This document shows, piece by piece, positions 1-64,000 of a stretch of 64,000 nt of DNA. Numbering within the stretch: the first letter of the stretch is position 1; the number at the start of each line of letters is the position of its first letter. Source of the stretch: a virus; IMG/VR virus record IMGVR_UViG_3300044844_000506, positions 1-64,000 of that record; one strand, given 5' to 3'. The notes beneath the pieces were generated by a model, which saw only the letters and a program-made list of their open reading frames with translations, searched no databases and was not told the DNA's origin. The position numbers were made by a program, and so were the translations under genes.

Positions 1-127
1 ACTAATAATCGAACTAATAATCGAACTAATAATCGAACTAATAATCGAACTAATAATCGAACTAATAATCGAACTAATAATCGAACTAATAATCGAACTA
101 ATAATCGAACTAATAATCGAACTAATA
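1..127. repeat. Tandem array of the 12-bp unit ACTAATAATCGA (10 full copies plus a partial; may continue beyond the window)
   Basis: Exact 12-nt periodicity over 1-120. Two degenerate inverted copies (TTGATTATTAGT/G) follow at 143-166. Confidence 0.97.
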
Positions 128-338
128 GTTGGCAAATAATAGTTGATTATTAGTTTGATTATTAGGGGAAATAGTTAGTCGATTGTGTGGGACTGATTAT
201 CTTATAGGGAATAAATTGTGAAAACCCCAGATTTAGCCCCCCCTATCAAAAATGAGATTAGAGTATTGGGTAATAAATTATAAAATCCCATTTTTATGCC
301 CCCCTATCAAAAAATAGAATAGTGGTAATAAATACAAA

Positions 339-428
339 CCACAACATATTGTGGTATGAGTAATAAAAAAAGTATTGATGCAGGGGTTTTTTGGCAATAC
401 TTTAGATTTGTACCACAATAGGTTGTGG
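339..428. promoter_or_regulatory. Two NrdR-box-like palindromes (339-354 and 413-428)
   Basis: CCACAACATATTGTGG and CCACAATAGGTTGTGG resemble the NrdR consensus acaCwAtATaTwGtgt. They are 74 bp apart. Confidence 0.45.
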
Positions 429-671
429 TATGGTTATTACGAATTGATTGTTTTTAATTAAAAATTAGGTAATTTTAATTAAACAATAAAGTTAGAGCCA
501 TAAAAATGGGTAAAAAAAATCCCCATGTATTGAGCCATAAATAATAGCCCAATACACGGGGATGATTGATAACTATTCGTATTTAGTTTAGAGCATCATT
601 TTGAGATCTAAACTTACATGAATTAGATGAATTATTGTTTTTAGTTAAATTTATGTGCAGCAAAAAGCTGT

Positions 672-706
672 TATGAACAAGTAAAAACTAGTATGAACAA
701 GTAAAA
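672..706. repeat. Direct repeat TATGAACAAGTAAAA x2, 20-bp period
   Basis: Seen at 672-686 and 692-706. Confidence 0.85.
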
Positions 707-935
707 GCTAAGAGGAAATACGACGAACAAGGTCCACCCATAGAATAACTAGTAATGTAATACTAGCTATCATTAGGATACTCATTCTTTCCTCTTATAG
801 GAGTATCCTTGGAAACTGATTGCCCAGCTAAAAGAATAGCCATGTTTATTATGGATGTATCTCATCATCTCAAACTCTGTACCCTCCATAATAAATTTAT
901 TATCGTGGTACAAGATAAAGATAGGCATTTTATTC

Positions 936-1130
936 TTACCCATTCTTGATAGGGTCTTTATCGGGGGGAAGATCAAGCCATAAGCGAAACTCATCAATTT
1001 TCGATTGGATTTTCATCCTATCCTTATCTAAGTCTACGCTTACTTCGTACATTAGAGAAAGTTTAGTATTTTTGAACTCGGCTAGTAGTTCCTCTAGAAC
1101 ATAAAGATCAACCTCGACATACTTACTCAT
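936..1130 (-). CDS. Hypothetical protein
   Basis: 64-aa ORF in a tightly packed, overlapping minus-strand run. Confidence 0.6.
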   Translation of the reverse strand: MSKYVEVDLYVLEELLAEFKNTKLSLMYEVSVDLDKDRMKIQSKIDEFRLWLDLPPDKDPIKNG

Positions 1131-1385
1131 TAGAAAAAGTCTCCTTTAGATTACCCTGAAACTTATCTTCTTCCCACTTACAATCTACTTCTACAAGTAC
1201 GACGTTTTGGTTTTGGAGTAGCTTTTCACTTACTCTGGTAGAAATACCACATTGAAGAATCTGAGATAAAGCGTTTGCCACAGATTCTGCCACTAAAACA
1301 GAATCTCCACGATAAACCCTCTCCAGTCTTTCTTGGTGGATTGTCTTGGCAAAAACACTATAGTTAATTTTAATGTTCATGGTTA

Positions 1386-1610
1386 TTAGTCCTTGTACTT
1401 TCTCTTGTATTCTGTCCAAAGGCTTTCCCAGCCATTATCTTTTGCAGTATAATACAAACGCTGATCATTATAACTACCAGAACAATAAACACTATGATCG
1501 TCGCTGTAGTTATAATACCAATCGTGAGTCTTTAGCTCTTTTTCGTATTCCTCAATAGTCATACAGCCCTTGTAATCTTTTTGAAAGTTAGGTCCACGGT
1601 TTTCGCTCAT
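1386..1610 (-). CDS. Conserved small phage protein (HDWYYxYSDD motif)
   Basis: GAAGGAG RBS upstream; the motif is recurrent in phage early genes. Confidence 0.7.
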   Translation of the reverse strand: MSENRGPNFQKDYKGCMTIEEYEKELKTHDWYYNYSDDHSVYCSGSYNDQRLYYTAKDNGWESLWTEYKRKYKD

Positions 1611-1759
1611 TTTACTTTTGCTCCTTCAACATTTGGTAAATTTGTAAAGCAACCTTATAGTTATAAGCTGTGGCTTGAACCGTCCAACTCTCAAACGGGT
1701 CTAGAGTTTCAATAAACCATTCGAACGGTTCGATTTTCCTGATTCTTACTTTCATATTC

Positions 1760-2191
1760 CTAGGCACAATAAACAGAACTGATTCCAAACTCGCTAGAAC
1801 AGTCTAGCAAAACATACTTTGCTTTGGTCAGATTTTCTCCTGTTCTCCTATCTTGGAAATGATTAGAGTTGTAGGGATTGTAAGTAAAGCTCTTGAAACC
1901 CCTTTCGTAATCGTATTCATTCAAATAAATGGGGCAGTAATAAAACTGCTGCCCAAAATAATTTTTGGTTTCCGAAAGAGTGATGTCCCCCACAACGAAG
2001 GCGTGGACATTCTTTTTCTTCTCTTTCAAAACTCGGCTTCTTCCCGCCTCGTAGATTTTAAACTCTACGTTGGACAGAATCAATTCATCCAGATGACAAA
2101 ACACCCGCCAGCCTTTGTTGGTTTTCTTTTGGATTGAAAAGGTATTTTTGCGCAGATTACGATAAACGCGAGCTTTGAAAGTAATGAACAT
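1760..2191 (-). CDS. Conserved phage hypothetical protein
   Basis: VYRNL...GRxRVLxEKxKNVHAFVxG motif; AAGGAG RBS. Confidence 0.75.
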   Translation of the reverse strand: MFITFKARVYRNLRKNTFSIQKKTNKGWRVFCHLDELILSNVEFKIYEAGRSRVLKEKKKNVHAFVVGDITLSETKNYFGQQFYYCPIYLNEYDYERGFKSFTYNPYNSNHFQDRRTGENLTKAKYVLLDCSSEFGISSVYCA

Positions 2192-2256
2192 TTTATCTCC
2201 TTATTGCTCTGTGAGAATGGTAATAATAATTAGCACAAAAATCAAAATGACTCTCA

Positions 2257-2970
2257 TCAGTGAGAAAGGAACTTTATTGCTTTGGTGAAATTACGATTGA
2301 AGCAAAGTCCGCAAGTTAGACATGATTCTGTTTGTCCTTTTTGCTCTGGACAAACGACGAAATCTGCGTCTGTAACATTTTCGTCAAGTGCCAAAACATC
2401 ATTAGGGAATAAGTTACGATCCAAAGTGCTAAGAACATTACGATCAACACTAAACCTAAGAACAACCTTCTCATGGTAGAGAAGTTTTGCTCTAAGAAAA
2501 TCATGTATTGGTCCGCTAATCCTCGCTGTATAACCATAGATGTATAGCGGATACTTCTCAAGTGCTTTCTCCCAAAAACAAACGTATTGCGGCGAATAAA
2601 AATCTCCCAAAATGTGTAGACGGACAACAAATCCGCCAGGATGTTTCACTGCCAAAACATTTAGTTCTGCTTCCAGACGAGGAATAAGAAACTCGTCATT
2701 CTGGAATCTTTGGGCACGAAAACTATTATTGCCATAACAATCTGCCCAATGATGGCAGGTAGAAGGGCAAGTTGCCCTCTCTTCTAGCGTTAAAGAGTAC
2801 ATTGAAAAATCTTTCCATGCACCCTTTTGGATGGTTTGTTTTCCCTTGCCAACTTTGCTATTAGAGGAAATAGGCTTGAGAAGATTACCAGAATAATCCC
2901 CAGGAGAGATTACCTTGGTGGAGAAAATTGTGCGATTTTCTGCAATCGCAAGTTCTGTTTTAGTTGCCAT
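2257..2970 (-). CDS. GP88-like Cys-rich (radical-SAM-like) protein
   Basis: TCPxxCxxxxxCY, RLHxxGDF, YGYT and a C-terminal CPxQ...CxxCGLC. Confidence 0.7.
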   Translation of the reverse strand: MATKTELAIAENRTIFSTKVISPGDYSGNLLKPISSNSKVGKGKQTIQKGAWKDFSMYSLTLEERATCPSTCHHWADCYGNNSFRAQRFQNDEFLIPRLEAELNVLAVKHPGGFVVRLHILGDFYSPQYVCFWEKALEKYPLYIYGYTARISGPIHDFLRAKLLYHEKVVLRFSVDRNVLSTLDRNLFPNDVLALDENVTDADFVVCPEQKGQTESCLTCGLCFNRNFTKAIKFLSH

Positions 2971-2972
2971 GT

Positions 2973-3248
2973 TTAGATTTCAAACTTATGATCTGTGGGT
3001 CCGTACTTATGTACGAATCCGAAAAAGGATGATTTTGTATTCTCTGTGGTAGATTCTCCACAGATCTTGCAAACAACTTTATCCTTGCGAACTAGTTCGC
3101 AATAGATAATCCAACAAGAATCACATAAAACCGCACTTTCTCCTTTATTTGCGGAATGAACATCATGATCGAGACAGGAAATAGGATTTCTATTTTCGCG
3201 GGGAAGATCATCCCCGCAATGATCACAGAAAACTTCATTCAATCCCAT
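2973..3248 (-). CDS. Zn-finger hypothetical protein
   Basis: Three CxxC pairs. Confidence 0.6.
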   Translation of the reverse strand: MGLNEVFCDHCGDDLPRENRNPISCLDHDVHSANKGESAVLCDSCWIIYCELVRKDKVVCKICGESTTENTKSSFFGFVHKYGPTDHKFEI

Positions 3249-3830
3249 ACAATCATCTCCAATTTGTAGTTTTGTTCTTCGATCAAAAAGAACTGTCCAG
3301 CCTTATCGGCTAAACAGTCTGCACAAAGTTCCGAATCTTTCAAGGCATCCTTGAAACATTCTTCACAAAGATGAACATCTAAATCCATTCGATCCCCAAA
3401 CTCTGGAGAACACAGGAAGCAAGATTTAGATCTTCTTCCTTATCAGAAGAAGAAAGTTTTTCAACCAAGGAATACAATTCCTTGGAAGAATAATTCCCAT
3501 CTAAGTCAGACCTACAATTCCTGATTTCGTAAGCCTTCCATCCCACTTCCTTTTCGAAAGCAGAATCAAAGATTTGAAAAGAAGGAATTGTCCCGTAACT
3601 ATACTTGATCATACGAAGAAAGTAATGCCAAAGAGGAAGAGGAAGAAGAAGAAAGTACCGCGATCCTTGAACTGCTTCATAGTAGAATGATGAACCAGAT
3701 AATAATGAAGCACAGAGAAACAATCCCAACAATGAACTTGAAGCCTTCGTCTTTTGTCATTTTTAAGACTCCAGAAAAGAGGAGACAAATCAGACCGGAA
3801 ATGAACAAAAACAACAGAAAGTTATCCATT

Positions 3831-4052
3831 TCAGTTTCCCTTGGTGTTTTCTTCTGGAAGATCCAAATAATACATGACTTCGGAATTAATGATTTCCATT
3901 TTGATTGCTCCGCATTCAATCATTCCGTGGAGCAAATACTTTGCACATTCACCGAGTTCAAAATCATTCATGGGGAGAAAATCTCCCCTAGACTCTGCCA
4001 TCTTGGCAAAAATCTTCATGGAATGAATCGCCTGATCGTAGTTCTTGTACAT
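3831..4052 (-). CDS. Hypothetical protein
   Basis: 73-aa ORF abutting the upstream ORF. Confidence 0.55.
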   Translation of the reverse strand: MYKNYDQAIHSMKIFAKMAESRGDFLPMNDFELGECAKYLLHGMIECGAIKMEIINSEVMYYLDLPEENTKGN

Positions 4053-4235
4053 TTAGTTTCCCATTTCAATTGTGTGAACAATGTAACGACGAGAATCATG
4101 TACCAAATCACGAATCTCCAAATCTCCGTTTTCGAGAAATTGGAATGCTTCCTTATTCAAAATCAAAATCTTGCATCCTTCAACTCCAGAATAAGTGCTG
4201 CCGTCATTGAGTACCATAATCGCAAAGGTTTCCAT
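4053..4235 (-). CDS. Hypothetical cassette protein
   Basis: GGAG RBS is supplied by repeat copy 1. Confidence 0.65.
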   Translation of the reverse strand: METFAIMVLNDGSTYSGVEGCKILILNKEAFQFLENGDLEIRDLVHDSRRYIVHTIEMGN

Positions 4236-4360
4236 TTCAATCTCCCAAAAGAGGTAAACAAGTCTCTATCCAATAAAAAAAGCCACGCGGATTTTATCCG
4301 CATGGCTTTATTACGATTTTCAAATGGCGTGCCGAGGCCGATAAATAATGATGTTTTACA
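4236..4360 (-). repeat. Intergenic repeat copy 1 (promoter-like motif + hairpin/U-tract + RBS)
   Basis: About 110-bp element nearly identical to 4616-4737 and 5103-5222. Confidence 0.92.
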
Positions 4361-4615
4361 TCACATGGTCATTTCCTTGAACTCTTCTTCATTGATGATT
4401 TCACAAGAAATGGCTTTTGCGTTATCGAACTTTGTGACCTTGATAAAATCGTTCACATGATCAAAGATCCAGAATCTTCCGTCTAGAAAATCCATACTCT
4501 TCAACTTGTTCGAAGAAAGATTGTAAGTCCAAACTTGCAGCAGTTGATTATTTTCGTGAACATAAACTTCGAACTCGTTACGTTCTTCCAGAAAAATAAT
4601 GTCGTGCTTGATCAT
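4361..4615 (-). CDS. Hypothetical cassette protein
   Basis: Fills the space between repeat copies 1 and 2; AGGAG RBS. Confidence 0.7.
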   Translation of the reverse strand: MIKHDIIFLEERNEFEVYVHENNQLLQVWTYNLSSNKLKSMDFLDGRFWIFDHVNDFIKVTKFDNAKAISCEIINEEEFKEMTM

Positions 4616-4737
4616 TTCAATCTCCTAAAATGGTTTGGCAAGTCTCTATCCAATAAAAAAAGCCACACGGATAAAATCCGCATGGCTTTATTACGATTTT
4701 CAAATGGCGTGCCGAGGCCGATAAAGGATGTTTTACA
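4616..4737 (-). repeat. Intergenic repeat copy 2 (hairpin centre inverted)
   Basis: Same element, with GGATAAAATCC in place of GGATTTTATCC. Confidence 0.92.
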
Positions 4738-5094
4738 TCACATCTTGTTATCCTCGTAATAATAAGTTCGGTTGTTCTTGTAGACGATTTTCAACTTCCC
4801 ACAGGAAATGTGGGAAATGAACACTTCTGCATCCTTTTCTGCGTTCCCTGAAGGAAACTTATCTTCAATGTTTTTCAAAACTTGGAGAATGTCCAAGAGA
4901 GAAACATTGGCAGGAATAAAGGTTGTGGAGGGGATCTTTTGGAGATTGATTTTGAACTGAGGCTTTCCATTATTATAGAAAGCACGAACCTTGCCATGCT
5001 GAAGCATGGAAATAAAAATGCTGGCGGAAAGAATGGGATCAGGATTTATGTCGGTTTTGATAAAATCGACAAGTTCTTCCGTTGAAAAGTTCAT
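4738..5094 (-). CDS. Hypothetical cassette protein with internal duplication
   Basis: IFISMLQHGKVRAFYNNGK versus VFISHISCGKLKIVYKNNR. Confidence 0.65.
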   Translation of the reverse strand: MNFSTEELVDFIKTDINPDPILSASIFISMLQHGKVRAFYNNGKPQFKINLQKIPSTTFIPANVSLLDILQVLKNIEDKFPSGNAEKDAEVFISHISCGKLKIVYKNNRTYYYEDNKM

Positions 5095-5102
5095 TGTTAG
5101 TG

Positions 5103-5222
5103 CAATCTCCTAAAATGGTTTGGCAAGTCTCTATCCAATAAAAAAAGCCACGCGGATTTTATCCGCATGGCTTTTGTTACGATTTTTTAAATGGCGTGCC
5201 GAGGCCGATAAAGTGTTTTAGT
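5103..5222 (-). repeat. Intergenic repeat copy 3
   Basis: Same element as copies 1 and 2. Confidence 0.92.
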
Positions 5223-5462
5223 TTACATTTGCACCCTCATTTCAGGGTAAATGATTACAGCCAAAACATCATCGAGATACTCCGTCTTTCGGACGGAAAT
5301 CTGAAGAAAAGGTCCGCAGAAGTCTTGAGGAAGAACTTGTCGAGCTTGGAAATACTCGACAGTACCTTTCCAAACATTCTTTCTGTTAGCAACCTTCCCA
5401 GTAATGATCCATTCGAAACCATCAATGGGAACAACTTCTTCGACAATGTTAGGTGCCATCAT
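5223..5462 (-). CDS. Hypothetical protein, first gene after GC-rich element A
   Basis: AGGA RBS; ends at repeat copy 3. Confidence 0.6.
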   Translation of the reverse strand: MMAPNIVEEVVPIDGFEWIITGKVANRKNVWKGTVEYFQARQVLPQDFCGPFLQISVRKTEYLDDVLAVIIYPEMRVQM

Positions 5463-5515
5463 GTTGTCCTGTAAAAAAAAGGGAAATACTTTGGGAGTCT
5501 ACGCTCCCGCGTGGG

Positions 5516-5636
5516 GGGTCGTATTCCGCGCTCCAACGTGACAGGAAAGCGTGGAAAGTGCGTAAGTACTTGCGTCGCAAGTACTTACGCACGCGCGCGG
5601 CGCGCGCGCCTAACATCGGCCTAACGGGTGCGAAAA
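5516..5636 (-). promoter_or_regulatory. GC-rich element A: putative ECF-type promoter (TGTCAC-N16-CGAC) + 35-bp palindrome + CG run
   Basis: 5516-5552 is 36/37 identical to 12683-12719. Perfect inverted repeat at 5558-5592. Confidence 0.65.
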
Positions 5637-5637
5637 C

Positions 5638-6141
5638 TTAGAAAATTTTTTGCGAAATAAAGTATGCGTTTTCGTATTCAGACAAAGTGCTCATCTTGTA
5701 ATTTACTGCTCTCTGTGCCTTCGGTATACAAAGTCTGGTTTGAAAATCTTTTAGTTTTGGAATGGAGTCGAAGTATTGGATATTTTTATATAGATTTAAA
5801 TCCGGTAGATGAGCATCCACCCAAATTTTATTATTATTCAATAAGGGATCAAGGTAGGAAATGTTTATGTATAAATCTTCGCATTTATTTAATACATGAA
5901 AATTACCCCCCCTGTCAAAATTTGAGGCAAACAATAAAAATGAATTGTGATTGTAAGTATTTAAAAATTTATGTAAAATGCAAGCAGACTGAGAACTAAA
6001 TCCTTCCAATGTATTTGGATTTATATTGTTCTTTTCTGCTAACTTTTCAGCAGTGAAATGAGCGAGTGCCAATACACTTGTCAAATCCATAATGCTATTG
6101 TAGACCCCCCCTACAAAATTTTTGATCGGGGTTACGTTCAC
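5638..6141 (-). CDS. Hypothetical protein
   Basis: 167-aa ORF; start uncertain. Confidence 0.55.
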   Translation of the reverse strand: MNVTPIKNFVGGVYNSIMDLTSVLALAHFTAEKLAEKNNINPNTLEGFSSQSACILHKFLNTYNHNSFLLFASNFDRGGNFHVLNKCEDLYINISYLDPLLNNNKIWVDAHLPDLNLYKNIQYFDSIPKLKDFQTRLCIPKAQRAVNYKMSTLSEYENAYFISQKIF

Positions 6142-6544
6142 GGACTACAAACTTATCGTCCTCGAAAAACAGGTCATGGGTTGAGTTATACTTATATCTT
6201 AACTCAGCATTAGCCTTAGCCTGATTATAACTATCAGTAAATTCCTGTCTTGTGTACAGTTTATTTTTATCTAATGATGCTGCCCACATCCAATACAAAG
6301 AAGCATCAAAGTGCATAATGCCAAGCGAATCTGTTACATGAAAATCTCCTTCGCATTGGGTCAAATTGTAAGGTAAATCTTTGGATGTATTGATTACTTT
6401 ATGTAGCAAATCTTCATATGGTGTACTAAAAAGAGGATCATCTAGGTATAAATCATCATCATTCTCCTCTGAAGGTTCATAATCTATGTACGAATTAGGG
6501 TCGTGAGTTTGAAATAAGTTCGGTACTGTTAACTTTAGAGTCAT
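6095..6544 (-). CDS. Hypothetical acidic protein
   Basis: 149-aa ORF. Confidence 0.6.
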   Translation of the reverse strand: MTLKLTVPNLFQTHDPNSYIDYEPSEENDDDLYLDDPLFSTPYEDLLHKVINTSKDLPYNLTQCEGDFHVTDSLGIMHFDASLYWMWAASLDKNKLYTRQEFTDSYNQAKANAELRYKYNSTHDLFFEDDKFVVRERNPDQKFCRGGLQ

Positions 6545-6630
6545 AGTTTGATATTTGACTAGTGGTTGAAAATGCCCTGAAATTTATTAAGAATATTTTA
6601 TATTTGCCCCAAAATTGGGCATAAAGTACA

Positions 6631-6667
6631 TCACCTCGATTTAGTTTTTGAGACTAAATCGAGGTGA
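6631..6667. terminator. Intergenic hairpin / probable terminator
   Basis: 15-bp arms TCACCTCGATTTAGT / ACTAAATCGAGGTGA, just after the stop of 6679..6876. Confidence 0.65.
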
Positions 6668-6678
6668 AATTATGAATT

Positions 6679-6876
6679 CTAATCCTTCTTCACTTTGAAG
6701 GATTCGAGGCTTGGATTGGTAATATTTCTTAAACAGAAGAACATATTAACTGGATCGTACATGATCTGTTTACTGATGTCTTCGTTTACTTTTTCCCAAT
6801 GTAACTTAGTCTCATCCCATTGATTACTATCGAATTCCCATGAGTATGAGATGGTTACTTTTACTTTATCTTTCAT
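6679..6876 (-). CDS. Hypothetical protein
   Basis: 65-aa ORF. Confidence 0.6.
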   Translation of the reverse strand: MKDKVKVTISYSWEFDSNQWDETKLHWEKVNEDISKQIMYDPVNMFFCLRNITNPSLESFKVKKD

Positions 6877-6976
6877 TTAGGGAGTCGTTTACCTAACACA
6901 CAACAGTTAAAGAATAGTAATAAGCCACAAGCCAGCATTTGAAAGAATCCAGGCTCGTAATCCTTTGGTGGTAAGA

Positions 6977-7423
6977 TCATACTTTGATGAGTTGATCCTC
7001 AATGTTCTTGTAGGATTCAGAGTTGAAAACAGTTAACAAATTATGATCCATCAGATATACAATTTCAGCGTGCGGTTTATCAAAGCTAGAAGTCCTAGCT
7101 TGAATACCAACTACCATACCTTTACCACCATTTGTATAGGTCACATAATTAACTACAGAGTTATTCGAGATTAAGTCCCAAGCCAATCTCTGGATACAGT
7201 AAACGATACCTGTGCGCTTACAGAACTGATCTTCTGGCATACAGATTGCGTTATAAATTCTCGGCATTGGGGATTTATCAGATACTGCCGAAATGACAGT
7301 AATTCCTCCCCCCGTCGAAAATTTAGAACTGTTGCGGATATGCTTTACTTGAATAATGTAATTATAGACCTTAACTTTCCGCTCATCGGTAAGGTCATAA
7401 TGGTAATTAATTGTTAGGTTCAT
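6977..7423 (-). CDS. Hypothetical protein (AxCxxxDxFxKxxG motif)
   Basis: Start trimmed to MNLTINY so that it only slightly overlaps the upstream gene. Confidence 0.6.
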   Translation of the reverse strand: MNLTINYHYDLTDERKVKVYNYIIQVKHIRNSSKFSTGGGITVISAVSDKSPMPRIYNAICMPEDQFCKRTGIVYCIQRLAWDLISNNSVVNYVTYTNGGKGMVVGIQARTSSFDKPHAEIVYLMDHNLLTVFNSESYKNIEDQLIKV

Positions 7424-7973
7424 AGTCGATATAGGTGTGAATGGAGGACTGAAGCTCCAATAAAATCTTACGCAACTTTGGGACTGAAATCTTAGTTCTA
7501 CGCTGTAGAGCAAGTAAATTTAACCTGCCCCCATCTGTGAACACATCATCATAAGTTAAAATAGCCTTGGCAACGATTCCTAAGTCTGTATTTGGAAATC
7601 TATCAACCAAGGATACAAACTCTAGGTTCTCTAAATCTGAGTAGCTATTATCTGGGACATCAAAGTCCCGATCCTCACTATCATTCAGAGAGCTAACTTG
7701 ATTAAGTCTTTTGGAATTGATGTTGGCTCCAGCCATGTTCTTATAAGTAAAGATCCACTGCTTGACCCAACCATCATACTTAGAAATAAACTCCTTGACT
7801 GTGGGAACATTCTCTTGAGTCATATACTTCGGAAGGAAATGAAGTACATAAGCCCAAATTGAATTGACATAATCTTCTGGGGACTGCGACTTGTCCCCAG
7901 AGATTCGCAACGCAGTATAGTAAACTAAATTACCATACTTATCTTGCAGGAGTTTAAAATCCTCTTCGGTCAT
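7407..7973 (-). CDS. Divergent sigma-70-family sigma factor-like protein (candidate middle sigma)
   Basis: Region-2-like FKLLQDKYGNLVYYTALRISG...EDYVNSIW...LPKY, a SLND linker and a C-terminal HTH-like segment. TAATG-coupled to the DUF932 gene. Confidence 0.55.
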   Translation of the reverse strand: MTEEDFKLLQDKYGNLVYYTALRISGDKSQSPEDYVNSIWAYVLHFLPKYMTQENVPTVKEFISKYDGWVKQWIFTYKNMAGANINSKRLNQVSSLNDSEDRDFDVPDNSYSDLENLEFVSLVDRFPNTDLGIVAKAILTYDDVFTDGGRLNLLALQRRTKISVPKLRKILLELQSSIHTYIDYEPNN

Positions 7974-8761
7974 TAAACCTCTAGCATTTGTTCTGCGGCT
8001 TCCCAAACATAATCGTTAACCTTATTCGAAACATTCATGTTGGAAAGACTGCGGACGCGACGATTAGAACGATTCAGGACACCACCACGAATAAGGTTTT
8101 CCTGAATAACATTCATGTAAGTCCACACGGTATTACCAAGATCATCCTCACGACGATGCATAATCAGTTCGTTAGGATTAATCTTCTCGGTGGGATTATC
8201 ACCGAAACGAGCCTTGGCAACAAAAGAAGCCATATCAATAGCCTGTTGAGTGGAGATCTGCTTTTGTGAAAACAGATTAACACGCTCAACACCATAGTTC
8301 ACGAATTGTTGGAATCGACCCAACATCTCATTCAAGTTATCGAAATTGATGTTGACATGGGACTGGTAAAGAGAACCAAGATTATGACTCTTGATAGTCA
8401 AGCCATTGGAACAAACCAGAGTGAAAATACCCGCATCAAACTTAAGTGCAGAGCGACCATCGCTAGAATTAGTTGCAATGATCTCAAAGAACATAGGCTT
8501 GTTAGTATTCCGAGGATCAGGAACAGATACCCCAGTCTTATCACGGAAAATCATCATGTGCTTTCCGTGCTTCATGGAAGTTTCAGTACGCGACTTGGAA
8601 GTCTTAATACGATTAAGATCCCAACCCATAACACTCATCTTTTGAATGAGATCTTCGCTACTCACGAAAGAATAGCGATTGGAAAGTCCCTGCTTAGGAG
8701 CAGTAGCAAAAACAGCAGGGTACTTGTGACGGGTATCATCGTTGATAATAAGAGTGGTCAT
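7973..8761 (-). CDS. DUF932-family protein
   Basis: SxRYxFVxS, HxKHMxxFR, NSSDG...FxLVCSNGL, RRxxDxxxxxWxxxNVIQENLIRGG. Confidence 0.9.
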   Translation of the reverse strand: MTTLIINDDTRHKYPAVFATAPKQGLSNRYSFVSSEDLIQKMSVMGWDLNRIKTSKSRTETSMKHGKHMMIFRDKTGVSVPDPRNTNKPMFFEIIATNSSDGRSALKFDAGIFTLVCSNGLTIKSHNLGSLYQSHVNINFDNLNEMLGRFQQFVNYGVERVNLFSQKQISTQQAIDMASFVAKARFGDNPTEKINPNELIMHRREDDLGNTVWTYMNVIQENLIRGGVLNRSNRRVRSLSNMNVSNKVNDYVWEAAEQMLEV

Positions 8762-8785
8762 TGTGTATGTTTCCTAGTTTAGAAG

Positions 8786-9142
8786 TTAGTTAAAGTTAGC
8801 GCAGTCGAAAGTAAGTTTGTGATCTTGAACGGTTCCACGGTAAATGAAGAATGCAATCTTATCGTAGTTATAACGTCGGATTGCGTCCTTGGTCAAATGA
8901 ACAATTTGTTCACCTGCAAGTTCTTTGTCTTCATACATATAGTATGTTTCAAGAACTTTCTTCCTGACATCAGGATAAACATAGGAGAGATTGATACCCA
9001 TAAACCCTGCGTTCTTTTCTTCATGAAGAAGTTTAAGAACTAGGACCACGGGAGTGCTGTCTGTCGAACTATTATATGAAAATACGACAGGATTAGTTGG
9101 AATCTTGCGAAGGTATTGTGATTTTTCTAGTTTGTTCGTCAT
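8786..9142 (-). CDS. Possible gp2-like DNA end protector (short)
   Basis: FSY...DxxPxV...GFMGINLSY...R...AIRRY resembles T4 gp2 motifs. Confidence 0.45.
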   Translation of the reverse strand: MTNKLEKSQYLRKIPTNPVVFSYNSSTDSTPVVLVLKLLHEEKNAGFMGINLSYVYPDVRKKVLETYYMYEDKELAGEQIVHLTKDAIRRYNYDKIAFFIYRGTVQDHKLTFDCANFN

Positions 9143-9540
9143 AGGGTTAGCTTCTCAAACTCATCGTTTTCGATGGTGTAGTAAACAGTGGAGATACTTT
9201 GCGATTTTAAGTATGCCTTGCATGACTTGCAGGGCGCACTCATTTTAGTTTGATTGAGTTTATTCAATCTGACATTAACAATAACTGATTCACTCAAATC
9301 TGCCCAGAACTTAGCTTTTCGTACAGCCTCATATTCAGCGTGTACTTTACTTCTTTCCAGATATCCAAATTTAATGTGAGAACAGCCATCACGTTTGTTT
9401 GTACCCCAAGTTAGGATTTTACCTCCCCATATCAAAAAACTGAAATGGTGATAGTTACCCCACTCAGGATGCAAATCTATGTTGTTTCTAGTTCTGCTGA
9501 AACGTAATGCTTCAGTCAGAATTTGCGGTTTTACTTTCAT
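9139..9540 (-). CDS. Cytidine/dCMP deaminase-fold protein
   Basis: HAE and SAPCxxC zinc motifs. Confidence 0.85.
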   Translation of the reverse strand: MKVKPQILTEALRFSRTRNNIDLHPEWGNYHHFSFLIWGGKILTWGTNKRDGCSHIKFGYLERSKVHAEYEAVRKAKFWADLSESVIVNVRLNKLNQTKMSAPCKSCKAYLKSQSISTVYYTIENDEFEKLTL

Positions 9541-9729
9541 CTACAGGTTCAAGATATGCATCCATATATTCCATGTACTCCGAAACGATGTAATCAATTT
9601 CAATTTGAATGGTTGCCATATCAAAGTGATTCTGAATGTATGGAATAATATCTTCTGCCTGATTTTCATCCTCAAGACGCTTATAGTACGGCTGAGTCTT
9701 GATGTATTCTAAGACATTAAAGGAGATAT

Positions 9730-10086
9730 TCAATTGTAGAACTCCAATCCATACCCGTTATTGTTAAACAATTCAATCAATTGTCGTTCTCTTTCCTTAT
9801 CAGAAATACAACGATCATCGTTGATACTCATAGCATTGTCTGCTAAAACATTATCAGAAGATCCATTAAATGTTTTAATAGTCAAAATGCTGGCTTTACC
9901 ATAATAATGCATTGGACTTTTTAAGTTATTCAACTCATCCCAAGAACACTTGGTACTCTGGTGAATAACATGACCTAAACAACAACCTTTCTGTTGTCCA
10001 CTAGACCACAAATAGGTTCTATCTGGATCATTACCTCTTTGCCACTTCTTACGATCAATGTGGAAAGTTTTAGTAAAGTTAGTCAT
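9730..10086 (-). CDS. Hypothetical protein, paralog A
   Basis: IDRKKWxRG...GCCLGHVIHQ shared with the next ORF. Confidence 0.8.
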   Translation of the reverse strand: MTNFTKTFHIDRKKWQRGNDPDRTYLWSSGQQKGCCLGHVIHQSTKCSWDELNNLKSPMHYYGKASILTIKTFNGSSDNVLADNAMSINDDRCISDKERERQLIELFNNNGYGLEFYN

Positions 10087-10088
10087 GG

Positions 10089-10460
10089 TTAGTTGTAGAA
10101 CTCCAAGTTGTACCCGTGACGATTAAACAAGTCCTTGAGATCCTTCTCTCGATCTTCGTCGGAGCACATAACATCGTCATTGATCAGCATAGCTTCTTGG
10201 GCCAATCTATTGTTTTCGAGAGAAACATAATCATCAAACGAGAACTCAGTGTCAACTGAGATCTCAGTTAACATCGAGGACTTCTTGTAGAACTTCTTAG
10301 GTTCCCCCAAACTTTCGAGATCATCCCAAGAACATTTGGTAGTTTGATGAATAACGTGCCCCAAACAGCACCCAGCTTTTCGATCAGCACACCAGAGTAA
10401 ATTTTCAGTGGTAGATTCGCCTCGCAACCACTTCTTACGATCAATACGGAAAGTTTTCAT
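10089..10460 (-). CDS. Hypothetical protein, paralog B
   Basis: Same motifs; both proteins end GYxLEFYN. Confidence 0.8.
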   Translation of the reverse strand: MKTFRIDRKKWLRGESTTENLLWCADRKAGCCLGHVIHQTTKCSWDDLESLGEPKKFYKKSSMLTEISVDTEFSFDDYVSLENNRLAQEAMLINDDVMCSDEDREKDLKDLFNRHGYNLEFYN

Positions 10461-10705
10461 TGGATCTCCATTTGATTGATGTGATTAATCATAGTTGAAG
10501 CGTAAGTGCTCATATCTTGCAAATACTTAAGAGCTTGATCCTTATCAAAAATCATGACTGAGTATTGTGGTCCAATGCACTTATCAGAATTATAATTGTG
10601 ATAAATTGCAATGTAAGAGAACTTACCATTGTCATCTTTGCCAACATTGTAAGAAATCTTACAATATTCATCACGACTTAAATCAACGTGAACTGAAGTT
10701 CTCAT
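10457..10705 (-). CDS. Hypothetical protein
   Basis: ATGA overlap with the downstream gene. Confidence 0.6.
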   Translation of the reverse strand: MRTSVHVDLSRDEYCKISYNVGKDDNGKFSYIAIYHNYNSDKCIGPQYSVMIFDKDQALKYLQDMSTYASTMINHINQMEIQ

Positions 10706-10707
10706 GT

Positions 10708-11169
10708 TTAGAAATTCCTCTTGAGGGTGTTTTGACTAATTGAGACAGGCCAAATATAAGGGATAGAAGGATCAGTAAATCCATCGAACAAAGGAAGATA
10801 AAAAGAATAATCTTTACGAAGAAGATTAGACTTGTGAGAATCGTGGAATTGTTGGTTGCCTAACCACCAAGGAAATTCCAGATAGTTATTGTTAATTTGA
10901 ATATGTTGCTTGGAAGTATTGATCTTAGCACGATTAATACTTTCAGTCAACATAATGTTACGATAGTGTGCAAGAGCTAATTCATAACCCTTCCACATGA
11001 TAACAGCAGGATGATTCTTCCATCCTGTTCTGGGCTTTCCAGTCTTTGTAGGACGATCTAAAAGAGCGTCCAAGATCTGATCAGCCTCAACTACTTGCTT
11101 CCAAAGTCTTTTCTTATCAAGAACTTTGGCAGACTGAGCAAAACTTGCATACGGAAGAAATGTTTGCAT
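10708..11169 (-). CDS. Pyrimidine-dimer DNA glycosylase/DenV-fold protein (MSMEG_6728-like)
   Basis: MQTFLPY...LDxKRLxKQxVE...GWxNHPAVxMW...HxSNLLRKD...YxWP. Confidence 0.85.
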   Translation of the reverse strand: MQTFLPYASFAQSAKVLDKKRLWKQVVEADQILDALLDRPTKTGKPRTGWKNHPAVIMWKGYELALAHYRNIMLTESINRAKINTSKQHIQINNNYLEFPWWLGNQQFHDSHKSNLLRKDYSFYLPLFDGFTDPSIPYIWPVSISQNTLKRNF

Positions 11170-11171
11170 CG

Positions 11172-11396
11172 TTATTCTCCAGAAGGAGCATTATCCATAT
11201 CTTTGTAGCTCATGTATTTTTCCCAATCCTCATCCGTGGAACCAGAGATAATAAATTCTCTCTGAGAAGGAGTTAGATTAGGCCAAACATCTTGCGCCAA
11301 TTCTCCTCGACGCCATCTCTGTAGTTCTTCTTGAGTTACAGGAAGATCCATAGAGTTAGTTCTATTAGTAAAAGGTGACTTGCGAACGATGATCAT
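11172..11396 (-). CDS. Conserved small phage protein
   Basis: RKSP...MDLPVT...PNLTxxQREFIxSG motif. Confidence 0.75.
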   Translation of the reverse strand: MIIVRKSPFTNRTNSMDLPVTQEELQRWRRGELAQDVWPNLTPSQREFIISGSTDEDWEKYMSYKDMDNAPSGE

Positions 11397-11428
11397 AATG
11401 TTTGTTTAGTTGTAAAAGAAAGTTGTAT

Positions 11429-11504
11429 TGGTGAGACTGGAGGGGATCGAACCCTCGACCAAAAGATTAAAAGTCTTTTGCTCTACCAACTGAGCTACAG
11501 TCTC
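11429..11504 (-). tRNA. tRNA-Lys(UUU)
   Basis: Cloverleaf GAGACTG...; anticodon loop CT TTT AA; TTCGA; encoded CCA. Confidence 0.95.
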
Positions 11505-11513
11505 ATTTTGTAT

Positions 11514-11590
11514 TGGTATCCCCAACTGGACTTGAACCAGTAACCAACAGATTAGAAATCTGTTGCTCTATCCAATTGAGCTATGGGGAC
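11514..11590 (-). tRNA. tRNA-Arg(UCU)
   Basis: Cloverleaf GTCCCCA...; anticodon loop TT TCT AA; encoded CCA. Confidence 0.95.
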
Positions 11591-11595
11591 TTGTT

Positions 11596-11745
11596 TCAGA
11601 TCCCTACGTTTAAAGGGATGATTTCCCAACGCACATTCTTAAATTCGTGCTTTTCTGCGAAAGACTCAGCACTCAACTCAGAATAAAATGGTCCATAAGC
11701 ACGATGACCAGTCTGAGGATCTCCGATAATAAGAATGTATTGCAT
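11596..11745 (-). CDS. Small protein between tRNAs (MQYILIIGDP...YGPF)
   Basis: ORF trimmed to the ATG outside tRNA-Leu. Confidence 0.55.
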   Translation of the reverse strand: MQYILIIGDPQTGHRAYGPFYSELSAESFAEKHEFKNVRWEIIPLNVGI

Positions 11746-11754
11746 AGGATTGTT

Positions 11755-11840
11755 TGGTAGTCTTGGTGGGAATCGAACCCACACGAACAATGTTCTTCAG
11801 ATTTTAAGTCTGATGCGTCTGCCAATTCCGCCACAAGACC
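11755..11840 (-). tRNA. tRNA-Leu(UAA)
   Basis: Class II cloverleaf with long variable arm; anticodon loop CT TAA AA; CCA. Confidence 0.95.
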
Positions 11841-11855
11841 AATTTAAATTAAGGG

Positions 11856-11947
11856 GGTAAGTGCCCCGACTGCACTTACCTATAATGCGCCCTTTGTCGG
11901 TCCCATTTACGTTTAATGGTTTAAAGGCTCCCGCTTTTCCCAGCGAG
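11856..11947 (-). ncRNA. Unassigned structured RNA with a probable pseudoknot
   Basis: Hairpin CTCGCT/AGCGGG; stem GCCTTT/AAAGGGC enclosing CCATT/AATGG and unpaired CCGAC; 9-bp hairpin GGTAAGTGC/GCACTTACC with a GTCGG loop complementary to CCGAC. Confidence 0.6.
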
Positions 11948-11950
11948 GTC

Positions 11951-12036
11951 GCTATCCCCAGAAACTCAATAATGTTTCATATTGAGTTTCTGGACGCACT
12001 GAGCTTAGTAGCCTATTTATACTCGCTCAGTCGAGT
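11951..12036 (-). ncRNA. Pistol self-cleaving ribozyme
   Basis: P1 ACTCG/CGAGT; loop ACTGAG pairs with CTCAGT (pseudoknot); ATAAATAG linker; P2 GCTA/TAGC; CTAAG; conserved GCG; long P3; scissile dinucleotide G-A at 11956/11955. Confidence 0.88.
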
Positions 12037-12041
12037 GCAAA

Positions 12042-12548
12042 TCATTCTTCGTCGGAATCCTTGGAAGAACCAACACGTTCTGCACTAATTGACTTGTAAG
12101 CAGCGAGAGAATTCTCGTAAACATTCTTCAGACGGTGATATTCATCGTCTTCAATGTTGGTAGCAACAATGAGATCTTCATCAATAATAACATCTTCAAG
12201 AGCGAGAGATGCAATCCGATCATTGATCGAAGTGATCAGACCAGAATAGTTCTTGGAAGTGTAGTTGATAAAATCGTAACGAGCTTGAAGCATTGACAGC
12301 TTCGCACTGGTGCAACGAATCTTATAATTCAATCCAAGAGTCGAGTTACCGAGAAGAACAGAAGTCTTGTTCTTTTCAGTGATCAGCTTGTTCTTTGCTT
12401 CGAACAGAGGCTGAAGTTCTTCACGATTAACAGCATTGTTGAGCTTTTCCTTATCGGAGAGCTTCTTGATGCGTTCTTCCAGTTCAGCACGAATCTGTTC
12501 AGGGGAACGCTTGTTGTATTGACGCTTAGGTTCAGAAAAGGTTGTCAT
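12042..12548 (-). CDS. Coiled-coil hypothetical protein, first gene after element B
   Basis: 168-aa helical ORF. Confidence 0.75.
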   Translation of the reverse strand: MTTFSEPKRQYNKRSPEQIRAELEERIKKLSDKEKLNNAVNREELQPLFEAKNKLITEKNKTSVLLGNSTLGLNYKIRCTSAKLSMLQARYDFINYTSKNYSGLITSINDRIASLALEDVIIDEDLIVATNIEDDEYHRLKNVYENSLAAYKSISAERVGSSKDSDEE

Positions 12549-12682
12549 GGTTAGTTTTGGTTAGTTAAGACAGGTTAGAAACGTGAATCAGACACGCCAC
12601 ATCATATGCCCGAAACAACCGGATCGTACAAGATTTTGGGATAAATCTGCGAAGTGTTTTGGGCGTTGGATGCACTACGAGT

Positions 12683-12803
12683 GGGTCGTACTCCGCGCTC
12701 CAACGTGACAGGAAAGCGTAGGAGTTTTGCGAGCGCACGCAAGTGCATGATGCACAAGGACTTATGCACGCGCACGGCGCGCTCGTTAGCCCGTCGTTAG
12801 GTC
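12683..12803 (-). promoter_or_regulatory. GC-rich element B: putative ECF-type promoter + degenerate palindrome + CG run
   Basis: Homologous to element A. CAAGT-GC-ATG-N5-CAA-GG-ACTTA at 12740-12764. Confidence 0.65.
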
Positions 12804-14236
12804 GCGGACCTGCCTAGCTTTTTTTCACTATTAACTACTGAGAAAGAAAGTTTGTTGTTGACTACTGTAAAACGAACAAAGTCTTTCGCAGAGATAGTCT
12901 TTTCTAAGATTGCAGAAGCAAGTGGGACACCAACATTGTTCTGAATAAATCTTCTAATGTTTCTTGCACCAAACTTAGAACAGTCTGCGTTATCTAAAAT
13001 ATAATCAATTAGATCTGGAGTGGGAATTACATTGTATTTTGGATTTAGTTCCAGCTTAGTAATCTTTTCCAAATCTTTTCTAGTCAAATCATTGACTACA
13101 AAGATGGCATCTAGACGATTTAGAAACTCCATTCTAAACCTGTTTTCTAGCCCCCCTATAATTTCTGATTCGGTCTGGGTAGTAACTTTAATATCTTTTA
13201 CTAGACCGATGATGTCATCTGCTTTTTTATAATGAATAGATTCATTTGAAGTAAAGATGAACAATGATTCTTTGAAATCAAGGTCTTTACCGGAAGCATC
13301 TTTAATTACACCCTTGTCTAACAAATTAAGTAAGGCATCGAACAACTTATCATCTGCCTTTTCAATTTCATCAAAAATAAAGACATGAGCATTAGATTCC
13401 TCAGCCTTTTGGGCTAGAAGACTAGGTTCATTAGATCCCACATAACCTGGAGGAGAACCTAATAGGGTTGATTTCTCATGCTTATCAGACATTGCACCAC
13501 AAGGGATTTTTACAACTCTTCCATTGTAGTACTTTTCTGCAATACATTCAGCAAGATAAGTCTTTCCTCGTCCAGTCTTGCCGACAAAGAAGAAAGAGAG
13601 ATAATCTGCAAATCCTGCCTCCTTCAGCTTAAGGTGATCAATAACTTTATTGATAGTATTGTCTTGTCCAATAACCTTTAAGTGGAGGTAATTCTTTAAT
13701 TCGTTGATTCGTCTGATGGAGGGATTTCGTTTTTTTGACTTTTTGACCCCACCCAAATTTTTTTCATCGTCTCCGAATTCGATGACGTTGAGAGTATTTC
13801 CATTTTGATCCATTTTAACGCTAATACTCTTCATCTCAGGATTCACCAATTGATGAATCTTGAAATTCATAATACCACAGATCTGTTCTAAACTAAACTG
13901 AGGATAAACTTTTGTGATCTCACGGTACAGGACACCGTAAATCTTACTTTCTTCCTTCTTGGAAAGTTCACTACCCTCAGGCAAAGATGCTTCAATATCT
14001 GAAATAATCTCGTCCAAGTTCTCTAGTAAGTCTTTTACTAGCCACTTCTTGTAAATGTCTACATCAAGGTTCTTACCCATTGAGATGATCATTTCTGTGA
14101 TCTTCTTCTGGATTTCACCTTGATGTATTAACTTGATAACTTTAATTACTAATACTGATTTTAATTCTTTGCAGACAATTCTGTAGTTGTTATTCATCTG
14201 AGTCGAAGTCTTCGAAGTTAAATGATGTTGTGTCAT
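12797..14236 (-). CDS. ClpA/ClpB-type AAA+ ATPase (second nucleotide-binding domain only)
   Basis: VIGQD, GKTGRGKT, GSPPGYVG, IFDEIEKA, FTSN, EFLNRLD, GARNIRR. Confidence 0.9.
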   Translation of the reverse strand: MTQHHLTSKTSTQMNNNYRIVCKELKSVLVIKVIKLIHQGEIQKKITEMIISMGKNLDVDIYKKWLVKDLLENLDEIISDIEASLPEGSELSKKEESKIYGVLYREITKVYPQFSLEQICGIMNFKIHQLVNPEMKSISVKMDQNGNTLNVIEFGDDEKNLGGVKKSKKRNPSIRRINELKNYLHLKVIGQDNTINKVIDHLKLKEAGFADYLSFFFVGKTGRGKTYLAECIAEKYYNGRVVKIPCGAMSDKHEKSTLLGSPPGYVGSNEPSLLAQKAEESNAHVFIFDEIEKADDKLFDALLNLLDKGVIKDASGKDLDFKESLFIFTSNESIHYKKADDIIGLVKDIKVTTQTESEIIGGLENRFRMEFLNRLDAIFVVNDLTRKDLEKITKLELNPKYNVIPTPDLIDYILDNADCSKFGARNIRRFIQNNVGVPLASAILEKTISAKDFVRFTVVNNKLSFSVVNSEKKLGRSAT

Positions 14237-14567
14237 CTTGTTCTTGTTCTGTTTCTTCTGAATTCTTTCGGTCTTTTATCGCAAGTTTAGTTTCAGCCTT
14301 GATTGCCATTTCGATACCTCTAATGGCTTTCTCTCTAGACTGCGCTGCTAGTTTCAAACAGTCTACCATGCACTGTTCGGCTTTTGATACAACTTCACGC
14401 ATCTCTCTATCAGCATGAAATGTATCTACTTTATCTTTAAAGTAGCGAAAAGCCTCTAAAGCGCACTTACGATCTTCAAAAGATTCTTCAATTAAATTCT
14501 TGGCAATCTTATGAATTCTGTTCTTAGTAAGTGGTGACTTTTTTAGATTGTAATTTGAAACCATCAA
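14190..14567 (-). CDS. Hypothetical helical protein
   Basis: 125-aa ORF. Confidence 0.65.
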   Translation of the reverse strand: MMVSNYNLKKSPLTKNRIHKIAKNLIEESFEDRKCALEAFRYFKDKVDTFHADREMREVVSKAEQCMVDCLKLAAQSREKAIRGIEMAIKAETKLAIKDRKNSEETEQEQDDTTSFNFEDFDSDE

Positions 14568-14781
14568 TAAACTCCTCCTCTGATAGCAGAGGGTACTTGT
14601 TGTAAAGCCAGAAATAATAATAATCTTCTGACTTCTTATCCAATCCTTGATTATATTTTAACATGAAGTATTGGAATGTCTCACAATAGTCTGCCATAGT
14701 AGGCTCAAAGCCTAATGATGGACTATTAGAGGGAAAGAATGTTGTAGTAAAATTTAACTTACAGTCAAGATATGTCTTCAT
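14524..14781 (-). CDS. Hypothetical protein
   Basis: 85-aa ORF in a packed run. Confidence 0.55.
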   Translation of the reverse strand: MKTYLDCKLNFTTTFFPSNSPSLGFEPTMADYCETFQYFMLKYNQGLDKKSEDYYYFWLYNKYPLLSEEEFIDGFKLQSKKVTTY

Positions 14782-14939
14782 CTGTATCTTCTTGTTCGTT
14801 TTTATTTCCCCAAGAGAAGTCTACATCTCCGTCTCTCTCTTTGGGTTTATTCTTTTTGCCAGCAAACTTGGCTGGTCGAGATCTCTTTTTGGAGCCTCTA
14901 TGCTCCCATCCCTTTGAACCATCACTATCTTTAAATGAC

Positions 14940-15185
14940 TTACTCATCTTGCATATCACTAAATTTTAATTTTTTAACCGCATTTATTGAATCATTATGC
15001 ATTTTAAGTTTATTATCCACAGCGGATTGATATTCTTCCACTATGCGTTTAAACTCAGTTTGTAAAATATACCACTCAGATAGTCGCACAAACTTTGTGG
15101 ACCCAAATATAGATAGTATAAAATTGAGTGGAGATTCAATTAAAGTTAAAAAATGAAAGATTAAATTAAACTTATAAGTCTTCAT
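14940..15185 (-). CDS. Hypothetical protein
   Basis: 81-aa ORF. Confidence 0.55.
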   Translation of the reverse strand: MKTYKFNLIFHFLTLIESPLNFILSIFGSTKFVRLSEWYILQTEFKRIVEEYQSAVDNKLKMHNDSINAVKKLKFSDMQDE

Positions 15186-15299
15186 AGGGAAAGTGTCCCC
15201 CCGTCTAAAAATAATTCACGGTTTGGTAGCATCGTAGCTTTAACCCGAATGATTTGTATGATATCCTCAGACATCACCTTTGTCATTCCTATTAGGATC

Positions 15300-15539
15300 T
15301 CACATTTCTAGTGTGCCAGCTTGCATACGAGCCTCAAAAGCTCTCTGGCGACCTTCCGAAGTATCTCCGAACTCTGACTTCTCATTCTTAGTCATTCGGA
15401 ATCTCTTACCAGTGGACTTTCGGTATTCCTCTGGATCAGCAAAAGATGCTGTGGAAGGCTTGGGTTGAGTCTTTTGGACTGGCTTGGTAGCATTGTCAAA
15501 TGCTTGGTCGATTGCGTTCATAATTTGATTGTTATCCAT
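15300..15539 (-). CDS. Hypothetical protein (TGKRFRMTK motif)
   Basis: AAGGAG RBS. Confidence 0.7.
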   Translation of the reverse strand: MDNNQIMNAIDQAFDNATKPVQKTQPKPSTASFADPEEYRKSTGKRFRMTKNEKSEFGDTSEGRQRAFEARMQAGTLEM

Positions 15540-15567
15540 TGTAGTGTCTCCTTTGAGGACATTTTAA

Positions 15568-16542
15568 TTATATGCCACCTATGCCTAAATTAGTTAACTC
15601 AGGGATAATAAATTTACCTTCGTTAAAATCTGATTCTTGGAACTTCTTTCCTGAAGATATGTGAGTGTACCAAGCTGCTGATTTAGTAAGAATACCTTCT
15701 GAAACAAGAGCGGGTAAGATACCATATAGTGGATCTAAACCTGTGTTGTAAATCAACTTAAAGTCACATTCCTTAAATGGGATAGCTAACTTGTTCTTGG
15801 TATTACGGATAGTACCCTTGATACCAATAGGATCATCACCTTCCTTAATAAGGTCAGATGTCTTGTTGGATACAACTTTGTATGTACCAGCACAGTAGTA
15901 TTCTAGACTCTTACCACCACCAGATCTAGTCTCAGGATTACCATACATAACTCCTGGCTTTAATCTTACTTGGTTGATTAGTACTAGCCCTACTCTGTTC
16001 TTCTTTAGAATAGGATTGATGTGACGTAAGCATTGACCGATCTCTTTAGCTCTTACTGCACCATCCATGTTATCAAATTCATTGATATCCTTAGATGCCT
16101 CTTTGTCTGACTGACCTGCCATAGAGTCAAGTCCGATAAAGATAGGAGTATCTTTGTCTTTCTCACGAATCTCTAGGATGATCTCCTCCATCTTGGCGAA
16201 GCACTTGGGGACAGTATCAGGATCGTCGTAGATCAGCTTGCTGGAGTCAACCCCGAAGATCTTGGCGAACTCTGCGTTGTACGCGAACTCGTTATCAAGG
16301 AGGACTGTGTACCAACCTTTCTTCTGAGCCTCTGCAAATGCATGAGTTAAAAATACTGTCTTGCCTGTTGAGCTATCTCCCATAATCTCAGAGATATAAC
16401 CGATGGGCCAACCACCGTTTAATCTTCCTGATACAATACGGTTTAATGCATAACTTCCTGTATGCACAAACTCTACCACTTGATCCTTCTCAGCTAGTGT
16501 TCTAGCACTAGTTAAGCGTTTAATTAGTTCTTCATTAATCAT
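15568..16542 (-). CDS. uvsX: RecA/UvsX recombinase
   Basis: TGSYALN, GDSSTGKT, LINQVR, SGGGKSLEYY, KNK..PFK. Confidence 0.93.
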   Translation of the reverse strand: MINEELIKRLTSARTLAEKDQVVEFVHTGSYALNRIVSGRLNGGWPIGYISEIMGDSSTGKTVFLTHAFAEAQKKGWYTVLLDNEFAYNAEFAKIFGVDSSKLIYDDPDTVPKCFAKMEEIILEIREKDKDTPIFIGLDSMAGQSDKEASKDINEFDNMDGAVRAKEIGQCLRHINPILKKNRVGLVLINQVRLKPGVMYGNPETRSGGGKSLEYYCAGTYKVVSNKTSDLIKEGDDPIGIKGTIRNTKNKLAIPFKECDFKLIYNTGLDPLYGILPALVSEGILTKSAAWYTHISSGKKFQESDFNEGKFIIPELTNLGIGGI

Positions 16543-16868
16543 CTATTATCTCCACTTCCCTTCAGTTTATTTTCATCCATCCGCTTTTGTAACTTTGCTA
16601 GGTTATCCTGAGCAATTACATCTAAATTTAAATCTAGCTCTGATGCTAGTTGACTGATGTACCATAAACAGTCCCCTAATTCTTTTCCAATAGCCAAGTC
16701 ATCCTCGGTAGTTCGAATATTGTTTTTATCTCGTTCAATCTTCTTGAACTTATCAGCTACTTCTCCTACTTCAGAGAATAGCCCTTTTAAAGGATATTCA
16801 TAATTAGTTCCGATATTAGGATAAATAGCGTACTGCTTTGCTAAAAATTGGTATCTAAGAAAGTCCAT
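16539..16868 (-). CDS. mazG: MazG-like nucleotide pyrophosphohydrolase
   Basis: GLxSEVGEV..KKIxRD, ELGDxLWY, NLxKLxxR...GSGDNR. Confidence 0.9.
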   Translation of the reverse strand: MDFLRYQFLAKQYAIYPNIGTNYEYPLKGLFSEVGEVADKFKKIERDKNNIRTTEDDLAIGKELGDCLWYISQLASELDLNLDVIAQDNLAKLQKRMDENKLKGSGDNR

Positions 16869-17055
16869 TGTTTTGTCTTGCGTTGTCTATTACTTCTTGT
16901 ACACGATTATAACAAGATAGCGAACATACATAAGCCTTGGTATAAGGATCAAACATCTGTGTAGATGTATGGCAATATGTACATGGTCTTACGGATATCG
17001 CCTTAACGACGATACCCTCCTCCAAGTGTTCTGGGAGAAAGGGTAACTTTGTCAT
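16855..17055 (-). CDS. Small Zn-binding protein
   Basis: CxxC...CSxxC. Confidence 0.55.
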   Translation of the reverse strand: MTKLPFLPEHLEEGIVVKAISVRPCTYCHTSTQMFDPYTKAYVCSLSCYNRVQEVIDNARQNNGLS

Positions 17056-17135
17056 AAAATATTATATCCAACTGTCAGTATTATTTTGCTTAATTAGAAA
17101 ATTTAGTACTTATTTCTGTATCAAATCTATGTATA

Positions 17136-17888
17136 TTAATTCATGTTCCTTGTTTTGTTAAAATAAATATTCTCATTTTTCTCATAAAGTTTTCTAACAT
17201 TTTCTGAGATTTTATCCCCAAAATAATGAAATTGGTGTAAAACAGATACATCATCAATTAACTTTAAATTTAACTTAGCTTTAGTTAATTTGTAGACAAG
17301 ATCATCATCATCATACGCAATGCCATATGCGTATTCTCTAGAAAAATTTTTTATTTTTTGTAAATTAACTCTATTCGTTGCGGCACAAAAATGATAAAAA
17401 GCTGGCCTATGTTTAGAGTGAGCATACCAACCATCATCACCTGCAAAACGATGCGTCCTTTGATAAAAATCATTTTTTGTTCTTATTTTATCCACCGAAT
17501 TATCTTTTGATAGAGAATAACAGGAATACGCAAAATAATCATTATCTTGTAAATTTAATAGTGTATGTGTTATAACATCATCAAAATGATAACATTCAGG
17601 ATTTTGAATTATGATTATATCATTTTCTGAGTATTCTATTCCTACATTGTAAGGAATACATGGGTTAACATACCATTTATTTTGAGGCAACTGCACATAG
17701 GTTATGGGGAACTCAAATATTTTTTCCTTACCCTCTAATAATGTAGACCCATCATCAACTATAACTGTCTGAATGTCGTTGTGCCCATGTTTTTTGTATA
17801 TACTATATAATGTATTGTACAATAAATGAAATCTATTGTAATGAGCCATGACTATTGAAATTTGTTTTTTCATATGTAAAAAAATCAA
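17136..17888 (-). CDS. Glycosyltransferase family 2
   Basis: SIVMAHYNR, IVDDGS, YNVG, GIAYDDDD, HQFH. Confidence 0.9.
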   Translation of the reverse strand: MIFLHMKKQISIVMAHYNRFHLLYNTLYSIYKKHGHNDIQTVIVDDGSTLLEGKEKIFEFPITYVQLPQNKWYVNPCIPYNVGIEYSENDIIIIQNPECYHFDDVITHTLLNLQDNDYFAYSCYSLSKDNSVDKIRTKNDFYQRTHRFAGDDGWYAHSKHRPAFYHFCAATNRVNLQKIKNFSREYAYGIAYDDDDLVYKLTKAKLNLKLIDDVSVLHQFHYFGDKISENVRKLYEKNENIYFNKTRNMN

Positions 17889-18538
17889 GTATTTATTGTA
17901 ATTTTTGTACCATAAATTCCGTGCTTGTGTTCAAAATTTTGAATAAAGGAAGCAGAATTGTTTAATCCATCCTCCAAAAAACTAGATTTTTTTATAAATG
18001 CAGTTGTCCAACTTATACTAGTTTCGTAATTTACTTTAACATAATTATTTATTAAATTATTGTCAAAATAATAAGAATACCAAGAGTAAGCAGCAGGTTC
18101 AGTATCGTGTAAAATTACTATGTCAAAAAGATCATAAAGATTGTTAATTGCAAAAGTTCTAGCACAAGTATAATTGTCTACAAATAACAATTTCCGTTCA
18201 TAATTTTCTGAAATGATCTTACTTCTTAGTTTTTGATAATAATCAACTATACTAGCTTTTTGGTATTCTTGTAACTCATAAACTTTTGTACCTATTACAG
18301 TATTCTGTATTTCGTGAAATATAAAATCACTGTTTGGATATTTTTCCTTGAACATAGAAAACCATTCAAAGTCGTTATCAATTCCAAGATATTTTTTTGA
18401 AGAATACTCTTCAATAAATAAAGGTGTTGAAAACAAACCTATTCCTATTTCTAAAATGTATTCAGGCTTGTAGTTGCTTAAAATAGTCCTAATTAAAGGT
18501 TGATGAGTCTGCCAGCTCCAATGTAAATCTTGATTCAT
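17885..18538 (-). CDS. Class I SAM-dependent methyltransferase-like protein
   Basis: ILEIGIGLFST, GIDND..W, FVD, ILHDTE. Confidence 0.7.
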   Translation of the reverse strand: MNQDLHWSWQTHQPLIRTILSNYKPEYILEIGIGLFSTPLFIEEYSSKKYLGIDNDFEWFSMFKEKYPNSDFIFHEIQNTVIGTKVYELQEYQKASIVDYYQKLRSKIISENYERKLLFVDNYTCARTFAINNLYDLFDIVILHDTEPAAYSWYSYYFDNNLINNYVKVNYETSISWTTAFIKKSSFLEDGLNNSASFIQNFEHKHGIYGTKITINT

Positions 18539-18586
18539 ATTACTTTTAAACTTCTTTCATTAAATAATGCCGATAAGCATTCTATA

Positions 18587-19411
18587 TCACAGGTTATTTT
18601 GTTCCATAATTTTTGAAATTGTACACAATTGATTTGAATTATTTAAATATTTTTTAGCTAAATCCGATCCATTAAACCAATGAATACCTATACAATCTTT
18701 ATTAATCTGAAAACTTTTATCTTCTAAAAATATTTTTTCAGTTTCATTCCACGCAAATGGGTAAATTAAATCATTATTTAAATTAACTATTTCCATGTTA
18801 GGGAAAAACTCTTTTACATTTTCCAAAGTAGGATATAATTTTAAAACTAGTTTTGTACCATATGCTTGATAATCGTTTATATCAGGCTGTTCTGCACAGG
18901 CGGAATATATTTTTTTATAAAATGCATTTCCTTTATTTGCACCAATAAATGCTATGTTGAAATAATCAGTATTAAATGTGATAAGTAATTTATCTTGTTT
19001 AACTGATTCAAATTTTTCTAAAATATTATTCAATGACCGTAAATAAAGAATATCAAAATCAGAGTATACTCCTCCCATATGATACAATATAAAATATCTA
19101 AAAATGTCAGATTTTTTAACTTCAGGCAAATCTGTTGAAAATTTAATACCAACACTAGAAATATCTTGAACTGATACACTTTTTAGATTAAATAGATTAG
19201 GGAAGTAATTTTCTCCGGTATAGTTAATTTTTTGTTCAGGGGTGGCCCATGTTTTTTTATTAGAATAATTAGAATCGAACCAAATTATAACTTCCCAATC
19301 AGGGTTATGTTTTAGAAATGATGTAACTGTTTTATAGTGTAATTTTGATAAATTATCATTTTTACCCCAGTATAAATGCAATTTTTTAGGTATATCATAT
19401 GAAGTTAACAT
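18587..19411 (-). CDS. DXD glycosyltransferase (GT32-like)
   Basis: IPKKLHLYW, SDIFRY..LY..GGVYSDFD, IHWFNG. Confidence 0.88.
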   Translation of the reverse strand: MLTSYDIPKKLHLYWGKNDNLSKLHYKTVTSFLKHNPDWEVIIWFDSNYSNKKTWATPEQKINYTGENYFPNLFNLKSVSVQDISSVGIKFSTDLPEVKKSDIFRYFILYHMGGVYSDFDILYLRSLNNILEKFESVKQDKLLITFNTDYFNIAFIGANKGNAFYKKIYSACAEQPDINDYQAYGTKLVLKLYPTLENVKEFFPNMEIVNLNNDLIYPFAWNETEKIFLEDKSFQINKDCIGIHWFNGSDLAKKYLNNSNQLCTISKIMEQNNL

Positions 19412-20501
19412 GAAGAGGATCCTTTTCTAACATATAATTTATGAATCTATTTTTATTATTAAACATACATCTTTCACACGAAGATGCTTTAAACTTTAAG
19501 TAATTCTTGACTTTCTCATCAGAAAACCAAAAATCTTTGAACGATTGATTTTTGATGGACCCCATCAATCCTAATTTATTATAAGCATTGTTACAGCAAG
19601 TATATACATTTTGATCTCCACCAATGTAAGTGTTTAGATGCATATACCCACAATACTCGTATTCAGGTCGTTCATCAATTAGATCTTGAACACGATCACC
19701 AAACAAATTAAAGACAGTAAACTTGCTAGTACTAAAATCTTGTTTTGCTTTAACAGCAAGCTCTCTTGCCACTGGATAAATTTGTTTGTGATATTCAAAA
19801 TCATCTGGTGTAAAAACTGCGCTTATTCTTATGTTATCTACTCCTAAGGTAGAAAATAATTTTGTGGCATCATAAATTTCTTTATAATTTTCTTTTGTGA
19901 CTACAAAACCTACCCCAACAATTAACTTACTTCTTGGACTAGATTTTTTAGCCGCAACAACTTTTTTTATGTTTTCTATAGCTCTATCAAAATAAGTTAT
20001 TGGAACTTCTCTCATTGAAGAGTATGTTTCTTTATTAGCCGCATCCATAGAAAATCTTACCCAAGAGCCTTGAGCTAGTATTTCTGGTACACCGTCTAAC
20101 ATTCTAGTACCATTAGTGACTAATGCTAAATCTAATCCAAGATCTAATGTTTTTTGAAATAGTTCCTTATGTTTAGTATGTACTGTTGGCTCACCTCCTC
20201 CAGTATACTGTATAGCTTTGACTCCCATCTCTTTACAATCGTTTAAAATTTCTAAACATTTTTCATAAGGTATCATTCTATTTGGATTATTGTTTACTAG
20301 CCCTGTAATAGGGTCTTTGGTTCCAAATAGCTGATTTGATGTATAATTTTCCATTCTGTATGCACAGAATGAACAGTTGTGATTACACAAATCAGATATG
20401 ATTAGTTGAACCTGAAGTGGAACTGGCTGACCACCAGAACGCATCTCATTTATCTTATCTTGGTGATGAACTATTTTATGCGGATTATAAGGATTACTCA
20501 T
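19395..20501 (-). CDS. Radical SAM / SPASM-twitch protein
   Basis: CNHNCSFC, GGGEPT, TNG, C-terminal C...NVYTCC...CERC. Confidence 0.92.
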   Translation of the reverse strand: MSNPYNPHKIVHHQDKINEMRSGGQPVPLQVQLIISDLCNHNCSFCAYRMENYTSNQLFGTKDPITGLVNNNPNRMIPYEKCLEILNDCKEMGVKAIQYTGGGEPTVHTKHKELFQKTLDLGLDLALVTNGTRMLDGVPEILAQGSWVRFSMDAANKETYSSMREVPITYFDRAIENIKKVVAAKKSSPRSKLIVGVGFVVTKENYKEIYDATKLFSTLGVDNIRISAVFTPDDFEYHKQIYPVARELAVKAKQDFSTSKFTVFNLFGDRVQDLIDERPEYEYCGYMHLNTYIGGDQNVYTCCNNAYNKLGLMGSIKNQSFKDFWFSDEKVKNYLKFKASSCERCMFNNKNRFINYMLEKDPLHVNFI

Positions 20502-20687
20502 ATTTGTTTACTTTATTAAAATGTTTTTAATTTTATTAAAATAATGATTTACGTTATCATATAGTAAGTGTTTAAATTTATCAAAACTTTCCATTTTTTT
20601 TATGTTTATACTCGTAATGTAGATTTTCTATACCTAAATACCCACTTATCCACTTAAATGAATTATAATTTGAACACATTAAAGTTA

Positions 20688-21287
20688 TCACTTACCCCTA
20701 CCGTTCCTGCCGTCTAATTTTGGTCTAACAGAATACAATAATTTTTCATACCACTTTATTTTATAGCCCATTTTCCCTAACAATTCCACATGATGAAAAT
20801 CTATGTAGTCAGAATTATTCCCTGATAATGCCTTAAAAAAAGGCAATACAAATAGTAAATGTGTTTTGTATGTAGGAACAGCTATATTTCCTAATGTTAT
20901 TCCTCTATTAGAATTTAAACATAATTCCAAACCATCATTATATTTTATTCCAGGTATCCAAACATCTATATCTGGTTCAGAAGAAATTTTTTTAATCATG
21001 TAATCTCCTGCTCCTTGGATAAACTCATCATCATCATCCAATAAACAAAAATACTCAGTATCGCAAGCGTATGCACCCATATTTATGGCAGCACTACCAT
21101 ATTTATCAAATTTTTGTCCTGTTTTCAACAATAGAACGTCTGATGGTATATCTCTTTTATCTAAATCTATAGCATCAGCAACTACTATTACTTTATTGAA
21201 TTCTTTTTTAGAAGATTCAATTGCATTCTTTAAAGTATTTCGTCCTATGGTTCTAATAATAACAGTTATTAGATTATTTTTTAACAT
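20688..21287 (-). CDS. Glycosyltransferase family 2-like
   Basis: ITVIIRTIGR, NMGA...LLDDDD. Confidence 0.75.
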   Translation of the reverse strand: MLKNNLITVIIRTIGRNTLKNAIESSKKEFNKVIVVADAIDLDKRDIPSDVLLLKTGQKFDKYGSAAINMGAYACDTEYFCLLDDDDEFIQGAGDYMIKKISSEPDIDVWIPGIKYNDGLELCLNSNRGITLGNIAVPTYKTHLLFVLPFFKALSGNNSDYIDFHHVELLGKMGYKIKWYEKLLYSVRPKLDGRNGRGK

Positions 21288-22507
21288 TTGTTTAATATGT
21301 ACTTATATAAGTTCAATCTATTATATACAACTTTATTTATATTAAACTTCTCTTCCGTAATTTTGTGCAGATTCTCACCCATCTCTCTCAAGAGATCAGG
21401 CTTCTTAATGCACTTCGTAAGAGTCTCAATCCATACGCTAGGCTTGGCAGACTTCGGTATAAGAAATCCCGTCTTACCATTGACGATGGTGTCCTCATAG
21501 CAGCCTACGTCAGAACAGATTAATGGTACTTTATATCTTCCAGCTTCAGCAACTTTGATATCGCTCTTACTGTCATTAAACGCATTCATTTGAAGCGGAG
21601 CAATTGCTGCATCCATATTAGCAAACATAACACCATATCTATCGGCAGGTAGAGCAGAGTTAATAGTATAATTCTTACCACCTCTAAACCCGCTACAAAT
21701 GATTCTTTCATAGTTCTTCCATACATCATGCTGCCATTTATCCTTCTCATCTTGAATTGGGGGTTTACCGTAGAAGTCCCATCTTACGTTATGGATTCCA
21801 ACCTTCTGATTAACTAGCCAAGGAATACCTGCAAACTCTTTAACATCTTCCTCATGGTGTATTCCTCCTGCCCAGCCTATCCTCACAAACTTATTCTTTG
21901 CTACTTGAGTTCTTGGTTGATTCCAAGCCTCTAGATTATAGTCAATAGAGTTTTTAACTACGGCTAAGGTGGTAGAGGTACTACAGAAACTAGCTATTCT
22001 TTCAGCGAACTTTCTTTGTGTAACAGTAACTAAATCAGAGTTATGATATACCCACTTAGTTACTTCAGATAGTCCACCTTCCTTATAGACTTTCTCTAGT
22101 CTATGACCTGCATACAATTCTGTGAGAAGGTCATCAGTATCAAAATGGAATAACTTCTTATGTTCTTTAGTTATTCCACAAACCCTTGCAAGGTAATTAA
22201 CTCCATAGTTAGTTATGTTATTTGTCCAGACAATATCAGCCCAGTCAAATAACTCTCTATTTATGTTTTCCTTGAATGGGTTACCATCCTTAGGTAATTC
22301 CCATCCAAGAGGATTATAGTCGTACTTGACTTCTACTACATTAGGGTATAATTCAAGTAACTTACGGGAAGGCATGATAATTCTATAATAACTGCACCCC
22401 CCATCATTCGGTATAAATGCAAGAATCCTAAGTTTTCTTCCCAACTTAGGAAACTCCGTTAATTTAGACCACTCTTCAGGACTTAATTCAGGTGATACAT
22501 TAGACAT
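21281..22507 (-). CDS. GT-B fold glycosyltransferase (GT4-like)
   Basis: GCSYYRI, DTDDLL, IGWAGG..H, IAPL...FNxxKSxIKxxEAG, SDVGCY. Confidence 0.88.
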   Translation of the reverse strand: MSNVSPELSPEEWSKLTEFPKLGRKLRILAFIPNDGGCSYYRIIMPSRKLLELYPNVVEVKYDYNPLGWELPKDGNPFKENINRELFDWADIVWTNNITNYGVNYLARVCGITKEHKKLFHFDTDDLLTELYAGHRLEKVYKEGGLSEVTKWVYHNSDLVTVTQRKFAERIASFCSTSTTLAVVKNSIDYNLEAWNQPRTQVAKNKFVRIGWAGGIHHEEDVKEFAGIPWLVNQKVGIHNVRWDFYGKPPIQDEKDKWQHDVWKNYERIICSGFRGGKNYTINSALPADRYGVMFANMDAAIAPLQMNAFNDSKSDIKVAEAGRYKVPLICSDVGCYEDTIVNGKTGFLIPKSAKPSVWIETLTKCIKKPDLLREMGENLHKITEEKFNINKVVYNRLNLYKYILNKC

Positions 22508-22548
22508 TTCATATCATATGTCGTATCACTTAAATCTGTATATTTATA

Positions 22549-22794
22549 TTAAAGATTATTATCTAGTTTCAGAACTTGCAACCAGTTATGCTTGGTCTTA
22601 AAATAAATTTCCATAGTGGTTGCACCACCCTTATCGTTCATCAAGTAAATATCTAATCCATAAAGATCTGTGTCATCCTTATAAGCGTAATAGCCTTTAA
22701 AATCAAGTTGATTAAATGTAAAAGCAACATACCCATCTATGTAAACCTTTACCCTTCCATTATACAACTTAAAAGAATACTTGTGGTTTTTCAT
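22549..22794 (-). CDS. Hypothetical protein
   Basis: ATGA overlap with rmlD. Confidence 0.6.
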   Translation of the reverse strand: MKNHKYSFKLYNGRVKVYIDGYVAFTFNQLDFKGYYAYKDDTDLYGLDIYLMNDKGGATTMEIYFKTKHNWLQVLKLDNNL

Positions 22795-23528
22795 ATAGAT
22801 TCAATCATGGAACAATCTGTTGGATACCTATAAGGTAATTTTACATCGTAAACATTAGATATTTCTACTTCTGGATATTCCTGTTTTGCTAAATCTAATA
22901 GTAGTTTACGTTCCGTGCCTACATTTATGATGCCTCTCATATCACGTTCAATGGCTTCCACAATCTTTTGAGCAATTACATCCATCCAGTCAGCACTTGT
23001 GTATACTGGATGATAAACTTTTTTATAAGCATTTGGACCCCATGTTCCACGGGGTTTCATAGCTGCTCGTATAATTAGATCTTTATTTTTATCGCAGAAC
23101 CACTCTCCCATGTACTTAGTTATACCATAAATAGATCTTGGTCCTGCCTGATCAACATTACTACCTACTGCATACCAACCTTTTGTTCCTGGATAAACAT
23201 AATCGCTGGAGATATAAACTACTTTAGCACCAATAAACTTAGAGGCTTCACAAACCATTTGATTACCTCTAGTATTTATTTTATATGCTTGGATTCTTCC
23301 AATAGAACTTTCTGCTCCAGCGACATCAGTATATGCTGCTAAGTTTATTACTAAGTCTGGTGCTACGTCACAAATCAATCTCCACACTTGACCAGTTGAG
23401 ATATCTACTTCTTCATGAGTTGGAGTAATAACATTAGCACCAGCTTTTTTTAAAAGAGGTACAAGTTCTTTTCCTAACCTACCAGACGCTCCAAATACAA
23501 CGACTTTCTTTTCCTTAAGATAACTCAT
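22791..23528 (-). CDS. rmlD: dTDP-4-dehydrorhamnose reductase-like SDR
   Basis: GASGRLG, NLAAYTDV..AE, ISSDYVY, YGITK. Confidence 0.85.
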   Translation of the reverse strand: MSYLKEKKVVVFGASGRLGKELVPLLKKAGANVITPTHEEVDISTGQVWRLICDVAPDLVINLAAYTDVAGAESSIGRIQAYKINTRGNQMVCEASKFIGAKVVYISSDYVYPGTKGWYAVGSNVDQAGPRSIYGITKYMGEWFCDKNKDLIIRAAMKPRGTWGPNAYKKVYHPVYTSADWMDVIAQKIVEAIERDMRGIINVGTERKLLLDLAKQEYPEVEISNVYDVKLPYRYPTDCSMIESI

Positions 23529-23535
23529 TACTACC

Positions 23536-24543
23536 TTAATTTAATTCATCATGCAAAGTTTGCAATTGACTATGCAAGAACTCAAATAACTTTAACGTCC
23601 AATAAGCGTTTTTGCCTTCCAAGACTCCAAGTTTAGTGGAATCCATCGTGTACAATTTATCATGTCCTAGACGATCTTTCACACGCTTTATCTTAATTTT
23701 ATTCCCAAGCAGTTCCCAAACAGAACTGACATAATTAACAATATCACAATTTCCAATAGGGTCTTGCGTTGATCCTATGTTTACAATGTGATTTTTTGCT
23801 TCACTATTCTTCATCAAAGAAAATATCATGCGAGCATTATCATCAACATAAATCCATTCACGACATTGAGTGCCATCACCGTAAACAGGTATGGGTTGAT
23901 CCTCTTTAATGCACTTAAGAATCTTGGGAATGAACTTCTCTGGATATTGGTGTGGACCAAAGTTATTACAGCTTCTTGTAATCAAATACTTCAGACCGTA
24001 AGTTCTTCCACACGCTATGACTAGATTGTCTGCTGATGCTTTTGATGCAGCATAATAAGAACTAGGCTTTTGCAGCGTCTGCTCATCAGCCATCTGAATA
24101 CCCTCTTCATAGCGATCTCCATAAACTTCATCGGTGGAGATTTGGACAAATCGCTTCAACTCCTTAGATTGACGAACAATCTCAAGAAGGTTAAACACAC
24201 CCATTACATTAGCTCGCATAAAAGGAGAACCATCTGTAATGGAATTATCAACATGGGTTTCAGCGGCAAAGTTTACGACATACTCAGACTTCAAAAGACA
24301 GTTATTTGTCTTAGAGTTAATATTGGTGTCAGCAATATCAACACCATCGTAGAACTTAACTCGCTTCTTCATAGAAGAATCGAGCCAATCAAATCTCTGC
24401 TTTATTAGATTACTAGAAACATAAGTAAGAATGTCTATTACAGCCACATCATACTTAGTATTCTCAAGTATGTATTTTACGAATCTAGATCCAATAAATC
24501 CTCGACCACCAGTTACAGTAATTAGTTTAGTTTTTTTAATCAT
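23536..24543 (-). CDS. rmlB: dTDP-glucose 4,6-dehydratase
   Basis: TGGRGFIGS, FAAETHVDNSI, ISTDEVYG, YAASKA, NNFGPHQYPEKFIP, DRLGHD. Confidence 0.93.
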   Translation of the reverse strand: MIKKTKLITVTGGRGFIGSRFVKYILENTKYDVAVIDILTYVSSNLIKQRFDWLDSSMKKRVKFYDGVDIADTNINSKTNNCLLKSEYVVNFAAETHVDNSITDGSPFMRANVMGVFNLLEIVRQSKELKRFVQISTDEVYGDRYEEGIQMADEQTLQKPSSYYAASKASADNLVIACGRTYGLKYLITRSCNNFGPHQYPEKFIPKILKCIKEDQPIPVYGDGTQCREWIYVDDNARMIFSLMKNSEAKNHIVNIGSTQDPIGNCDIVNYVSSVWELLGNKIKIKRVKDRLGHDKLYTMDSTKLGVLEGKNAYWTLKLFEFLHSQLQTLHDELN

Positions 24544-24573
24544 TATTATTAAATGTATGATTTTTTTAAAAGT

Positions 24574-24648
24574 TGGCTCCTCGGGTAGGACTCGAACCTA
24601 CAACCAATCGGTTAACAGCCGATTGCTCTACCATTGAGCTACCGAGGA
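24574..24648 (-). tRNA. tRNA-Asn(GUU)
   Basis: TCCTCGG acceptor stem; anticodon loop CT GTT AA; GCCA end. Confidence 0.95.
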
Positions 24649-24760
24649 CCATTATTAACTCATAGCTAGGACTATAGCTATTAATGCATAAATTACTACT
24701 ACACCAAGGACAGCAATAAGGCATCCGAACTCTTCCTCGGACTTATCTTCATCATCGTAA

Positions 24761-25009
24761 TCAGAAGGGCAACTCATTACTAGTATCCTCGTCTGCTTCG
24801 ATTTGTCTTTCGATTTGGGATAGGACGAATTGGAGTCTATCTATTACGTCAATTGTCTTTACTGCTCTCTCTGCTAGCTGGATATTGAATCCTCCATCAT
24901 ACCATTCATCCTTGGTAGTCTTGGTAGAGGTTTCTGCCAGTAAGGCTCTTGCGAACTCCTTGGCTTGCTGCAAATAATCTTTACCTTCTTTATACGTTCT
25001 CTTGTGCAT
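24761..25009 (-). CDS. Hypothetical protein
   Basis: 82-aa ORF. Confidence 0.6.
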   Translation of the reverse strand: MHKRTYKEGKDYLQQAKEFARALLAETSTKTTKDEWYDGGFNIQLAERAVKTIDVIDRLQFVLSQIERQIEADEDTSNELPF

Positions 25010-25033
25010 ATTACTAGTTTGACTTTCTGGCTA

Positions 25034-25225
25034 TTAATACCACTCCATAATAGACTTCTGAAGGCTAATTATATCGGAATCCATCACTTTTATTATTTGT
25101 TCTAGCTTGTTTATTTCGGCTAGGTGGTCCTCATATTTAACCCACTTTCCAGTATCGCTTTCTTGTTCTTCCACTTGGCAGTCATTACAGAATCTATCTA
25201 ATTCGTGATTGTATCTTTTAATCAT
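25034..25225 (-). CDS. Hypothetical protein (GxWVKYED motif)
   Basis: AGGAG RBS. Confidence 0.65.
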   Translation of the reverse strand: MIKRYNHELDRFCNDCQVEEQESDTGKWVKYEDHLAEINKLEQIIKVMDSDIISLQKSIMEWY

Positions 25226-25356
25226 GTTTTCTCCTGCACTATGTCCTCTTCACCATAGCCATCGCCATAGCCAGAGCCAGAGCCAGAGCCATAGCCAGAG
25301 CCAGAGCCATAGCCATAGCCAGAGCCATAGCCAGAGCCAGAGCCATCACGGCTCAT
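25222..25356 (-). CDS. Gly-rich (GS/GY/GD)n micro-protein, copy 2, 44 aa
   Basis: Not in the ORF track. MSRDGSGSGYG...GEEDIVQEKT; GAGG RBS. Confidence 0.55.
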   Translation of the reverse strand: MSRDGSGSGYGSGYGYGSGSGYGSGSGSGYGDGYGEEDIVQEKT

Positions 25357-25367
25357 TTGTCCTCTAA

Positions 25368-25547
25368 TCAATTGCTCTTGCATTGCACTATGTCCTCTTT
25401 ACCATCGCCATAGCCATAGCCATCGCCATAGCCATAGCCATAGCCATCGCCATCGCCATAGCCAGAGCCATAGCTAGAGCCATAGCCATAGCCATAACCA
25501 TAGCCATAGCCAGAGCCAGAGCCAGAGCCAGAGCCTTTACGGCTCAT
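25368..25547 (-). CDS. Gly-rich (GS/GY/GD)n micro-protein, copy 1
   Basis: MSRKGSGS...GKEDIVQCKSN, built from hexamer repeats. Confidence 0.6.
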   Translation of the reverse strand: MSRKGSGSGSGSGYGYGYGYGYGSSYGSGYGDGDGYGYGYGDGYGYGDGKEDIVQCKSN

Positions 25548-25558
25548 TTGGCCTCGGA

Positions 25559-25864
25559 TTAGCTCCACGGTGCCTTCTCCCAAGCAGCAACAGCATCATC
25601 GCTGCACAGAGCGACTGCGGTCACGTTGCGAACTTGGATGTCCGCCTTCGGCCCAACTTTGCATCCGCTCGAAGGGCCAGTCGCCGCGAGGCCAAAACAG
25701 CCCTTGACATCCGCGCTCCAGTAGATGCACATCCGCGCATCCTTGAGCGTTATGGTGTCGCCATCGTAGTTGTTGGTGTATCCGAAAAACACACCACGAT
25801 GCGAGGTCGTAACGAGAACGGGAACCATCTTCTTAGCAGACTTCTTAACGATCTTCTTAGCCAT
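25559..25864 (-). CDS. DUF6948-like protein, GC-rich gene
   Basis: VLVTTxHRGVFFG...LxxARxxxYW...GLAxxGP; AAGGA RBS. Confidence 0.75.
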   Translation of the reverse strand: MAKKIVKKSAKKMVPVLVTTSHRGVFFGYTNNYDGDTITLKDARMCIYWSADVKGCFGLAATGPSSGCKVGPKADIQVRNVTAVALCSDDAVAAWEKAPWS

Positions 25865-25965
25865 GTTTAATTCCTTTCAAAAGTTTGTTTGCTTGACGTT
25901 TACCTAAATTACTTTTAACACTTTTCTTATTCTTTCATTGATTAGTATACAACAAAAGATTGTAT

Positions 25966-26042
25966 TGGTCCGCCTATTAGGATTTGAACCTACATCTGAG
26001 GCTTATAAGACCCCTGCTCTAACCAGATTGAGCTATAAGCGG
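25966..26042 (-). tRNA. tRNA-Ile(UAU)
   Basis: CCGCTTA/TAGGCGG acceptor stem; anticodon loop CT TAT AA; CCA; one T-stem mismatch. Confidence 0.85.
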
Positions 26043-26106
26043 ATAGTTTTTGAGGAGAAGGATCACTCCCCCTCCTCAGTATCATATCTAACTTACTGCA
26101 AAAATT

Positions 26107-26688
26107 TTAGCAAGAGACAGATGCTTCTGTGCTTTCAATCTTTTTGTTATCTGTGTGCATGGCACCAAGTGCTTTAGTTGCTGCAATAAGAGCTTCCTTA
26201 GGCTGCAACTTAATCAAAGACTTAGCTGCCTGACCATAGTGCTGTCTCTTACGGGCACTGAACATGGCAAGAATAGCTTCGATTCCTAGTAACCAAGGTG
26301 CCGCACCTTCTACACCAACCAGTAGGGTCTTGATAACCCCAAGAACCCCAGGATCTGTAAAAAAATCTTCCCAACCTTCTTTCTCTCTTAAATTAACACC
26401 TTCAAGAGGAACATAAAGTGTAGATTCTTCCTTTACATTCTTACGAGCAGTGATAATCACTTCATTTTCTGGAGTTACCTGAAGAGCCATCTCTACTTCA
26501 TCAGGAACAATTTCAAGTGGTACATAACCAATTTGATCTTGTGGAACATCCTGAGTTAGTTGACTCTCTGTGGTAACAACAACTTGATATCCTTCTTGAG
26601 GTGGTTCCCAGAAGAAAAGACTCTTACAAGCTGAGATAGGTAGAATAACTACCAGAAGTAAAACAATAATACCTAAAAATCTATTCAT
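26107..26688 (-). CDS. Putative lipoprotein / membrane protein
   Basis: Hydrophobic signal ending ISAC, plus a later hydrophobic segment. Confidence 0.65.
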   Translation of the reverse strand: MNRFLGIIVLLLVVILPISACKSLFFWEPPQEGYQVVVTTESQLTQDVPQDQIGYVPLEIVPDEVEMALQVTPENEVIITARKNVKEESTLYVPLEGVNLREKEGWEDFFTDPGVLGVIKTLLVGVEGAAPWLLGIEAILAMFSARKRQHYGQAAKSLIKLQPKEALIAATKALGAMHTDNKKIESTEASVSC

Positions 26689-26691
26689 AAA

Positions 26692-27483
26692 TTAAGCCTC
26701 TAAACGCTTTTTAAACTCTTCCTCACTAGCTACTTCACTAGTGACTTTTGATTCTCCTTCTTCCTTAGATGGAATAGAACCAGTAGCCATTAATGTTTGA
26801 GCTAGGTTCTTAACTTCCTCATAGTTCTCCTTCTTAATAAGAGCCTTGAGGTCGTGTAGAGAATCCATATACTTAGCAATAGCTGACTTACTAGATCCAG
26901 CAGGAGTTGAATTCATCTTAGGACGGGATTGTTCGTAATTACGATACTCACCCTTCATTGTCACGATAAAGTTGAAGTCATGTCCCTTATCTAGGCTTGT
27001 AATGTCTCCAAGACCTTCAATACCTAGATCATCATCACCAAGCATATAAGACATAATTGTCTTAAATTGATCTTTACCAACGGAAAGAATCTTTACAGTA
27101 TCAGTCTTTCGATCTACTACATTCATGTAGATTCTTTCCTTTGCACGAATTGAAAGAGATCCCTTGCCATACTTATCTGCTAGTGTAGTATCACCTAGCT
27201 TGTGACGCTTCCACATTTCGTAATAAGCATCACACAGGGGGCAGGGTTCTCCATGCATCTTAAGGCAGTGAATGTTTCTTGCCTTACCATTCTGGTCATG
27301 GATCTTATGTACCTTGTTCTCTACATAAAACCATTTTCCCTCCTCCTTGGCAGGGAGAATTCTAACGACGTTAGAACCCATCTCCATACTCATAAAGTTC
27401 TTTAGGAAGTCCTCAGAGTTGGCTGCGGGCTTTTCCTTTGTAAGTTCAGTATATTTCTTCTTAAGTTCGTCTAAGTTTACCAT
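26692..27483 (-). CDS. gp32-like single-stranded DNA-binding protein
   Basis: VRILP, H...C......CPLC, GHDF, acidic tail; synteny with UvsY and helicase. Confidence 0.85.
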   Translation of the reverse strand: MVNLDELKKKYTELTKEKPAANSEDFLKNFMSMEMGSNVVRILPAKEEGKWFYVENKVHKIHDQNGKARNIHCLKMHGEPCPLCDAYYEMWKRHKLGDTTLADKYGKGSLSIRAKERIYMNVVDRKTDTVKILSVGKDQFKTIMSYMLGDDDLGIEGLGDITSLDKGHDFNFIVTMKGEYRNYEQSRPKMNSTPAGSSKSAIAKYMDSLHDLKALIKKENYEEVKNLAQTLMATGSIPSKEEGESKVTSEVASEEEFKKRLEA

Positions 27484-27499
27484 AGTTTAATCCTTGTTG

Positions 27500-27955
27500 T
27501 TAGCCGTAAATACCCATCTCTTTTCGTGAGTTACTTGATATCTGAATGAGACAGTCTTTACGGTGTTCGAGACTTGAAATTAACCCCTTTAATAGATTGA
27601 ATCTATGATCTAAGGTTAACTTCTGTTGCTTGAGGCTGTTATACTCCTCATCAGATAATACCTTAGATTCCAGATATTTATCTGTAGGCTTCGATTTATT
27701 TTCTAGTCTGTACTTAGCATCCTCCCTTGAACGTATGTCAGCCTCTAACTTGTCCAAGTAGTGCTGTGTTAGTTCAGACTTTGCTTTGGCTTCATTTAGA
27801 AGCCCTGAATAGTATGCGAATACTGAAGCATGATGACCTAACTCGAAGTCTAGATAAGTTTTATCTATTCTAGCTAAGTTATCCGCTAATTCAACATACT
27901 TCTTCCAATCTAAATCATCATCTTTACTCAAAAATATATACTCCCTCATGACCAC
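27500..27955 (-). CDS. uvsY: UvsY-like recombination mediator
   Basis: Helical protein with T.K.LES.V.SDEEY; lies between helicase and SSB. Confidence 0.7.
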   Translation of the reverse strand: MVMREYIFLSKDDDLDWKKYVELADNLARIDKTYLDFELGHHASVFAYYSGLLNEAKAKSELTQHYLDKLEADIRSREDAKYRLENKSKPTDKYLESKVLSDEEYNSLKQQKLTLDHRFNLLKGLISSLEHRKDCLIQISSNSRKEMGIYG

Positions 27956-28215
27956 TCCTCGTCATCTTCTTCATCCTCTTCTTCATCCTCAACGACTTCA
28001 ACAGTCTTTTGAACATGAATAGTTACTACATTATAGAAGTCATTCTCTGATGTATACTTATCTGCATTAATATAGGAATGTTCGTAAACATCCTTTACAT
28101 ACGCAGATTGTACAATATCATATTCAGAGAATATCATTACAGGCATTGTTGGATCAAATTTCTGTAGTAGATTTATTAATTCCCTTACATTTAATGTAGG
28201 TAACTTTTGTTGCAT
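27946..28215 (-). CDS. Hypothetical protein
   Basis: VxELIxxLQKFDPxMPV motif. Confidence 0.65.
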   Translation of the reverse strand: MQQKLPTLNVRELINLLQKFDPTMPVMIFSEYDIVQSAYVKDVYEHSYINADKYTSENDFYNVVTIHVQKTVEVVEDEEEDEEDDEEWS

Positions 28216-29517
28216 TTATTCCTCTGAGATTAGTTCACCCTCGTAATCCTTCATTTCGAGAGTTCCGTAATTAATACCAATTGGGAAAGTAAATCGAGTC
28301 TTGCTGTTTCTAGACTTCATTACATAGACCCTCATTACTCCCTGATCATATTCCTGTTCAGTTTGGTTTAATGAGATAGCTAAGTCACAGGTACGAATCT
28401 TACCATATGAATCGGCTAATTCTGTATCAGTGATTAGAGTAGACTTAGCACCTTCTCTATTTGGTTGACTAGCAGTCCAAATGATACAATTATACTCTAC
28501 ACCAAGACCTCTAAGTTCTTGAGCGATTCTCTCTTGAGCCTGATACTCTGCTAGACCTTCTGTAGTTGGGCGAAGGAGTTCTAGATAGTCAATTATGATA
28601 ATATCTGGAGTAAACTCTTCGTAATTATGAATCTGATTAATTAAAGCCCTAATAGTATTTGCGTTGGCTCTTCCTGTTGGGAACTCTTTAATAACCAGTC
28701 TACTCTCAGGAAATGCTTCCTTGAAAGTAGCAAGTCTCTTCTTCAAAAGATCCTGATTGTCCTTCAGCTTCTCTTGTGGAATTAAACTCATTACTGAGTC
28801 AAATCTTTGAGCGATTCTATCTTCACTCATCTCTAGAGAGATATAAAGAACCTTACGATTTTCCGTAAGTGCCTTTACTGCCTGATTGACTAGGTAAATA
28901 GACTTTCCTCTACCCGATCCAGCAACAACCATGCACAACTCTTTTCTTGCTGGACCACCCTCCATAGTCTTGTTCAGTTCATTAAAGACTGTGGAAAAAC
29001 GATTGGTGCTGTTAGTATCAGTTAATCTTACCCAACGCTCTGTAACATCGGTAAAGTAGTTTTGACCTAGGTTAAGATCTCTACTGATAGTTAGAGCCTT
29101 CTTTACTTCTAACTCAACATCACCAAATCTATCATCCTTGATTAACTGAATGCTCTTTGAGATAGCTAACTTAATAGCCTCCTTCTTAGCAAAGCGTTCA
29201 ATTAGGTCTAGATAGTAGGTTCTATTCTCTAGAGATGTCTTGTCTAGATTATTAATCCATTCAAGTTCATCCTCATAATCACTAATCTTAGTCTTGTCTG
29301 TAAGGTGAGTCTTTATCTGCTCAACAATTACATGATCATTGGGTAGTACCTTATACTTATCGTAGTGAGATACAACAACATCAAAAATTAAACGATGTGA
29401 GTCAAACTCAAAATATTCAGACTTTACAAGATTAATAATCTGTAGATAGAAATCCTTATCAGACTTGAGTAGATAAATGATTCCTCTCTGAATAGAGTCA
29501 ACGAATTTATATGCCAT
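28216..29517 (-). CDS. DnaB/gp41-like replicative helicase
   Basis: AGSGRGKS, ISLEMSE, IKEFPT, IIDYLEL, WTASQPNR, KSRN. Confidence 0.93.
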   Translation of the reverse strand: MAYKFVDSIQRGIIYLLKSDKDFYLQIINLVKSEYFEFDSHRLIFDVVVSHYDKYKVLPNDHVIVEQIKTHLTDKTKISDYEDELEWINNLDKTSLENRTYYLDLIERFAKKEAIKLAISKSIQLIKDDRFGDVELEVKKALTISRDLNLGQNYFTDVTERWVRLTDTNSTNRFSTVFNELNKTMEGGPARKELCMVVAGSGRGKSIYLVNQAVKALTENRKVLYISLEMSEDRIAQRFDSVMSLIPQEKLKDNQDLLKKRLATFKEAFPESRLVIKEFPTGRANANTIRALINQIHNYEEFTPDIIIIDYLELLRPTTEGLAEYQAQERIAQELRGLGVEYNCIIWTASQPNREGAKSTLITDTELADSYGKIRTCDLAISLNQTEQEYDQGVMRVYVMKSRNSKTRFTFPIGINYGTLEMKDYEGELISEE

Positions 29518-29670
29518 ATTTATTTGCTTTGGTTTAAACAGTCAGCGTGCCAATAAAACATTTCTTTGGGACCGAAGTGCTGCTCACTATCATAATAGTG
29601 TCTTGCACTTAGTTTTTGTTTAGGATCTTCAAGGTCAATGTCGTTGTGACAAAAACAACACTTGACGATT

Positions 29671-30075
29671 TTACTTTTTACGGTTTTTGCTTTTGTAATT
29701 ATTTTCAGCAGCTTCAGCATGACGCTTTCTAATGGGATCCACTCTGCGATGATCGTCTTCAGTCATTAACTTTCCACCCATACGCTCCGCATGATCACGT
29801 TTTATAGTGTATGTTGCATAAGGTGAACTCTTTGACTGATTATCAAGAATCTGTTTAGTATCCTCGATAGACTCTCTAAGAAGATTATTATAGTCTGATT
29901 GTTTAAACTTAGGCTTAGATGTAGGATTGGCTACTCTAAAGTTAGGAGCCATTATAGATCTTTTACCTTGTTTTCCACATTCAGGACACTTCTTACGTTG
30001 GGGAGGATTTTTCATATCTCCCTCCCCTTCGTAATGAATCTCACATTTAGCACATTCGAAAATGTACGTTGCCAT
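29671..30075 (-). CDS. FmdB-type zinc-ribbon protein
   Basis: MATYIFECAKC...CPECG. Confidence 0.75.
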   Translation of the reverse strand: MATYIFECAKCEIHYEGEGDMKNPPQRKKCPECGKQGKRSIMAPNFRVANPTSKPKFKQSDYNNLLRESIEDTKQILDNQSKSSPYATYTIKRDHAERMGGKLMTEDDHRRVDPIRKRHAEAAENNYKSKNRKK

Positions 30076-31973
30076 TAACTGCCACACTCTCCACCGTTTA
30101 GACCACAAGCAGCACTATCAGTTACTTCAGCAAGAACCTCTTCGTGCTTCATATACTTCTTAATGTTCTCTTCTGTAAGAGGAATTGCACTAAGAGGCTC
30201 ATTACCCTTACTTCCAGCACGATAGATAGTCATACCCTTTAGATATTGCATATACTGAAGTGCTACTGGGCTAAGGTCTTCCCACTTAGTTTCTTTGGGA
30301 AGGTTAATTGTCTTGCTGATGCTGTTGTCAATATACTTCTGGATTTCAGCTTGTACTCTTAGATGCTCATCAGGTGTTACATCATAAGCACCAACGAATA
30401 CACTTAAATCCTTACCTTGATTATAGAACTCTTGGAATAAAGGCTCAACAATTACTTGCTCCTTCCAAACATTAGCATGACGATAACGTCTCATGTATGC
30501 CCATGAGAAGATAGGTTCAATACCTGTTGATGTTTCCATCAACATTCCAATTGTGCCTGTTGGAGCACAAGTAAGTAGTACGGAGTTACGAATACCATGC
30601 TGCTTAATTAACATTCTAATTCTTGGAGGAAGAGTCTTAGCATACTCTTGTTCAAGATACTTCTTTGCATCAAACGCAGAGAAAGCACTCTTGTCTCTTG
30701 AGATATAAACTGAAGTTAAGTAAGCCTCATCACGAATAGTAGTAAATAGTCTACCTAGGAATTCAATGCACTTATCACTACCATATCGGATTCCTAACTT
30801 AATGAGCATATAGTGCAAGCCCATTACCCCTAAACCAATTCTGCGAACCTTAAAGCTCTCAGCCTTGCATTCCTCTAAAGGATAATGGTTTAAAGTAAGG
30901 ACGTTATCTAGGAATCTAACCCCTGTCCTTACGGCATTCGCCAGACGCTTCCAGTCTACGTCAGAGCCGTCTGGAAGCACCATCTGAGGTAGGTTGATAT
31001 GCCCTAGGCAGCAGTTGTTATACGGCCCCATAGGGATTTCTCCACAAGGATTGGTGCAGTCTAATTCCTGAGCATAACCGATTGAGCTATGCTTTTGAGC
31101 GAGGTCAATATTGAAGAAACCAGGATCTCCACATTCTACGCTGGACTTAAAGATTCTTTCCCATAAATCCTTGGCACGAATATCTACCTGACCCTCTACT
31201 TCGAATACGTCTGTCCAACTAGCTCTATGATGCTGTTCTGCCCTCTTAATTGCCTCTTGAGCATTCATACCAATTACTTCAATGTAATCAGTTTTTTCAG
31301 CATTTGATCTCTTTAGACGATAGACATTATAACGTCTATTGTTAAATGTAAAATGCCAAGGTTCATCATTCTCTACTGCTTCAATAAATCTGTCTGTAAT
31401 ACCTACAGAGATATTGAAGTTGTTTAATTCGTGCTTGTTTAACTTTACATCTAAGAACTCTAGAATGTCTGGGTGAGTAATATTAAGAATTGCAATGAGT
31501 GCTGTTCTTCTGTTCTTACCAGCACGAACTTGATCACCTACTGAGTTGATCATTCTCATTACTGAGATAGATCCTGGTGCTGAGTTCTTAATATTGTTAA
31601 TATCGTCTCCCTTTGGGCGAATCTTGGAGAAATTAAATCCAATACCTCCACCACCACAGGAAATCTTATAAACGTCAGAAAGTAACTTAGCGATAGAACC
31701 TACGTTATCTTCTACTCCAAGAACGTAGCAGTTAAGAAGGTTTTGACGATCTCTTCCAGCACCGAAGATAATTCTTCCACCAGGAACAAAATCACCAGAA
31801 CCTAGTACTTCATAGAACTTCTGAAATACTGATTCCTTATCTTCATCCTTTTCACAAGAAGCCATAGTCTTAGCCATGACTTTAGCTCTCTCACCCCAAG
31901 ATTCTTCTCCTGGATAAGCATAACGAGCCTTAAATATTTCTTGACCTACAGTACCTAATTGTTTTAATGCCAT
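30075..31973 (-). CDS. nrdJ: Class II (B12-dependent) ribonucleotide reductase
   Basis: PGGRI, NCYV, TNPCGEI, APTGT, SISKTINLP, C-terminal Cys pair; no nrdB in the window. Confidence 0.88.
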   Translation of the reverse strand: MALKQLGTVGQEIFKARYAYPGEESWGERAKVMAKTMASCEKDEDKESVFQKFYEVLGSGDFVPGGRIIFGAGRDRQNLLNCYVLGVEDNVGSIAKLLSDVYKISCGGGGIGFNFSKIRPKGDDINNIKNSAPGSISVMRMINSVGDQVRAGKNRRTALIAILNITHPDILEFLDVKLNKHELNNFNISVGITDRFIEAVENDEPWHFTFNNRRYNVYRLKRSNAEKTDYIEVIGMNAQEAIKRAEQHHRASWTDVFEVEGQVDIRAKDLWERIFKSSVECGDPGFFNIDLAQKHSSIGYAQELDCTNPCGEIPMGPYNNCCLGHINLPQMVLPDGSDVDWKRLANAVRTGVRFLDNVLTLNHYPLEECKAESFKVRRIGLGVMGLHYMLIKLGIRYGSDKCIEFLGRLFTTIRDEAYLTSVYISRDKSAFSAFDAKKYLEQEYAKTLPPRIRMLIKQHGIRNSVLLTCAPTGTIGMLMETSTGIEPIFSWAYMRRYRHANVWKEQVIVEPLFQEFYNQGKDLSVFVGAYDVTPDEHLRVQAEIQKYIDNSISKTINLPKETKWEDLSPVALQYMQYLKGMTIYRAGSKGNEPLSAIPLTEENIKKYMKHEEVLAEVTDSAACGLNGGECGS

Positions 31974-32032
31974 ATATCCTCTTAAAATATGTAATAATAT
32001 GTATGAGCAATCTCAATACATTGTAACTTTTT

Positions 32033-33625
32033 CTAATTTTTTAGTCTTGTAATACCGTTCTTTTTTACAAGAGAAATTTTAGAATGTTCAGCTAATAAAT
32101 CCTTCAAGGTTGAATTATGAGTAATAACAAGGATTAGTTTATCCTTGGAAAGTTCTTGAAGTAGATTGTATATTCCTTGTATCGACTCATCATCTATAGA
32201 TTCAACTACTTCATCAAGTAATAAGAGATTAAACTTATTCTTGTTAGTAAACCCAAGAAGACCTTGCAAAGCCAATAATACAGCAAAGTTAATTTTCTTT
32301 CTTTCACCACCAGATAAAGATGCAAAAATTATTTCCTCTCCATTGACAAATACCTTCTCTTGTAGAGAATCATCAAACATTACCATAAACTTACCATTAG
32401 TAGTATATGAAAGGTAATGATTGCATCTGTCGTTGAAGTAATTTAAAACATTGCGAATAATATACTTAACAAAACCCTGTTCAGAGAAAACAATCTCCCA
32501 GAACTTAAGTATATCTATATCTTTTGTTACAGTTCCCTTATCGGTATAAACACCAGACAGATTAGAGTTGTACTGCTCTTTTAAGTTATTTAACGTCTGT
32601 ATTGAAACTTGTAACGAATGTAATTCATCTAGCTTCTTAAAATCACTAGAGGAGATAGGGATGTTTATATTGTTTAACTGAGACTTATAAAAATTACAGT
32701 CTCCTGTTAATTTCTGTAGCTGATCTTCAAGTCTGAGAAGATCTTGATTACAAGCATCTTTCCAGTTATCAGGCTTTTTATTTAAGATTGAGTTACACTG
32801 GTAGCAGACTTCGTGATCCTTGTTATTCTTAATTTCCTTCTGGATAACTTTGATTTCAGTTTCCACAGAGGATTTCGAATTACTAAGGTCTGAGTACTCT
32901 TTTTCGAGATTACGCTTCTTTGCTTCGAGTTGTTCGATTGATTCAAGGGTGATATTTCCAATAAGATTGTTATTACGTTTGATTGTATCAATCTTTTCGT
33001 TAGCTGCCTTTACTTTGGATTCAATGTCCTTGATATTTTTATTGTATTCATTAATCAATGCATCCTTAGATTTTAATACTGAAGACTGAGTAGACTTGTA
33101 ATCCTTGATCTTGTCTCTCATCTTAAAGACTTCATCTAAGTTAAGGAAGTTCTTTAAGATAATTCTCTTGTCTTCTAAAGACGCTGAAATGAAGTCGAAA
33201 TCATTCTGTTGACCCCATACCGTTGAAGCTACAAATGTCTTGTAGTTTAGGTTGAAGTATTTTTCTACTTCTGCCTGAGTCGCGGTAATGGATTCTTGAG
33301 TTCTATCGTCACCATTTACAATGAATCTCAAGAAATTGGGTCTACGGGTACGTTCAATAACTACTCTTCCGTTGTCTAGTTTAATCCTGACTAGACATTC
33401 CTTCTTATGTTTGTTATTTACTAATGCCTCTTCCGTAGACTTGCGAATCGTCTTTCCATAAAGACCCCAAACTATAGCCTCAAAAATAGACGATTTACCA
33501 CTACCGTTACTGCCACCGATATCCTTATTCTTGCCTTCTACAAATACAATTCCGCTGTCATTAAACTCTAAACTAATATCTCCGATAGAGTAAAAGTTCT
33601 TAATCTCAATATTACTTAGGTTCAT
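32033..33625 (-). CDS. gp46/SbcC-like SMC ATPase
   Basis: NGSGKSS, CxxC hook, LSGGE, LLDE, ITH. Confidence 0.93.
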   Translation of the reverse strand: MNLSNIEIKNFYSIGDISLEFNDSGIVFVEGKNKDIGGSNGSGKSSIFEAIVWGLYGKTIRKSTEEALVNNKHKKECLVRIKLDNGRVVIERTRRPNFLRFIVNGDDRTQESITATQAEVEKYFNLNYKTFVASTVWGQQNDFDFISASLEDKRIILKNFLNLDEVFKMRDKIKDYKSTQSSVLKSKDALINEYNKNIKDIESKVKAANEKIDTIKRNNNLIGNITLESIEQLEAKKRNLEKEYSDLSNSKSSVETEIKVIQKEIKNNKDHEVCYQCNSILNKKPDNWKDACNQDLLRLEDQLQKLTGDCNFYKSQLNNINIPISSSDFKKLDELHSLQVSIQTLNNLKEQYNSNLSGVYTDKGTVTKDIDILKFWEIVFSEQGFVKYIIRNVLNYFNDRCNHYLSYTTNGKFMVMFDDSLQEKVFVNGEEIIFASLSGGERKKINFAVLLALQGLLGFTNKNKFNLLLLDEVVESIDDESIQGIYNLLQELSKDKLILVITHNSTLKDLLAEHSKISLVKKNGITRLKN

Positions 33626-34631
33626 TTAATTCTTTAACTTTATTAAGAATCCCCATAACTTCTTCCTTAGAGTACGGGAAATCTAGTTTACTTAGATACT
33701 CTTCAAACGTAGCATCATTAAATTCACCAGGAGATACTAAATAAGGATTTTGGTTAGCTACTAATTCTAGGTCTGGATTGATATATTTAATATCAACGTA
33801 GTTAACCTTATACTCTTCTATTAGTTTCTTAATTAGATCAGGGATGTATACTTTATCTGAGGGATTTAGTAACACCCTGACAATGTTATAATACTTAACT
33901 GTGTCTAATTTTTTTGGTAGATCCTGAAGTTCTTGCAGGGTACAGTTAATGTATCTAGGTCCGCCTACGAACGGAACTTTTTCAAATACCGTTTTATTTG
34001 AATAGACTTTTAGAAGCCCAAGATTTCCTTTATGTTCAGCTTCGAAAAACGACGTTGGATATGGGGTTCCAAGTATCTCAATGTTGTGGTGAACGGTAGG
34101 ACGATGGATATGCCCAAGAAAAGTACGAGCGCAAAGCTGGCTAGGGTCAATACTAAAATCGTAATCACCGATAGAATTAATGCAGCCTCGATAGCCGAAA
34201 TGACCAAAAACATAATCGTCGCTGGTAACTTTGTTATCGTAGAGATAGTTATAAATTTTTTGCTCATCTTCATAGTGCGGAATAAGGTGTGCCGTTCTAC
34301 CACCTATTTCAATTATATAGGGCTTATTACATATTTTTACGTTATCGCTATTAAATAGACTTAAATAAGTTAAACCGTCATCTGATTTATTTGATGCATC
34401 ATGATTGCCCATTAAAACATAGCAATCCATGTCAATGTAATCAAATAATTCTTTGATCTTAAGTAATACCTCTGGAGTAGGTTTTCTCTTATCTGAGATA
34501 TCTCCTAAAAAGATAACCTGTTGGGGTTTATGCTTGTTGATATTATCTTTAATAGCTTGTATTTGGTGATCTAAATATCCAGGATACTTGTTATCAAAAT
34601 GAGTATCACCAATAATAAGATATTTAATCAT
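33612..34631 (-). CDS. gp47/SbcD-like nuclease
   Basis: GDTH, LGD, GNHD, GHIH. Confidence 0.92.
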   Translation of the reverse strand: MIKYLIIGDTHFDNKYPGYLDHQIQAIKDNINKHKPQQVIFLGDISDKRKPTPEVLLKIKELFDYIDMDCYVLMGNHDASNKSDDGLTYLSLFNSDNVKICNKPYIIEIGGRTAHLIPHYEDEQKIYNYLYDNKVTSDDYVFGHFGYRGCINSIGDYDFSIDPSQLCARTFLGHIHRPTVHHNIEILGTPYPTSFFEAEHKGNLGLLKVYSNKTVFEKVPFVGGPRYINCTLQELQDLPKKLDTVKYYNIVRVLLNPSDKVYIPDLIKKLIEEYKVNYVDIKYINPDLELVANQNPYLVSPGEFNDATFEEYLSKLDFPYSKEEVMGILNKVKELNEPK

Positions 34632-35011
34632 ACAGGTGTTTCCTCTTTTTCACATTCATCACATAGAGTTTTTTCCCATCCCCATACAGTCATGGTTTTT
34701 CCAGCCTGTCCACAATATTCGCAAACTTTAGCTGATTTTATCTCTGCTTCATCTACAAAATCATAAAACAAATCTATGCCTAAATTTCCCTGCAATCTAA
34801 GTGTTCCATATTTTTCTTTAACGACTACTATACCCTGAAATTGTTTTTCAGGAATATTCTCTGGAAATTTTTCCATGTAGTCCATCATCTTAGAACAAGT
34901 TTCATCTACTATAGTGTTCCAACCTCTGCCACATTCAAATCTCTCTTTACCACTTCGCAAGTTACGAAACAGCATAGGATACTTTTCAATGATTTCTTTT
35001 TGGGTAATCAT
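34628..35011 (-). CDS. Conserved phage Zn-binding protein
   Basis: ECGxGW, KEKYGxLR, CExCG, GWxxTLC. Confidence 0.75.
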   Translation of the reverse strand: MITQKEIIEKYPMLFRNLRSGKERFECGRGWNTIVDETCSKMMDYMEKFPENIPEKQFQGIVVVKEKYGTLRLQGNLGIDLFYDFVDEAEIKSAKVCEYCGQAGKTMTVWGWEKTLCDECEKEETPV

Positions 35012-35709
35012 AGTTCTATACCTAATCTATCTAGGTCTGTATTAATTTGATCTTTAATTAGCTTCGCATACATCTGAATCTCTTTCTGTGCATCTGGCTT
35101 AAGTCTCTGATTAAGGAAATGCAGAACTGCCTGTAGAGATACAGTCCAATAAGATTCAGAGTAGATATTTTGTGGAAGAACCAATCGGGCTTGTTCTCTA
35201 GCTACACCAGAGTCAATGAATGCTTTATATGTTCTATATGCCTCATCGCACGCTAATTTAATTCTATACTGTAAAACAACCTGATCTAATTCTGGATTAG
35301 AATCTGAAGATTGTTTATTGTGTTTGGTATTAGATCTAAATTCGTTAGGATAGAAAAACTCTGGTTCCAATTCTGTGTATCTACCAGACACTTCATTCCA
35401 TGAGCAACCTTTATCTGAATCATAAAGTTCGTTACTCATCCATGTAGAACCTATTTGATATTTCTTCCACTGATTAAATACAAAAATAGGTGCCTTGATA
35501 TGGAAGGTATAGTAGGTATGCCTGAATGGGCTGGTATGCTCATTATCCCATAAAAACTTTACTAACTTCTCATCCTTTTCATCAAATGCTTCTTTACGTT
35601 TGCCATGAGAGATTCTAGCTGCATTGACTACCTTTAATGCAGTATCGTGCTGCATTTTATCAACTAGATCAACAAAGCCAACATAATCATGAATAAATAA
35701 ACGAGTCAC
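35008..35709 (-). CDS. thyX: Flavin-dependent thymidylate synthase (atypical motif)
   Basis: NAARIS, HTSPF, APIFV, NEVSGRY, AREQARLVLP, AQKEI. Confidence 0.88.
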   Translation of the reverse strand: MTRLFIHDYVGFVDLVDKMQHDTALKVVNAARISHGKRKEAFDEKDEKLVKFLWDNEHTSPFRHTYYTFHIKAPIFVFNQWKKYQIGSTWMSNELYDSDKGCSWNEVSGRYTELEPEFFYPNEFRSNTKHNKQSSDSNPELDQVVLQYRIKLACDEAYRTYKAFIDSGVAREQARLVLPQNIYSESYWTVSLQAVLHFLNQRLKPDAQKEIQMYAKLIKDQINTDLDRLGIEL

Positions 35710-35984
35710 TCTGAAATTCCTTTATTACAGTCGCATTTGTTTGGGATGTATCCATAATTACTTATTGCATTACTGTCATATCCACAAGTAAAGCAATTCA
35801 TATGAAGTACAACACCAACTACTCTAATTTTATTAGTATTCTTAACTAATCTTGAAACAGATTCAGCTACTAGTAGTAGTGGTGAATCAGTATTATCATC
35901 CCAATATGTTGTTGTAGCTGGGATGCCCTCATTATCTATCCAATCAATTTCTACTTTCCATCTTTTACCGCTTGGCATAATCAC
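35706..35984 (-). CDS. Hypothetical protein
   Basis: 92-aa ORF overlapping both neighbours. Confidence 0.55.
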   Translation of the reverse strand: MIMPSGKRWKVEIDWIDNEGIPATTTYWDDNTDSPLLLVAESVSRLVKNTNKIRVVGVVLHMNCFTCGYDSNAISNYGYIPNKCDCNKGISE

Positions 35985-37105
35985 CTGTTAAGTACTTCCT
36001 CTCTGTTAATAATAGAGCCTGAGTTGCTAAATTTTACTTCTGTCTTAGCAGCAAAGTTGTTTCCAATACAAACTTCAATCTCAAGTGGAACCTTAAAGTT
36101 AAATCCTAAGGACTTTAGGAGTGGGTAGTTCCTGAGTTTATTGTACATGATTTGTAGTGTCTCTTCAGTATCATTCTTGTTTGAGATAACTTCAATAGAG
36201 TCATGTACAGTACCACAAACGTAAGAATCCAATCCACGATATTTTAACTCCCTATCTAGGTCAATTAGTCCGTAACAAACAATATCTGATGCTGAACTTT
36301 GAATGCCAAAGTTAATACCTTGACGATAACATCCATCTCTAACTTGCTGAACTGGTGAATCTACGTCTGGTAGATTTCTACGTCTTCCGAATAGAGATGT
36401 ACAGTACTTATTTTCTGTGATGGTGTTTTTTACCTCATCCATCCACTCGAAGACTCTGGGATATACTTCTTGGAACTTAGCGATTGTTCTTTCAGCTACT
36501 TCCATAGATACGTTAGCTGTTTTACTAAGTTTCCATGCACCACCACCGTATACTACAAGGAAGGATACTGACTTCGCAATCTGTCTCTCGTCATCTGTAA
36601 CTTTGCTTATTTCTTTCTCGTAGATAAGTGATGCTGTATATCTGTGAAGGTCTGCTCCTGAGTTAAAGGCTTTGATCATGTTAGTCTCATTAGCAATATG
36701 AGCTAACACTCTAAGTTCCATAGCTTTGAAGTCAGCAGTGATGAAATCATAGCCGACAGGAGAGATACAGCACTCTCGGATACTATCTACTTTTTCTCTG
36801 GGTAAGGTATGAAAGGATAATCCGAGGGGGAAATCCTTACCGTTCTTGATAGCCTTGTAGGCACCACAAGACAATCTTCCAGTAATTGTGCCTTCAGGAC
36901 GATAGTCAAAGTAAATACGGTCATTACCTGTATTGCTAAGAGCCTTCTTGGCTCCTGTAACATAGGTAGAATAAAGTTTCTCCTTTGCGCGATAAGTTTT
37001 GAGAGATGTGAAGAACTCAAGAGCTTGCTCCAACTTAGCTGTTGGTAAAGTCTCGATGTGCATCTTTGCAATATCTTCATCAGTTAACTTTTTCTTGTAG
37101 GCCAT
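35981..37105 (-). CDS. polA: Family A DNA polymerase, palm/fingers fragment (part 3)
   Basis: TITGRLSC; motif A ADFKAMELRVLAH; motif B RQIAKSVSFLVVYG; FGRRR; IQSSASD; motif C VHDS. Confidence 0.92.
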   Translation of the reverse strand: MAYKKKLTDEDIAKMHIETLPTAKLEQALEFFTSLKTYRAKEKLYSTYVTGAKKALSNTGNDRIYFDYRPEGTITGRLSCGAYKAIKNGKDFPLGLSFHTLPREKVDSIRECCISPVGYDFITADFKAMELRVLAHIANETNMIKAFNSGADLHRYTASLIYEKEISKVTDDERQIAKSVSFLVVYGGGAWKLSKTANVSMEVAERTIAKFQEVYPRVFEWMDEVKNTITENKYCTSLFGRRRNLPDVDSPVQQVRDGCYRQGINFGIQSSASDIVCYGLIDLDRELKYRGLDSYVCGTVHDSIEVISNKNDTEETLQIMYNKLRNYPLLKSLGFNFKVPLEIEVCIGNNFAAKTEVKFSNSGSIINREEVLNR

Positions 37106-37658
37106 TAAAAATCTCAGCAATTAGAGAGCGTACCGTAACTTCAAATTCCTTCTCTGTCCCATTATTATAGATATGAATGGCCCCTTCTTTCCATAAATCC
37201 GCATTTTGGAATGCTGTTTCACTAGGGCTATCCCATATCTTGCGATTATAGCCTCTCTTTAGTAATTCTTTTTCCTGAACATCAATTTCAATTATGTATA
37301 CAGGTCTATCCTTGTAGTGATTCTTTACAACTCTAAGTTCATTGGGGAATCTACAATCACTAAAGATAATAACTTCATCATTCTCTGTATAGTAATTCTT
37401 GCTAATAGCCATGTCAACCCATACATCAGGGTTTAAGGATCTAGCAAGCATACCACCAAAAATAATAAACTCTCGATACTTTTCTTTATCTCTTTCTAAC
37501 TCTTCTAATGTTAGACCTAAATTAATAGCTGCCATCTTTTTAAGTTCATCAGCAAAAGCTATACGACGAATCTTAGAGTATTCTTTTCTGGCATACTTTA
37601 TAAAGGTGTCTTTACCAGACTTACTTCTTCCAATTAATAAAATTACTGGCATCTTCAT
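37080..37658 (-). CDS. dNMP kinase-like P-loop kinase
   Basis: GRSKSGKDT, FADELK, KEKYR, SDCRFPNE, SET. Confidence 0.85.
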   Translation of the reverse strand: MKMPVILLIGRSKSGKDTFIKYARKEYSKIRRIAFADELKKMAAINLGLTLEELERDKEKYREFIIFGGMLARSLNPDVWVDMAISKNYYTENDEVIIFSDCRFPNELRVVKNHYKDRPVYIIEIDVQEKELLKRGYNRKIWDSPSETAFQNADLWKEGAIHIYNNGTEKEFEVTVRSLIAEIFNGLQEKVN

Positions 37659-38140
37659 TTGCTTGATCTCTTTTCTAGTTCTGCTTCAATTAAGTTTTCT
37701 AAAGTCTCCATAGCATTCTTATCAACACTAGGAGATCCCTTGTCGGTTTTAGTAGGAGGGTACAATCCTAAACCTTCAGAATCATGATAGAATATCTTAA
37801 TAAGATCCTTATTAGATGCAATATTATATTCTTCTTTTACAAAAGGGAACGATAGAACCTTGGACTTAGCCTCATCAACTTTACTCTTAACTCTTGAATC
37901 TAGATTGCCTAAGGTTCCATTATCAATCAGCATACCTCTATTTTCAATATCAGCTAATACTGGGATTAAAGGTGATAAAAGATTCTTGTAATGATCTGTT
38001 AGGTCCAACTTCTGAAGCTCAGAATACATCTTATGAAATAGCATTAAAGTATAATAGCTATCCATAGCATTACCTTTAGCCATCTCAGAAAGGGGCATTG
38101 ACTCCCAATCCTGCTTCTTTCCATCTTTTACTGTTAACAT
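37655..38140 (-). CDS. Family A DNA polymerase, ExoIII + thumb fragment (part 2)
   Basis: NAMDSYYT, LADIENRGMLID, NIASNKDL, KTDKGSPSVD. Confidence 0.85.
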   Translation of the reverse strand: MLTVKDGKKQDWESMPLSEMAKGNAMDSYYTLMLFHKMYSELQKLDLTDHYKNLLSPLIPVLADIENRGMLIDNGTLGNLDSRVKSKVDEAKSKVLSFPFVKEEYNIASNKDLIKIFYHDSEGLGLYPPTKTDKGSPSVDKNAMETLENLIEAELEKRSSK

Positions 38141-39159
38141 TATAAAACCTCAAGGTTTTCTGGGAAGTATCTCTTAACTAAGTTAATTAACTTAGTATTC
38201 TGGTTCTCATCAATTAGGTGAGCCATGCCAGCGGTGTCCCAGATATTCTCCAATAATATGCCCTCACGGTCTAAAAATTTGTAATCGAACTTGGCATTCT
38301 GTAGAACTTTAATGTTATTTGGGTTGCCAGTCACAGAGTTAATTAAAGCATATAGATCTGTCTTGTCTTTGTTCAAGAAAGGAGACTCTCTATGATAGAT
38401 AGGAATAACAACACTAGCTACCCCTTCCGCATCCTTGTAAGAGATTGAGATAGTAAGAATCTTATCTGTTAAGAAGTTTAATCCATTAGTCTCAATGTCA
38501 ACAGAGACTGCTTCATCGGTTGAGTCCAGAGAGTTAGTAGAAATAATCTGTTTAAATTCTTGGAGATCTTTTACAACCGAGTATCTTAACTTTAGTGGAG
38601 TAATACTCTTATGAATAATCTTATTCAGAGCTAAAGATACATCGCTGATAATAACATCTCTGTACTTAGGCTCAATAAATAAGATTGATAGGCTATAAGT
38701 TGGAATTACAGGAATCTCATTATAATTAAATTCTGAGCCGTGATTCTTCTCAATACCAGACTTCTTCATTAGCATCTTAAATGCTAAGTTTCCCATAGGA
38801 ATGATCAGCTTGGGCTTTACAGCCTCTACAGTCTCTTCCAAGTACTTTCTACATACTTTCATGCTCTCAGCATCCATGTGCTTATCCTGCACTTGTGGAC
38901 ACTTTACGGAGGCAGAGATTGTATACTTTATATTTCCTAGTAGAGGCCCGATCACATCATTAAATAATGCCTCTGTTTGCTCAGATAAAACTAAACCCTC
39001 AAACCCATTAAATTGAAATGAGTCTACAAGAAATAGTATATCCGACTGACTTAGGTCTACATAATCCTTATAGCAGTGAAACGGTTTATTAATAGAAAGA
39101 ATCTTGCAACCTTGACATTCAGGGTTCTCGTTTTTCTTGTATAAATCTAAAAGACTCAT
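38140..39159 (-). CDS. Family A DNA polymerase N-terminal fragment: UDG-like domain + ExoI/ExoII (part 1)
   Basis: CxxC..VKC...C..YL...KPKLIIxMG..A...PTY, then DIETNG, QNAKFD, WDT...LIDEN. Confidence 0.85.
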   Translation of the reverse strand: MSLLDLYKKNENPECQGCKILSINKPFHCYKDYVDLSQSDILFLVDSFQFNGFEGLVLSEQTEALFNDVIGPLLGNIKYTISASVKCPQVQDKHMDAESMKVCRKYLEETVEAVKPKLIIPMGNLAFKMLMKKSGIEKNHGSEFNYNEIPVIPTYSLSILFIEPKYRDVIISDVSLALNKIIHKSITPLKLRYSVVKDLQEFKQIISTNSLDSTDEAVSVDIETNGLNFLTDKILTISISYKDAEGVASVVIPIYHRESPFLNKDKTDLYALINSVTGNPNNIKVLQNAKFDYKFLDREGILLENIWDTAGMAHLIDENQNTKLINLVKRYFPENLEVL

Positions 39160-39173
39160 AAATATAATAAAGT

Positions 39174-39527
39174 ATGGCGCAGTATATAGACAATAAAAGG
39201 TTTGAGTTTTTAGTTAGTTCTTACATATATGAAAGAACTGACAAAATCGAGGCAGAGCTTATAGAAAATCTGGACAAGCTGATAGATAATATCTTCTTGT
39301 CCTTTAATTTTAAGATAGACCACGAAGATGCGAAGCAAGATTGTTATTTGTTAATCTTCCGCGTAATGCGGAACTTTAAACCAGAAAACGGTAGTGCGTT
39401 TAATTACTTCACTACCGTTATCGTAAACAATCTAAGGTTACTGTACACTAAGAATAAAATCTATGCACAGAAACTAGAAAACTACATGAATATAAAATCC
39501 AACGATAAAGATTTACTTACAAGTTGA
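39174..39527 (+). CDS. gp55-like late sigma factor
   Basis: YIDNK, D..QD, NFKPE..SAFNYFT; region 2 only. Confidence 0.8.
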   Translation: MAQYIDNKRFEFLVSSYIYERTDKIEAELIENLDKLIDNIFLSFNFKIDHEDAKQDCYLLIFRVMRNFKPENGSAFNYFTTVIVNNLRLLYTKNKIYAQKLENYMNIKSNDKDLLTS

Positions 39528-39845
39528 ATTCTTAATCTTAGGACTTACGAAGCTGCGCCTAATCAAATGAGGAATATCGTAAGTTCTATATTGTCTGCTG
39601 TCGCCCCAATAAGTCACTAAGGAAGGCGACCTATTGATTTTAAATCTATTGCTAAGTTCTGGCAGATCAAATAGATTAACCTCGTAAATCTGATCGTTGG
39701 TAGGACTTGAATTTAACTGCTCAAGAAGAGCGGCGCAATTATTGTCCTGCCAAGGGCTGAAGAAATAGAAGGTCTTTGAATCCGAAGTTTCTTCTGCTTC
39801 CTTGAGAAGAGAATAAAATTCAGATACAGTTGTAATTTTCTTCAT
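39513..39845 (-). CDS. Thioredoxin-fold protein
   Basis: FFSPW, EVN....ELSNRFKI.RSPSL; no CxxC. Confidence 0.6.
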   Translation of the reverse strand: MKKITTVSEFYSLLKEAEETSDSKTFYFFSPWQDNNCAALLEQLNSSPTNDQIYEVNLFDLPELSNRFKINRSPSLVTYWGDSRQYRTYDIPHLIRRSFVSPKIKNSTCK

Positions 39846-40213
39846 AGAACTTCAATCTTACTTGATGTTGGAGAACCAGAAGCATTTAACATTTCAGGAT
39901 GTTCAGAGAAATACTTCTTTGCTTCCTCTGTAATCTGAGTATTAACTGCTTCTACACCCTTAAGGAAGATTGTCTTAATAAAGTCTTGCTCTGAAAGACT
40001 TTCAGGCTTAATCATTTCCATAAATGACTTATAGCCTTCTGCTTCTTCTTTGGATAAATCAATATAAATCTTCATTTTTCTAACTATTCCTTTGTTGGAA
40101 ACTTTTTCACGAATACGAACACCACTATTTCTTAATGATAAATGTAAAACATCTTTACCTTTAACGGTAATATTTACATCATGATCATTAAGTGTACTTA
40201 AACTATTAGACAT
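39842..40213 (-). CDS. Hypothetical protein
   Basis: 123-aa ORF. Confidence 0.65.
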   Translation of the reverse strand: MSNSLSTLNDHDVNITVKGKDVLHLSLRNSGVRIREKVSNKGIVRKMKIYIDLSKEEAEGYKSFMEMIKPESLSEQDFIKTIFLKGVEAVNTQITEEAKKYFSEHPEMLNASGSPTSSKIEVL

Positions 40214-40289
40214 TTTTTTAAGCTCTGGATTCTATAATATACTCAGATAGATAATTCTATCTATTATAGAGAGGACGAGTTTAAAAAAT

Positions 40290-40814
40290 ATGGAAGATCG
40301 AGTATCAGCAGAGGATTTGTTGAAGTTGAAGAAAAAGAAACGGGTCAATAGCCGTACAAAAGGTAATGCGTTTGAACGAAAGGTTGCATCAATACTAAAT
40401 GAGTACCATGAGACTTCAGACTTTTGCAGAACTCCAGGTTCAGGTGCATTCGCTACAACACACAAACTACCGAAGCATCTTCAAGTTAAAGGAGATTTAA
40501 TTACTCCAACAAACTATCCTTTTGTAATAGAGTGTAAGAAAGGTTATAAGTTCTCTATATCTGATTGTTTAAATCTTAAATCAGATTTTAGAGAAATTAT
40601 AAACAAGATAGAAAAAGAAGCTAAAGACAGTAATAAACTTCCATTACTAATCTTTCAACAAGATAGACAATCTGTATACTGTTTAACTACATTAAATAAC
40701 TACAGTATAAAGATAGACCTATCTACTGTAGATTCTTATCTTTTACTAGATAATAAATATCTAGTAATTCCGTTATCATACCTTCTAAAAACTCTTCCGA
40801 AATACTTTCATTAG
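40290..40814 (+). CDS. Holliday junction resolvase (Hjc-like PD-(D/E)XK)
   Basis: NSRTKGNAFER, RTPGSGA, GDL, IECK. Confidence 0.85.
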   Translation: MEDRVSAEDLLKLKKKKRVNSRTKGNAFERKVASILNEYHETSDFCRTPGSGAFATTHKLPKHLQVKGDLITPTNYPFVIECKKGYKFSISDCLNLKSDFREIINKIEKEAKDSNKLPLLIFQQDRQSVYCLTTLNNYSIKIDLSTVDSYLLLDNKYLVIPLSYLLKTLPKYFH

Positions 40815-43251
40815 TAGGAGCTACTGGATTTAGTCTGTGTCTTCTAATTGCATCTCTTCTTAGATAAATAGTATTTAATAAAGAAGATGAATCGTATTTA
40901 CGAGTTGTAACTGTAAACCAACAATTAATAACATTACCATATTGTTTTCCTGTACTAATGTGAATACCTTTTTTATCTGATGATATCTTGTATTCACCAT
41001 TTATAAATTTAGACAGTTCTTCTCGTAGAGCTTTGTTGTTGTTTATAATGTAATTATTACCAGTATTAAAGTATCTACACTCGGTAAGCATTTCTTTTTC
41101 ACTGGCAGCTTGACTATAGATCATTGTAGATACATACTTTCTCCAGTTAATAGCATCTTCTGTTAGCTTACCTTTTTTGTCTACTTTATTGCACTCAGTT
41201 TTAAGTTTCGACAATATAATTGCTCTCTTGATTCTGTTTGAGATAGCCCTCTTTACTGTAGCATTACTCAAGTCATCTGGTTTTATACCTTCAATTTTTG
41301 CTAGATCATCATAATTGCTATTCAACTTAAGTTTTTCCAAGAATCCATTTATAGTATTTATATTAACTTCTTCTCTACTATAACCAGGAACTATCTTATT
41401 TGTAAATAAATTTTCAACTCCTAACATTATAGTATCTACTTCTCTAACTTTAGATACAGCTATATTATGATCAAGTTGAAATGTTTCTAATGCCTTTATA
41501 GTATGCGGGTGATTTTCTTGTAATTTTCTGTGGAATGTTCCCATACCTCTTTCAGCTAATTTTGCTTTACCTTCTATAGTATAAGTCTTTAAACCTATAG
41601 GTAAAGCAGCTTTAAAATCACCATCACCGACATCTATTAGATTTCCTCTAAATGATTGAGCTTCTACTGGATTCATACCATACTTCTCTGTTAATAGAGA
41701 TTGTACATCGTCTTCTGATGAATAGAATTCAATCATGTCTGCATTAAAACCAAAGTCTTCTTTGTTACCTGTATGTTGAATTGCTTCAGGTTTTCGCAAG
41801 AATAATGAATCTTTCTCAAATCTAATTAATTTAGGTAAGATCTTATCTACAGTTGGAATATCTACTTCTTTTAAAATATTCTTACTTAGGTTTTTCTTTG
41901 GAGATTTCTCAGATCTAATGGCTCTGATATTATCAACTAATTGTTTTTTATCTATTACAAATCTATCAGCAGCAGCTTCACCTCTTTCAAAAGGTATTGC
42001 AATTTTGTATGCATCAATTAGTCCTTGTTCAAATTTGTCAGAAGCATCCTTTAGAGTAACTGCGGCAGATTTATAATCATTCTTGTACGCATGATCAATT
42101 ACTATTCTATAGTTCTCTGCTGAATTTCCTCTAACACTATTAAACTCTGCTGTCTCTCTTTCAGATATATTTTTAATTCTACTAATTCTAATTCCCTTAC
42201 TACCTCTAGTCATCTTCTGTTGTAGATCCCACTGATTTATTAGTCTATTTGTTTTACTAATAACGTGCTCTAAGAAAGGGAACAAATGTACATCTTGTCT
42301 ATAAGATCCTTCAACATTTGGTGGTGTAGTTCTTCCAACTAAACAAACTCCATCTTCTAATGCTGTATCTAAAATCCAGATACCATCCCCATCAACCTTC
42401 ATAGAGTTTTCTAAAAATTTCAAATCATCAGCAGTAAACTTACTGTTGTATAGTTTAGTTACGCAATCAGTAAATCTTTCAAACTTCTCTGCAACAATTT
42501 CTTTTTGTCTAGTGCTAAGTTGTTTTTGAACAGTTACCTTAGTCCCATCTTCTTTTCCTAAAATTTGAACAGAGATTGAATTTGCCATTTTATTTTTAAG
42601 ACTTAATGGATGATCCCCGTCAATATGATCCCTCAACATACTATAGTCTTCTTTACCACCAGGACCAATTGTTGAAATTGTTTTTTTGTATATTGATGGA
42701 TAAGTTAACATCAATGAATAGTTTTGAGCTAAATTGTATAGATTAGTTGAAGACTTAGATATTTTTTCGTGGAATAAATAAGATACAGGATTAACAGGCA
42801 AATTAAATAATGGATCTATTTGTTGACCCATCATTTCTTCTTCTGGTTGTTCTTCTGTTACTGACTGTTTTAGATCTTTACGAGTCTTGTCTAGACTTGC
42901 AGAAAACACTTTATAAGCAGGATGACTCCTAAGAGGAGTAAAGTTAAGATCCGTTACAGGCAAAGCAGCAGAGCCTCCTTGCTTTACTACGACTTGACCT
43001 GATCTCTTACCTTCTCTTGCAACGAATACTTGAGTTCCAGGATCTTTACTTTCTGGAACATCTACAACATAGTTATCTTGGTCTTTTAAAGATACCGCTC
43101 TGTTTATGTATTGTAAAGCAAGCTCATGTGCAGCATCACTTACAGTACTCTTTTTAGGTGCTGAAGTTCCGTCTTTAGCTTCATTTAATGGATTAAATGA
43201 TCTTTTTTTAATCTTACTGTATGATTGTAATAAATTGGTGTAATAATCCAT
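40723..43251 (-). CDS. Large protein with possible PD-(D/E)XK nuclease motifs
   Basis: 842 aa; RGNSAE ... NADMI ... IGLK pattern; follows the tail tube gene. Confidence 0.5.
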   Translation of the reverse strand: MDYYTNLLQSYSKIKKRSFNPLNEAKDGTSAPKKSTVSDAAHELALQYINRAVSLKDQDNYVVDVPESKDPGTQVFVAREGKRSGQVVVKQGGSAALPVTDLNFTPLRSHPAYKVFSASLDKTRKDLKQSVTEEQPEEEMMGQQIDPLFNLPVNPVSYLFHEKISKSSTNLYNLAQNYSLMLTYPSIYKKTISTIGPGGKEDYSMLRDHIDGDHPLSLKNKMANSISVQILGKEDGTKVTVQKQLSTRQKEIVAEKFERFTDCVTKLYNSKFTADDLKFLENSMKVDGDGIWILDTALEDGVCLVGRTTPPNVEGSYRQDVHLFPFLEHVISKTNRLINQWDLQQKMTRGSKGIRISRIKNISERETAEFNSVRGNSAENYRIVIDHAYKNDYKSAAVTLKDASDKFEQGLIDAYKIAIPFERGEAAADRFVIDKKQLVDNIRAIRSEKSPKKNLSKNILKEVDIPTVDKILPKLIRFEKDSLFLRKPEAIQHTGNKEDFGFNADMIEFYSSEDDVQSLLTEKYGMNPVEAQSFRGNLIDVGDGDFKAALPIGLKTYTIEGKAKLAERGMGTFHRKLQENHPHTIKALETFQLDHNIAVSKVREVDTIMLGVENLFTNKIVPGYSREEVNINTINGFLEKLKLNSNYDDLAKIEGIKPDDLSNATVKRAISNRIKRAIILSKLKTECNKVDKKGKLTEDAINWRKYVSTMIYSQAASEKEMLTECRYFNTGNNYIINNNKALREELSKFINGEYKISSDKKGIHISTGKQYGNVINCWFTVTTRKYDSSSLLNTIYLRRDAIRRHRLNPVAPTNESISEEFLEGMITELLDIYYLVKDKNLQ

Positions 43252-43260
43252 AAATTAATT

Positions 43261-43294
43261 AAGCCCACCCATACACTATTATATGGATGGGCTT
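43261..43294 (-). terminator. Hairpin after the tail tube gene
   Basis: AAGCCCAcCCATA / TATGGaTGGGCTT arms. Confidence 0.6.
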
Positions 43295-43314
43295 TCCTAA
43301 ATCAATTACTTAAA

Positions 43315-43905
43315 TTAAGTGTTAGCTGTTGGATTCTTAACAACGAAGTCGTATCTACAAGTTAATGTGATTGTATGGAAATCAGAAGCTGCGTAATCTC
43401 TTGTAGCCTCAGTCCAAGACTTGGGCCAAAGACCAACTAATCTTGTATGAGCCACTGGTTGACCTTGGTTATTTAATTCAATTACGTCAACGTGAATTTT
43501 AAAAGAGCCAGATCCTCTCTCATTTAAACCTGGAGTAAATTGACCAGTTGTTGGATTATAAATTGTCTTAATCCACTCGTACAAGTGAGTGCTTGTCTTT
43601 GTAGCAAAGATATTATCAAAGGTAAATGTAACATCCTTAGGACTTGACTTACCAGGATAGTAGAACTTATCGTTTACTCTATCTGCTACGATTTCTTCAA
43701 TATCAAAACCGATTTCAGATACGTTCTTGCAAGCCAATGTAAGTGGTTTATTTTCAGTTCCACCTACACCATCAAAGTTAGGAAGATAAAAAGTTACTTC
43801 CCACTGATAAGTTCTAACTGAATCTAATGCATGAGATAACTGAGGCATTTTCTTGCCTTCAATTGTTCTCTTTTCTGATGTTATAAAATAAGGTGTTGCA
43901 GCCAT
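43315..43905 (-). CDS. Tail tube protein (gp19-like)
   Basis: Follows the sheath gene; YYPGK, LYEW, LxGLWP, TCRYD. Confidence 0.85.
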   Translation of the reverse strand: MAATPYFITSEKRTIEGKKMPQLSHALDSVRTYQWEVTFYLPNFDGVGGTENKPLTLACKNVSEIGFDIEEIVADRVNDKFYYPGKSSPKDVTFTFDNIFATKTSTHLYEWIKTIYNPTTGQFTPGLNERGSGSFKIHVDVIELNNQGQPVAHTRLVGLWPKSWTEATRDYAASDFHTITLTCRYDFVVKNPTANT

Positions 43906-43931
43906 TTTTTATCCTCTAAGATTTATATATA

Positions 43932-46004
43932 CTAGCTACCAAGTTTGGCACTATTTGAAGTTACGTTGATTTCGAATACAATTGCTTCGGCAGCTTTTGT
44001 AGGAATTAAGATTATCTTACACCAAACTTCGCTACGATCAATTCTAGCTGGAGTGTTGGTGGTTTCATCACAAACTACCTTGAAGTCTGTGATGCCTCTA
44101 CGACGGCGAATATCATCAAGAATTGTTTCAGCCGCAGTTTTAATATTCTGCCAAGTAATTACATCGTTTGGTTCGAATGTGAATCTCTGGGTAGAAGCTA
44201 GTAAGGTCTTTCTTAGTAGAATTAAGAGTCTACGGACGTTAACTCTATCAAGAGCACTTGGGTTTCTTTGAGCAGTTCTCTGACCAAAGATTGTGATGCC
44301 CTGTTGTGGGAATTCTACTATTGGGTTTATAGCGTTACCACCTGAGTATAGAGAATCACGATCACCTTGGTTTAGAACAATCTCAACATCATTTGGTTTA
44401 GTTAGTCTACCGCGAGTAAATCCAGCAGGAGCAAACCATGTTTCTGCTACGCTATCAGTATAGCACATTTGTCTTGCGGCATAGATTGCTGGATCCATCC
44501 ACTTATCTACACCATCGAATACCGAGAATACACGGACCCAAGGGAAGTAAATAGCAGCGTAAGATGAATTGATAGCAGCAGTTCTAGTCTCTGATTGACC
44601 ATTGTGCCAATCGAGTGCTTCTTGTACAGTATCAATTGAACCATATGGAGGTGATACAATTGCAATAAAGTTCTGACTCTGTTCAGCTAGAGTTACTAAA
44701 GCATTTTGTAAGTTCTGGTTGCTAAATCCAGGAACTAAAGCTATTGAGATATTGAGTGTATCATTATCTAAAGCGTAGATACCTTCCTTTGGACTAACTG
44801 TAGGATCACCAATTAATGCAGAAGCATTAGTGTCATTGTCCGTGGAAGTTCCATTAGTACCTGCTCCTAAGTTATAAGTACCATCAATTAATTTAAGGAA
44901 TCTTGGGTTAGCAGCACCAACAGCAGATGATCCTCTCTTGCCCTGAATATTAGTTAATCCAAGGTCTGATAATCTACCAATGAAGGATGTCAACTTAGTT
45001 GGAGTAAAGTCATTGAGTGATGATACAAGGTAAGCCTTGATTACATCTGACTTAGCATTATCAGTACCAACATTAATTAGATCTTCAATGAAAGCACCAG
45101 AAGCTAAGAAGTTAGGCTTAAAGTATTCTACGGCTGCACCATCCTCATTTACTTCTAATGAGAAACTAGCGAAGCCTAGGTTAGTAATTTCAACTGAGTT
45201 ACCACTTACAGAACCATCACCTGTTGTTCCACCATTATAACCAGCACCTGGGTATAAGGACTTGACTAAGTAAGAAACACCAGAAGTTGAGTCAGAATTA
45301 AGTGTTACACCAGAAGCTGTTACGGAAGATGCTACTGATCCTGTTGGAGAACCGTTCTCGTCCAAGGCAAAAAGTGCGCTTACTCCAGTTGTTCTAGTAG
45401 AGTTAGAATATGCGGTAACAGTTATTGTTGCACCAGAACCAGCATAGGAACCGAATACATAACCTGATGCTTGGCTGGCAGTATCAAATATAGATCCGAA
45501 GTGAGATTGATCTAAGCCGTTACCTATTGCTTTTACAAGAGCAGTACCCTGATTAGAAGTTGCAGCTACTGTTCCTGAAGGAATATTAACTTGTTTAGCT
45601 GATATTAACTTAGAAACCCCATTATTGTCAGTTACCTGTATATCTAGGTATAAGTTTTGAGTTACACCGAAGGAGTTACCAGATACTATTACAGCAGGAC
45701 AAGCACCCATTGGTACTGCTGCTGATGCTTCTAGTGCTGTGCTGGTAGTTCCTCTTACAAAGTAAACGGCATTAGTTGCTTCTAGAATCTCAACTGCACC
45801 TTCAAGACCCTGACCAGGAATTGCATTTGAAGGCTTACCGAAGATATTAATTAGGTTTTGAGGTGATGTAACTAAAGTAGCCTTGTTTACTGGTCCTTTA
45901 GAAGCATAACCTACAATACCGACGATACTAGAATCAATAGCAACTCCGTAGTCGCTAACATCTTTCTCGATAACATATACACCTGGGCTACTAAGTTTTA
46001 CCAT
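43932..46004 (-). CDS. Contractile tail sheath (gp18-like)
   Basis: SPGVYVIEKD, WFAPAGFTRG, INPI, FGQRT, LDRVNVRRL, FEPND. Confidence 0.96.
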   Translation of the reverse strand: MVKLSSPGVYVIEKDVSDYGVAIDSSIVGIVGYASKGPVNKATLVTSPQNLINIFGKPSNAIPGQGLEGAVEILEATNAVYFVRGTTSTALEASAAVPMGACPAVIVSGNSFGVTQNLYLDIQVTDNNGVSKLISAKQVNIPSGTVAATSNQGTALVKAIGNGLDQSHFGSIFDTASQASGYVFGSYAGSGATITVTAYSNSTRTTGVSALFALDENGSPTGSVASSVTASGVTLNSDSTSGVSYLVKSLYPGAGYNGGTTGDGSVSGNSVEITNLGFASFSLEVNEDGAAVEYFKPNFLASGAFIEDLINVGTDNAKSDVIKAYLVSSLNDFTPTKLTSFIGRLSDLGLTNIQGKRGSSAVGAANPRFLKLIDGTYNLGAGTNGTSTDNDTNASALIGDPTVSPKEGIYALDNDTLNISIALVPGFSNQNLQNALVTLAEQSQNFIAIVSPPYGSIDTVQEALDWHNGQSETRTAAINSSYAAIYFPWVRVFSVFDGVDKWMDPAIYAARQMCYTDSVAETWFAPAGFTRGRLTKPNDVEIVLNQGDRDSLYSGGNAINPIVEFPQQGITIFGQRTAQRNPSALDRVNVRRLLILLRKTLLASTQRFTFEPNDVITWQNIKTAAETILDDIRRRRGITDFKVVCDETTNTPARIDRSEVWCKIILIPTKAAEAIVFEINVTSNSAKLGS

Positions 46005-46016
46005 ATTATAATCCTA

Positions 46017-46199
46017 TTAATTATTTGATATAGTTATCAATCTTCTTTTCTGAAGTTTTTTAACGTGTTCTGTTATAAATGATGCTGGAACAATCTTAGC
46101 ATCATGTGGTTGAAATAGATAACTCTTGAGTCCTTTTGGGGTTAGAAGATAAACTTCAAGAGTTTGTAATGAATCGTTTCTAATTACTTTTGTTTCCAT
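46017..46199 (-). CDS. Hypothetical protein
   Basis: 60-aa ORF upstream of the sheath gene. Confidence 0.6.
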   Translation of the reverse strand: METKVIRNDSLQTLEVYLLTPKGLKSYLFQPHDAKIVPASFITEHVKKLQKRRLITISNN

Positions 46200-46204
46200 A
46201 ATGC

Positions 46205-46594
46205 TTACTTTACGCCTTTACGAGCTTTTTTTCCAGCTTTTCTACCTGCTCGAAGAGCAAATCTATGTTGATGCATATCTTTATTACGAGTTTTTCTAAG
46301 TAATTCTTGTTCAGAGGTATCTATATCTGGAGAAGCTCTTAATCTTGCAACAAACTCTTCTGGAGCACCAGGAAATTCAGGATACCTAGGCGATAATGGT
46401 CTTGTACCTGAACCAGTTGTTTTCTTACCTCTACTAGAACGATGTACTGATTGTCTACCTGGCTCACTTAGAGCTAATCTGTTTTGTCTAATTAGTTTTT
46501 TTGCTCTTGTACTTAGACCTTTATCTACTTTAGCCTCTAATAGATTACCTAAATCAAGCGATTCGTAGAGTAATATTTTACCTGCTGTTATCAT
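46205..46594 (-). CDS. Basic putative internal head protein
   Basis: LLYE/LLE leader followed by a K/R-rich body. Confidence 0.55.
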   Translation of the reverse strand: MITAGKILLYESLDLGNLLEAKVDKGLSTRAKKLIRQNRLALSEPGRQSVHRSSRGKKTTGSGTRPLSPRYPEFPGAPEEFVARLRASPDIDTSEQELLRKTRNKDMHQHRFALRAGRKAGKKARKGVK

Positions 46595-46637
46595 AATTTA
46601 ATCTTCCTATATTATATACTTTATATATATTTGTAAA

Positions 46638-46949
46638 TTAACTATTTTTTAGCGATAACGAATTATTTATTGCCTTATTATACCAGTTAATTTTAAGCTG
46701 TTTGTATTTCTCGGTCTTCCTAAATTGATCCCTATCTGGTTTAGTAGGAATTAAATTTCTAATTTTATAAAGTTTATTTTGTAAGTTACGTCTTATTAAG
46801 ACTATTTCTGGATCAATAAAACCGTCTTGAGAATTAAGTGAATGCTCAACCGTCAAGTTTATTATTTTTCTATAAAGTCTTTTATATGCTAAGGTAGCAC
46901 TTGAAGGCTGGGTGTAAGGACTGCTAATAATATAATCTACATAATCCAT
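46638..46949 (-). CDS. Hypothetical protein
   Basis: 103-aa ORF coupled to the gp15-like gene. Confidence 0.55.
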   Translation of the reverse strand: MDYVDYIISSPYTQPSSATLAYKRLYRKIINLTVEHSLNSQDGFIDPEIVLIRRNLQNKLYKIRNLIPTKPDRDQFRKTEKYKQLKINWYNKAINNSLSLKNS

Positions 46950-47695
46950 TAGCTAGTACGAGGTTTTGTATAGATACCTCCTTCTAAGTATATACGTTCG
47001 ATCTTTCCCGTACTAGTCATTAAAAATTTTGGATATGGTATATGTGTTTCTACTTTTAACCCAAATAATTTATTTAAAAGTCTATCTTCTCCATCTCCAG
47101 CCTCTAAACTTGACATATTCTGTTCTGAAGCTAAGAATATCTTACCATATTTAGTAAATGGAGTATTAACGTCCATAGAAGGATGGAACATTCTTTGAAT
47201 TTGTTCAGTAATTTGATCCATATCTTCTTTAAATTTAGTCCACACAGAAATATCGTATTCGATTGATACGGCTTTAGGAACTAAACTAACTACTCTAATA
47301 GCTCTTTGTTTGTCATTATCCCAGTATTTCTCACTGGTTATTAATGGTGTATATCTTCTTTGTTCTGCTTCCTCAGTTGTCTGCGTTTGATCAACAGCTA
47401 TTATTGGTAATACCACCAGAGTATCTTTATTTAATTTAGCGATAGTTCTTTCTGGTGATCCTGGAACACACTTAACATTTTTAATACTTTTATCTGGAAG
47501 CTGAATAACAATATTATTAAATAGCGATAATATGTTCCTAAGTTGCTCTTGATAAAACGAAGTAATTAAAGATTCTTTTCTAACGCTTTCAAGAATTAAT
47601 TGACGAACATAGTATTCTGGAGAATAATCGCTTCCAATGTCAAATGATGAAGTATTATATTCAGACAGACTTAATGTGTTAGATGATGTAGTCAT
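46949..47695 (-). CDS. Tail terminator (gp15-like)
   Basis: LFNNI, VxC..GSPE, LPII, P....YDISVW...DMDQI.EQI...F.P. Confidence 0.75.
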   Translation of the reverse strand: MTTSSNTLSLSEYNTSSFDIGSDYSPEYYVRQLILESVRKESLITSFYQEQLRNILSLFNNIVIQLPDKSIKNVKCVPGSPERTIAKLNKDTLVVLPIIAVDQTQTTEEAEQRRYTPLITSEKYWDNDKQRAIRVVSLVPKAVSIEYDISVWTKFKEDMDQITEQIQRMFHPSMDVNTPFTKYGKIFLASEQNMSSLEAGDGEDRLLNKLFGLKVETHIPYPKFLMTSTGKIERIYLEGGIYTKPRTS

Positions 47696-48210
47696 TGTCC
47701 TATATCTATGTTGCCTACGGAATCAGGAGTTATCAAGTTTGGTTTATCTACTATTTCTTCGTGACCTCTTAAGAACTTAGCAGTGCAAACATAATGATAA
47801 ATTCCATAGTTCTCGAATCCATCTTCTTGAACTTCATAAATCTCAAATTTTACTTTTTGAAACTTAGGCTCAATTACATCTCCAGGAATTGGAGGTCTAT
47901 TTAAGGTCTTAATGATATATGCTTTATTAAAAGTAAATACCTGTTCAGATTCTAATTCCAAACCAAACTTACTAAGTTTTTCTTCAATTGCTTTAGGGTC
48001 ATAGTGACCATGAACTAATATAGGAACTTTAGAGATACTTTTTATTCTCTCTTCTAAGTAGACATCACTATAAGTTTTATCCTGATAGTATTTGTAGTAT
48101 AACATTTCAGATCCAGATAATTTGATTAACTCATCGTCTACAGAGTTAAACATTTCTATATCAGGATTTTTTAAATCAAATAGATTTAACTTATAAGATC
48201 TCTCGGTCAT
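47692..48210 (-). CDS. Neck protein (gp14-like)
   Basis: E.IKL.G, D.VY.E, LSKFGL, P.PGDVI, FEI..V. Confidence 0.8.
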   Translation of the reverse strand: MTERSYKLNLFDLKNPDIEMFNSVDDELIKLSGSEMLYYKYYQDKTYSDVYLEERIKSISKVPILVHGHYDPKAIEEKLSKFGLELESEQVFTFNKAYIIKTLNRPPIPGDVIEPKFQKVKFEIYEVQEDGFENYGIYHYVCTAKFLRGHEEIVDKPNLITPDSVGNIDIGQ

Positions 48211-48213
48211 TTA

Positions 48214-49083
48214 TTAACCCCAAGAAATATACGGAGGCTCTTCAATCTCATCTACCAGTTCTCTCTCCAGCTTTTCCATTTCTGCTTGAGCTTGTTGAAC
48301 TAATTCACCACCGTTCAATTGTGCTCCACCAGCGGGAGAAGGTACTGTTTTATACTTACCTCTGATCTGTCCTAAAGTTTCTCTAGATACTGCCAAGGCA
48401 TATCTATCAATCCAATTAAGATAAGCAGGGTGAATAGTCTCTGTATTTAATCCTCTGAATATTACAATAACTTCTTCTCCACCATACTGAGGAGAAGGAT
48501 ATAACTGTAGATATTTTCCATCTATAACATCCCAAGAGCCATCGTTACCTAATATTCTTCTAGTCATCTCTAAGTGGGATTGAAGCAAGTAAAAGTCTCC
48601 CATGCTAAAGTCTGAGAATAAAAAGTTTTCTTGGAAGTATTTAATGAAGAAATCGAACTCTAGTGTACCAGCTTGAGATTGAACACTAAGAAAGTTCTTT
48701 TTATAACCAACATATTCTAGGTTATCTAGTATGTACTTAGGTAGTTCGTATAGATTTACCCCATAGACAGATTTAAATGCCATCATCTGGGTATTCCATC
48801 TAGGAGCATGATAGCTTAATTTAGTAATAGCAGAATGGATAGCTTGTTTAATATTAAAATCAGCTAACTCAACTTTAATTACTGGATGACCTAATCTGCC
48901 TAACACATAGTTCTTAATTCCATTTTCAAAATCTGTAAACTCTGTTGATTCAGCAGCATCTACTTTACCTAACTTATCTCTATCAATTTGAGTGTTAGGT
49001 ATAGTATCTGTAACTAGATTTCCAGGAGATTTGCCGAAGCTATTTCCATATCCAGTTAATTCAGGTCTAATTGCTTCTGTCAT
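48214..49083 (-). CDS. Neck protein (gp13-like)
   Basis: LGHPVIKVEL, W...YALA...LG.IRGKY, QLNG. Confidence 0.85.
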   Translation of the reverse strand: MTEAIRPELTGYGNSFGKSPGNLVTDTIPNTQIDRDKLGKVDAAESTEFTDFENGIKNYVLGRLGHPVIKVELADFNIKQAIHSAITKLSYHAPRWNTQMMAFKSVYGVNLYELPKYILDNLEYVGYKKNFLSVQSQAGTLEFDFFIKYFQENFLFSDFSMGDFYLLQSHLEMTRRILGNDGSWDVIDGKYLQLYPSPQYGGEEVIVIFRGLNTETIHPAYLNWIDRYALAVSRETLGQIRGKYKTVPSPAGGAQLNGGELVQQAQAEMEKLERELVDEIEEPPYISWG

Positions 49084-49086
49084 ACT

Positions 49087-49212
49087 TTACCCTTTACTAG
49101 CTAAATAAGCTCTCAATGCCTTCTTAAATTTTTTACCAGCAACTATATTCCTAGGTCTTTCCTCAAGAAGAAGTCGTTCGATTAATAATTTTAATCTAAC
49201 TTTATAATTCAT
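49087..49212 (-). CDS. 41-aa basic peptide with LLLEE leader (not in the ORF track)
   Basis: MNYKVRLKLLIERLLLEERPRNIVAGKKFKKALRAYLASKG. Confidence 0.5.
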   Translation of the reverse strand: MNYKVRLKLLIERLLLEERPRNIVAGKKFKKALRAYLASKG

Positions 49213-49510
49213 TTCTTTTTAGTCTTTTTAATTTCTGCTTTAACTTCTTCTACTACAGGTTCTGGCTGTACTTTTGGCTCTTCTTTAGCAGCTATTTGAG
49301 CAGCCTTTTGAGCAGCTTTAATTCTGTTTCTTTCTTGTAGTCGTAGGTGCATCATGTTTCTCGGGTTCATTGTTGTCCTCCATTAAAATTAAATTAGGAA
49401 AATTTAATAATTCATTTGACTCAAGTACTTGATTAGGGAAAACCTCAATTACTTGATTATTAACTGCGATTAAAAAAGGAAATCGGCATTTTGATTTGTA
49501 CAAAAACATC

Positions 49511-49518
49511 TATTTATA
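49511..49518 (-). promoter_or_regulatory. T4-type late promoter TATAAATA
   Basis: Exact T4 late consensus, upstream of the neck genes and just after the capsid terminator. Confidence 0.55.
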
Positions 49519-49533
49519 TATAGCCTATAAAAT

Positions 49534-49571
49534 AAGGATGGGCAGCTTTTTTTATTTAGCTGCCCATCCTT
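49534..49571 (-). terminator. Intrinsic terminator after the major capsid gene
   Basis: AAGGATGGGCAGCT / AGCTGCCCATCCTT stem followed by a T-rich tract. Confidence 0.8.
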
Positions 49572-49592
49572 TTAAGTTACCCTACTTAGTTA

Positions 49593-51128
49593 TTAGACTA
49601 AGTTACCAATTGTCTTTCTGAAAGGCTGGTAGAGGTAGTTGCTGCTGGGACCGATGATTCTAAGAATTCTATAGAACTTAGCTTCGGGAGCGATTGCTAA
49701 CATACCGTAACGAGTCATGATACCCTTACGAGGTTGGAATGTAGCAGGATCAACTACTGTGGGGAGGTTCTCAATTGGGATGTAAGGAGCGTAAACGAAT
49801 CCTGTATCCATTGGACCAGAACCCTTATAACCCATGAGGATTTCGTCTTCGGGCCAGAGTGGGTCGATGTAAAGATCGAACTTACCACCGAGCTTGCCCT
49901 TGAACTGAATCTGAGTACCCATGTTTGATGGACCTTCAACCTTGGAACCACCATTACCACCCATACCACCACCGAGTTGAGCGGCAGTTTCGAGCATTGC
50001 ACCAATGAGTGGTGAGGTAACAATCCAAGTACCAGGACCACGATGAGTGGTCTTGAAGATGTCCTGTGACATGAGATTTAATGTTGCCCACATATTCGAC
50101 CAAACATGACCGATGTGTTGTGGGCTAAAAGGTATTGCTGAAGATGTGAAGTCAATTACCCATACGTTCGTACCTGCACCTGAGGGGTTAGTTACACCAG
50201 TGATACCACCAGTGGTATTGTTGTAATCCCACATGAACTTAGCAGGATTGAAGGTATCTGCACCACCAGTGTTGCCGATTGACTGGCTATTAGCTAAGTC
50301 TAGTGCATTTCTGTACCAACCACCTAAGCCGTTAGCAATGTTGCTATCGTAAGCAATACCACGGAGGTTTTCGAGAAGCTCACGGTCGATTTCGAGACGG
50401 AGTTCGTTACCCATGAGTTCAGTGAGTTCCTGTTCAAGATCAAGGTTGTGATAAGCCTTGAGATCCTGTGAAGCCTCAATTGTCCAGAGGGTACGCATCT
50501 TACGGGTACGAGCAACAACTGGCTGCTGTTCGATTGTAAGGTTTACTTCTGGAATAGCTGAACCTGAGAGGAATTCACCTGCTGAAATGCTGAAACCATG
50601 AGTTCTATCTGTTAGAGGCCAAGCAGCAATCTTACCACCGAATGTGGTCGAGGCTGAACCTCTTGTAGCACCATAAATAGTGCTCAATTGAACGTCATCA
50701 TCACCATCGGCACTATTAGCACCTACTGGGTTAGTTGTTAAACCACCGTAGGTTAACTGGTACTTGCTATAGACACCTTCTCTTGCTACACCGTATTGAC
50801 GGCCAGAGCCAAGGTAGAATACCTGACCAACTGGACCCTGCATGGGCTGCTGAGAAACTATTGCGTTTGCAATTAGCTGAGGGTAAACTCTACGGATTAG
50901 AGGGAATGCAAACTTCTGGAAGGTTCCAATTGAACCTGTTGAAGTTGCACCTTCAAAACCTGCTACGTTAGTTTCATCAATTCTCTTTGACTTCTCAAGA
51001 AGAATTGCCTTTGCTTGGTTCTCATAAAGAGTAGCTACGACTTTGCGAGTGTAAGAGTCATCAATGCCTTTTAATGCGGCACCCCACTTACCTACAAGGT
51101 CTTCGCCATTTTCAATTAATTCGCTCAT
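49593..51128 (-). CDS. Major capsid protein (gp23-like)
   Basis: LYENQ, PLIRRV, QPMQGPVG, ARTRKMR..WTIEA.QDLKAYH, EIDRE, YAPYIP, FQPRKGIMTRYG. Confidence 0.97.
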   Translation of the reverse strand: MSELIENGEDLVGKWGAALKGIDDSYTRKVVATLYENQAKAILLEKSKRIDETNVAGFEGATSTGSIGTFQKFAFPLIRRVYPQLIANAIVSQQPMQGPVGQVFYLGSGRQYGVAREGVYSKYQLTYGGLTTNPVGANSADGDDDVQLSTIYGATRGSASTTFGGKIAAWPLTDRTHGFSISAGEFLSGSAIPEVNLTIEQQPVVARTRKMRTLWTIEASQDLKAYHNLDLEQELTELMGNELRLEIDRELLENLRGIAYDSNIANGLGGWYRNALDLANSQSIGNTGGADTFNPAKFMWDYNNTTGGITGVTNPSGAGTNVWVIDFTSSAIPFSPQHIGHVWSNMWATLNLMSQDIFKTTHRGPGTWIVTSPLIGAMLETAAQLGGGMGGNGGSKVEGPSNMGTQIQFKGKLGGKFDLYIDPLWPEDEILMGYKGSGPMDTGFVYAPYIPIENLPTVVDPATFQPRKGIMTRYGMLAIAPEAKFYRILRIIGPSSNYLYQPFRKTIGNLV

Positions 51129-51139
51129 AATTTTTTATC

Positions 51140-51766
51140 CTATTTATTAGGCATCAATGCCATTACATTCTCGTTGAGGAATGGATTAGAACGATCTAAT
51201 CCGAATTGTTCATCCTTAATTTGTTCCTCTGCAAGAATTAAGGCTTTTTCACTGGACTTAAACGGTCTTCGTGTATCGAGAAGTTCCTCAACTTGCTCAG
51301 TTAAAGGAACTAATTGTTCTTCTAAAGTTGAGGCAGTCTTCTTGTACTTACCTGCTAACTTTCTGTACTTTTCTAATTCTGGAACTAAATTATTTAATTG
51401 TTCAATTAAAATCTGATTTTCTTCAATGAGAGAATCTATCTGCTCATTTACTTCAGCTTCAGCTTCTAACTCTTGGTCATCTAATTCAATAGAATCTTCT
51501 AATCCTAATAAAGACTTAAGTTTACGGAATTGAGCAGCATCTCTGTGGAGATCACTTTCGTCCTCTAATTCCTTCTCAGCTTGTTCTTTTAATAGGTCTA
51601 TGTTGCCTCTAATAAAAGCTACTGTTTTAGCTTCTAATAGTTTTACTCTTTGTGTTACTTCCTCATTAATAAAACCTGAAATGAGGGTAGCTATTTCGTC
51701 TAAGCTATCCTCACTTAAATTATCGGGAAGAAGATCACTTAATTTATCTAATTTATTTGCGTTCAT
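51140..51766 (-). CDS. Prohead scaffold (gp22-like)
   Basis: Acidic coiled coil directly upstream of the capsid gene. Confidence 0.8.
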   Translation of the reverse strand: MNANKLDKLSDLLPDNLSEDSLDEIATLISGFINEEVTQRVKLLEAKTVAFIRGNIDLLKEQAEKELEDESDLHRDAAQFRKLKSLLGLEDSIELDDQELEAEAEVNEQIDSLIEENQILIEQLNNLVPELEKYRKLAGKYKKTASTLEEQLVPLTEQVEELLDTRRPFKSSEKALILAEEQIKDEQFGLDRSNPFLNENVMALMPNK

Positions 51767-51780
51767 AGTTTACCTATCTG

Positions 51781-51788
51781 TATTTATT
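51781..51788 (-). promoter_or_regulatory. Late-promoter-like AATAAATA
   Basis: About 15 nt upstream of the scaffold start. Confidence 0.45.
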
Positions 51789-51826
51789 CTAGCTAACTTT
51801 ATTTAAAGATTTTTTTTATTTTTTGT

Positions 51827-52849
51827 TTAAGAGTCTTCAAATTCACTAAGATGACCTCTTAACTGTTGTAAACTTCGATGTAACGATTGCCTAACTGTAT
51901 CAGGATTACTATTTAAAACTTTTGCTATTTGTATTGTATCATACCCTTTTAAATAATATAATTTAACTATGTTTTGTTGTGTTGGATTTAGTCTTGAGAT
52001 AGCTTTACCCAATTTAGCTCTAACTTCTGATCCAGCTATTCCAGAAGATGGATCTTCATATTCTTTAGGTCCAGAAATAGTAGATCCAAATTCTTTTTCA
52101 GTACCTGCTATAGGAGCATTTAATGAGCCTCCCTCTTTAGATCTAGCTCTTTTTTCTTGTGTATGATATCGTAAAGCATCTCCTACTCTAGCGTTTATAA
52201 TTTTAGATAAAAATCTAGGAAAAGATTCAACATTAAAATCTAGTTTTTCTAAATTTTGAAACCCTTCTTCAAATGCTTGTTGAACTATATCTTCAGCAGA
52301 TACCTTTGATTGAAGACTACCTAACCTACTTCTAGCAAATGCAATTAACTTTTTACTATGTTTATTAAATAGTTTATTAGTTGAATCTTCATCGCCTAAG
52401 CTGTGAGCCTGAAGTAATTCATGATCTTCTTTGTCATGAGGAACATTTCTTTGTGCCGCTTTAGCAGCTTCTTTATCAGCTATTGCTTTTTTAACTACCT
52501 TTTCTGGAATGTCTTCAGATGGTGTTTCTGATTTAGGTTTTACTTTTTTAGGTGGAAGTTCTAATGGTACTTTCCAGTAGTCATCACTTTTATCTTTTTG
52601 ATCTTCTGATTTCGGCTCTTTTTGTTCTGGCTTCTTAATTACTGGGGTAGCTGTAGGTTTTTCAACTTTAGGAGTAACTTTAGGTTCTTTAGTCTTTGGA
52701 GTAGGTTTTTTAGAAACAATCTTAGGTTTTTCTTTTTTAGGTAGAGGTTCTATTGGTTCTTCAATATCTTCTCCCTCATCTTCTTCAAGAAGAAACTCTT
52801 GAATTAAATGAATTGAATTTTCGTCTAAGATATTTTTAAAACTAATCAT
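51827..52849 (-). CDS. ECF sigma-70 factor with an N-terminal acidic leader and P/K/E-rich linker
   Basis: Region 2: LL.A...GDE.....LF......L..FAR.RL....K.SAEDIVQ..F...F..FL..I....V.D..R.H...KR. Region 4: AISRL...QQ.IV.LYY..G....QIA.VL....TVR..L.R.L.QLR. Confidence 0.88.
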   Translation of the reverse strand: MISFKNILDENSIHLIQEFLLEEDEGEDIEEPIEPLPKKEKPKIVSKKPTPKTKEPKVTPKVEKPTATPVIKKPEQKEPKSEDQKDKSDDYWKVPLELPPKKVKPKSETPSEDIPEKVVKKAIADKEAAKAAQRNVPHDKEDHELLQAHSLGDEDSTNKLFNKHSKKLIAFARSRLGSLQSKVSAEDIVQQAFEEGFQNLEKLDFNVESFPRFLSKIINARVGDALRYHTQEKRARSKEGGSLNAPIAGTEKEFGSTISGPKEYEDPSSGIAGSEVRAKLGKAISRLNPTQQNIVKLYYLKGYDTIQIAKVLNSNPDTVRQSLHRSLQQLRGHLSEFEDS

Positions 52850-52850
52850 A

Positions 52851-54017
52851 CTAACAATTCCACTTTCTTAAAGCCTTGTTAATTCTGCTGTTAGGATCAT
52901 TGGCTGTTTTTGATGAGGTACGACTTCTTTTCATTCCACCCATACGAGCGCAGAATGATTTACGTCTCTTAGCAGATTTGCTGCCCTTTTTTAATTTAGA
53001 TGGATCTGTAGTTACAGCAGTCTTTAATTTAGAACCAGGATTAGCTCTGCGGTATGCTTCAACTCCTTTTTGAGTTAAACCACCAGCTCTGCTTTTATGT
53101 ACACCCATTTTCATTTTGGGCATTACACCTTTACCTTCTACTAAAATGTTTTTTATGAGTTTGGTATAGGCTTCTACTAAATCTGCTTTAGATTTAACAT
53201 CCATTACACATCTTTCAAATTTTTTAGGATCTCTTCCTTTACCAAGAGAAGCATTACACACTGCCCAAGGGTTTACTTTAGATGTGCGTTTAGCTTCATT
53301 AACAGGTTTACTAGGAACACAATTAGGTACTTTTCTCTTACCCTTCATCTTCATACCTACTTGCTGATATCCTTTCCAGCAAGGATCTTTCTTTTCAAAG
53401 ATTTTAGAGATTCTATCATCCTTAACTGTATTTAATCTGGATTCAAGTAAGTTTAGTAATACCTTATTATTTAATGCAGCCTTTTTTGTTTTTTCTAGTA
53501 ACACAGACTCATTTACTTGAGATGGATGAGCACCTCTTGTTGAAGGATCCGCAACTAAATCAAATGTTACCGCACGGAAATCTTCATTAACTTCAAATTT
53601 GCCTGGAGAATCTTGACATGGCTTTAATGATCCAAGACCTCTACTGGAAACACCAATTCGTACTCCGTCCTTAATTAACTGTTGAGCTACTTTACCAGCA
53701 GGAGTATTTAATAGTTGAGATTCCCCTATTAAAACATCTCCTTGCCAGTATAGCTTAGTTACCATGTGTGATGCGTTAGTTAATTTAACTGTTGGACTAT
53801 CTGGGTGATCTAATTCACCTAAAAGTCTATTTTCAGTTACTAATGGCATTAATCTGGTAACTTCTCTTTCTAAAATTGGTTTTGGGTAGCGTCTGTTATT
53901 CTTATTGAATTCTCCAGCACGACCAAAGATACCTCTAATCTTAATAGTACCAGACTCTGTAGACTCTGATATTACTTGAACTGGATCTAATCTAAAGTAA
54001 TCAATAAGTAATTCCAT
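52851..54017 (-). CDS. Prohead protease (gp21-like) with multi-module C-terminal extension
   Basis: NxNxRxYP, GELDHP, SH, TPAG, GVSSRGLGS, TFDLVADPS. Confidence 0.93.
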   Translation of the reverse strand: MELLIDYFRLDPVQVISESTESGTIKIRGIFGRAGEFNKNNRRYPKPILEREVTRLMPLVTENRLLGELDHPDSPTVKLTNASHMVTKLYWQGDVLIGESQLLNTPAGKVAQQLIKDGVRIGVSSRGLGSLKPCQDSPGKFEVNEDFRAVTFDLVADPSTRGAHPSQVNESVLLEKTKKAALNNKVLLNLLESRLNTVKDDRISKIFEKKDPCWKGYQQVGMKMKGKRKVPNCVPSKPVNEAKRTSKVNPWAVCNASLGKGRDPKKFERCVMDVKSKADLVEAYTKLIKNILVEGKGVMPKMKMGVHKSRAGGLTQKGVEAYRRANPGSKLKTAVTTDPSKLKKGSKSAKRRKSFCARMGGMKRSRTSSKTANDPNSRINKALRKWNC

Positions 54018-54045
54018 TTTTTATCCTTTATATTTCTTATTAAAA

Positions 54046-54288
54046 TTATGCACCATAAAATGGTCTGCGTCTAATTGTAGCTCCAGTCGGACCTTTTTTT
54101 GGATTTCCTTCTATAAATTTCTGAAATGCAGAAGGCTTTGGAGATTGTGGTTTTTTAGGTTTATCTCCTTTTTTATGATGTGGTAATGATGCAAATTCTC
54201 CTTTACCAGATCTAGGATCGTCTGAAGGATAATTAGCTTCAGCTAAAAGTAAATCATAAATATAGTCAAAATAATTTATTTTATTCAT
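54046..54288 (-). CDS. Basic putative internal head protein
   Basis: YIYDLLLAEA leader; P/K-rich body. Confidence 0.6.
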   Translation of the reverse strand: MNKINYFDYIYDLLLAEANYPSDDPRSGKGEFASLPHHKKGDKPKKPQSPKPSAFQKFIEGNPKKGPTGATIRRRPFYGA

Positions 54289-54317
54289 AGGTTAACTTTC
54301 CCAAAGTAATTCTATAA

Positions 54318-55349
54318 TTATTCCTCCCAAGATTCTTCTTTATCTTTCTTGGCTCTCTCTCTTTCCATTTCTGATTGATAAGCCGCAGTAAGTTCAGCAG
54401 ATTTCCCACCTTTAGCCTTAGCAGCAGCCGCTATTTCTTTAGATCGTAAATCTTGTAAAGCACGCTTTTTACGATCTCTTTCTGCTTGTTTTATAGCAGC
54501 GACGCCAGTTTTCTTGGGTTTTACTTTAGAAGAAACTACTTTACCATGTTTGTCTATTTCAATTGGAGTCATTCCACCTGATGCACTTAGTTTATGACCT
54601 AACTGCTTTTCAGCAGACGATAGTCTCTTTCTTCTTGATTCCAATGCCTTCTTTCGTCTACTTAATCTTGTTTCAGCCTCTTTTTCCATTTTAGGAAACT
54701 CTGAGGGACTGGCTTCTCTATAAGCCTGTCTAGCTTTTTTAAGTTCTTGTGCTTTTGCAGCTAAATCACCTTTAGCTCTAGCTGTTCCAGCACCTTTTTC
54801 TCCAGGTTTTAATAACTTATCTTCTGTAGCTTCCTTATGTGCTTTTAATGCATCTCTTAATCTTTGTCTTGTTTTTTCAGATGCAGAAGAATATGCGTCT
54901 ATTCTAGCTTTTCTACCTGCTGCTACTGCCTCTCGTCTCTTACGTCTTAATGATCCCTTCTTAGCTTTAGGATCAGAAGCTAATTTTGTTTTAGCTTCTT
55001 CTGCCTTAGATTTTTTAGACTGGTATTCCTCTCGTTTTTTTCTAATTGCTCTTAATTTAGCTTGCTCTCTTGATAGTTTTCTTTCGTGACCAGATACTCT
55101 TCTAGTAGATAGTCTAAGACCTTTTTCTACTTCTGACTCATAGGTATCCTCTGTTTGTCTTGGTTTTTTATATGATTGTTCACTTTCTTTTTGAGATAGA
55201 GGTTTATCTTTTTTTAAAGCCTCTGCTGCTTTTATATTATGTTTACGTCTTTCTGATCTTACTCCAAACTGTTTTTCTTTAATTGCATCTATCTCTTTTT
55301 GACTAAGTTCTAAAAGTAAAGAAGCAATGCTATTATATGTATTGTTCAT
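54318..55349 (-). CDS. Highly basic putative internal head protein
   Basis: YNSIASLLLE leader; K/R/A-rich body. Confidence 0.65.
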   Translation of the reverse strand: MNNTYNSIASLLLELSQKEIDAIKEKQFGVRSERRKHNIKAAEALKKDKPLSQKESEQSYKKPRQTEDTYESEVEKGLRLSTRRVSGHERKLSREQAKLRAIRKKREEYQSKKSKAEEAKTKLASDPKAKKGSLRRKRREAVAAGRKARIDAYSSASEKTRQRLRDALKAHKEATEDKLLKPGEKGAGTARAKGDLAAKAQELKKARQAYREASPSEFPKMEKEAETRLSRRKKALESRRKRLSSAEKQLGHKLSASGGMTPIEIDKHGKVVSSKVKPKKTGVAAIKQAERDRKKRALQDLRSKEIAAAAKAKGGKSAELTAAYQSEMERERAKKDKEESWEE

Positions 55350-55351
55350 GT

Positions 55352-55741
55352 TTAATAACCTTTTCTAGTTATTTTTTTCTTTTTAGCTTTAACTTTAGGA
55401 GTTCCTCCCATATTAGTTCCGATACTCCCGCAAGTGGTCATTTCATCAATAAGGTTTTTAGCTTCTTGAATTAAATGCATTAACTTTTTAACGTATACTT
55501 CAGGATTAACTGTCTGATTGGATTCTCTTACGACAGGAGAAACTTTTTTAGTTGTCTTCTCACCAAATGAATGTTCTAATATAGTATTAGTATACGAATG
55601 AGGAACTGTTACCTTAGATATATCAGGAGCATTAGGTCTTATAATACCTTGGGGAGTCGAAACAAGTTTTCCTTGTTTCGACTCACTTTTAAGTATTGAT
55701 TCTGCTATATTAGCTATATCAAAATCTTTTTGCTTAGGCAT
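55352..55741 (-). CDS. Putative prohead core protein
   Basis: Several I/L-x-E sites; basic tail. Confidence 0.55.
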   Translation of the reverse strand: MPKQKDFDIANIAESILKSESKQGKLVSTPQGIIRPNAPDISKVTVPHSYTNTILEHSFGEKTTKKVSPVVRESNQTVNPEVYVKKLMHLIQEAKNLIDEMTTCGSIGTNMGGTPKVKAKKKKITRKGY

Positions 55742-55746
55742 AAAAA

Positions 55747-56625
55747 TTATCTTCGTGTAACTGGAGAAGCTCCAGTCATTAGATTTTTAAGAGTTCCGTG
55801 TAATCCACCTAAGTTAACCTTTGCTAATGCTTTAGATCTTTGTGGATTACTATGTTGACCAAATTCACTTACACCTTTTTTAAATTTAGGAGAAATGGCT
55901 CCACCTATTTTAGCTGCAACACCAGCGAGTTTACTTCCGCCATGACGAGCAGCGCCGACTCTTCTACCAGCTTTTTCCATAGCACTAACTTCAACTAGTA
56001 AATGAGCAATTTGTACATATGTCTCGTTCATTGGTTCGCCTTCTATTTCATTGTGTGTAAATCTCATGCCAACTCTCTTATATCTTTCTTCGGTTGCTTT
56101 ACGTTTTTCTGGATCAATAAAAGTTTGTGCTTTTTGTCCTGGAGCCGTCTGCTTTTTAAAATAACCTAAAGCTGTATTTTGCTTCTTACCCTTACTTTTT
56201 GTGATTTGAGCCTGTGTTGGTTGTGAACTCAATGTACCTGCTCTACCATGCATTAATCTATTTGTTTGGCGAGCTTTTAATAGGTCAGCATATGCTTTAT
56301 TTCTGCCTTTCTCATCTTTACCTCTTACAGCTTTACCATAAGCCTTAACAGCTTCACCGTGCTTCATTTTTGCACCTTTTTGTAACTGCGCTTGTTTCCA
56401 TTGGCCTCCCTTAGATCTTAAGGCAGAACCAATCTTCTTCATTCCCCCACCAACCATACCCTTTAATGCGGTTAAAAACTCTTGTAATAATTCCTCGTCT
56501 TCTAAGAGAATAGGAATGAGTTCTTGCTGGTGATCAAGAGGAACACCTTCTTCTGTGAGAAGAGCACTTAAATTTCTTTTCTCTTCTTCTAATAGAAGAG
56601 ATTCTTTAATTATGGAATAATACAT
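55747..56625 (-). CDS. Putative internal head polyprotein
   Basis: SLLLEE leader; internal YVQIAHLLVE; G/K-rich modules. Confidence 0.6.
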   Translation of the reverse strand: MYYSIIKESLLLEEEKRNLSALLTEEGVPLDHQQELIPILLEDEELLQEFLTALKGMVGGGMKKIGSALRSKGGQWKQAQLQKGAKMKHGEAVKAYGKAVRGKDEKGRNKAYADLLKARQTNRLMHGRAGTLSSQPTQAQITKSKGKKQNTALGYFKKQTAPGQKAQTFIDPEKRKATEERYKRVGMRFTHNEIEGEPMNETYVQIAHLLVEVSAMEKAGRRVGAARHGGSKLAGVAAKIGGAISPKFKKGVSEFGQHSNPQRSKALAKVNLGGLHGTLKNLMTGASPVTRR

Positions 56626-56631
56626 GGGGTA

Positions 56632-56985
56632 TTACTCCTCGTCTTCGTCTTCAGATTCTTCGTCGTACTCTTCTTCGTCGTACTCTTCACCATCGTCTTC
56701 TGATTCTTCTTCTGATTCTTCATCTGAATCGTCTTCTTCAGACTCTTCTAATGATTCATTTAGAGTATCTTCAACAGCAGTGAATACTTCTAACATAGCT
56801 GCGCTGTGCTCTAATAAAGCCTCTTCGCTGATTGGTTCAGCGAGATTTGATTGGCATAGAGGACAAACATGAGCTTCTGTTACGGGAGCCTGATCTGAGC
56901 ATTCAGTTAATGCGTCTTTTTCAGTGGGTAGCCAGCTTGCACCCTCAGTAATAGCCTTTACATAATTTTTAGAAACGTGTGACAT
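56632..56985 (-). CDS. Acidic putative prohead core protein with CPLC
   Basis: AAGGAG RBS; D/E-rich tail. Confidence 0.6.
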   Translation of the reverse strand: MSHVSKNYVKAITEGASWLPTEKDALTECSDQAPVTEAHVCPLCQSNLAEPISEEALLEHSAAMLEVFTAVEDTLNESLEESEEDDSDEESEEESEDDGEEYDEEEYDEESEDEDEE

Positions 56986-57013
56986 AAATTCTCCTTAAGA
57001 GTAATCCTATCAT

Positions 57014-57021
57014 TATTTAGA
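57014..57021 (-). promoter_or_regulatory. Late-promoter-like TCTAAATA
   Basis: Sits just upstream of the head-core gene run. Confidence 0.4.
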
Positions 57022-57066
57022 ATCCAATAAGATAAAATGAAAGAATATTTTATTTTTTGAATTATT

Positions 57067-57864
57067 TTAAGTACAGTCAAATGATCGTATAGTACCACCT
57101 TGGTTGCCAAAATAAATAGGTCTTGATGCTGTACTTAAATAAAATGTTACTATTGTAGGACGTTCAAAGTATTCAGAAACGTAATTATTAACTGTAATAA
57201 CATGAACACTACTTAAATAAAAGTTAGTTACATCCCCAGTTAAAGTTATAACTCCAGTATTTAAATCTATTTTATATGGATAGGGGAAAGGGGGATCAAC
57301 ACTCATTATTTTAGGTATAGTTTCATCTTTAATGTCTTTTCCAGTATCTTCCTCTTTAATTGGAGTATAGTATTCTGGAACTACTGCTAATCTTCCAACA
57401 GAAGATAGCCATGATTCGACATAAATTTTATTACAAGTTTGATATGTAATTAAATCAAGACTGTTAAGTTTATAATCTAAAACAGGAAGTCCAACGGTAT
57501 AACCGATAGTGTTTTCAGGATCTTGTATATCTGTATATGCGTTAGCAGATTGACTCTGAGATACGGATACACCTTCATCTATCAATACATCTGTAGATCC
57601 ATTATCACCTACATCTCCACATGAGATTTTATCTCCGTCTCTATGAATCCCTTTTCCATTAGCAAAAACTGTAGTAGATCCACCTAACACTGGACCCATT
57701 TGATGACAAGCTGGACCACAACAATGAGTTTGACCATAATTATCATCTATTCTAACAACAGGCTTATCATTAACAAAAACGTCTGGGGAACCATTTACTG
57801 AGAATGTTGGAGAGTAGCAGTGTCCCTGAGACACATCAGTTAAAGCTCTTATTGGTCTTGGCAT
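57067..57864 (-). CDS. PAAR spike-tip protein (gp5.4-like) with C-terminal extension
   Basis: GHC..P....GSPDVFVN.KPV.R, H.C....H, GS.TVFANG...R.GD...CG. Confidence 0.88.
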   Translation of the reverse strand: MPRPIRALTDVSQGHCYSPTFSVNGSPDVFVNDKPVVRIDDNYGQTHCCGPACHQMGPVLGGSTTVFANGKGIHRDGDKISCGDVGDNGSTDVLIDEGVSVSQSQSANAYTDIQDPENTIGYTVGLPVLDYKLNSLDLITYQTCNKIYVESWLSSVGRLAVVPEYYTPIKEEDTGKDIKDETIPKIMSVDPPFPYPYKIDLNTGVITLTGDVTNFYLSSVHVITVNNYVSEYFERPTIVTFYLSTASRPIYFGNQGGTIRSFDCT

Positions 57865-60800
57865 TATAGTAAGGATTCTTCTTCAGGTGGTACAGGAGGT
57901 CTTACAGGAACTTCTATAGCGTATGATAACTGGATATCTTGAAGCCCCTTACTAGATACAATTCTAGTCGGGTTTCTTCTGGATGAAGCGTCTTTATTTT
58001 TAGGGGATTTAACATGATAAATTTTGGTGTTAGTTTTTTCACCATTTTTAAGTTTATTAATAACTTTAACATCCGCTCTTTTATTTAAAGTATACATATG
58101 CTTTCTGTCTAATCTAGCTAATAAGTCATACCATGTAATCCCATTATCAATTTCATAATTCTCTTTAATTTCTTCAACTTTAATAACTGCGGCTCGGACT
58201 GGATCCAACTCTCTTTCTGGTATTTCTTCTGGATTCTTATATGTTTTAGTATAGTTTGTCGTATCTCCGTACCTGCAAATATAAGATTGAGTGCTATAAT
58301 CTCCTGACTTACTTTCACCTTCAGAATGTATGTAAGAGTTAAGAACCTCAAATGGGTGCTGTAACAGTCCGATATCGTTTAGCTTTTTATCTGGAGACAT
58401 CTCCCATCTTAGTTCTCTAACATTCCAATCTTTTAACAATGAGTTAGCATTATAGAAGTTGTAGAAAGTTCTATTCGTTGGAGTTATTACTATAAATCTA
58501 GGAATTTTTCTTACTAAGAAAGGATCAGTCTCATCATCTTTAAATCCAAACCCATCATAAGTTACATCTCTAAATGTAAATTTAAATGTCGTTCCACTAA
58601 CAGAAGAATTACTGTAATCAAAATAGTCCCATATAGGATCATCGTGGTTAATAGTTAACACTAACCAAGGGTATGCTCTATAAATGATATCATCATTTAA
58701 ATCTTGAATATCTTGCTGGCTACTAGTTACGATATTATAATACGCATCTGTTTCTTTTATAAATGGGGAAAGCTCTGAATTATCATCAATTATTGTAGAC
58801 GTATTTAATTGTAATATATAGTGGCTTAGTGGTGGATTAACACTGCTAGTTATTTCTACGTTTACATCTGGGCATGAAGCGGTTAAAAGAACCTGTTTAT
58901 CAAACCCCAAATGATACATAATTAAATGTTCATCATCATTTCTTAATACGTTAGCATTAGCTATATTTGATTCAGTTGGTATATTTATTTCTTCAGACGA
59001 GGTAATGTAACACTGCAAAGTATCGTTGATAGTTAATTCTAATAGTACCTTGTTTCCAGATGAATCTAAAGCCTCAATAGAATCAGTGTTTTGAACATAA
59101 AAGTTTTCTTCCCCACTAGATGTAATAAAAACACATCTCTTGTTTATATCGGTAGGTAATGTATACCATAGATCTAATAAGTTTTTTGAATCATCTGTGT
59201 ATTTATTTGGATCTATAGAAAGCATTTTTTTGGGTATTAAAGACTCTCCATAGTTTCTATTCCTACTAACTGTTGTATCTATATCTGCTGATCGTGTAGA
59301 GATAGTTCTATTTGTAGCTAATGAAGATTTACTAATTCCATATCTAGATTTTTCTACTGAAGTAATATTAGGTCTAACAGTATTTACTAAAGGGATTTCT
59401 TTAGTTAATTCTTGAATATAGTCTGAATCTAGTTTATCTACCGAATCAGTTTCTATTGATCTACGAATAATATTAGAGATTTTAGTAGCATCTACAGGGA
59501 CGCCATTAGTATATTTTAAATTATAGAGTCTTCTAAATGAACTATTTAAGCTATTTTTTATGTGGTCATCAGATATGTTAGTAGCATCTATTACTGCTTC
59601 TTCAAATGTTCCTGATTCTTTATTGATAATACGATTTATACTATAGTGGCGGATCTTACCAAATATGTTTGAGTTTTTTTCACCGTAAGTGGGTAAAAAC
59701 TGAGATGGACTTAAAGAATATTTAGTATATTTTAGATCGTACTCACTTTCTGCGGTGTAACTTGATCTTGTAATTTGATCATAGTATTTTTTACCATCGC
59801 TAGTATTCAAGTTCCCAACAGGAGAATTTTCATCATAGTAAAGATTAGATATTATATTAGTGTCTATGTTTTCAGTATTAGAAATTGCTGTGAGGGTAAT
59901 GGTATAAACAGTATTAACTAATAAATTATTAAACACACAAGTATGAACATCATCAGGAACACTTAAATTAATTGTTTGAGAATTATTATTTTGATCTGTT
60001 AAAATAACTTGAGCAGTGGTATTTAATGGATTTTGTGTTGTTTGTTCTACAGTTTCAAAACCTACGTTTAATGATAGAGAGTTATTTGAAAAACTAAATA
60101 ATGCTTCTTCATTTAAAATTACAGGTATTTCTTCTTGTGGTTGTCCGTAATTAGGACATTGTACATCTACAGATAATTGATCAGATTGACCACCAAGTCC
60201 AAAAGACTGTATATTAACTCTATAATTTCTTAGAGGTATTAAACTAGGGTAATTTATACTTTGAGAAAAAGGAGAAACTGTTCCTATTAAATCAAAAGCA
60301 TCTATAGTTTGATTATTAAATAAATCAGTTATGATAACCGTAGAATCTGCTTGAATGTGCTGGTTAGTTGCTAAGTTAATTACTTCCCAATAAATGTTTA
60401 ATACAGGAGAATTATTTTGAATAATAATTTGTATGTCAGAATTAACAATCTCTAAATCATCTACTGGAGGTGTAGAATTAGTTGTGATTGTTCTTGTAAT
60501 TGTTGCAGGATTATACTGTACATATTGATTCCAATTTAAGTTTTTAGTAACAGTGATAGAGTAAGTATATTGTTCTCCAGGAGTTAAGCCATTAAAGTTT
60601 ATAACGTGAGTTTTAGATAAATTATTATTGGTAACTTGAGCTAATATAACAGATGGGTTAGATGTTAAAAATATAAAAGCTGTAAGTCGAACTGTAAAAT
60701 TTGATTGAGTAATACAAGTTAAACTATTTTCTGATACTTGTTCTTGTGTTACAACTACAGTCAAATCTTCTTCATACGGTGGTAAATCAGGAGGAATAGG

Positions 60801-60947
60801 TCCACTAGGCTCAATAGGTTGTGGACCATCAGGAGGAGCGGGAGGAATAACAATACCGCCATCTATCCCACCAGGAAGTGGTGGGGGCAATTCCCCTGGA
60901 GGACCAAATCCACAGGGAACTCGAAAAACAATATCTAAATCATTCAT
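57864..60947 (-). CDS. Large virion protein with Pro-rich N-terminus and FN3-like repeats
   Basis: THVINFNGLTPGEQYTYSI, LIPLRNYRVNI, NNLLVNTVYTITL. Confidence 0.6.
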   Translation of the reverse strand: MNDLDIVFRVPCGFGPPGELPPPLPGGIDGGIVIPPAPPDGPQPIEPSGPIPPDLPPYEEDLTVVVTQEQVSENSLTCITQSNFTVRLTAFIFLTSNPSVILAQVTNNNLSKTHVINFNGLTPGEQYTYSITVTKNLNWNQYVQYNPATITRTITTNSTPPVDDLEIVNSDIQIIIQNNSPVLNIYWEVINLATNQHIQADSTVIITDLFNNQTIDAFDLIGTVSPFSQSINYPSLIPLRNYRVNIQSFGLGGQSDQLSVDVQCPNYGQPQEEIPVILNEEALFSFSNNSLSLNVGFETVEQTTQNPLNTTAQVILTDQNNNSQTINLSVPDDVHTCVFNNLLVNTVYTITLTAISNTENIDTNIISNLYYDENSPVGNLNTSDGKKYYDQITRSSYTAESEYDLKYTKYSLSPSQFLPTYGEKNSNIFGKIRHYSINRIINKESGTFEEAVIDATNISDDHIKNSLNSSFRRLYNLKYTNGVPVDATKISNIIRRSIETDSVDKLDSDYIQELTKEIPLVNTVRPNITSVEKSRYGISKSSLATNRTISTRSADIDTTVSRNRNYGESLIPKKMLSIDPNKYTDDSKNLLDLWYTLPTDINKRCVFITSSGEENFYVQNTDSIEALDSSGNKVLLELTINDTLQCYITSSEEINIPTESNIANANVLRNDDEHLIMYHLGFDKQVLLTASCPDVNVEITSSVNPPLSHYILQLNTSTIIDDNSELSPFIKETDAYYNIVTSSQQDIQDLNDDIIYRAYPWLVLTINHDDPIWDYFDYSNSSVSGTTFKFTFRDVTYDGFGFKDDETDPFLVRKIPRFIVITPTNRTFYNFYNANSLLKDWNVRELRWEMSPDKKLNDIGLLQHPFEVLNSYIHSEGESKSGDYSTQSYICRYGDTTNYTKTYKNPEEIPERELDPVRAAVIKVEEIKENYEIDNGITWYDLLARLDRKHMYTLNKRADVKVINKLKNGEKTNTKIYHVKSPKNKDASSRRNPTRIVSSKGLQDIQLSYAIEVPVRPPVPPEEESLL

Positions 60948-60950
60948 CGT

Positions 60951-63230
60951 TTACTTTAAAGTAATTACGGATTGAGATGTGCCTTGAGCTAGTGTCTTAA
61001 AGAAATAAGTTGTTGGATATGCAGTAACTTTAAAAGATACTGTAGGATAGGTGCATACTCCCATGTAAGGAGCTTTAGTTGTAGCAGCACCTCCTAAGAA
61101 GTTAGATATAGACATATTATTAGTTGATCCTGTAGGTAATCCCATATCTGAGTTTCTAACTACAAAACCAGAATACCCATAAGAATCTCTATTTAGCCTA
61201 GGTTCAAATCCTTGGCCTATTGCAATTACAGCATTGTTAGTTCTTGGGGTTACAGCACTCCATGCAACATAAATAATAAATCTATCAGATTTCTTTTCCA
61301 CCCAAATTCCAGCGGAAGAGCCATCATCTAAGTTATATTGATTTCCTGATTCACTGCTTTTTTTAGTTTGAGGAATACAATTTTCAAATTGACACTCAAC
61401 TGTATAATCATTCATCCAAGGAACAGCAGCTTTATCAATTATAATTTCCTTCTTACACCAATGCATACCCCAAGTTAATGTACTACCATTAACATAAACT
61501 CCAGTTCCTAATCTTTTTTCTGCTGAAGATATACTATTTCCATTAGTACCAGAATCAAATTGACGATTTTGATTTAATAAATAAGTATTTATGTAGTCAT
61601 TTCTTCTTTGACCTTTATCAGTAGTTGATCCTGTTGGGGGGTTCATAGTCCAATATTCAGCATAATCCCAATCAGGTAAAACAGGAGCTTCAGAAAAAGG
61701 TAAGGCAGAATCTCCAATACCATTTAATTCTTTTGCTGCTAATCTGATAGCACCCTCAGGACCAAACTTTCTGCCTCCCCAAATTGTTCCACCAGCAACT
61801 ACTCTAGGCTTTAAATCCTGAGATCCCCCTGATCCAGTATTAACAGTTTGAATAACTTTATCGTATAAGTCTCGTAATTCTCTATCTAATTGTGCTGTTC
61901 CTACTACGCTATTAGCTGGAGAAATAGGAGGAGTTGCCATTAAAATACCAGCACGTTCGTTGTATGTTAATTCAGCAGTTCTAAAGAATGGTCTAATATC
62001 AATAACATCTGATGGTGCTATGACTGGTTGACCACCTACATTTATAGTTGCATTCTTTCTTACTACTACATAGCAAACTGGAAATACAGATTGACCAACT
62101 AATTGAATATTATCTGATTCTAGATTCTCAACAATATTTGGAGCCATATTCATCAGATCTTCTGGTGAAGGGAAAGATCCATGAATACCTAAACTCTTAA
62201 AACCATTATTAGTATTTTGTTGGTCTGCTACGCTTGCTAATATCTCAAATGGCTCAGATGGAGCACTTTCACTAATTACATAGTGAGTAGGGTTTCCTGG
62301 AGTATTAGATTCCTTGATGGTAAATAATCCAGCACCTTTAACTAAACCTAAAATAGGTTTGTTAATAGTTTGTGGTTCGTAAGTTGCACCAGGATATTTA
62401 GCAATTGTTGTAGACGATGCATCTATTGGATGTGAATAAATGAAAACTAAATCTATTCGGTAGTCAGCATCAATTAATTCATCTTCACCAGTATCACTAT
62501 TTCTAACTTTAAAATCATTGGGATCGTATGCAGGTACTTCTAATGTTAGTTCTTCATCTACACTTACTACAGCTAATCTGCCTACACCTCTGTACATTCT
62601 GACTAATTCTGTAGATAATTTTTGAAGAACAGAAGGCTCTAGTAGTTGATTAATTATTAATGGAGTATAGTTTACCTTAGCATACAAAGGTAAATCGTAA
62701 CTTCCTGGACCAGTTGAGATATTAGTATTAGCATTTGCATTATATGCTGTCTCTAATGTGCTTCCTTCAGGATAATCAGGTTGCCAAAAAGAAGTTTGTT
62801 CTGTTAAACCGTTCAAGAATAAAGCATCTCCAGCAACATTACTTCTAATTCTGCGAATGATTTCTTTTAAACTAGCGTAAGGAAAATCTGTAGTATTGTC
62901 ATAATACTTTCCTACACCTGGAATCCAGTTTAACAATTTAAGACTCTGCATACGAGTCTTACCGTAAGCGTCATTTATACGAGCATGGTACTGACCAGGA
63001 TTAACGTGAATTACATTATCCGATCCATTTGCATAGGGTTTTAGTTCCTGGAATCCTGCTCTAGTTCCACTTTCATCTGTAATCCCTGAGTCAATTTGAT
63101 CTTTTAACCATCTATCATTTTCCATTAGCTGCTGTAGAGGTAAATTATCTACAACATAATGATAAGGATCATTTGCTTTAAATACTCGGATAGGGTCTGT
63201 AAATTTGTGTGAGCTACTCTTAAATGTCAT
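60951..63230 (-). CDS. Putative baseplate/tail structural protein
   Basis: 759 aa; RxFKANDPYHY.VDNLPL; structural context. Confidence 0.55.
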   Translation of the reverse strand: MTFKSSSHKFTDPIRVFKANDPYHYVVDNLPLQQLMENDRWLKDQIDSGITDESGTRAGFQELKPYANGSDNVIHVNPGQYHARINDAYGKTRMQSLKLLNWIPGVGKYYDNTTDFPYASLKEIIRRIRSNVAGDALFLNGLTEQTSFWQPDYPEGSTLETAYNANANTNISTGPGSYDLPLYAKVNYTPLIINQLLEPSVLQKLSTELVRMYRGVGRLAVVSVDEELTLEVPAYDPNDFKVRNSDTGEDELIDADYRIDLVFIYSHPIDASSTTIAKYPGATYEPQTINKPILGLVKGAGLFTIKESNTPGNPTHYVISESAPSEPFEILASVADQQNTNNGFKSLGIHGSFPSPEDLMNMAPNIVENLESDNIQLVGQSVFPVCYVVVRKNATINVGGQPVIAPSDVIDIRPFFRTAELTYNERAGILMATPPISPANSVVGTAQLDRELRDLYDKVIQTVNTGSGGSQDLKPRVVAGGTIWGGRKFGPEGAIRLAAKELNGIGDSALPFSEAPVLPDWDYAEYWTMNPPTGSTTDKGQRRNDYINTYLLNQNRQFDSGTNGNSISSAEKRLGTGVYVNGSTLTWGMHWCKKEIIIDKAAVPWMNDYTVECQFENCIPQTKKSSESGNQYNLDDGSSAGIWVEKKSDRFIIYVAWSAVTPRTNNAVIAIGQGFEPRLNRDSYGYSGFVVRNSDMGLPTGSTNNMSISNFLGGAATTKAPYMGVCTYPTVSFKVTAYPTTYFFKTLAQGTSQSVITLK

Positions 63231-63309
63231 AGTTTAACACCTCACGGGCATTATTTTGGTTTGGGGCATCAGCCACCTGGTTTTTTTGTTTTTATTCTGA
63301 TTGTGCCCA

Positions 63310-64000
63310 TTAATTTTTCCTTGACAAATCAAAGATATTTACTGACAACAATCCAAATCCATGTCCAATAGCTGAAGTAGAGAAAGACTCAGAGCCTTCA
63401 GTATTTCTACTTCTATAAATAGTGCAGAATGGTACTCTTCCTGATCTAGCGGTAGCTCCGTTCTTTGCATTAGCAAAAGTATCTGCTGCGGATTCATCAA
63501 GTCTAATTCTAGTTCTATAGGAAGAATCAATCATAGCAGAAGTTGTTAAGAAAGCTGAAGCAGATCCTAACGTCTTATAGATCGAGGATACTTCAGGTGC
63601 AGCACTTACTGATCCAGAAGGATTGTATCCTTGTGCCCAAGTTTGATACGCAGAGTTATAAATTAAACCTGTGGTGTAGTAGTTTAAGAACTTAGCTGCA
63701 CCATCAACTGCAACCATGAGCCTGAATGGTCCGTAGTTTGTTCCTGCTGTAGCTCCTGAAGCTCCATAGAAGTCTAGAACACTTAGCCTACCTGTATCAG
63801 GGACCGTAGTTGGAGCAGCAGAGGCTGGAACTCCACCAGATAAGTATACAGCAGAAGGACCATAGTAACCTGCTAAACTTGGATATAAACCACTTACTGA
63901 ACAGTAAGAAGCATTTAAGAATGAGTCAGGGCCAATGTTCCATATTCTTAATAAATCACAATTACCACCAGAACTGACATCATACAAGATTCCTGAGGTA
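63310..64000 (-). CDS. C-terminal part of a structural protein (probably truncated by the window edge)
   Basis: S/G/T/A-rich reading frame that stays open to the window end. Confidence 0.6.
   Translation of the reverse strand, partial: TSGILYDVSSGGNCDLLRIWNIGPDSFLNASYCSVSGLYPSLAGYYGPSAVYLSGGVPASAAPTTVPDTGRLSVLDFYGASGATAGTNYGPFRLMVAVDGAAKFLNYYTTGLIYNSAYQTWAQGYNPSGSVSAAPEVSSIYKTLGSASAFLTTSAMIDSSYRTRIRLDESAADTFANAKNGATARSGRVPFCTIYRSRNTEGSESFSTSAIGHGFGLLSVNIFDLSRKN

What the first reader, a model, noticed from the sequence alone, without database searches (positions are those of the whole stretch)
11951..12036. Pistol ribozyme between an mRNA and a tRNA cluster
Seen: all pistol elements are present on the coding strand. 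These are P1, a 6-bp pseudoknot ACTGAG/CTCAGT, the AUAAAUAG linker, P2, the GCG and a long P3. It starts 5 nt after the stop of 12042..12548 and lies about 110 nt upstream of tRNA-Leu/Arg/Lys. The scissile dinucleotide is G-A rather than the usual G-U. Known: pistol ribozymes self-cleave, leaving a 2',3'-cyclic phosphate and a 5'-OH, and their biological roles are largely unknown. HDV-like theta ribozymes process phage tRNA 3' trailers. Inference: this pistol frees the ncRNA-tRNA precursor from the early mRNA, a 5'-side analogue of theta processing.
Basis: partly seen in the sequence, partly recalled or inferred. Interest (0 to 1): 0.85.

Follow-up and report, generated by a model that had tools for sequence, protein, structure and literature searches.

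The report
Pistol ribozyme cassette before phage tRNAs
A genuine self-cutting pistol ribozyme sits just after a gene in a lake-water phage; comparison with relatives shows it travels with a small folded RNA next to it, not with the tRNA genes downstream, so it is probably not a tRNA-processing device.

Summary
Rfam's Pistol model (RF02679) matches window 11951-12036 (-) over its full length at 56.1 bits (cut-off 34.5), with P1, the 6-bp pseudoknot, P2, a 15-bp P3 and a G-A scissile step at 11956/11955. G-A is a natural minority variant: 8 of 96 other phage pistols that I resolved have it.

The tRNA-processing reading is not supported. Three relatives keep the order ORF, tRNA-Leu, small ORF, tRNA-Arg, tRNA-Lys. 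They have no pistol, and their ORF-to-tRNA spacer is about 50 nt against 201 nt here. Another related phage (L109) has the pistol, also G-A, plus a homolog of the next ~105 nt. There it follows an unrelated ORF, with no tRNA over threshold in the record. So the conserved unit is pistol plus a ~105-nt folded RNA (11852-11955).

Across 113 phage pistols, a same-strand tRNA within 300 nt downstream occurs in 4 (2.3 expected). The cut lies 114 nt from the tRNA, so RNase P is still needed.

Most likely the ribozyme severs the mRNA from the downstream RNA and gives that RNA a 5'-OH end. No RNA data cover the site.

The scan has noted pistol, ncRNA, tRNA arrangements before on other DNA. This is a new member of a known class in a moderately informative context.

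The parts
12042..12548 (-). Upstream protein gene (168 aa, no Pfam or PHROG family). Its stop codon lies 5 nt before the ribozyme.
   Evidence: ORF list. Seven homologs at 56-100% identity and alignment A1 with many invariant columns. No family found.
11951..12036 (-). Pistol self-cleaving ribozyme, complete (P1, pseudoknot, P2, P3).
   Evidence: Rfam RF02679 at 56.1 bits against a cut-off of 34.5, full model. Fold z = -7.2.
11998..12031 (-). The span from the P1 loop (12031-12026) to its pseudoknot partner strand (12003-11998). It also includes the P1 3' strand, the linker 12020-12013 and the P2 5' strand 12012-12009.
   Evidence: Read from the sequence and the Rfam alignment. In 124 of 125 pattern-matched phage pistols the same two segments pair at 5 or more of 6 positions, using 42 different loop sequences.
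11995..12005 (-). Active-site nucleotides by position in the consensus: purine 12005 and G12004 (A32 and G33 in env25 numbering), and G11997, C11996, G11995 (G40, C41, G42).
   Evidence: All match the high-information consensus positions. Their roles are taken from PMC6154101 and PMC7027511. The mapping to env25 numbers is my inference.
11957..11994 (-). P3, an unusually long 15-bp stem with an 8-nt loop.
   Evidence: The median contiguous P3 in 96 other phage pistols is 8 bp, and 9 have 12 bp or more.
11955..11956 (-). Predicted scissile step, G11956 then A11955. The upstream product would end in a 2',3'-cyclic phosphate and the downstream product would start with a 5'-OH at A11955.
   Evidence: Junction columns of the Rfam alignment. 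Chemistry from Harris 2015, PMC4604425. Not tested experimentally.
11852..11955 (-). Conserved ~105-nt RNA that the cut would release at its 5' end. It has three hairpins: 11947-11930, 11919-11903 and 11880-11856, the last with an outer helix 11893-11890 / 11855-11852. A possible pseudoknot joins 11900-11896 to loop bases 11870-11866.
Evidence: 81% identical over 97 nt to L109:5299-5393, directly after that phage's pistol (alignments). Stem positions differ by paired changes. No Rfam family matches.
11755..11840 (-). tRNA-Leu (anticodon UAA), the first gene of the downstream cluster.
   Evidence: ARAGORN and Rfam.
11596..11745 (-). 49-aa ORF between tRNA-Leu and tRNA-Arg, conserved in relatives.
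   Evidence: Sequence. The same ORF is present at the same place in L004 and L006.
11429..11590 (-). tRNA-Arg (UCU) 11514-11590 and tRNA-Lys (UUU) 11429-11504.

Best explanation
This is a genuine and probably active pistol ribozyme. It forms the front half of a ~190-nt RNA cassette (12040-11852): the ribozyme plus a ~105-nt folded RNA.

The cassette lies in the 3' untranslated region of a phage gene, on a transcript that runs on into tRNA-Leu, a 49-aa ORF, tRNA-Arg and tRNA-Lys.

Once transcribed, the ribozyme cuts between G11956 and A11955. The mRNA keeps almost the whole ribozyme as a structured 3' end with a 2',3'-cyclic phosphate. The downstream RNA starts with a 5'-OH and carries only five ribozyme nucleotides. 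P2 is only 4 bp, so the two products should separate readily.

The 3' end of the ~115-nt RNA would then be made by RNase P when it cuts at the 5' end of tRNA-Leu. The tRNA cluster is therefore a neighbour that happens to supply an end. It is not the purpose of the ribozyme.

Shown here: membership of the pistol class by sequence and structure; conservation of the cassette in a second phage; absence of the cassette from syntenic relatives.

Inferred: catalytic activity, co-transcription, the identity of the released RNA, and what that RNA does.
For: - Class membership.
- The G-A junction is a natural variant: 8 of 96 other resolved phage pistols have it. It also occurs in L109, L137 and L032. 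Harris 2015 says the dinucleotide is only modestly conserved while its length is strict.
- The cassette is conserved: blastn gives 72% identity over 189 nt for 12040-11852 against L109:5220-5393, and 81% over 97 nt for the RNA alone. The likeness begins at the ribozyme's 5' end.
- Paired changes keep the stems. One double change in the 9-bp hairpin is counted by RNAalifold. Two in the second hairpin and a U-G to C-G change in the first are read.
- The ORFs before the two pistols are unrelated, and L109 has no tRNA nearby.
- Relatives L004, L005 and L006 keep the ORF and tRNA cluster with a ~50-nt spacer and no pistol.
- No promoter-like site was called between the ORF and the tRNAs on the coding strand, which fits one transcript.
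- Phage pistols generally start a median 10 nt after a stop codon, as this one does.
Against: - No RNA data cover the site. The two metatranscriptome runs that share words with the stretch cover only tRNA-like parts, so neither transcription nor cleavage is shown.
- The downstream RNA has only two known members. A covariance model built from them found no more in about 1.2 Mb of pistol-bearing phage DNA.
- Its fold is not unusually stable in the window copy (z = -1.07) and only moderately so in L109 (z = -2.3).
- L109 is itself a relative that shares more than ten genes. Common descent followed by rearrangement could explain the shared cassette as well as mobility could.
- No experimental test of A at the +1 position was found in the papers I read.
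Confidence: 0.6

Rival explanations
1. The ribozyme exists to free the tRNA precursor from the mRNA. It would be a 5'-side counterpart of theta ribozymes, uncoupling tRNA supply from the fate of the message.
For: - The pistol is 110 nt upstream of a three-tRNA cluster on the same strand, with no promoter called between them.
- A pistol of the same subtype in L137 sits inside a 10-tRNA cluster, 147 nt before tRNA-Met.
- Within 1 kb downstream, tRNAs are somewhat enriched after phage pistols (10 observed, 5.1 expected, P 0.012).
- Earlier notes of this scan list similar arrangements. These are leads only.
Against: - Syntenic relatives have the same tRNA cluster without any ribozyme.
- L109 has the pistol cassette without a tRNA.
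- Within 300 nt there is no enrichment (4 of 113, 2.3 expected).
- The cut is 114 nt from the tRNA end, so RNase P is still required and would by itself separate the tRNA from the mRNA.
- The other two tRNA genes of this genome have no ribozyme.
Confidence: 0.15
2. The ribozyme acts mainly on the upstream message. It gives the 168-aa gene's mRNA a defined, structured 3' end with a cyclic phosphate, or otherwise sets that mRNA's lifetime. What lies downstream does not matter.
For: - In 96 resolved phage pistols the ribozyme starts a median 10 nt after a same-strand stop codon (47 of 91 within 10 nt). What follows varies: the next gene's ribosome-binding site, an intrinsic terminator (L032), a folded RNA, or tRNAs.
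- Cleavage near the 3' end of the fold leaves nearly the whole ribozyme on the upstream product.
Against: - It does not explain why the ~105 nt after the ribozyme are conserved together with it behind unrelated ORFs.
- Relatives carry the homologous ORF without a ribozyme.
- No stability data exist.
Confidence: 0.2
3. It is an inactive or functionless passenger. The sequence keeps the pistol pattern, but the G-A junction or the long P3 prevents cutting, or cutting has no consequence.
For: - The +1 nucleotide departs from the consensus.
- The cassette is dispensable in relatives.
- No expression evidence.
Against: - All other high-information positions and all helices are intact.
- G-A recurs in independent, otherwise intact pistols.
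- P1 and the pseudoknot are perfect.
- Identical copies occur in contigs from two other lake samples, although this says little about selection.
Confidence: 0.05

Closest known systems
Pistol self-cleaving ribozyme class (Rfam RF02679; Weinberg 2015; Harris 2015, PMC4604425; env25 crystal structures)
   Same: Full-length match over the curated cut-off. It has P1, a 6-bp pseudoknot, P2, P3 and a two-nucleotide junction, and all conserved core positions are present. Its phage context is the one the class is known for.
   Different: A instead of U at the +1 position, which is a minority natural variant. P3 is 15 bp against a median of 8. It is joined to a conserved unassigned RNA.
Theta (minimal HDV-like) ribozymes next to phage tRNAs (Kienbeck 2024, PMC10879173)
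   Same: A small self-cleaving ribozyme in a phage, on the same transcript as tRNA genes.
   Different: Theta ribozymes have their cleavage site adjacent to the tRNA and make its 3' end. Here the cut is 114 nt upstream of the tRNA 5' end, the linkage is not conserved in relatives, and RNase P is still needed. The fold is also unrelated.
Self-cleaving ribozymes (hammerhead, twister, pistol, hatchet) at gene boundaries of phage and prophage operons
   Same: An intergenic position directly after a stop codon in a run of same-strand phage genes.
   Different: Here the downstream neighbour is not a protein gene but a conserved small RNA followed by tRNAs.
Small stable RNAs co-transcribed with phage tRNA clusters (for example the two small RNAs in the T4 tRNA region; from my own knowledge, not checked here)
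   Same: A small non-tRNA RNA lies next to phage tRNA genes, and its end could be set by tRNA-processing enzymes.
   Different: No sequence relation was tested. In T4 no ribozyme is involved.

Membership tests
Pistol ribozyme (RF02679) | Covariance-model score at or above Rfam's gathering score, over the full model | tested here: met
   56.1 bits against 34.5, model positions 1-68 of 68.
Pistol ribozyme (RF02679) | Three stems, P1, P2 and P3 | tested here: met
   P1 5 bp, P2 4 bp, P3 15 bp.
Pistol ribozyme (RF02679) | [quoted passage not shown] | tested here: met
   Six Watson-Crick pairs, 12031-12026 with 12003-11998.
Pistol ribozyme (RF02679) | P3-P2 junction of exactly two nucleotides, holding the cleavage site | tested here: met
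   G11956 and A11955. Harris 2015 states that the length is strict and the identity varies. GA occurs in 8 of 96 other phage pistols.
Pistol ribozyme (RF02679) | Highly conserved core nucleotides: the AAA-containing linker, the purine-G before the pseudoknot strand, and the GCG | tested here: met
   All match the consensus. Their roles are described. The env25 numbering is my mapping.
Pistol ribozyme (RF02679) | Mg-dependent self-cleavage that yields a 2',3'-cyclic phosphate and a 5'-OH | not testable with these tools
   This needs an in vitro transcription and cleavage assay. RNA runs gave no cover of the site.
tRNA end-making ribozyme (theta-like role) | Cleavage site adjacent to the tRNA end | tested here: not met
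   The cut at 11956/11955 is 114 nt upstream of the tRNA-Leu 5' end at 11840.
tRNA end-making ribozyme (theta-like role) | Ribozyme-tRNA linkage kept in relatives and enriched across the class | tested here: not met
   L004, L005 and L006 have the tRNA cluster without a pistol. L109 has the pistol without a tRNA. 4 of 113 phage pistols have a tRNA within 300 nt, against 2.3 expected.

The most novel reading that the evidence does not exclude
Pistol plus the ~105-nt pseudoknotted RNA is a two-part RNA cassette that moves between phage loci, and the ribozyme's natural job is to give that RNA a precise 5'-OH end. After the cut, the freed five-nucleotide tail (11955-11951) together with the next bases may leave P2 and pair with 11892-11887 to close the RNA's fold. 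That helix shows one paired change between the two known copies. More widely, pistols would serve as 5'-end makers for a varied set of small phage RNAs, some of which borrow RNase P sites of neighbouring tRNAs for their 3' ends.
Probability: 0.3. Interest if true: 0.65.

Novelty: new member of a known kind. Interest (0 to 1): 0.42.

Why it matters
Pistol ribozymes were found in 2015 and are well understood chemically, but their biological role is still open. This locus does not show the tRNA-processing role that was proposed for it. It does give a concrete and testable pairing: the same ribozyme subtype is joined to the same small folded RNA in two phages, behind unrelated genes. If the RNA is released as predicted, that would be a defined natural substrate for a pistol ribozyme. 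The survey made here also shows that phage pistols sit hard against the preceding stop codon, with varied sequence after them. This points to transcript severing as the shared activity.

Tried and rejected
- GenBank phages gave only tRNA matches and no near relative. The ORF gave nothing in viral contigs, either alone or as an alignment.
- RNA evidence: two metatranscriptome runs shared about 5% of the words. When laid, they cover only the tRNA-like parts and not the pistol or the ORF. This says nothing either way about expression. DNA contigs from two other lake samples are identical over the pistol, so they give no covariation.
- By eye I saw a TATAAT in the relatives' ORF-tRNA spacer and considered that they carry their own tRNA promoter. 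The scan called no promoter or terminator there, so I dropped the idea.
- The hairpin 11880-11856 was flagged as terminator-like. Its L109 homolog has no U-rich tail, so it is more likely part of the RNA fold.
- Motif scans for more copies of the downstream RNA returned L129-L133 (viral) and L134 (an Actinomycetota MAG). None has a pistol or any further likeness, so these are chance hits.
- Covariance model R1 found no further member.
- The weak Rfam match to rteR (27.6 bits against a cut-off of 72) and the mir-145 match are chance.
- I first took L109 to be unrelated. tblastn showed it shares more than ten genes with this genome, so 'mobility' is stated only as one of two options.
- I found no paper that tests A at the +1 position.

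Full report
**What the window is.** The window is the first 64 kb of a 111,612-bp virus record with direct terminal repeats, rated complete. Its GC content is 35%. Near-identical DNA occurs in many lake-water metagenomes. Genes around the finding all lie on the minus strand.

**The observation.** Rfam's Pistol model (RF02679) matches 11951-12036 (-) at 56.1 bits against a gathering score of 34.5. The E-value is 1.6e-7 for the whole window, and the match covers the full model. It is the only ribozyme match in the genome.

The alignment and the sequence give the following:
- a 5-bp P1
- a 6-bp pseudoknot between the P1 loop and 12003-11998
- the A-rich linker
- a 4-bp P2
- the GCG
- a 15-bp P3
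- a two-nucleotide junction, G11956-A11955

The positions that the structural literature assigns to catalysis are all present by position in the consensus. These are the purine before G33, G33 itself, G40, C41 and G42. The mapping to those numbers is my inference. The ribozyme starts 5 nt after the stop codon of a 168-aa ORF and ends 110 nt before tRNA-Leu.

**The G-A step.** Harris et al. describe the GU as only modestly conserved and the junction length as strictly conserved. Of the 125 pattern matches (124 in those loci plus the window's own), 124 show P1 and pseudoknot pairing, with 42 different loop sequences, so they are true pistols. Where my script could close P2 and P3 (96 besides the window), the junction was GU in 66, GA in 8, AU in 6 and GC in 5. 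G-A is therefore a regular minority variant. No experimental test of A at this position turned up.

**Relatives with the tRNA cluster.** The 168-aa ORF has homologs at 52-59% identity. Three metagenome contigs carry it (L004, L005, L006). Each continues with tRNA-Leu(UAA). The two contigs that extend further, L004 and L006, go on with the same small ORF, tRNA-Arg(UCU), tRNA-Ile and tRNA-Lys. None has a pistol at E up to 0.01. Their stop-to-tRNA spacer is about 50 nt and holds one hairpin, whose sequence differs between contigs but still pairs. The window's spacer is 201 nt. No promoter or terminator was called in those spacers. The relatives therefore probably also transcribe the ORF and tRNAs together, and they process the tRNAs without a ribozyme.

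**A relative with the pistol.** I compared the 110-nt spacer with all pistol loci. One gave a strong match: L109, at 81% over 97 nt. The whole stretch 12040-11852 matches at 72% over 189 nt. L109 has a pistol (42 bits, also with a G-A junction and the same P2) that starts 6 nt after the stop of a 155-aa ORF. That ORF is unrelated to the window's ORF.

The next ~105 nt are homologous. They hold three hairpins in which differences between the two copies are paired. Two positions change on both sides in the second hairpin, one in the 9-bp hairpin, and a U-G becomes C-G in the first. A single-stranded stretch and the loop it could pair with are identical in the two copies, so the proposed pseudoknot cannot be tested by covariation.

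L109's 12.9-kb locus has no tRNA. Its 63-kb record, rated 56% complete, has no tRNA over Rfam's cut-off and no homolog of the 168-aa ORF. Two sub-threshold tRNA-like matches lie 2.2 kb upstream and 1.3 kb downstream, the latter on the other strand. L109 is a relative, since it shares more than ten genes at 35-90% amino-acid identity. I therefore cannot say whether the cassette moved or the genomes were rearranged. Either way, the pistol stays with the small RNA and not with the tRNAs.

**Survey of pistol contexts.** Among the sampled phage pistols, a same-strand tRNA starts within 300 nt downstream in 4 of 113 assessable cases. Random placement within the same loci predicts 2.3 (P 0.19). Within 1 kb the count is 10 of 94 against 5.1 expected (P 0.012). 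A minority of pistols thus lie in tRNA-rich regions, but adjacency is not the rule.

In contrast, pistols start a median 10 nt after a same-strand stop codon (47 of 91 within 10 nt). The next ORF of 60 aa or more starts a median 139 nt further on.

What follows the ribozyme varies:
- a ribosome-binding site and start codon (several loci)
- an intrinsic terminator (L032)
- a ~147-nt unassigned stretch and tRNA-Met inside a 10-tRNA cluster (L137)
- the conserved RNA described here

L137 and L032 belong to the same pistol subtype as the window (same P2, G-A junction).

**Mechanism.** Pistol cleavage lies near the 3' end of the fold. The upstream product (mRNA plus 81 nt of ribozyme) would end in a 2',3'-cyclic phosphate. 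The downstream product would begin with a 5'-OH at A11955 and carry five ribozyme nucleotides (chemistry). Because P2 has four pairs, the products should part.

The downstream RNA would run to the RNase P site at the 5' end of tRNA-Leu, giving about 115 nt. These steps are inferred. Two facts argue against a tRNA-maturation role in the sense of theta ribozymes, whose cut is adjacent to the tRNA: RNase P must still act here, and the relatives manage without the ribozyme.

RNAalifold also proposes a helix between the freed 5' tail and 11892-11887, with one paired change. This is a weak lead for a cleavage-dependent refolding.

**Limits.**
- No RNA data cover the site.
- The downstream RNA has two members only, and model R1 found no more in about 1.2 Mb.
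- The folds of the downstream RNA are not strikingly stable.
My script resolved the 3' end in 97 of 125 matches.

**Earlier notes of this scan.** A word search returned many notes on pistols next to unassigned RNAs and tRNAs in other phages. I used these as leads. The L109 homolog and the L137 context are my own checks.

**Verdict.** This is a real pistol ribozyme and a new member of a known class. The proposed tRNA-processing role is not supported. The better-supported reading is a pistol-plus-small-RNA cassette in which the ribozyme severs the message and sets the RNA's 5' end.

Noticed in passing
window 11596-11745 (-): A 49-aa ORF sits between tRNA-Leu and tRNA-Arg. It is conserved at the same place in L004 and L006, so the 'tRNA cluster' is interleaved with a small protein gene.
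   Followed up: partly
window 25250-25562, and L109 about 8000-9700: A stretch of about 280 nt between tRNA-Asn and tRNA-Ile matches many overlapping or tandem places in L109 at 70-85% identity. This looks like a repeat family shared by the two phages.
   Followed up: no
L007-L125 (phage pistol loci): Phage pistols start a median 10 nt after a same-strand stop codon (47 of 91 within 10 nt). The next ORF of 60 aa or more is a median 139 nt away. The ribozyme sits much closer to the preceding gene than to the following one.
   Followed up: partly
L137 6786-7307 (-): A pistol (63.6 bits, G-A junction) lies inside a 10-tRNA cluster, followed by about 147 nt of unassigned sequence and then tRNA-Met. 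The downstream stretch does not match model R1.
   Followed up: partly
L137 8154-8242 (-): ARAGORN reports a tRNA of unassigned identity with a four-base anticodon (agaa) in the same cluster. It may be an expanded-anticodon tRNA or a miscall.
   Followed up: no
L032 about 270-395 (-): A pistol of the same subtype starts 8 nt after a stop codon and is followed within about 15 nt by a hairpin with a T-run. There the cut would remove only the terminator hairpin from the message.
   Followed up: no
L057, L086, L091; and L028, L075, L114: In two groups of pistol loci the 150 nt after the ribozyme are alike, while the 400 nt before it are alike in only one of three pairs. These may be further pistol-plus-RNA cassettes. 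The first group lies among tRNAs.
   Followed up: no
L004 740-779, L005 4520-4560, L006 840-879: The relatives' short ORF-to-tRNA-Leu spacer holds an 8-bp hairpin ending 6-7 nt before the tRNA. Its sequence differs between L004/L005 and L006 but still pairs. It may be a conserved leader hairpin.
   Followed up: no

Follow-up and report, generated by a model that had tools for sequence, protein, structure and literature searches.

The only identifiable replicative DNA polymerase of this uncultured marine T4-like phage appears to be a UDG-like family A enzyme (PolA) encoded on three coupled cistrons, the products of which most likely assemble non-covalently; we assign this reading a probability of about 0.85. 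The window analysed here comprises 64,000 nucleotides of IMG/VR record IMGVR_UViG_3300044844_000506, and the genome of 111,612 bp is complete, with direct terminal repeats. The polymerase pieces, named P1, P2 and P3, and the features relevant to them are the following.

26692..27483, minus strand: gp32-like single-strand DNA-binding protein (phrog_1192, E 6e-32)
28216..29517, minus strand: gp41/DnaB-like replicative helicase (phrog_19, E 5e-92)
35981..37105, minus strand: P3, putative catalytic subunit, 374 aa (PF00476 positions 60-380, 240.8 bits)
37080..37105, minus strand: 26 nt shared by the kinase 3' end and the start of P3 (ORF coordinates and direct reading)
37080..37658, minus strand: P-loop dNMP-kinase-like gene, 192 aa (phrog_139, E 6e-31; PF04275, 45.8 bits)
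37655..37658, minus strand: ATGA start/stop overlap of P2 and the kinase gene (read directly; same ATGA in L002-L007)
37655..38140, minus strand: P2, putative bridge subunit, 161 aa (phrog_17 793-927; alignment with Klenow 482-617)
38138..38142, minus strand: TAATG stop/start overlap of P1 and P2 (read directly)
38140..39159, minus strand: P1, putative N-terminal subunit, 339 aa (Pfam UDG and DNA_pol_A_exo1; phrog_17 478-784)

The ORF listing contains P1, P2, the dNMP-kinase-like gene and P3 as four minus-strand ORFs at these positions. The ORF of P3 spans 35981-37120, and the ATG at 37105 is taken as its start from an alignment with 26 homologues. The three pieces correspond to positions 478-784, 793-927 and 927-1238 of phrog_17, respectively, and are colinear parts of one polymerase. 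Profile alignment places P1 at Klenow residues 329 to about 472, P2 at about 475 to 617, and P3 at 627-919. The first break lies at Klenow about 472-475, between ExoII (D424) and ExoIII (D501), and the second at about 618-626, in the thumb ahead of helix I. The first-pass annotation had described a polymerase in three ORFs with a kinase between the second and third parts, which agrees with the coordinates and the profile tiling, and had placed the breaks within the proofreading domain and the thumb, which agrees with the Klenow alignments and the AF2 models described below.

P1 contains a family-4-UDG-like domain with four conserved cysteines and the first two-thirds of a 3'-5' exonuclease fold. 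Its residues 78-161 match Pfam UDG and residues 195-332 match DNA_pol_A_exo1; the profile matches include UDG 4zbx (E 5e-15), Klenow 329-452 and PF03167 (33.9 bits). The catalytic residues on this piece are D221/E223 of ExoI and N288/F291/D292 of ExoII, of which D221, E223, F291 and D292 are invariant and N288 is kept in at least 90% of the sequences. Family 4 UDGs are recognized by four 4Fe-4S cysteine ligands, motif A GE(A/G)PG and motif B HP(S/A). The four cysteines of the UDG-like domain of P1 (C15, C18, C87 and C103) are invariant. Motif A reads L-S-D-S throughout the split clade, and at least 90% of relatives retain the H-P of motif B, which is T-Y in the window; with these deviations P1 falls outside family 4. 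The N-terminal domain in the window is therefore probably UDG-like without being an active UDG, because motifs A and B are degenerate despite the match in fold and profile.

P2 contains the ExoIII helix and, at Klenow about 520-617, the thumb's first half; it also matches the N-terminal part of DNA_pol_A weakly. Its ExoIII motif reads G23-N24-A-x-D27, in which D27 is invariant and aligns with Klenow D501. The position of the ExoIII tyrosine (Klenow Y497) is occupied by an invariant glycine, followed by asparagine, in the split clade, whereas the tyrosine is retained in the unsplit proteins P0208 and P0272. The N-terminus of P2 is always M-L-(T) across relatives, beginning at the start codon. 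An index-free phmmer search against 1.84 billion representatives yielded stand-alone homologues in about 85 clusters (50% identity), of 157-181 aa and beginning at residue 1, and the nearest unsplit protein in it showed merely 34% identity. A word-based search for longer proteins containing P2 gave no match, but the index-free phmmer search did recover fused forms. As a side observation, the ExoI stretch D-I-E-T-x-G-L of P1 resembles D-I-E-N-R-G-M of P2, and MAFFT can wrongly align the exonuclease half of P1 with P2.

P3 contains the palm and fingers, with motifs A, B and C, preceded by thumb helix I and, at its N-terminus, an extension helix. It also aligns with the Bacillus fragment, and its PF00476 score of 240.8 bits, against a cut-off of 34.3, identifies it as a family A DNA polymerase. 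D125/E130 (motif A), R174/K178/F182/Y186 (motif B) and H301/D302 (motif C) are invariant among 27 homologues. Motif C is HDS rather than HDE, a form that occurs also in the unsplit relatives P0272 and P0304, and E305, two residues further, is invariant. Intact catalytic aspartates beside deviating motifs had been noticed in the first reading of the sequence, and indeed the motifs quoted there are present and the aspartates invariant. Stand-alone P3 homologues number in the hundreds (355-394 aa, 44-94% identity), whereas proteins of at least 656 aa reach at best 36% identity to P3. Proofreading or catalysis could differ from that of textbook PolA, because the ExoIII tyrosine is replaced by Gly-Asn and motif C HDE by HDS.

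DEDDy exonucleases are defined by ExoI D-x-E, ExoII N-x2-3-F/Y-D and ExoIII Y-x3-D in a single domain. Here the motif set is spread over two chains, with ExoI and ExoII on P1 and ExoIII D27 on P2, and the fold is complete only across both. The AF2 model of a relative's P1 and P2, read through the in-frame TAA stop codon, has a pLDDT of 89 and presents one DEDD domain across the junction, with the first ~70 residues of P2 completing the fold; its matches include NrnC (Z 21.4, rmsd 2.6 A over 194 residues) and RNase D (Z 21.2). In the model of P0200, a putative natural re-fusion of P2 and P3, junction 2 is an inter-helix loop just ahead of helix I, and P2 and P3 carry about 12 and about 34 extra residues, respectively, at this junction, modelled as two helices. 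These models are of relatives' chains, artificially or naturally joined, and a known fold is apt to emerge from AF2 for broken and intact chains alike.

A search of the complete 111,612-bp genome gave the split PolA as the sole PolA and no PolB, and five relatives likewise yielded neither a second PolA nor a PolB. The neighbouring genes form a T4-like set, encoding a gp41/DnaB-like helicase, a gp32-like SSB, UvsX, gp46/47-like SbcCD and a gp23-like capsid protein. The gp32/gp41/UvsX-type setting proposed earlier is borne out, with all three gene types present, and the gp41/DnaB-like helicase is a probable replisome partner of the split polymerase.

The gene could be decayed or artefactual, that is, broken by a sequencing or assembly indel, or a pseudogene in a phage that uses another polymerase. 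The window does derive from a metagenome assembly, and P2 is frameshifted in one relative (L060), but this explanation is extremely improbable. Both breakpoints are the same in 59 of 59 distinct related IMG/VR loci having all three parts, independent loci that are diverged from the window (29-44% identity for P1 and 42-51% for P3); they were found with a protein alignment as query, and a single P3 sequence as query gave no loci. The dN/dS ratio (omega) is 0.03-0.14 for each of P1, P2 and P3, indicating strong purifying selection, the catalytic residues are invariant, and no second PolA or PolB was found in the genomes searched. What the first-pass annotation had named as telling against its claim (an indel joining P1 and P2, decay in relatives, an intact polA or polB elsewhere) is not seen, and the identical breakpoints it had looked to in relatives are present.

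The junctions had been described as overlapping stop/start pairs, and direct reading gives TAATG for P1-P2, ATGA for P2-kinase and 26 nt for kinase-P3. Of 59 distinct relatives, 40 have the 1-nt overlap of P1 and P2, as TAATG, TGATG or TAGTG, and in 55 of the 59 triples P2 shares 1-38 nt with P3. The TAATG probably serves termination-reinitiation coupling, as judged from its sequence. No terminator was found within the polymerase gene block, and promoter-like sites there have the frequency expected by chance. In 16 relatives, unrelated genes spanning 184-1735 nt separate P1 from P2; among these are an HNH endonuclease (L016), a GT2 glycosyltransferase and lipoprotein-like ORFs that run on the opposite strand. 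Since these 16 relatives carry unrelated genes between P1 and P2, P2 must have its own translation.

This bears on the idea that recoding, by a -1 frameshift at TAATG, bypassing or read-through, yields a single-chain polymerase and makes the separate ORFs illusory. Relative to P1, the P2 frame is indeed -1, with one shared nucleotide, both in the window and in 40 of the 59 relatives, and a frameshift-fused P1-P2 as a minor product at the window TAATG is compatible with the sequence. As a general explanation, however, recoding is very unlikely. There is no conserved slippery heptamer upstream of the junction, and the frame relation of P1 and P2 varies, being the same frame in seven of the 59 triples, two of them insert-free (3-nt gap, L076-type, TAA GAC ATG). 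Recoding would also have to cross the genes intervening in the 16 relatives, and at junction 2 it would require bypass of the entire 192-aa kinase gene. P2 always opens at a start codon, with the product M-L-T, and Czernecki et al. (2023; PMC10201439) likewise dismissed recoding for the T7-like split into two genes.

Joining after transcription or translation, through group I introns with the kinase as an intron ORF or through split inteins, has a minimal probability. Homing endonucleases visit the site, as the HNH gene at junction 1 of L016 indicates, and polA introns occur in SPO1-like and Twort-like phages. Against this, zero nucleotides intervene at junction 1, an Rfam scan of 35500-39600 (E<=1) returned no intron or ribozyme, no Hint/intein domain was found by Pfam, and the kinase gene overlaps the coding sequence of its neighbours. 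There is no room for intein halves, because the end of P1 and the start of P2 map to adjacent Klenow positions, and a split intein would need more than the extra residues present at junction 2 (~12 aa on P2, ~34 aa on P3). The absence of intron and intein features noted in the first reading thus holds in these scans. The identical breakpoints in 59 loci, the 16 loci with inserts, omega, the invariant residues and the lack of another PolA or PolB together indicate that the split is not due to assembly error, decay, frameshift, intron or intein.

The pieces might also act independently of one another: P2 would then be dispensable, P3 a polymerase that does not proofread, and P1 an exonuclease or UDG-like repair protein working on its own. 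All polymerase motifs sit on P3 alone, and PolAs without exonuclease exist, such as Taq. Such a division of labour is nevertheless very unlikely: both the final third of the DEDD fold and its fourth catalytic carboxylate are on P2 and missing from P1, and P3 has only half of a thumb. Furthermore, P2 is as strongly conserved as P1 and P3 and is always encoded between them, and the exonuclease domain is structurally needed for PolA stability (Czernecki et al.; PMC10201439). Association of the three chains into one active enzyme is most likely, because both the proofreading domain and the thumb of the only identifiable polymerase are divided between chains; we infer this assembly, like the translational coupling, from the sequences. 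The interpretation in the first-pass annotation is supported to the same extent, its heterotrimer being a prediction.

We propose that P1, P2 and P3 would be co-transcribed, translationally coupled and assembled non-covalently. In this enzyme the Fe-S, UDG-like domain would come from P1, together with the carboxylates of ExoI and ExoII. P2 would complete the DEDD proofreading fold with the ExoIII aspartate and would form the thumb's first half, leaving the remainder of the thumb, the palm and the fingers to P3. In the tree of polymerase domains, the split forms constitute one clade (SH-aLRT 95) adjoining the unsplit UDG-PolAs, within which two-piece forms (P1 | P2-P3) are basal and three-piece forms nested (SH-aLRT 98). 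Because of this nesting, the data fit two successive gene fissions of an ancestral single-chain UDG-PolA, their order being read from the tree: fission 1 would have occurred within the exonuclease domain and fission 2 at the thumb. The three-piece arrangement would then have reached fixation in a large clade of far-T4-like marine myoviruses. In cultured phages, no blastn match was found for the 5-kb region, and tblastn with P1, P2, P3 and the two-piece P0216 found none above about 35% identity.

The two junctions would have become slots for unrelated genes that come and go, and in the lineage of the window a dNMP-kinase-like gene would occupy the second slot and be expressed along with the polymerase pieces. 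The kinase is assigned to PHROG 139 (dNMP kinase) by profile and motif: the phrog_139 match spans residues 1-183, PF04275 scores 45.8 bits against a cut-off of 33.8, and the P-loop G-x4-G-K-D lies at residues 9-17. Among 80 loci, a kinase at the P2|P3 junction occurs solely in L002/L003/L004/L007, and the kinase is absent from the genomes of four other relatives (82-100% complete). On this comparative evidence, the kinase gene is lineage-specific cargo outside the polymerase, an insert confined to the sublineage of the window. A tentative extension, to which we give a low probability, is that the split is adaptive: P2 would be an exchangeable bridge, its docking finishing the proofreading site and at the same time closing the thumb, assembly or stoichiometry would tune fidelity or processivity, and the junctions would be cargo slots timed with the replicase, with the kinase possibly a fourth component channelling dNTP precursors. 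The split may instead be a neutral, frozen accident.

Family A polymerases are textbook single-chain enzymes. Replicative polymerases in pieces that reassemble are known from family B, in gp43A/gp43B of T4-like Aeromonas phage and in archaeal PolB split genes; they resemble the present case in having split sites tied to mobile-gene insertion, and differ from it in polymerase family and split positions. For PolA, a natural two-gene exo|pol split, separating whole domains, was first reported in 2023 (Czernecki et al., NAR, PMC10201439). The S-SBP1-like T7-like cyanophages (cluster 5) have a PolA split once, at the exo/pol boundary, and no UDG domain (PMC10201439), and the OM43 phages MEP401/MEP402 have PolA on two genes (PMC10580990). 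These are natural PolA fissions as well, with pieces presumed to reassemble non-covalently and frameshifting dismissed (PMC10201439, PMC10580990). In contrast to the S-SBP1-like form, the present polymerase has two cuts, in the DEDD fold and the thumb, three chains and an active site shared by two of them; its cuts at ~472-475 and ~618-626, its UDG-like N-terminus and its place in the tree with UDG-PolAs set it outside that class.

Single-chain UDG-PolAs are of the SPO1, SP-10 and SP-15 type or N4-like, the latter being cluster 17 of Czernecki et al. 2023 (PMC10201439). Unsplit examples are gp037 (968 aa) of Pseudomonas phage SM1 and the metagenomic P0208, P0272 and P0304. They share the domain order family-4-UDG-like, 3'-5' exo, pol, and are the nearest unsplit relatives in the tree; UDG motif A is degenerate in N4-like enzymes as it is here. 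They differ from the present polymerase in being one polypeptide instead of three and have at most 36% identity to P3, so the order is kept on three chains and the kinship is one of descent on the tree. The two-piece relatives P0213, P0216 and P0221 (P1 | P2-P3 fused), at the base of the clade, have the same M-L-T start as P2 and an ExoIII of G-N/C-A-x-D, but are without the second cut. No published description of a three-gene PolA was found in the literature; two-gene PolA splits are known, and what is new here is the three pieces and the cuts through the DEDD fold and the thumb.

With the proposed assembly, a T4-type replication module would be seen to run with PolA in place of gp43, and a whole, apparently abundant clade of marine myoviruses would carry its only identifiable polymerase in three chains, two proteins sharing the proofreading active site and two others the thumb. 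The DEDD fold would be shown to tolerate fission, and the junctions would offer natural, evolution-tested split points for PolA engineering. The clade would also be a worked example of stepwise fission, from one to two to three pieces, whose junctions came to serve as cargo slots. In annotation pipelines and marker-gene surveys, such polymerases will pass for truncated or exonuclease-less enzymes. The clade takes in at least 552 IMG/VR matches and the ~85 clusters (50% identity) of the small subunit, P2.

The minus strand between positions 35981 and 39159 carries four closely packed ORFs, as seen in the ORF listing. Three of them (P1, P2 and P3) are pieces of one split family A DNA polymerase (PolA), and the fourth resembles a dNMP kinase.

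38140-39159, minus strand: P1, 339 aa; Pfam UDG at residues 78-161 and DNA_pol_A_exo1 at 195-332; phrog_17 positions 478-784
37655-38140, minus strand: P2, 161 aa; phrog_17 (phage PolA profile) positions 793-927
37080-37658, minus strand: kinase-like gene, 192 aa; phrog_139 deoxynucleoside monophosphate kinase, E 6e-31
35981-37105, minus strand: P3, 374 aa; phrog_17 positions 927-1238; PF00476 positions 60-380, 240.8 bits
P1/P2 junction, minus strand: TAATG (sequence reading)
P2/kinase junction, minus strand: ATGA (sequence reading)
kinase/P3 junction, minus strand: 26-nt overlap (sequence reading)

The phrog_17 stretches of the three pieces succeed one another directly. For P3, the listing reaches a TTG at 37120; the ATG at 37105 was preferred by its fit to 26 homologues. 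The ORFs, the Pfam and PHROGs matches and the junction sequence agree with the gene order and every coordinate of the first-pass annotation. The coding strand of the block showed no terminator-like site, and promoter-like matches stood at chance level; this would fit a single transcript with stop/start coupling.

A search for related loci in IMG/VR confirmed at least 552 relatives, 80 loci of which were listed. Wherever the flanks of a listed locus were long enough, P1, P2 and P3 formed separate ORFs in the same order, with breakpoints identical to the residue, so that the proposed comparison of breakpoints gave a match. Among 59 distinct triples, the P1/P2 junction is a 1-nt stop/start overlap (TAATG, TGATG or TAGTG) in 40, a 7-nt overlap in one and a 3-nt gap in two; inserts of 184-1735 nt occupy it in the other 16. 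P2 and P3 overlap by 1-38 nt in 55/59 triples, most commonly as GTGGGTAA, and P2 always starts with M-L-(T). With P3 as query, a search of 5.8 billion proteins gave hundreds of stand-alone homologues, 355-394 aa long and 44-94% identical, from contigs that reach 127 kb and from sources that include Tara Oceans samples; the best proteins of at least 656 aa were at most 36% identical. An index-free phmmer search with P2 of 1.84 billion cluster representatives gave about 85 clusters of stand-alone 157-181 aa proteins aligned from residue 1.

The pieces are under strong constraint: between locus pairs dS is saturated and dN is only 0.09-0.46, and omega, where computable, is 0.03-0.14 for each of P1, P2 and P3. 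Over 27-31 diverse sequences, the invariant residues are ExoI D221/E223, ExoII F291/D292 and four UDG-type cysteines in P1 (N288 being kept in at least 90%), G23, N24 and D27 in P2, and motifs A, B and C in P3. The catalytic aspartates, first described as intact in the window, are thus invariant, and relatives show conservation rather than the decay raised as an objection. Sequence comparison indicates that the three-piece arrangement is real and old, and no artefact.

Production of a single chain by frameshifting, an intron or an intein was considered and rejected. A slippery motif is conserved nowhere among the relatives and the frame relation is variable; moreover, P2 must be initiated independently, because a ribosome cannot slide over the genes found in some P1/P2 gaps:

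L016: HNH endonuclease (PF13392, E 5e-10)
L081: GT2 glycosyltransferase
L029 and L046: 91-aa membrane-like ORF
L009:5960-6454, L010:5985-6539, L026:5913-6536, L070:5969-6469 and L074:5969-6469, minus strand of the locus: lipoprotein-like ORF of 164-207 aa, opposite in strand to the polymerase genes

An Rfam scan at E<=1 gave no match to an intron or ribozyme, and Pfam gave no Hint domain; since the chain ends abut in the alignment to Klenow, there is no room for intein halves. The absence of intron and intein features read from the sequence was therefore upheld. The opposite-strand gap ORF is conserved, with a lipoprotein-like signal (L-x-S-C-S-T-I-K-H) and a hydrophobic segment, and has no Pfam match. 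In L060 (6560-6915), the only such relative, P2 is frameshifted, residues 1-87 and 108-139 lying in different frames, and the P1/P2 gap holds 1.5 kb of GC-richer ORFs; this broken P2 may reflect an error of sequencing or true decay of the copy.

Profile searches against solved structures (Klenow numbering being chain index + 323) aligned the P1 family to Klenow 329-452, the P1 end lying some 20 residues further on; the P2 family to 482-617, with G23 on Y497 and D27 on D501; and P3 residues 35-346 to 627-919. From these alignments, the first cut separates ExoII from ExoIII, near Klenow 472-475, and the second lies in the thumb, just ahead of helix I, where about 12 additional P2 residues and about 34 additional P3 residues replace some nine Klenow residues. 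For the first cut, P1 and P2 of the relative L076, which are in the same frame (TAA GAC ATG), were modelled with AlphaFold2 by reading through the stop codon, with a checked alignment (pLDDT 89, pTM 0.77). Model residues 196-411, comprising the final 143 of P1 and the initial ~70 of P2, behave as a single DEDD domain in superposition on the stand-alone exonucleases NrnC (7mpl; Z 21.4, rmsd 2.6 Å, 194 residues) and RNase D (1yt3; Z 21.2), and likewise on Klenow 324-581 (Z 20.7). The model of P0200, a natural P2-P3 fusion (pLDDT 89.6), has the second junction in a loop (169-182) from the P2 C-terminal helix to the P3 N-terminal helix, then the long helix I. Breakpoints inside the proofreading domain and the thumb are thus borne out; the models of relatives place the cuts in the fold, and do not prove assembly from separate chains.

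The genome is complete in IMG/VR (111,612 bp with direct terminal repeats, the window being its first 64 kb) and has one PolA match and no PolB; no intact polA or polB that might do the replication was thus found elsewhere in it. The shared breakpoints, the omega values, the invariant residues, the lack of PolB and the position of the cuts in the fold support the initial reading of a three-part PolA, and we consider that P1, P2 and P3 very probably form a functional three-subunit replicase (probability about 0.85).

UDG-PolAs have been described in N4-like phages and in SPO1, SP-10 and SP-15 (Czernecki et al. 2023, PMC10201439). The same work reported an exo/pol two-gene split in S-SBP1-like T7-like cyanophages as the first in PolAs, and a two-gene PolA is also found in OM43 phages MEP401/402 (PMC10580990). 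Phage PolAs split into genes that presumably reassemble are therefore already published; whereas the S-SBP1-like split is exo/pol, the PolA of the window is in three genes and is cut through the DEDD fold. A literature search of incomplete coverage found no published three-gene PolA or cut through the DEDD fold, and no paper on a three-chain architecture, an active site spread over two chains, a cut thumb, the size of the clade or junctions serving as cargo slots.

As to the origin of the split, phmmer retrieved 525-563 aa proteins that start with M-L-T as P2 does and run on into P3 (P0213, P0216, P0221, P0200), and an unsplit UDG-PolA of 807 aa (P0208, 34% identity). A polymerase-domain tree (IQ-TREE quick, 49 rows, SH-aLRT support alone, no bootstraps) grouped all split forms in a single clade (SH-aLRT 95) adjoining the unsplit UDG-PolAs, with three two-piece forms basal and a nested clade (SH-aLRT 98) of all three-piece forms plus P0200. 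The metagenomic P0200 (563 aa) holds both the P2 tail and the entire P3 N-terminal extension, with a joint of ~10 residues; this suggests a secondary re-fusion, unless the contig is frameshifted. The data fit two fissions in succession, exo first and thumb second, an order we infer from a tree with a polytomy around P0200 and from two-piece forms represented by their protein sequences.

Among the 80 loci listed of at least 552, the kinase lies between P2 and P3 solely in L002, L003, L004 and L007, the nearest listed relatives of the window (P3 ~50% identical, same ATGA overlap), and it is absent from the genomes of four other relatives (82-100% complete). This distribution argues that the kinase came late, as a lineage-specific insertion at a gene junction that already existed. 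The kinase did not cause the split, and no evidence supports it as a polymerase subunit.

In ExoIII, the split clade has an invariant Gly-Asn where Tyr stood, while the unsplit P0208 and P0272 still have Tyr; in the window this is G-N-A-M-D (P2 residues 23-27, 38060-38075). The deviating motif C noticed earlier reads HDS and is followed, two positions further, by an invariant Glu; it is common to the unsplit P0272 and P0304. All four cluster cysteines are retained in the UDG-like domain, which has L-S-D-S instead of GEAPG clade-wide. At least 90% of relatives retain the H-P of family-4 UDG motif B (F-H-P-Y); the window has P-T-Y-S-L-S there, at P1 ~153-160 (38650-38700), and its lineage seems one step further in inactivation of the UDG pocket.

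Rhodothermus phage RM378 is among the best cultured matches of the gp23-like capsid protein (34.5% identity, 73% of query). The window also encodes a tail sheath, a prohead protease, a gp41/DnaB-like helicase, a gp32-like SSB, UvsX, gp46/47-like SbcCD, Class I RNR and ThyX. In five relatives, 92-130 kb in size, the capsid protein is 50-60% identical to that of the window and PolB is lacking. From the gene set, the common capsid protein and the lack of PolB, the carriers form a coherent uncultured marine far-T4-like myovirus clade with PolA instead of gp43; no cultured phage in INPHARED is close to the split polymerase.

Other ORFs of the window were also observed. A 92-aa Cys-rich ORF (35706-35984, minus strand; C-F-T-C ... 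C-D-C) lies between P3 and ThyX, overlaps its neighbours by stop/start codons on either side and has no Pfam or PHROG match. Immediately upstream of the tail sheath gene is an 842-aa ORF (40723-43251, minus strand) without PHROG match, whose 3' end shares ~90 nt with a 174-aa ORF (40290-40814, plus strand). In the replication region, genes of radical-SAM and glycosyltransferase type are clustered with two that are nucleotide-sugar epimerase-like (19395-24543, minus strand); they may form a module for sugar or DNA modification, a role that would bear on the UDG-like polymerase. A sigma-factor-like gene (51827-52849, minus strand; phrog_1740, E 3e-19) is located between the prohead protease and head genes.

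Follow-up and report, generated by a model that had tools for sequence, protein, structure and literature searches.

Phages are known to secure early transcription in two ways, either by relying on the host holoenzyme or by injecting an RNA polymerase of their own. The question raised by the locus described here is why a gene for a sigma factor lies within an operon for the prohead core, and whether its product might be carried in the capsid to the next host. The window, i.e. the whole stretch of DNA analysed, was the first 64 kb (64,000 nucleotides) of a complete virus record of 111,612 bp in IMG/VR (IMGVR_UViG_3300044844_000506). Nearly all genes of this genome were oriented on the minus strand. 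The capsid protein was only 26-35% identical to its counterparts in RM378, XacN1 and KVP40; hence, the virus was regarded as a far-T4 phage without a cultured close relative.

The position of the sigma gene between the protease and scaffold genes, as claimed in the preliminary description, was established by the identity of its neighbours. The following features were recorded in and around the head-core operon:

51827..52849, minus strand: ECF-type sigma factor gene with an N-terminal extension, 340 aa
52851..54017, minus strand: gp21-like prohead protease (Peptidase_S77) fused to a C-terminal DUF6321 module
51767..51826, minus strand: intergenic region before the scaffold gene, with a late-type AATAAATA (51788-51781)
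51140..51766, minus strand: coiled-coil scaffold-like protein in the gp22 position
49593..51128, minus strand: major capsid protein, Gp23 family
54046..56985, minus strand: five upstream genes of the head-core operon, without family matches
49087..49212, minus strand: 41-aa ORF with a leader (NYKVRLKLLIE...LLLE) and a basic tail
46205..46594, minus strand: basic cassette protein of 129 aa, missing in the sister phage

The protease was recognized by PF03420 (87.7 bits) and phrog_207 (E 7e-50). Its DUF6321 module was placed behind an internal leader-like ...ILVE site, and looks like another leader-tagged head cargo. Unfused DUF6321 genes were found in two relatives: that of L006 (5909-6331) begins with the leader MFILLKTLLLE, and that of L003 (770-1267) starts with, or is preceded by, FYSEVAELLLE. 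Among the five upstream genes, four encode strongly basic proteins and one (56632) an acidic protein (38% acidic residues). Leaders of the form aromatic-x2-I/L-x2-LL-hydrophobic-E were present on the basic proteins 54046, 54318 and 55747 and missing from 55352; the acidic protein begins with NYVKAITE. The portal and terminase were encoded away from this operon, at 102.9-106.4 kb. Directly upstream of the operon, a 265-aa protein with a PAAR motif was encoded (window 57067-57864, minus strand), the L006 version of which is 105 aa long.

The sigma gene itself was divided as follows (all minus strand):

52820..52849, codons 1-10: T4-CTS-like (capsid-targeting) decapeptide MISFKNILDE, with F4, I7, L8 and E10
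52781..52822, codons 10-23: predicted amphipathic helix with FLLEE at its end (AlphaFold2, low pLDDT)
52445..52780, codons 24-135: acidic run, then a Lys/Pro-rich linker (K 24%, P 16%)
52133..52441, residues 137-239: sigma2 domain (Pfam, AlphaFold2, Foldseek)
51833..52051, residues 267-339: sigma4 domain (Pfam, AlphaFold2)

It was confirmed that the product of 51827-52849 is a true ECF sigma factor. In the Pfam search, Sigma70_r2 (PF04542) matched residues 160-229 with 34.8 bits (cut-off 24), Sigma70_r4_2 (PF08281) matched residues 279-330 with 39.8 bits (cut-off 25.7), PF04545 scored 31.5 bits (cut-off 24.1) and Sigma70_ECF was also above its cut-off. The NCBIfam model TIGR02937 was passed with 83.7 bits against a cut-off of 42.9. 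An AlphaFold2 model, built from an alignment of 76 sequences, had a pLDDT above 90 for sigma2 (137-239) and sigma4 (267-339), which were separated by a gap of approximately 27 residues. The best PDB matches of this model found by Foldseek were the ECF sigmas SigW, sigmaE, AlgU, SigK and SigH. The protein had the ECF fold and neither sigma3 nor sigma1.1, as is characteristic of ECF (group 4) sigmas. Region 2.2 retained the conserved D187 and Q190, and the conserved Trp of region 2.3 was replaced by Phe213. Hence, the complete region 2 and region 4 reported earlier were borne out by Pfam, TIGR02937, AlphaFold2 and Foldseek alike, and the structure prediction, with its matches to SigW, sigmaE and AlgU, yielded the sigma fold. 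The likeness to planctomycete-type ECF sigmas (TIGR02984, Planctomycete-specific ECF subfamily 1) did not hold as membership: the score of 74.3 bits was below the required 183.75, thus this subfamily is a resemblance only. No other protein encoded in the whole 111.6-kb genome combined sigma2 and sigma4, and none of the others carried sigma4.

The N-terminal extension was concluded to belong to the protein, since M1 was the single Met of its 340 residues and the ATG was located one base past the stop codon of the protease gene. The same spacing suggested that translation is probably coupled to that of the upstream gene. Residues 1-115 were of low confidence in the AlphaFold2 model except for a helix at 10-22, in agreement with the earlier claim of a roughly 110-aa disordered stretch ahead of the sigma domain. 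The linker was disordered to about residue 115, followed by a helix at 116-134, and was mildly basic (24% Lys, net charge +4). The GC content and codon make-up of the gene were phage-like.

Judged by its sequence, the sigma is almost an orphan. In an exhaustive HMMER search of 1.84 billion representatives, residues 1-135 had no homologue, and the nearest non-self match of the whole protein was obtained at E = 7e-15 with 31% identity. The closest relatives were ordinary cellular ECF sigmas of about 200 aa with 25-31% identity, the one named match being from Pirellulaceae/Planctomycetales. A word-indexed search of 5.8 billion proteins returned the sigma itself alone, tblastn against 50,697 phage records gave zero matches, and neither the sigma nor P0057 yielded a relative in scans of IMG/VR. 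P0057 and the 68%-identical P0151 shared the build of our sigma, namely a leader, an acidic Glu/Pro run, a short Lys-rich stretch and an ECF domain; the linker of this sister allele was strongly acidic.

The gene for P0151 was located on a 14.6-kb contig of a sister phage (L003, the contig of L004 and L005 as well), where the order of protease, sigma, scaffold, capsid, neck, sheath and tube genes was that of our phage. Most structural proteins of the two phages were 76-91% identical and those flanking the sigma 81-91%, and the sigmas were 31% identical. The DNA homology between the phages (~78%, blastn) ended at 52852 and restarted at 51825, i.e. at the borders of the sigma ORF, and no homology was detectable by blastn between the two sigma genes. 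The only other break in this homology was found at 46205-46594, a gene for a basic protein with a leader, which is missing from the sister phage. The sigma gene is thus a precise exchangeable cassette between the protease and scaffold genes. In a more distant relative (L006/L007), with a capsid protein 83% identical to ours, the same slot was filled by a very basic 334-aa protein with a leader and a second internal leader; 14 of 21 residues of its leader matched the leader of our 46205 protein. No ECF sigma was found in the slot or anywhere in the 44-kb fragment of this relative; likewise, in 25 gp23 phages of greater distance (L008-L032), none lay closer than 8 kb to the capsid gene. The synteny of the slot, which the preliminary description had left to be checked, was therefore traced to a 31%-identical sigma in one relative and a leader-tagged basic protein in another. 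T4 internal proteins are diverse, and their capsid-targeting sequence (CTS) alone is conserved (PMC3012670). The protease-scaffold slot behaves like these internal-protein loci of T-even phages, in which payloads vary and the targeting signal is retained (PMC3012670; PMC9026906). In a free tree the two phage sigma types stood apart, which would suggest two separate acquisitions; however, the tree constrained to hold them together was likelier (p-AU 0.574), so a single origin was not rejected.

Further, the leader of the sigma was compared with two kinds of signal, those of the phage itself and that of T4. A tight leader motif, T-Y-N-x-I/L-x-x-L-L-hydrophobic-E, occurred in five copies in four proteins of the phage; two copies were N-terminal in or beside the head-core operon and two were internal. 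The strict leader pattern was observed 4 times against 0.25 expected, and LL-x-E within the first 20 residues 7 times against 0.43 expected. A PSSM was built from the five tight-motif copies, on which members of the leader family scored 13-29 bits, and a broader one from 13 leaders. The five-copy PSSM also picked up leaders in related phages; together with the excess of the strict pattern, this indicated that the leader family is real. One basic protein of 423 aa, the gene for which lies well away from the head operon and on the opposite strand (genome 109261-110532, plus strand; L033 9262-10533), carried a tight leader at its N-terminus and another at residue 205, and had no Pfam match.

The N-terminus of the sigma scored -1.3 bits on the five-copy PSSM (rank 426 of 34,027) and -1.0 bits on the 13-leader PSSM (rank 641 of 34,305). 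A Smith-Waterman comparison of its residues 1-26 with other N-termini gave no excess over the shuffled null. Membership of the sigma in the tight leader family of the phage was therefore rejected, and the likeness to the leaders of neighbouring head proteins noted in the preliminary description received no statistical support. The sister sigma alleles ranked 4 of 3,253 within L003, and 56 or 569 on the broad PSSM.

The other half of that claim, a leader of capsid-targeting type, fared better. The T4 capsid-targeting sequence is MKTYQEFIAE (PMC8442874), and by suppressor analysis its residues 4 and 7 serve targeting and residues 8 and 10 processing (PMC9026906). The sigma decapeptide MISFKNILDE had an aromatic residue at position 4, a hydrophobic one at 7, an aliphatic one at 8 and Glu at 10. 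Among 139 proteins, the sigma alone matched at all four positions (0.09 expected). Besides the sigma, a looser octapeptide pattern was seen N-terminally in one protein alone, 56632, from the operon of the sigma itself (2 against 0.195 expected; 13 of 1000 shuffles gave at least as many). The sister sigma begins with NYLAYVKE and was the sole N-terminal CTS-like match in its locus. Additionally, FLLEE in the sigma leader constituted a second site of the L-x-E type. The test of CTS positions was framed with the sequence already in view; hence, the apparent mimicry of the T4 signal by the start of the sigma, seen at the level of residues, is supportive rather than decisive. With such a start, the sigma may be loaded into the capsid and delivered along with the DNA.

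The genome was also examined for promoters that the sigma could serve. A GC-rich core of 32 nt, TTCCTGTCACGTT-N4-CGCGGA(A/G)TACGACCC, was present in exactly three copies, all on the coding strand, each 50-130 nt upstream of a gene and with shared similarity further upstream:

5516..5547, minus strand: element A, GC-rich TTCCTGTCACGTT-N4-CGCGGAATACGACCC, ~50 nt upstream of gene 5223-5462
12683..12714, minus strand: element B, core as in A, upstream of gene 12042-12548
genome 111316-111347, minus strand: element C, third copy, outside the window

The elements read TGTCAC-N16-CGAC, which is near the promoter signature of ECF41 sigmas, TGTCACA-n16-CGTC (PMC3426412), with a -10 of CGAC instead of CGTC. 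Written as TGTCACG-N15-CGAC, they share with ECF41 promoters a bipartite build, the -35 hexamer and the spacing class of 16 +/- 1. The phage sigma ends at the close of sigma4 and lacks the C-terminal regulatory extension of about 100 aa found in ECF41; it is therefore not an ECF41 sigma.

Behind element A lie small genes, between which a terminator unit recurs three times. Element B is followed by gene 12042-12548, a pistol ribozyme and three tRNAs, as well as a series of small orphan genes. Element C heads an orphan gene of 136 aa (genome 110852-111262, equal to L033 10853-11263, minus strand) with a GC content of 64% in a genome of 36%. The product of the latter had zero homologues among 5.8 billion proteins, and the gene appears to have been acquired recently from an organism of high GC. 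The blocks headed by A, B and C look early, a term used here for gene content alone, i.e. small orphans beside the genome end.

Several structures were noted around these blocks. The terminator unit, 118 nt long, lies at window 4233-4350, 4613-4730 and 5098-5215 and consists of a strong hairpin (AAAGCCATGCGGAT...) and a conserved tail. The pistol ribozyme (window 11951-12036, minus strand; Rfam RF02679, 56.1 bits against a gathering score of 34.5) directly follows gene 12042-12548 and precedes the tRNA-Leu/Arg/Lys cluster. Just upstream of element B, a ClpX/ClpB-like AAA+ ATPase is encoded (window 12797-14236, minus strand; AAA_2 E 1e-27; phrog 'ATP-dependent protease'). Both ends of the record carry a 'direct terminal repeat' of 127 bp (window 1-130, genome 111490-111612), formed by a tandem array with a 12-nt unit (plus strand: ACTAATAATCGA) that sits between the early-looking genes and element C.

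The element core was absent from every other viral contig searched. In 185,579 species, a looser pattern gave 20 scattered single hits in bacteria, which were chance-like; since no genome held more than one copy, neither a host nor a host regulon emerged. Promoters of the sigma70 type numbered 55 in the first 17.5 kb against 53.5 expected, an absence of enrichment in a count that could miss primary-sigma promoters of the host. A search for a T7-type RNA polymerase gave zero matches, with control genomes that were unable to give a signal for this family.

A promoter element of a different, late type was also present. The AATAAATA before the scaffold gene is near the T4 late consensus and was kept in all three phages regardless of the content of the slot, and [ATG]ATAAATA was enriched directly ahead of genes, where 7.5% of the sequence held 8 of its 30 copies. 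A separate candidate for a late factor was located outside the head-core operon:

39174..39527, plus strand: 117-aa candidate minimal sigma, sigma2-only and gp55-like, with a weak Sigma70_r2 match (E 0.012)

The PDB and phage searches returned weak matches only for this candidate. Its look-alikes in the Atlas were viral clusters of about 113 aa; Sigma70_r2 was present in 10-13% of these.

Based on these data, the following sequence of events was proposed. The gene would encode a working ECF-type sigma, carried as an exchangeable cassette of the prohead-core operon of this lineage. The sigma would be expressed late, alongside the gp21-like protease and translationally coupled to it. Its residues 1-10 would act as a T4-type capsid-targeting sequence, by which the protein would enter the scaffolding core, and the protease would trim it after Glu10 and/or Glu22. 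The trimmed sigma would remain in the filled head, enter the next host with the DNA and bind the host core RNA polymerase, which could then initiate at the three TGTCAC-N16-CGAC elements heading the early-looking blocks. Taken as a whole, from coupled production to action at A, B and C, this scheme is considered quite possible, albeit short of probable. Much the same holds for its central part: packaging and injection of the sigma are plausible without being the expected outcome. The fuller version, in which the injected sigma, loaded through its CTS and trimmed by the gp21-like protease, captures the host core polymerase for the three GC-rich promoters and makes both the host primary sigma and new protein synthesis dispensable for immediate-early transcription, is put forward with greater reserve and is rather doubtful. 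The scheme as a whole fits the position of the gene, the behaviour of the cassette, the decapeptide, the layout of the promoters and the conserved late promoter. The failure of the leader PSSM and of the Smith-Waterman comparison counts against it, as do the linker, which has a net charge of +4 here and is acidic in the sister, unlike T4 internal proteins, and the relative with no sigma in the slot or elsewhere in its 44-kb fragment. The CGAC in place of CGTC at -10 counts against the pairing of the sigma with the elements. Hence, the virion-delivered sigma of the preliminary description was supported in part.

An ordinary phage sigma that is never packaged is likewise quite possible, though short of probable. 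Such a protein would redirect the host RNA polymerase, within the same cell, to a limited set of promoters, which may be A, B and C, thereby favouring the tRNAs and a few accessory genes. Its N-terminal extension would have some other purpose, e.g. that of a sigma1.1-like acidic autoinhibitor or a spacer, and an acidic run does lie directly behind the leader in both alleles. All well-studied phage sigmas act in this manner, including those of Twort-like and P100-like phages and phiEco32/SU10 gp36, which is annotated as ECF; the low score of the sigma leader on the PSSM of the phage also agrees with it, and the tRNAs behind element B could serve late translation. However, the gene is coupled to a late structural operon and has no promoter element of its own type, so the sigma would arrive after the genes that it could control are needed, and the genes driven by A, B and C look early in their content. 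This explanation also leaves without a reason both the CTS-like decapeptide, which recurs in an allele without detectable DNA homology, and the cargo-type protein in the slot of the relative.

Two further roles were weighed. As a host-directed accessory gene (moron), the sigma would turn on an ECF regulon of the host or titrate its core polymerase or an anti-sigma factor. This would suit a gene that behaves like a mobile cassette and has cellular ECF sigmas as its nearest relatives. The phage-like GC content and codon make-up, the presence of three identical ECF-like elements in the phage itself and the failure to find a host regulon among the 185,579 species speak against it, and it is regarded as improbable. 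A sigma for the late structural operons would agree with the location of the gene among late genes, yet AATAAATA is kept in phages with the first allele, with the second, 31%-identical allele or with no sigma in the slot, [ATG]ATAAATA is the element enriched upstream of genes, and the GC-rich ECF-like element precedes no structural operon. The late role was rejected on the conserved AATAAATA and the [ATG]ATAAATA enrichment; with a gp55-like candidate present in addition, it is the least credible of the roles considered and very improbable. The possibility raised by the preliminary description that the sigma acts on late promoters alone was thereby examined: the late promoter did not vary with the sigma allele.

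The proposal of a packaged sigma can be set beside three groups of known systems. T4 internal proteins IPI-III (and Alt) share with the sigma an N-terminal signal of about 10 residues with key positions 4, 7, 8 and 10. Their CTS is cut by gp21, and a protease of the gp21 family (Peptidase_S77) is encoded next to the sigma; in both cases, hypervariable payloads follow conserved signals of the leader type. The T4 cargo is injected with the DNA, and the sigma would be too. In contrast to the small basic anti-restriction cargo of T4, the payload here is a two-domain transcription initiation factor, its gene lies between those of the protease and the scaffold, and a leader of about 23 residues is followed by a linker of about 90.

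T4 gp55, gp36 of phiEco32/SU10 and Sig of Twort-like phages are members of the sigma70 family that retarget the host core RNA polymerase, as our sigma would. The known phage sigmas are expressed early or in the middle of infection and act in the same cycle, and none has been described with a CTS-like N-terminus or in a prohead-core operon. Sigma peptides in virion preparations of SU10 and of a Twort-like phage were minor or judged to be carry-over (PMC5618024). The virion RNA polymerases of N4 and phiKZ and the tape-measure RNA polymerase of P23-45 are injected transcription machinery that secures early transcription, and an injected sigma would likewise do so; here, however, the specificity subunit alone would be delivered and the host core enzyme would still be used. 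Full-text literature searches found phage sigmas acting within the cycle and virion RNA polymerases and did not find a sigma described as capsid cargo, in keeping with the earlier remark that no such description was known for T4-like phages.

If the proposal is true, an injected sigma would be a third and cheaper route to early transcription, and the range of capsid cargo would extend from anti-restriction proteins and ADP-ribosyltransferases to initiation factors. The exchangeable slot would let the lineage swap sigma alleles together with their promoters, and an orthogonal sigma would become available together with its promoter as a compact and portable unit. Even for an unpackaged sigma, the prohead-core operon of far-T4 phages is shown to have precise cassette slots with leader-signalled contents. 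Apart from this operon, two adjacent small ORFs (window 25222-25547, minus strand) were observed to consist almost wholly of Gly/Ser/Tyr/Asp repeats (GSGYGYG...).
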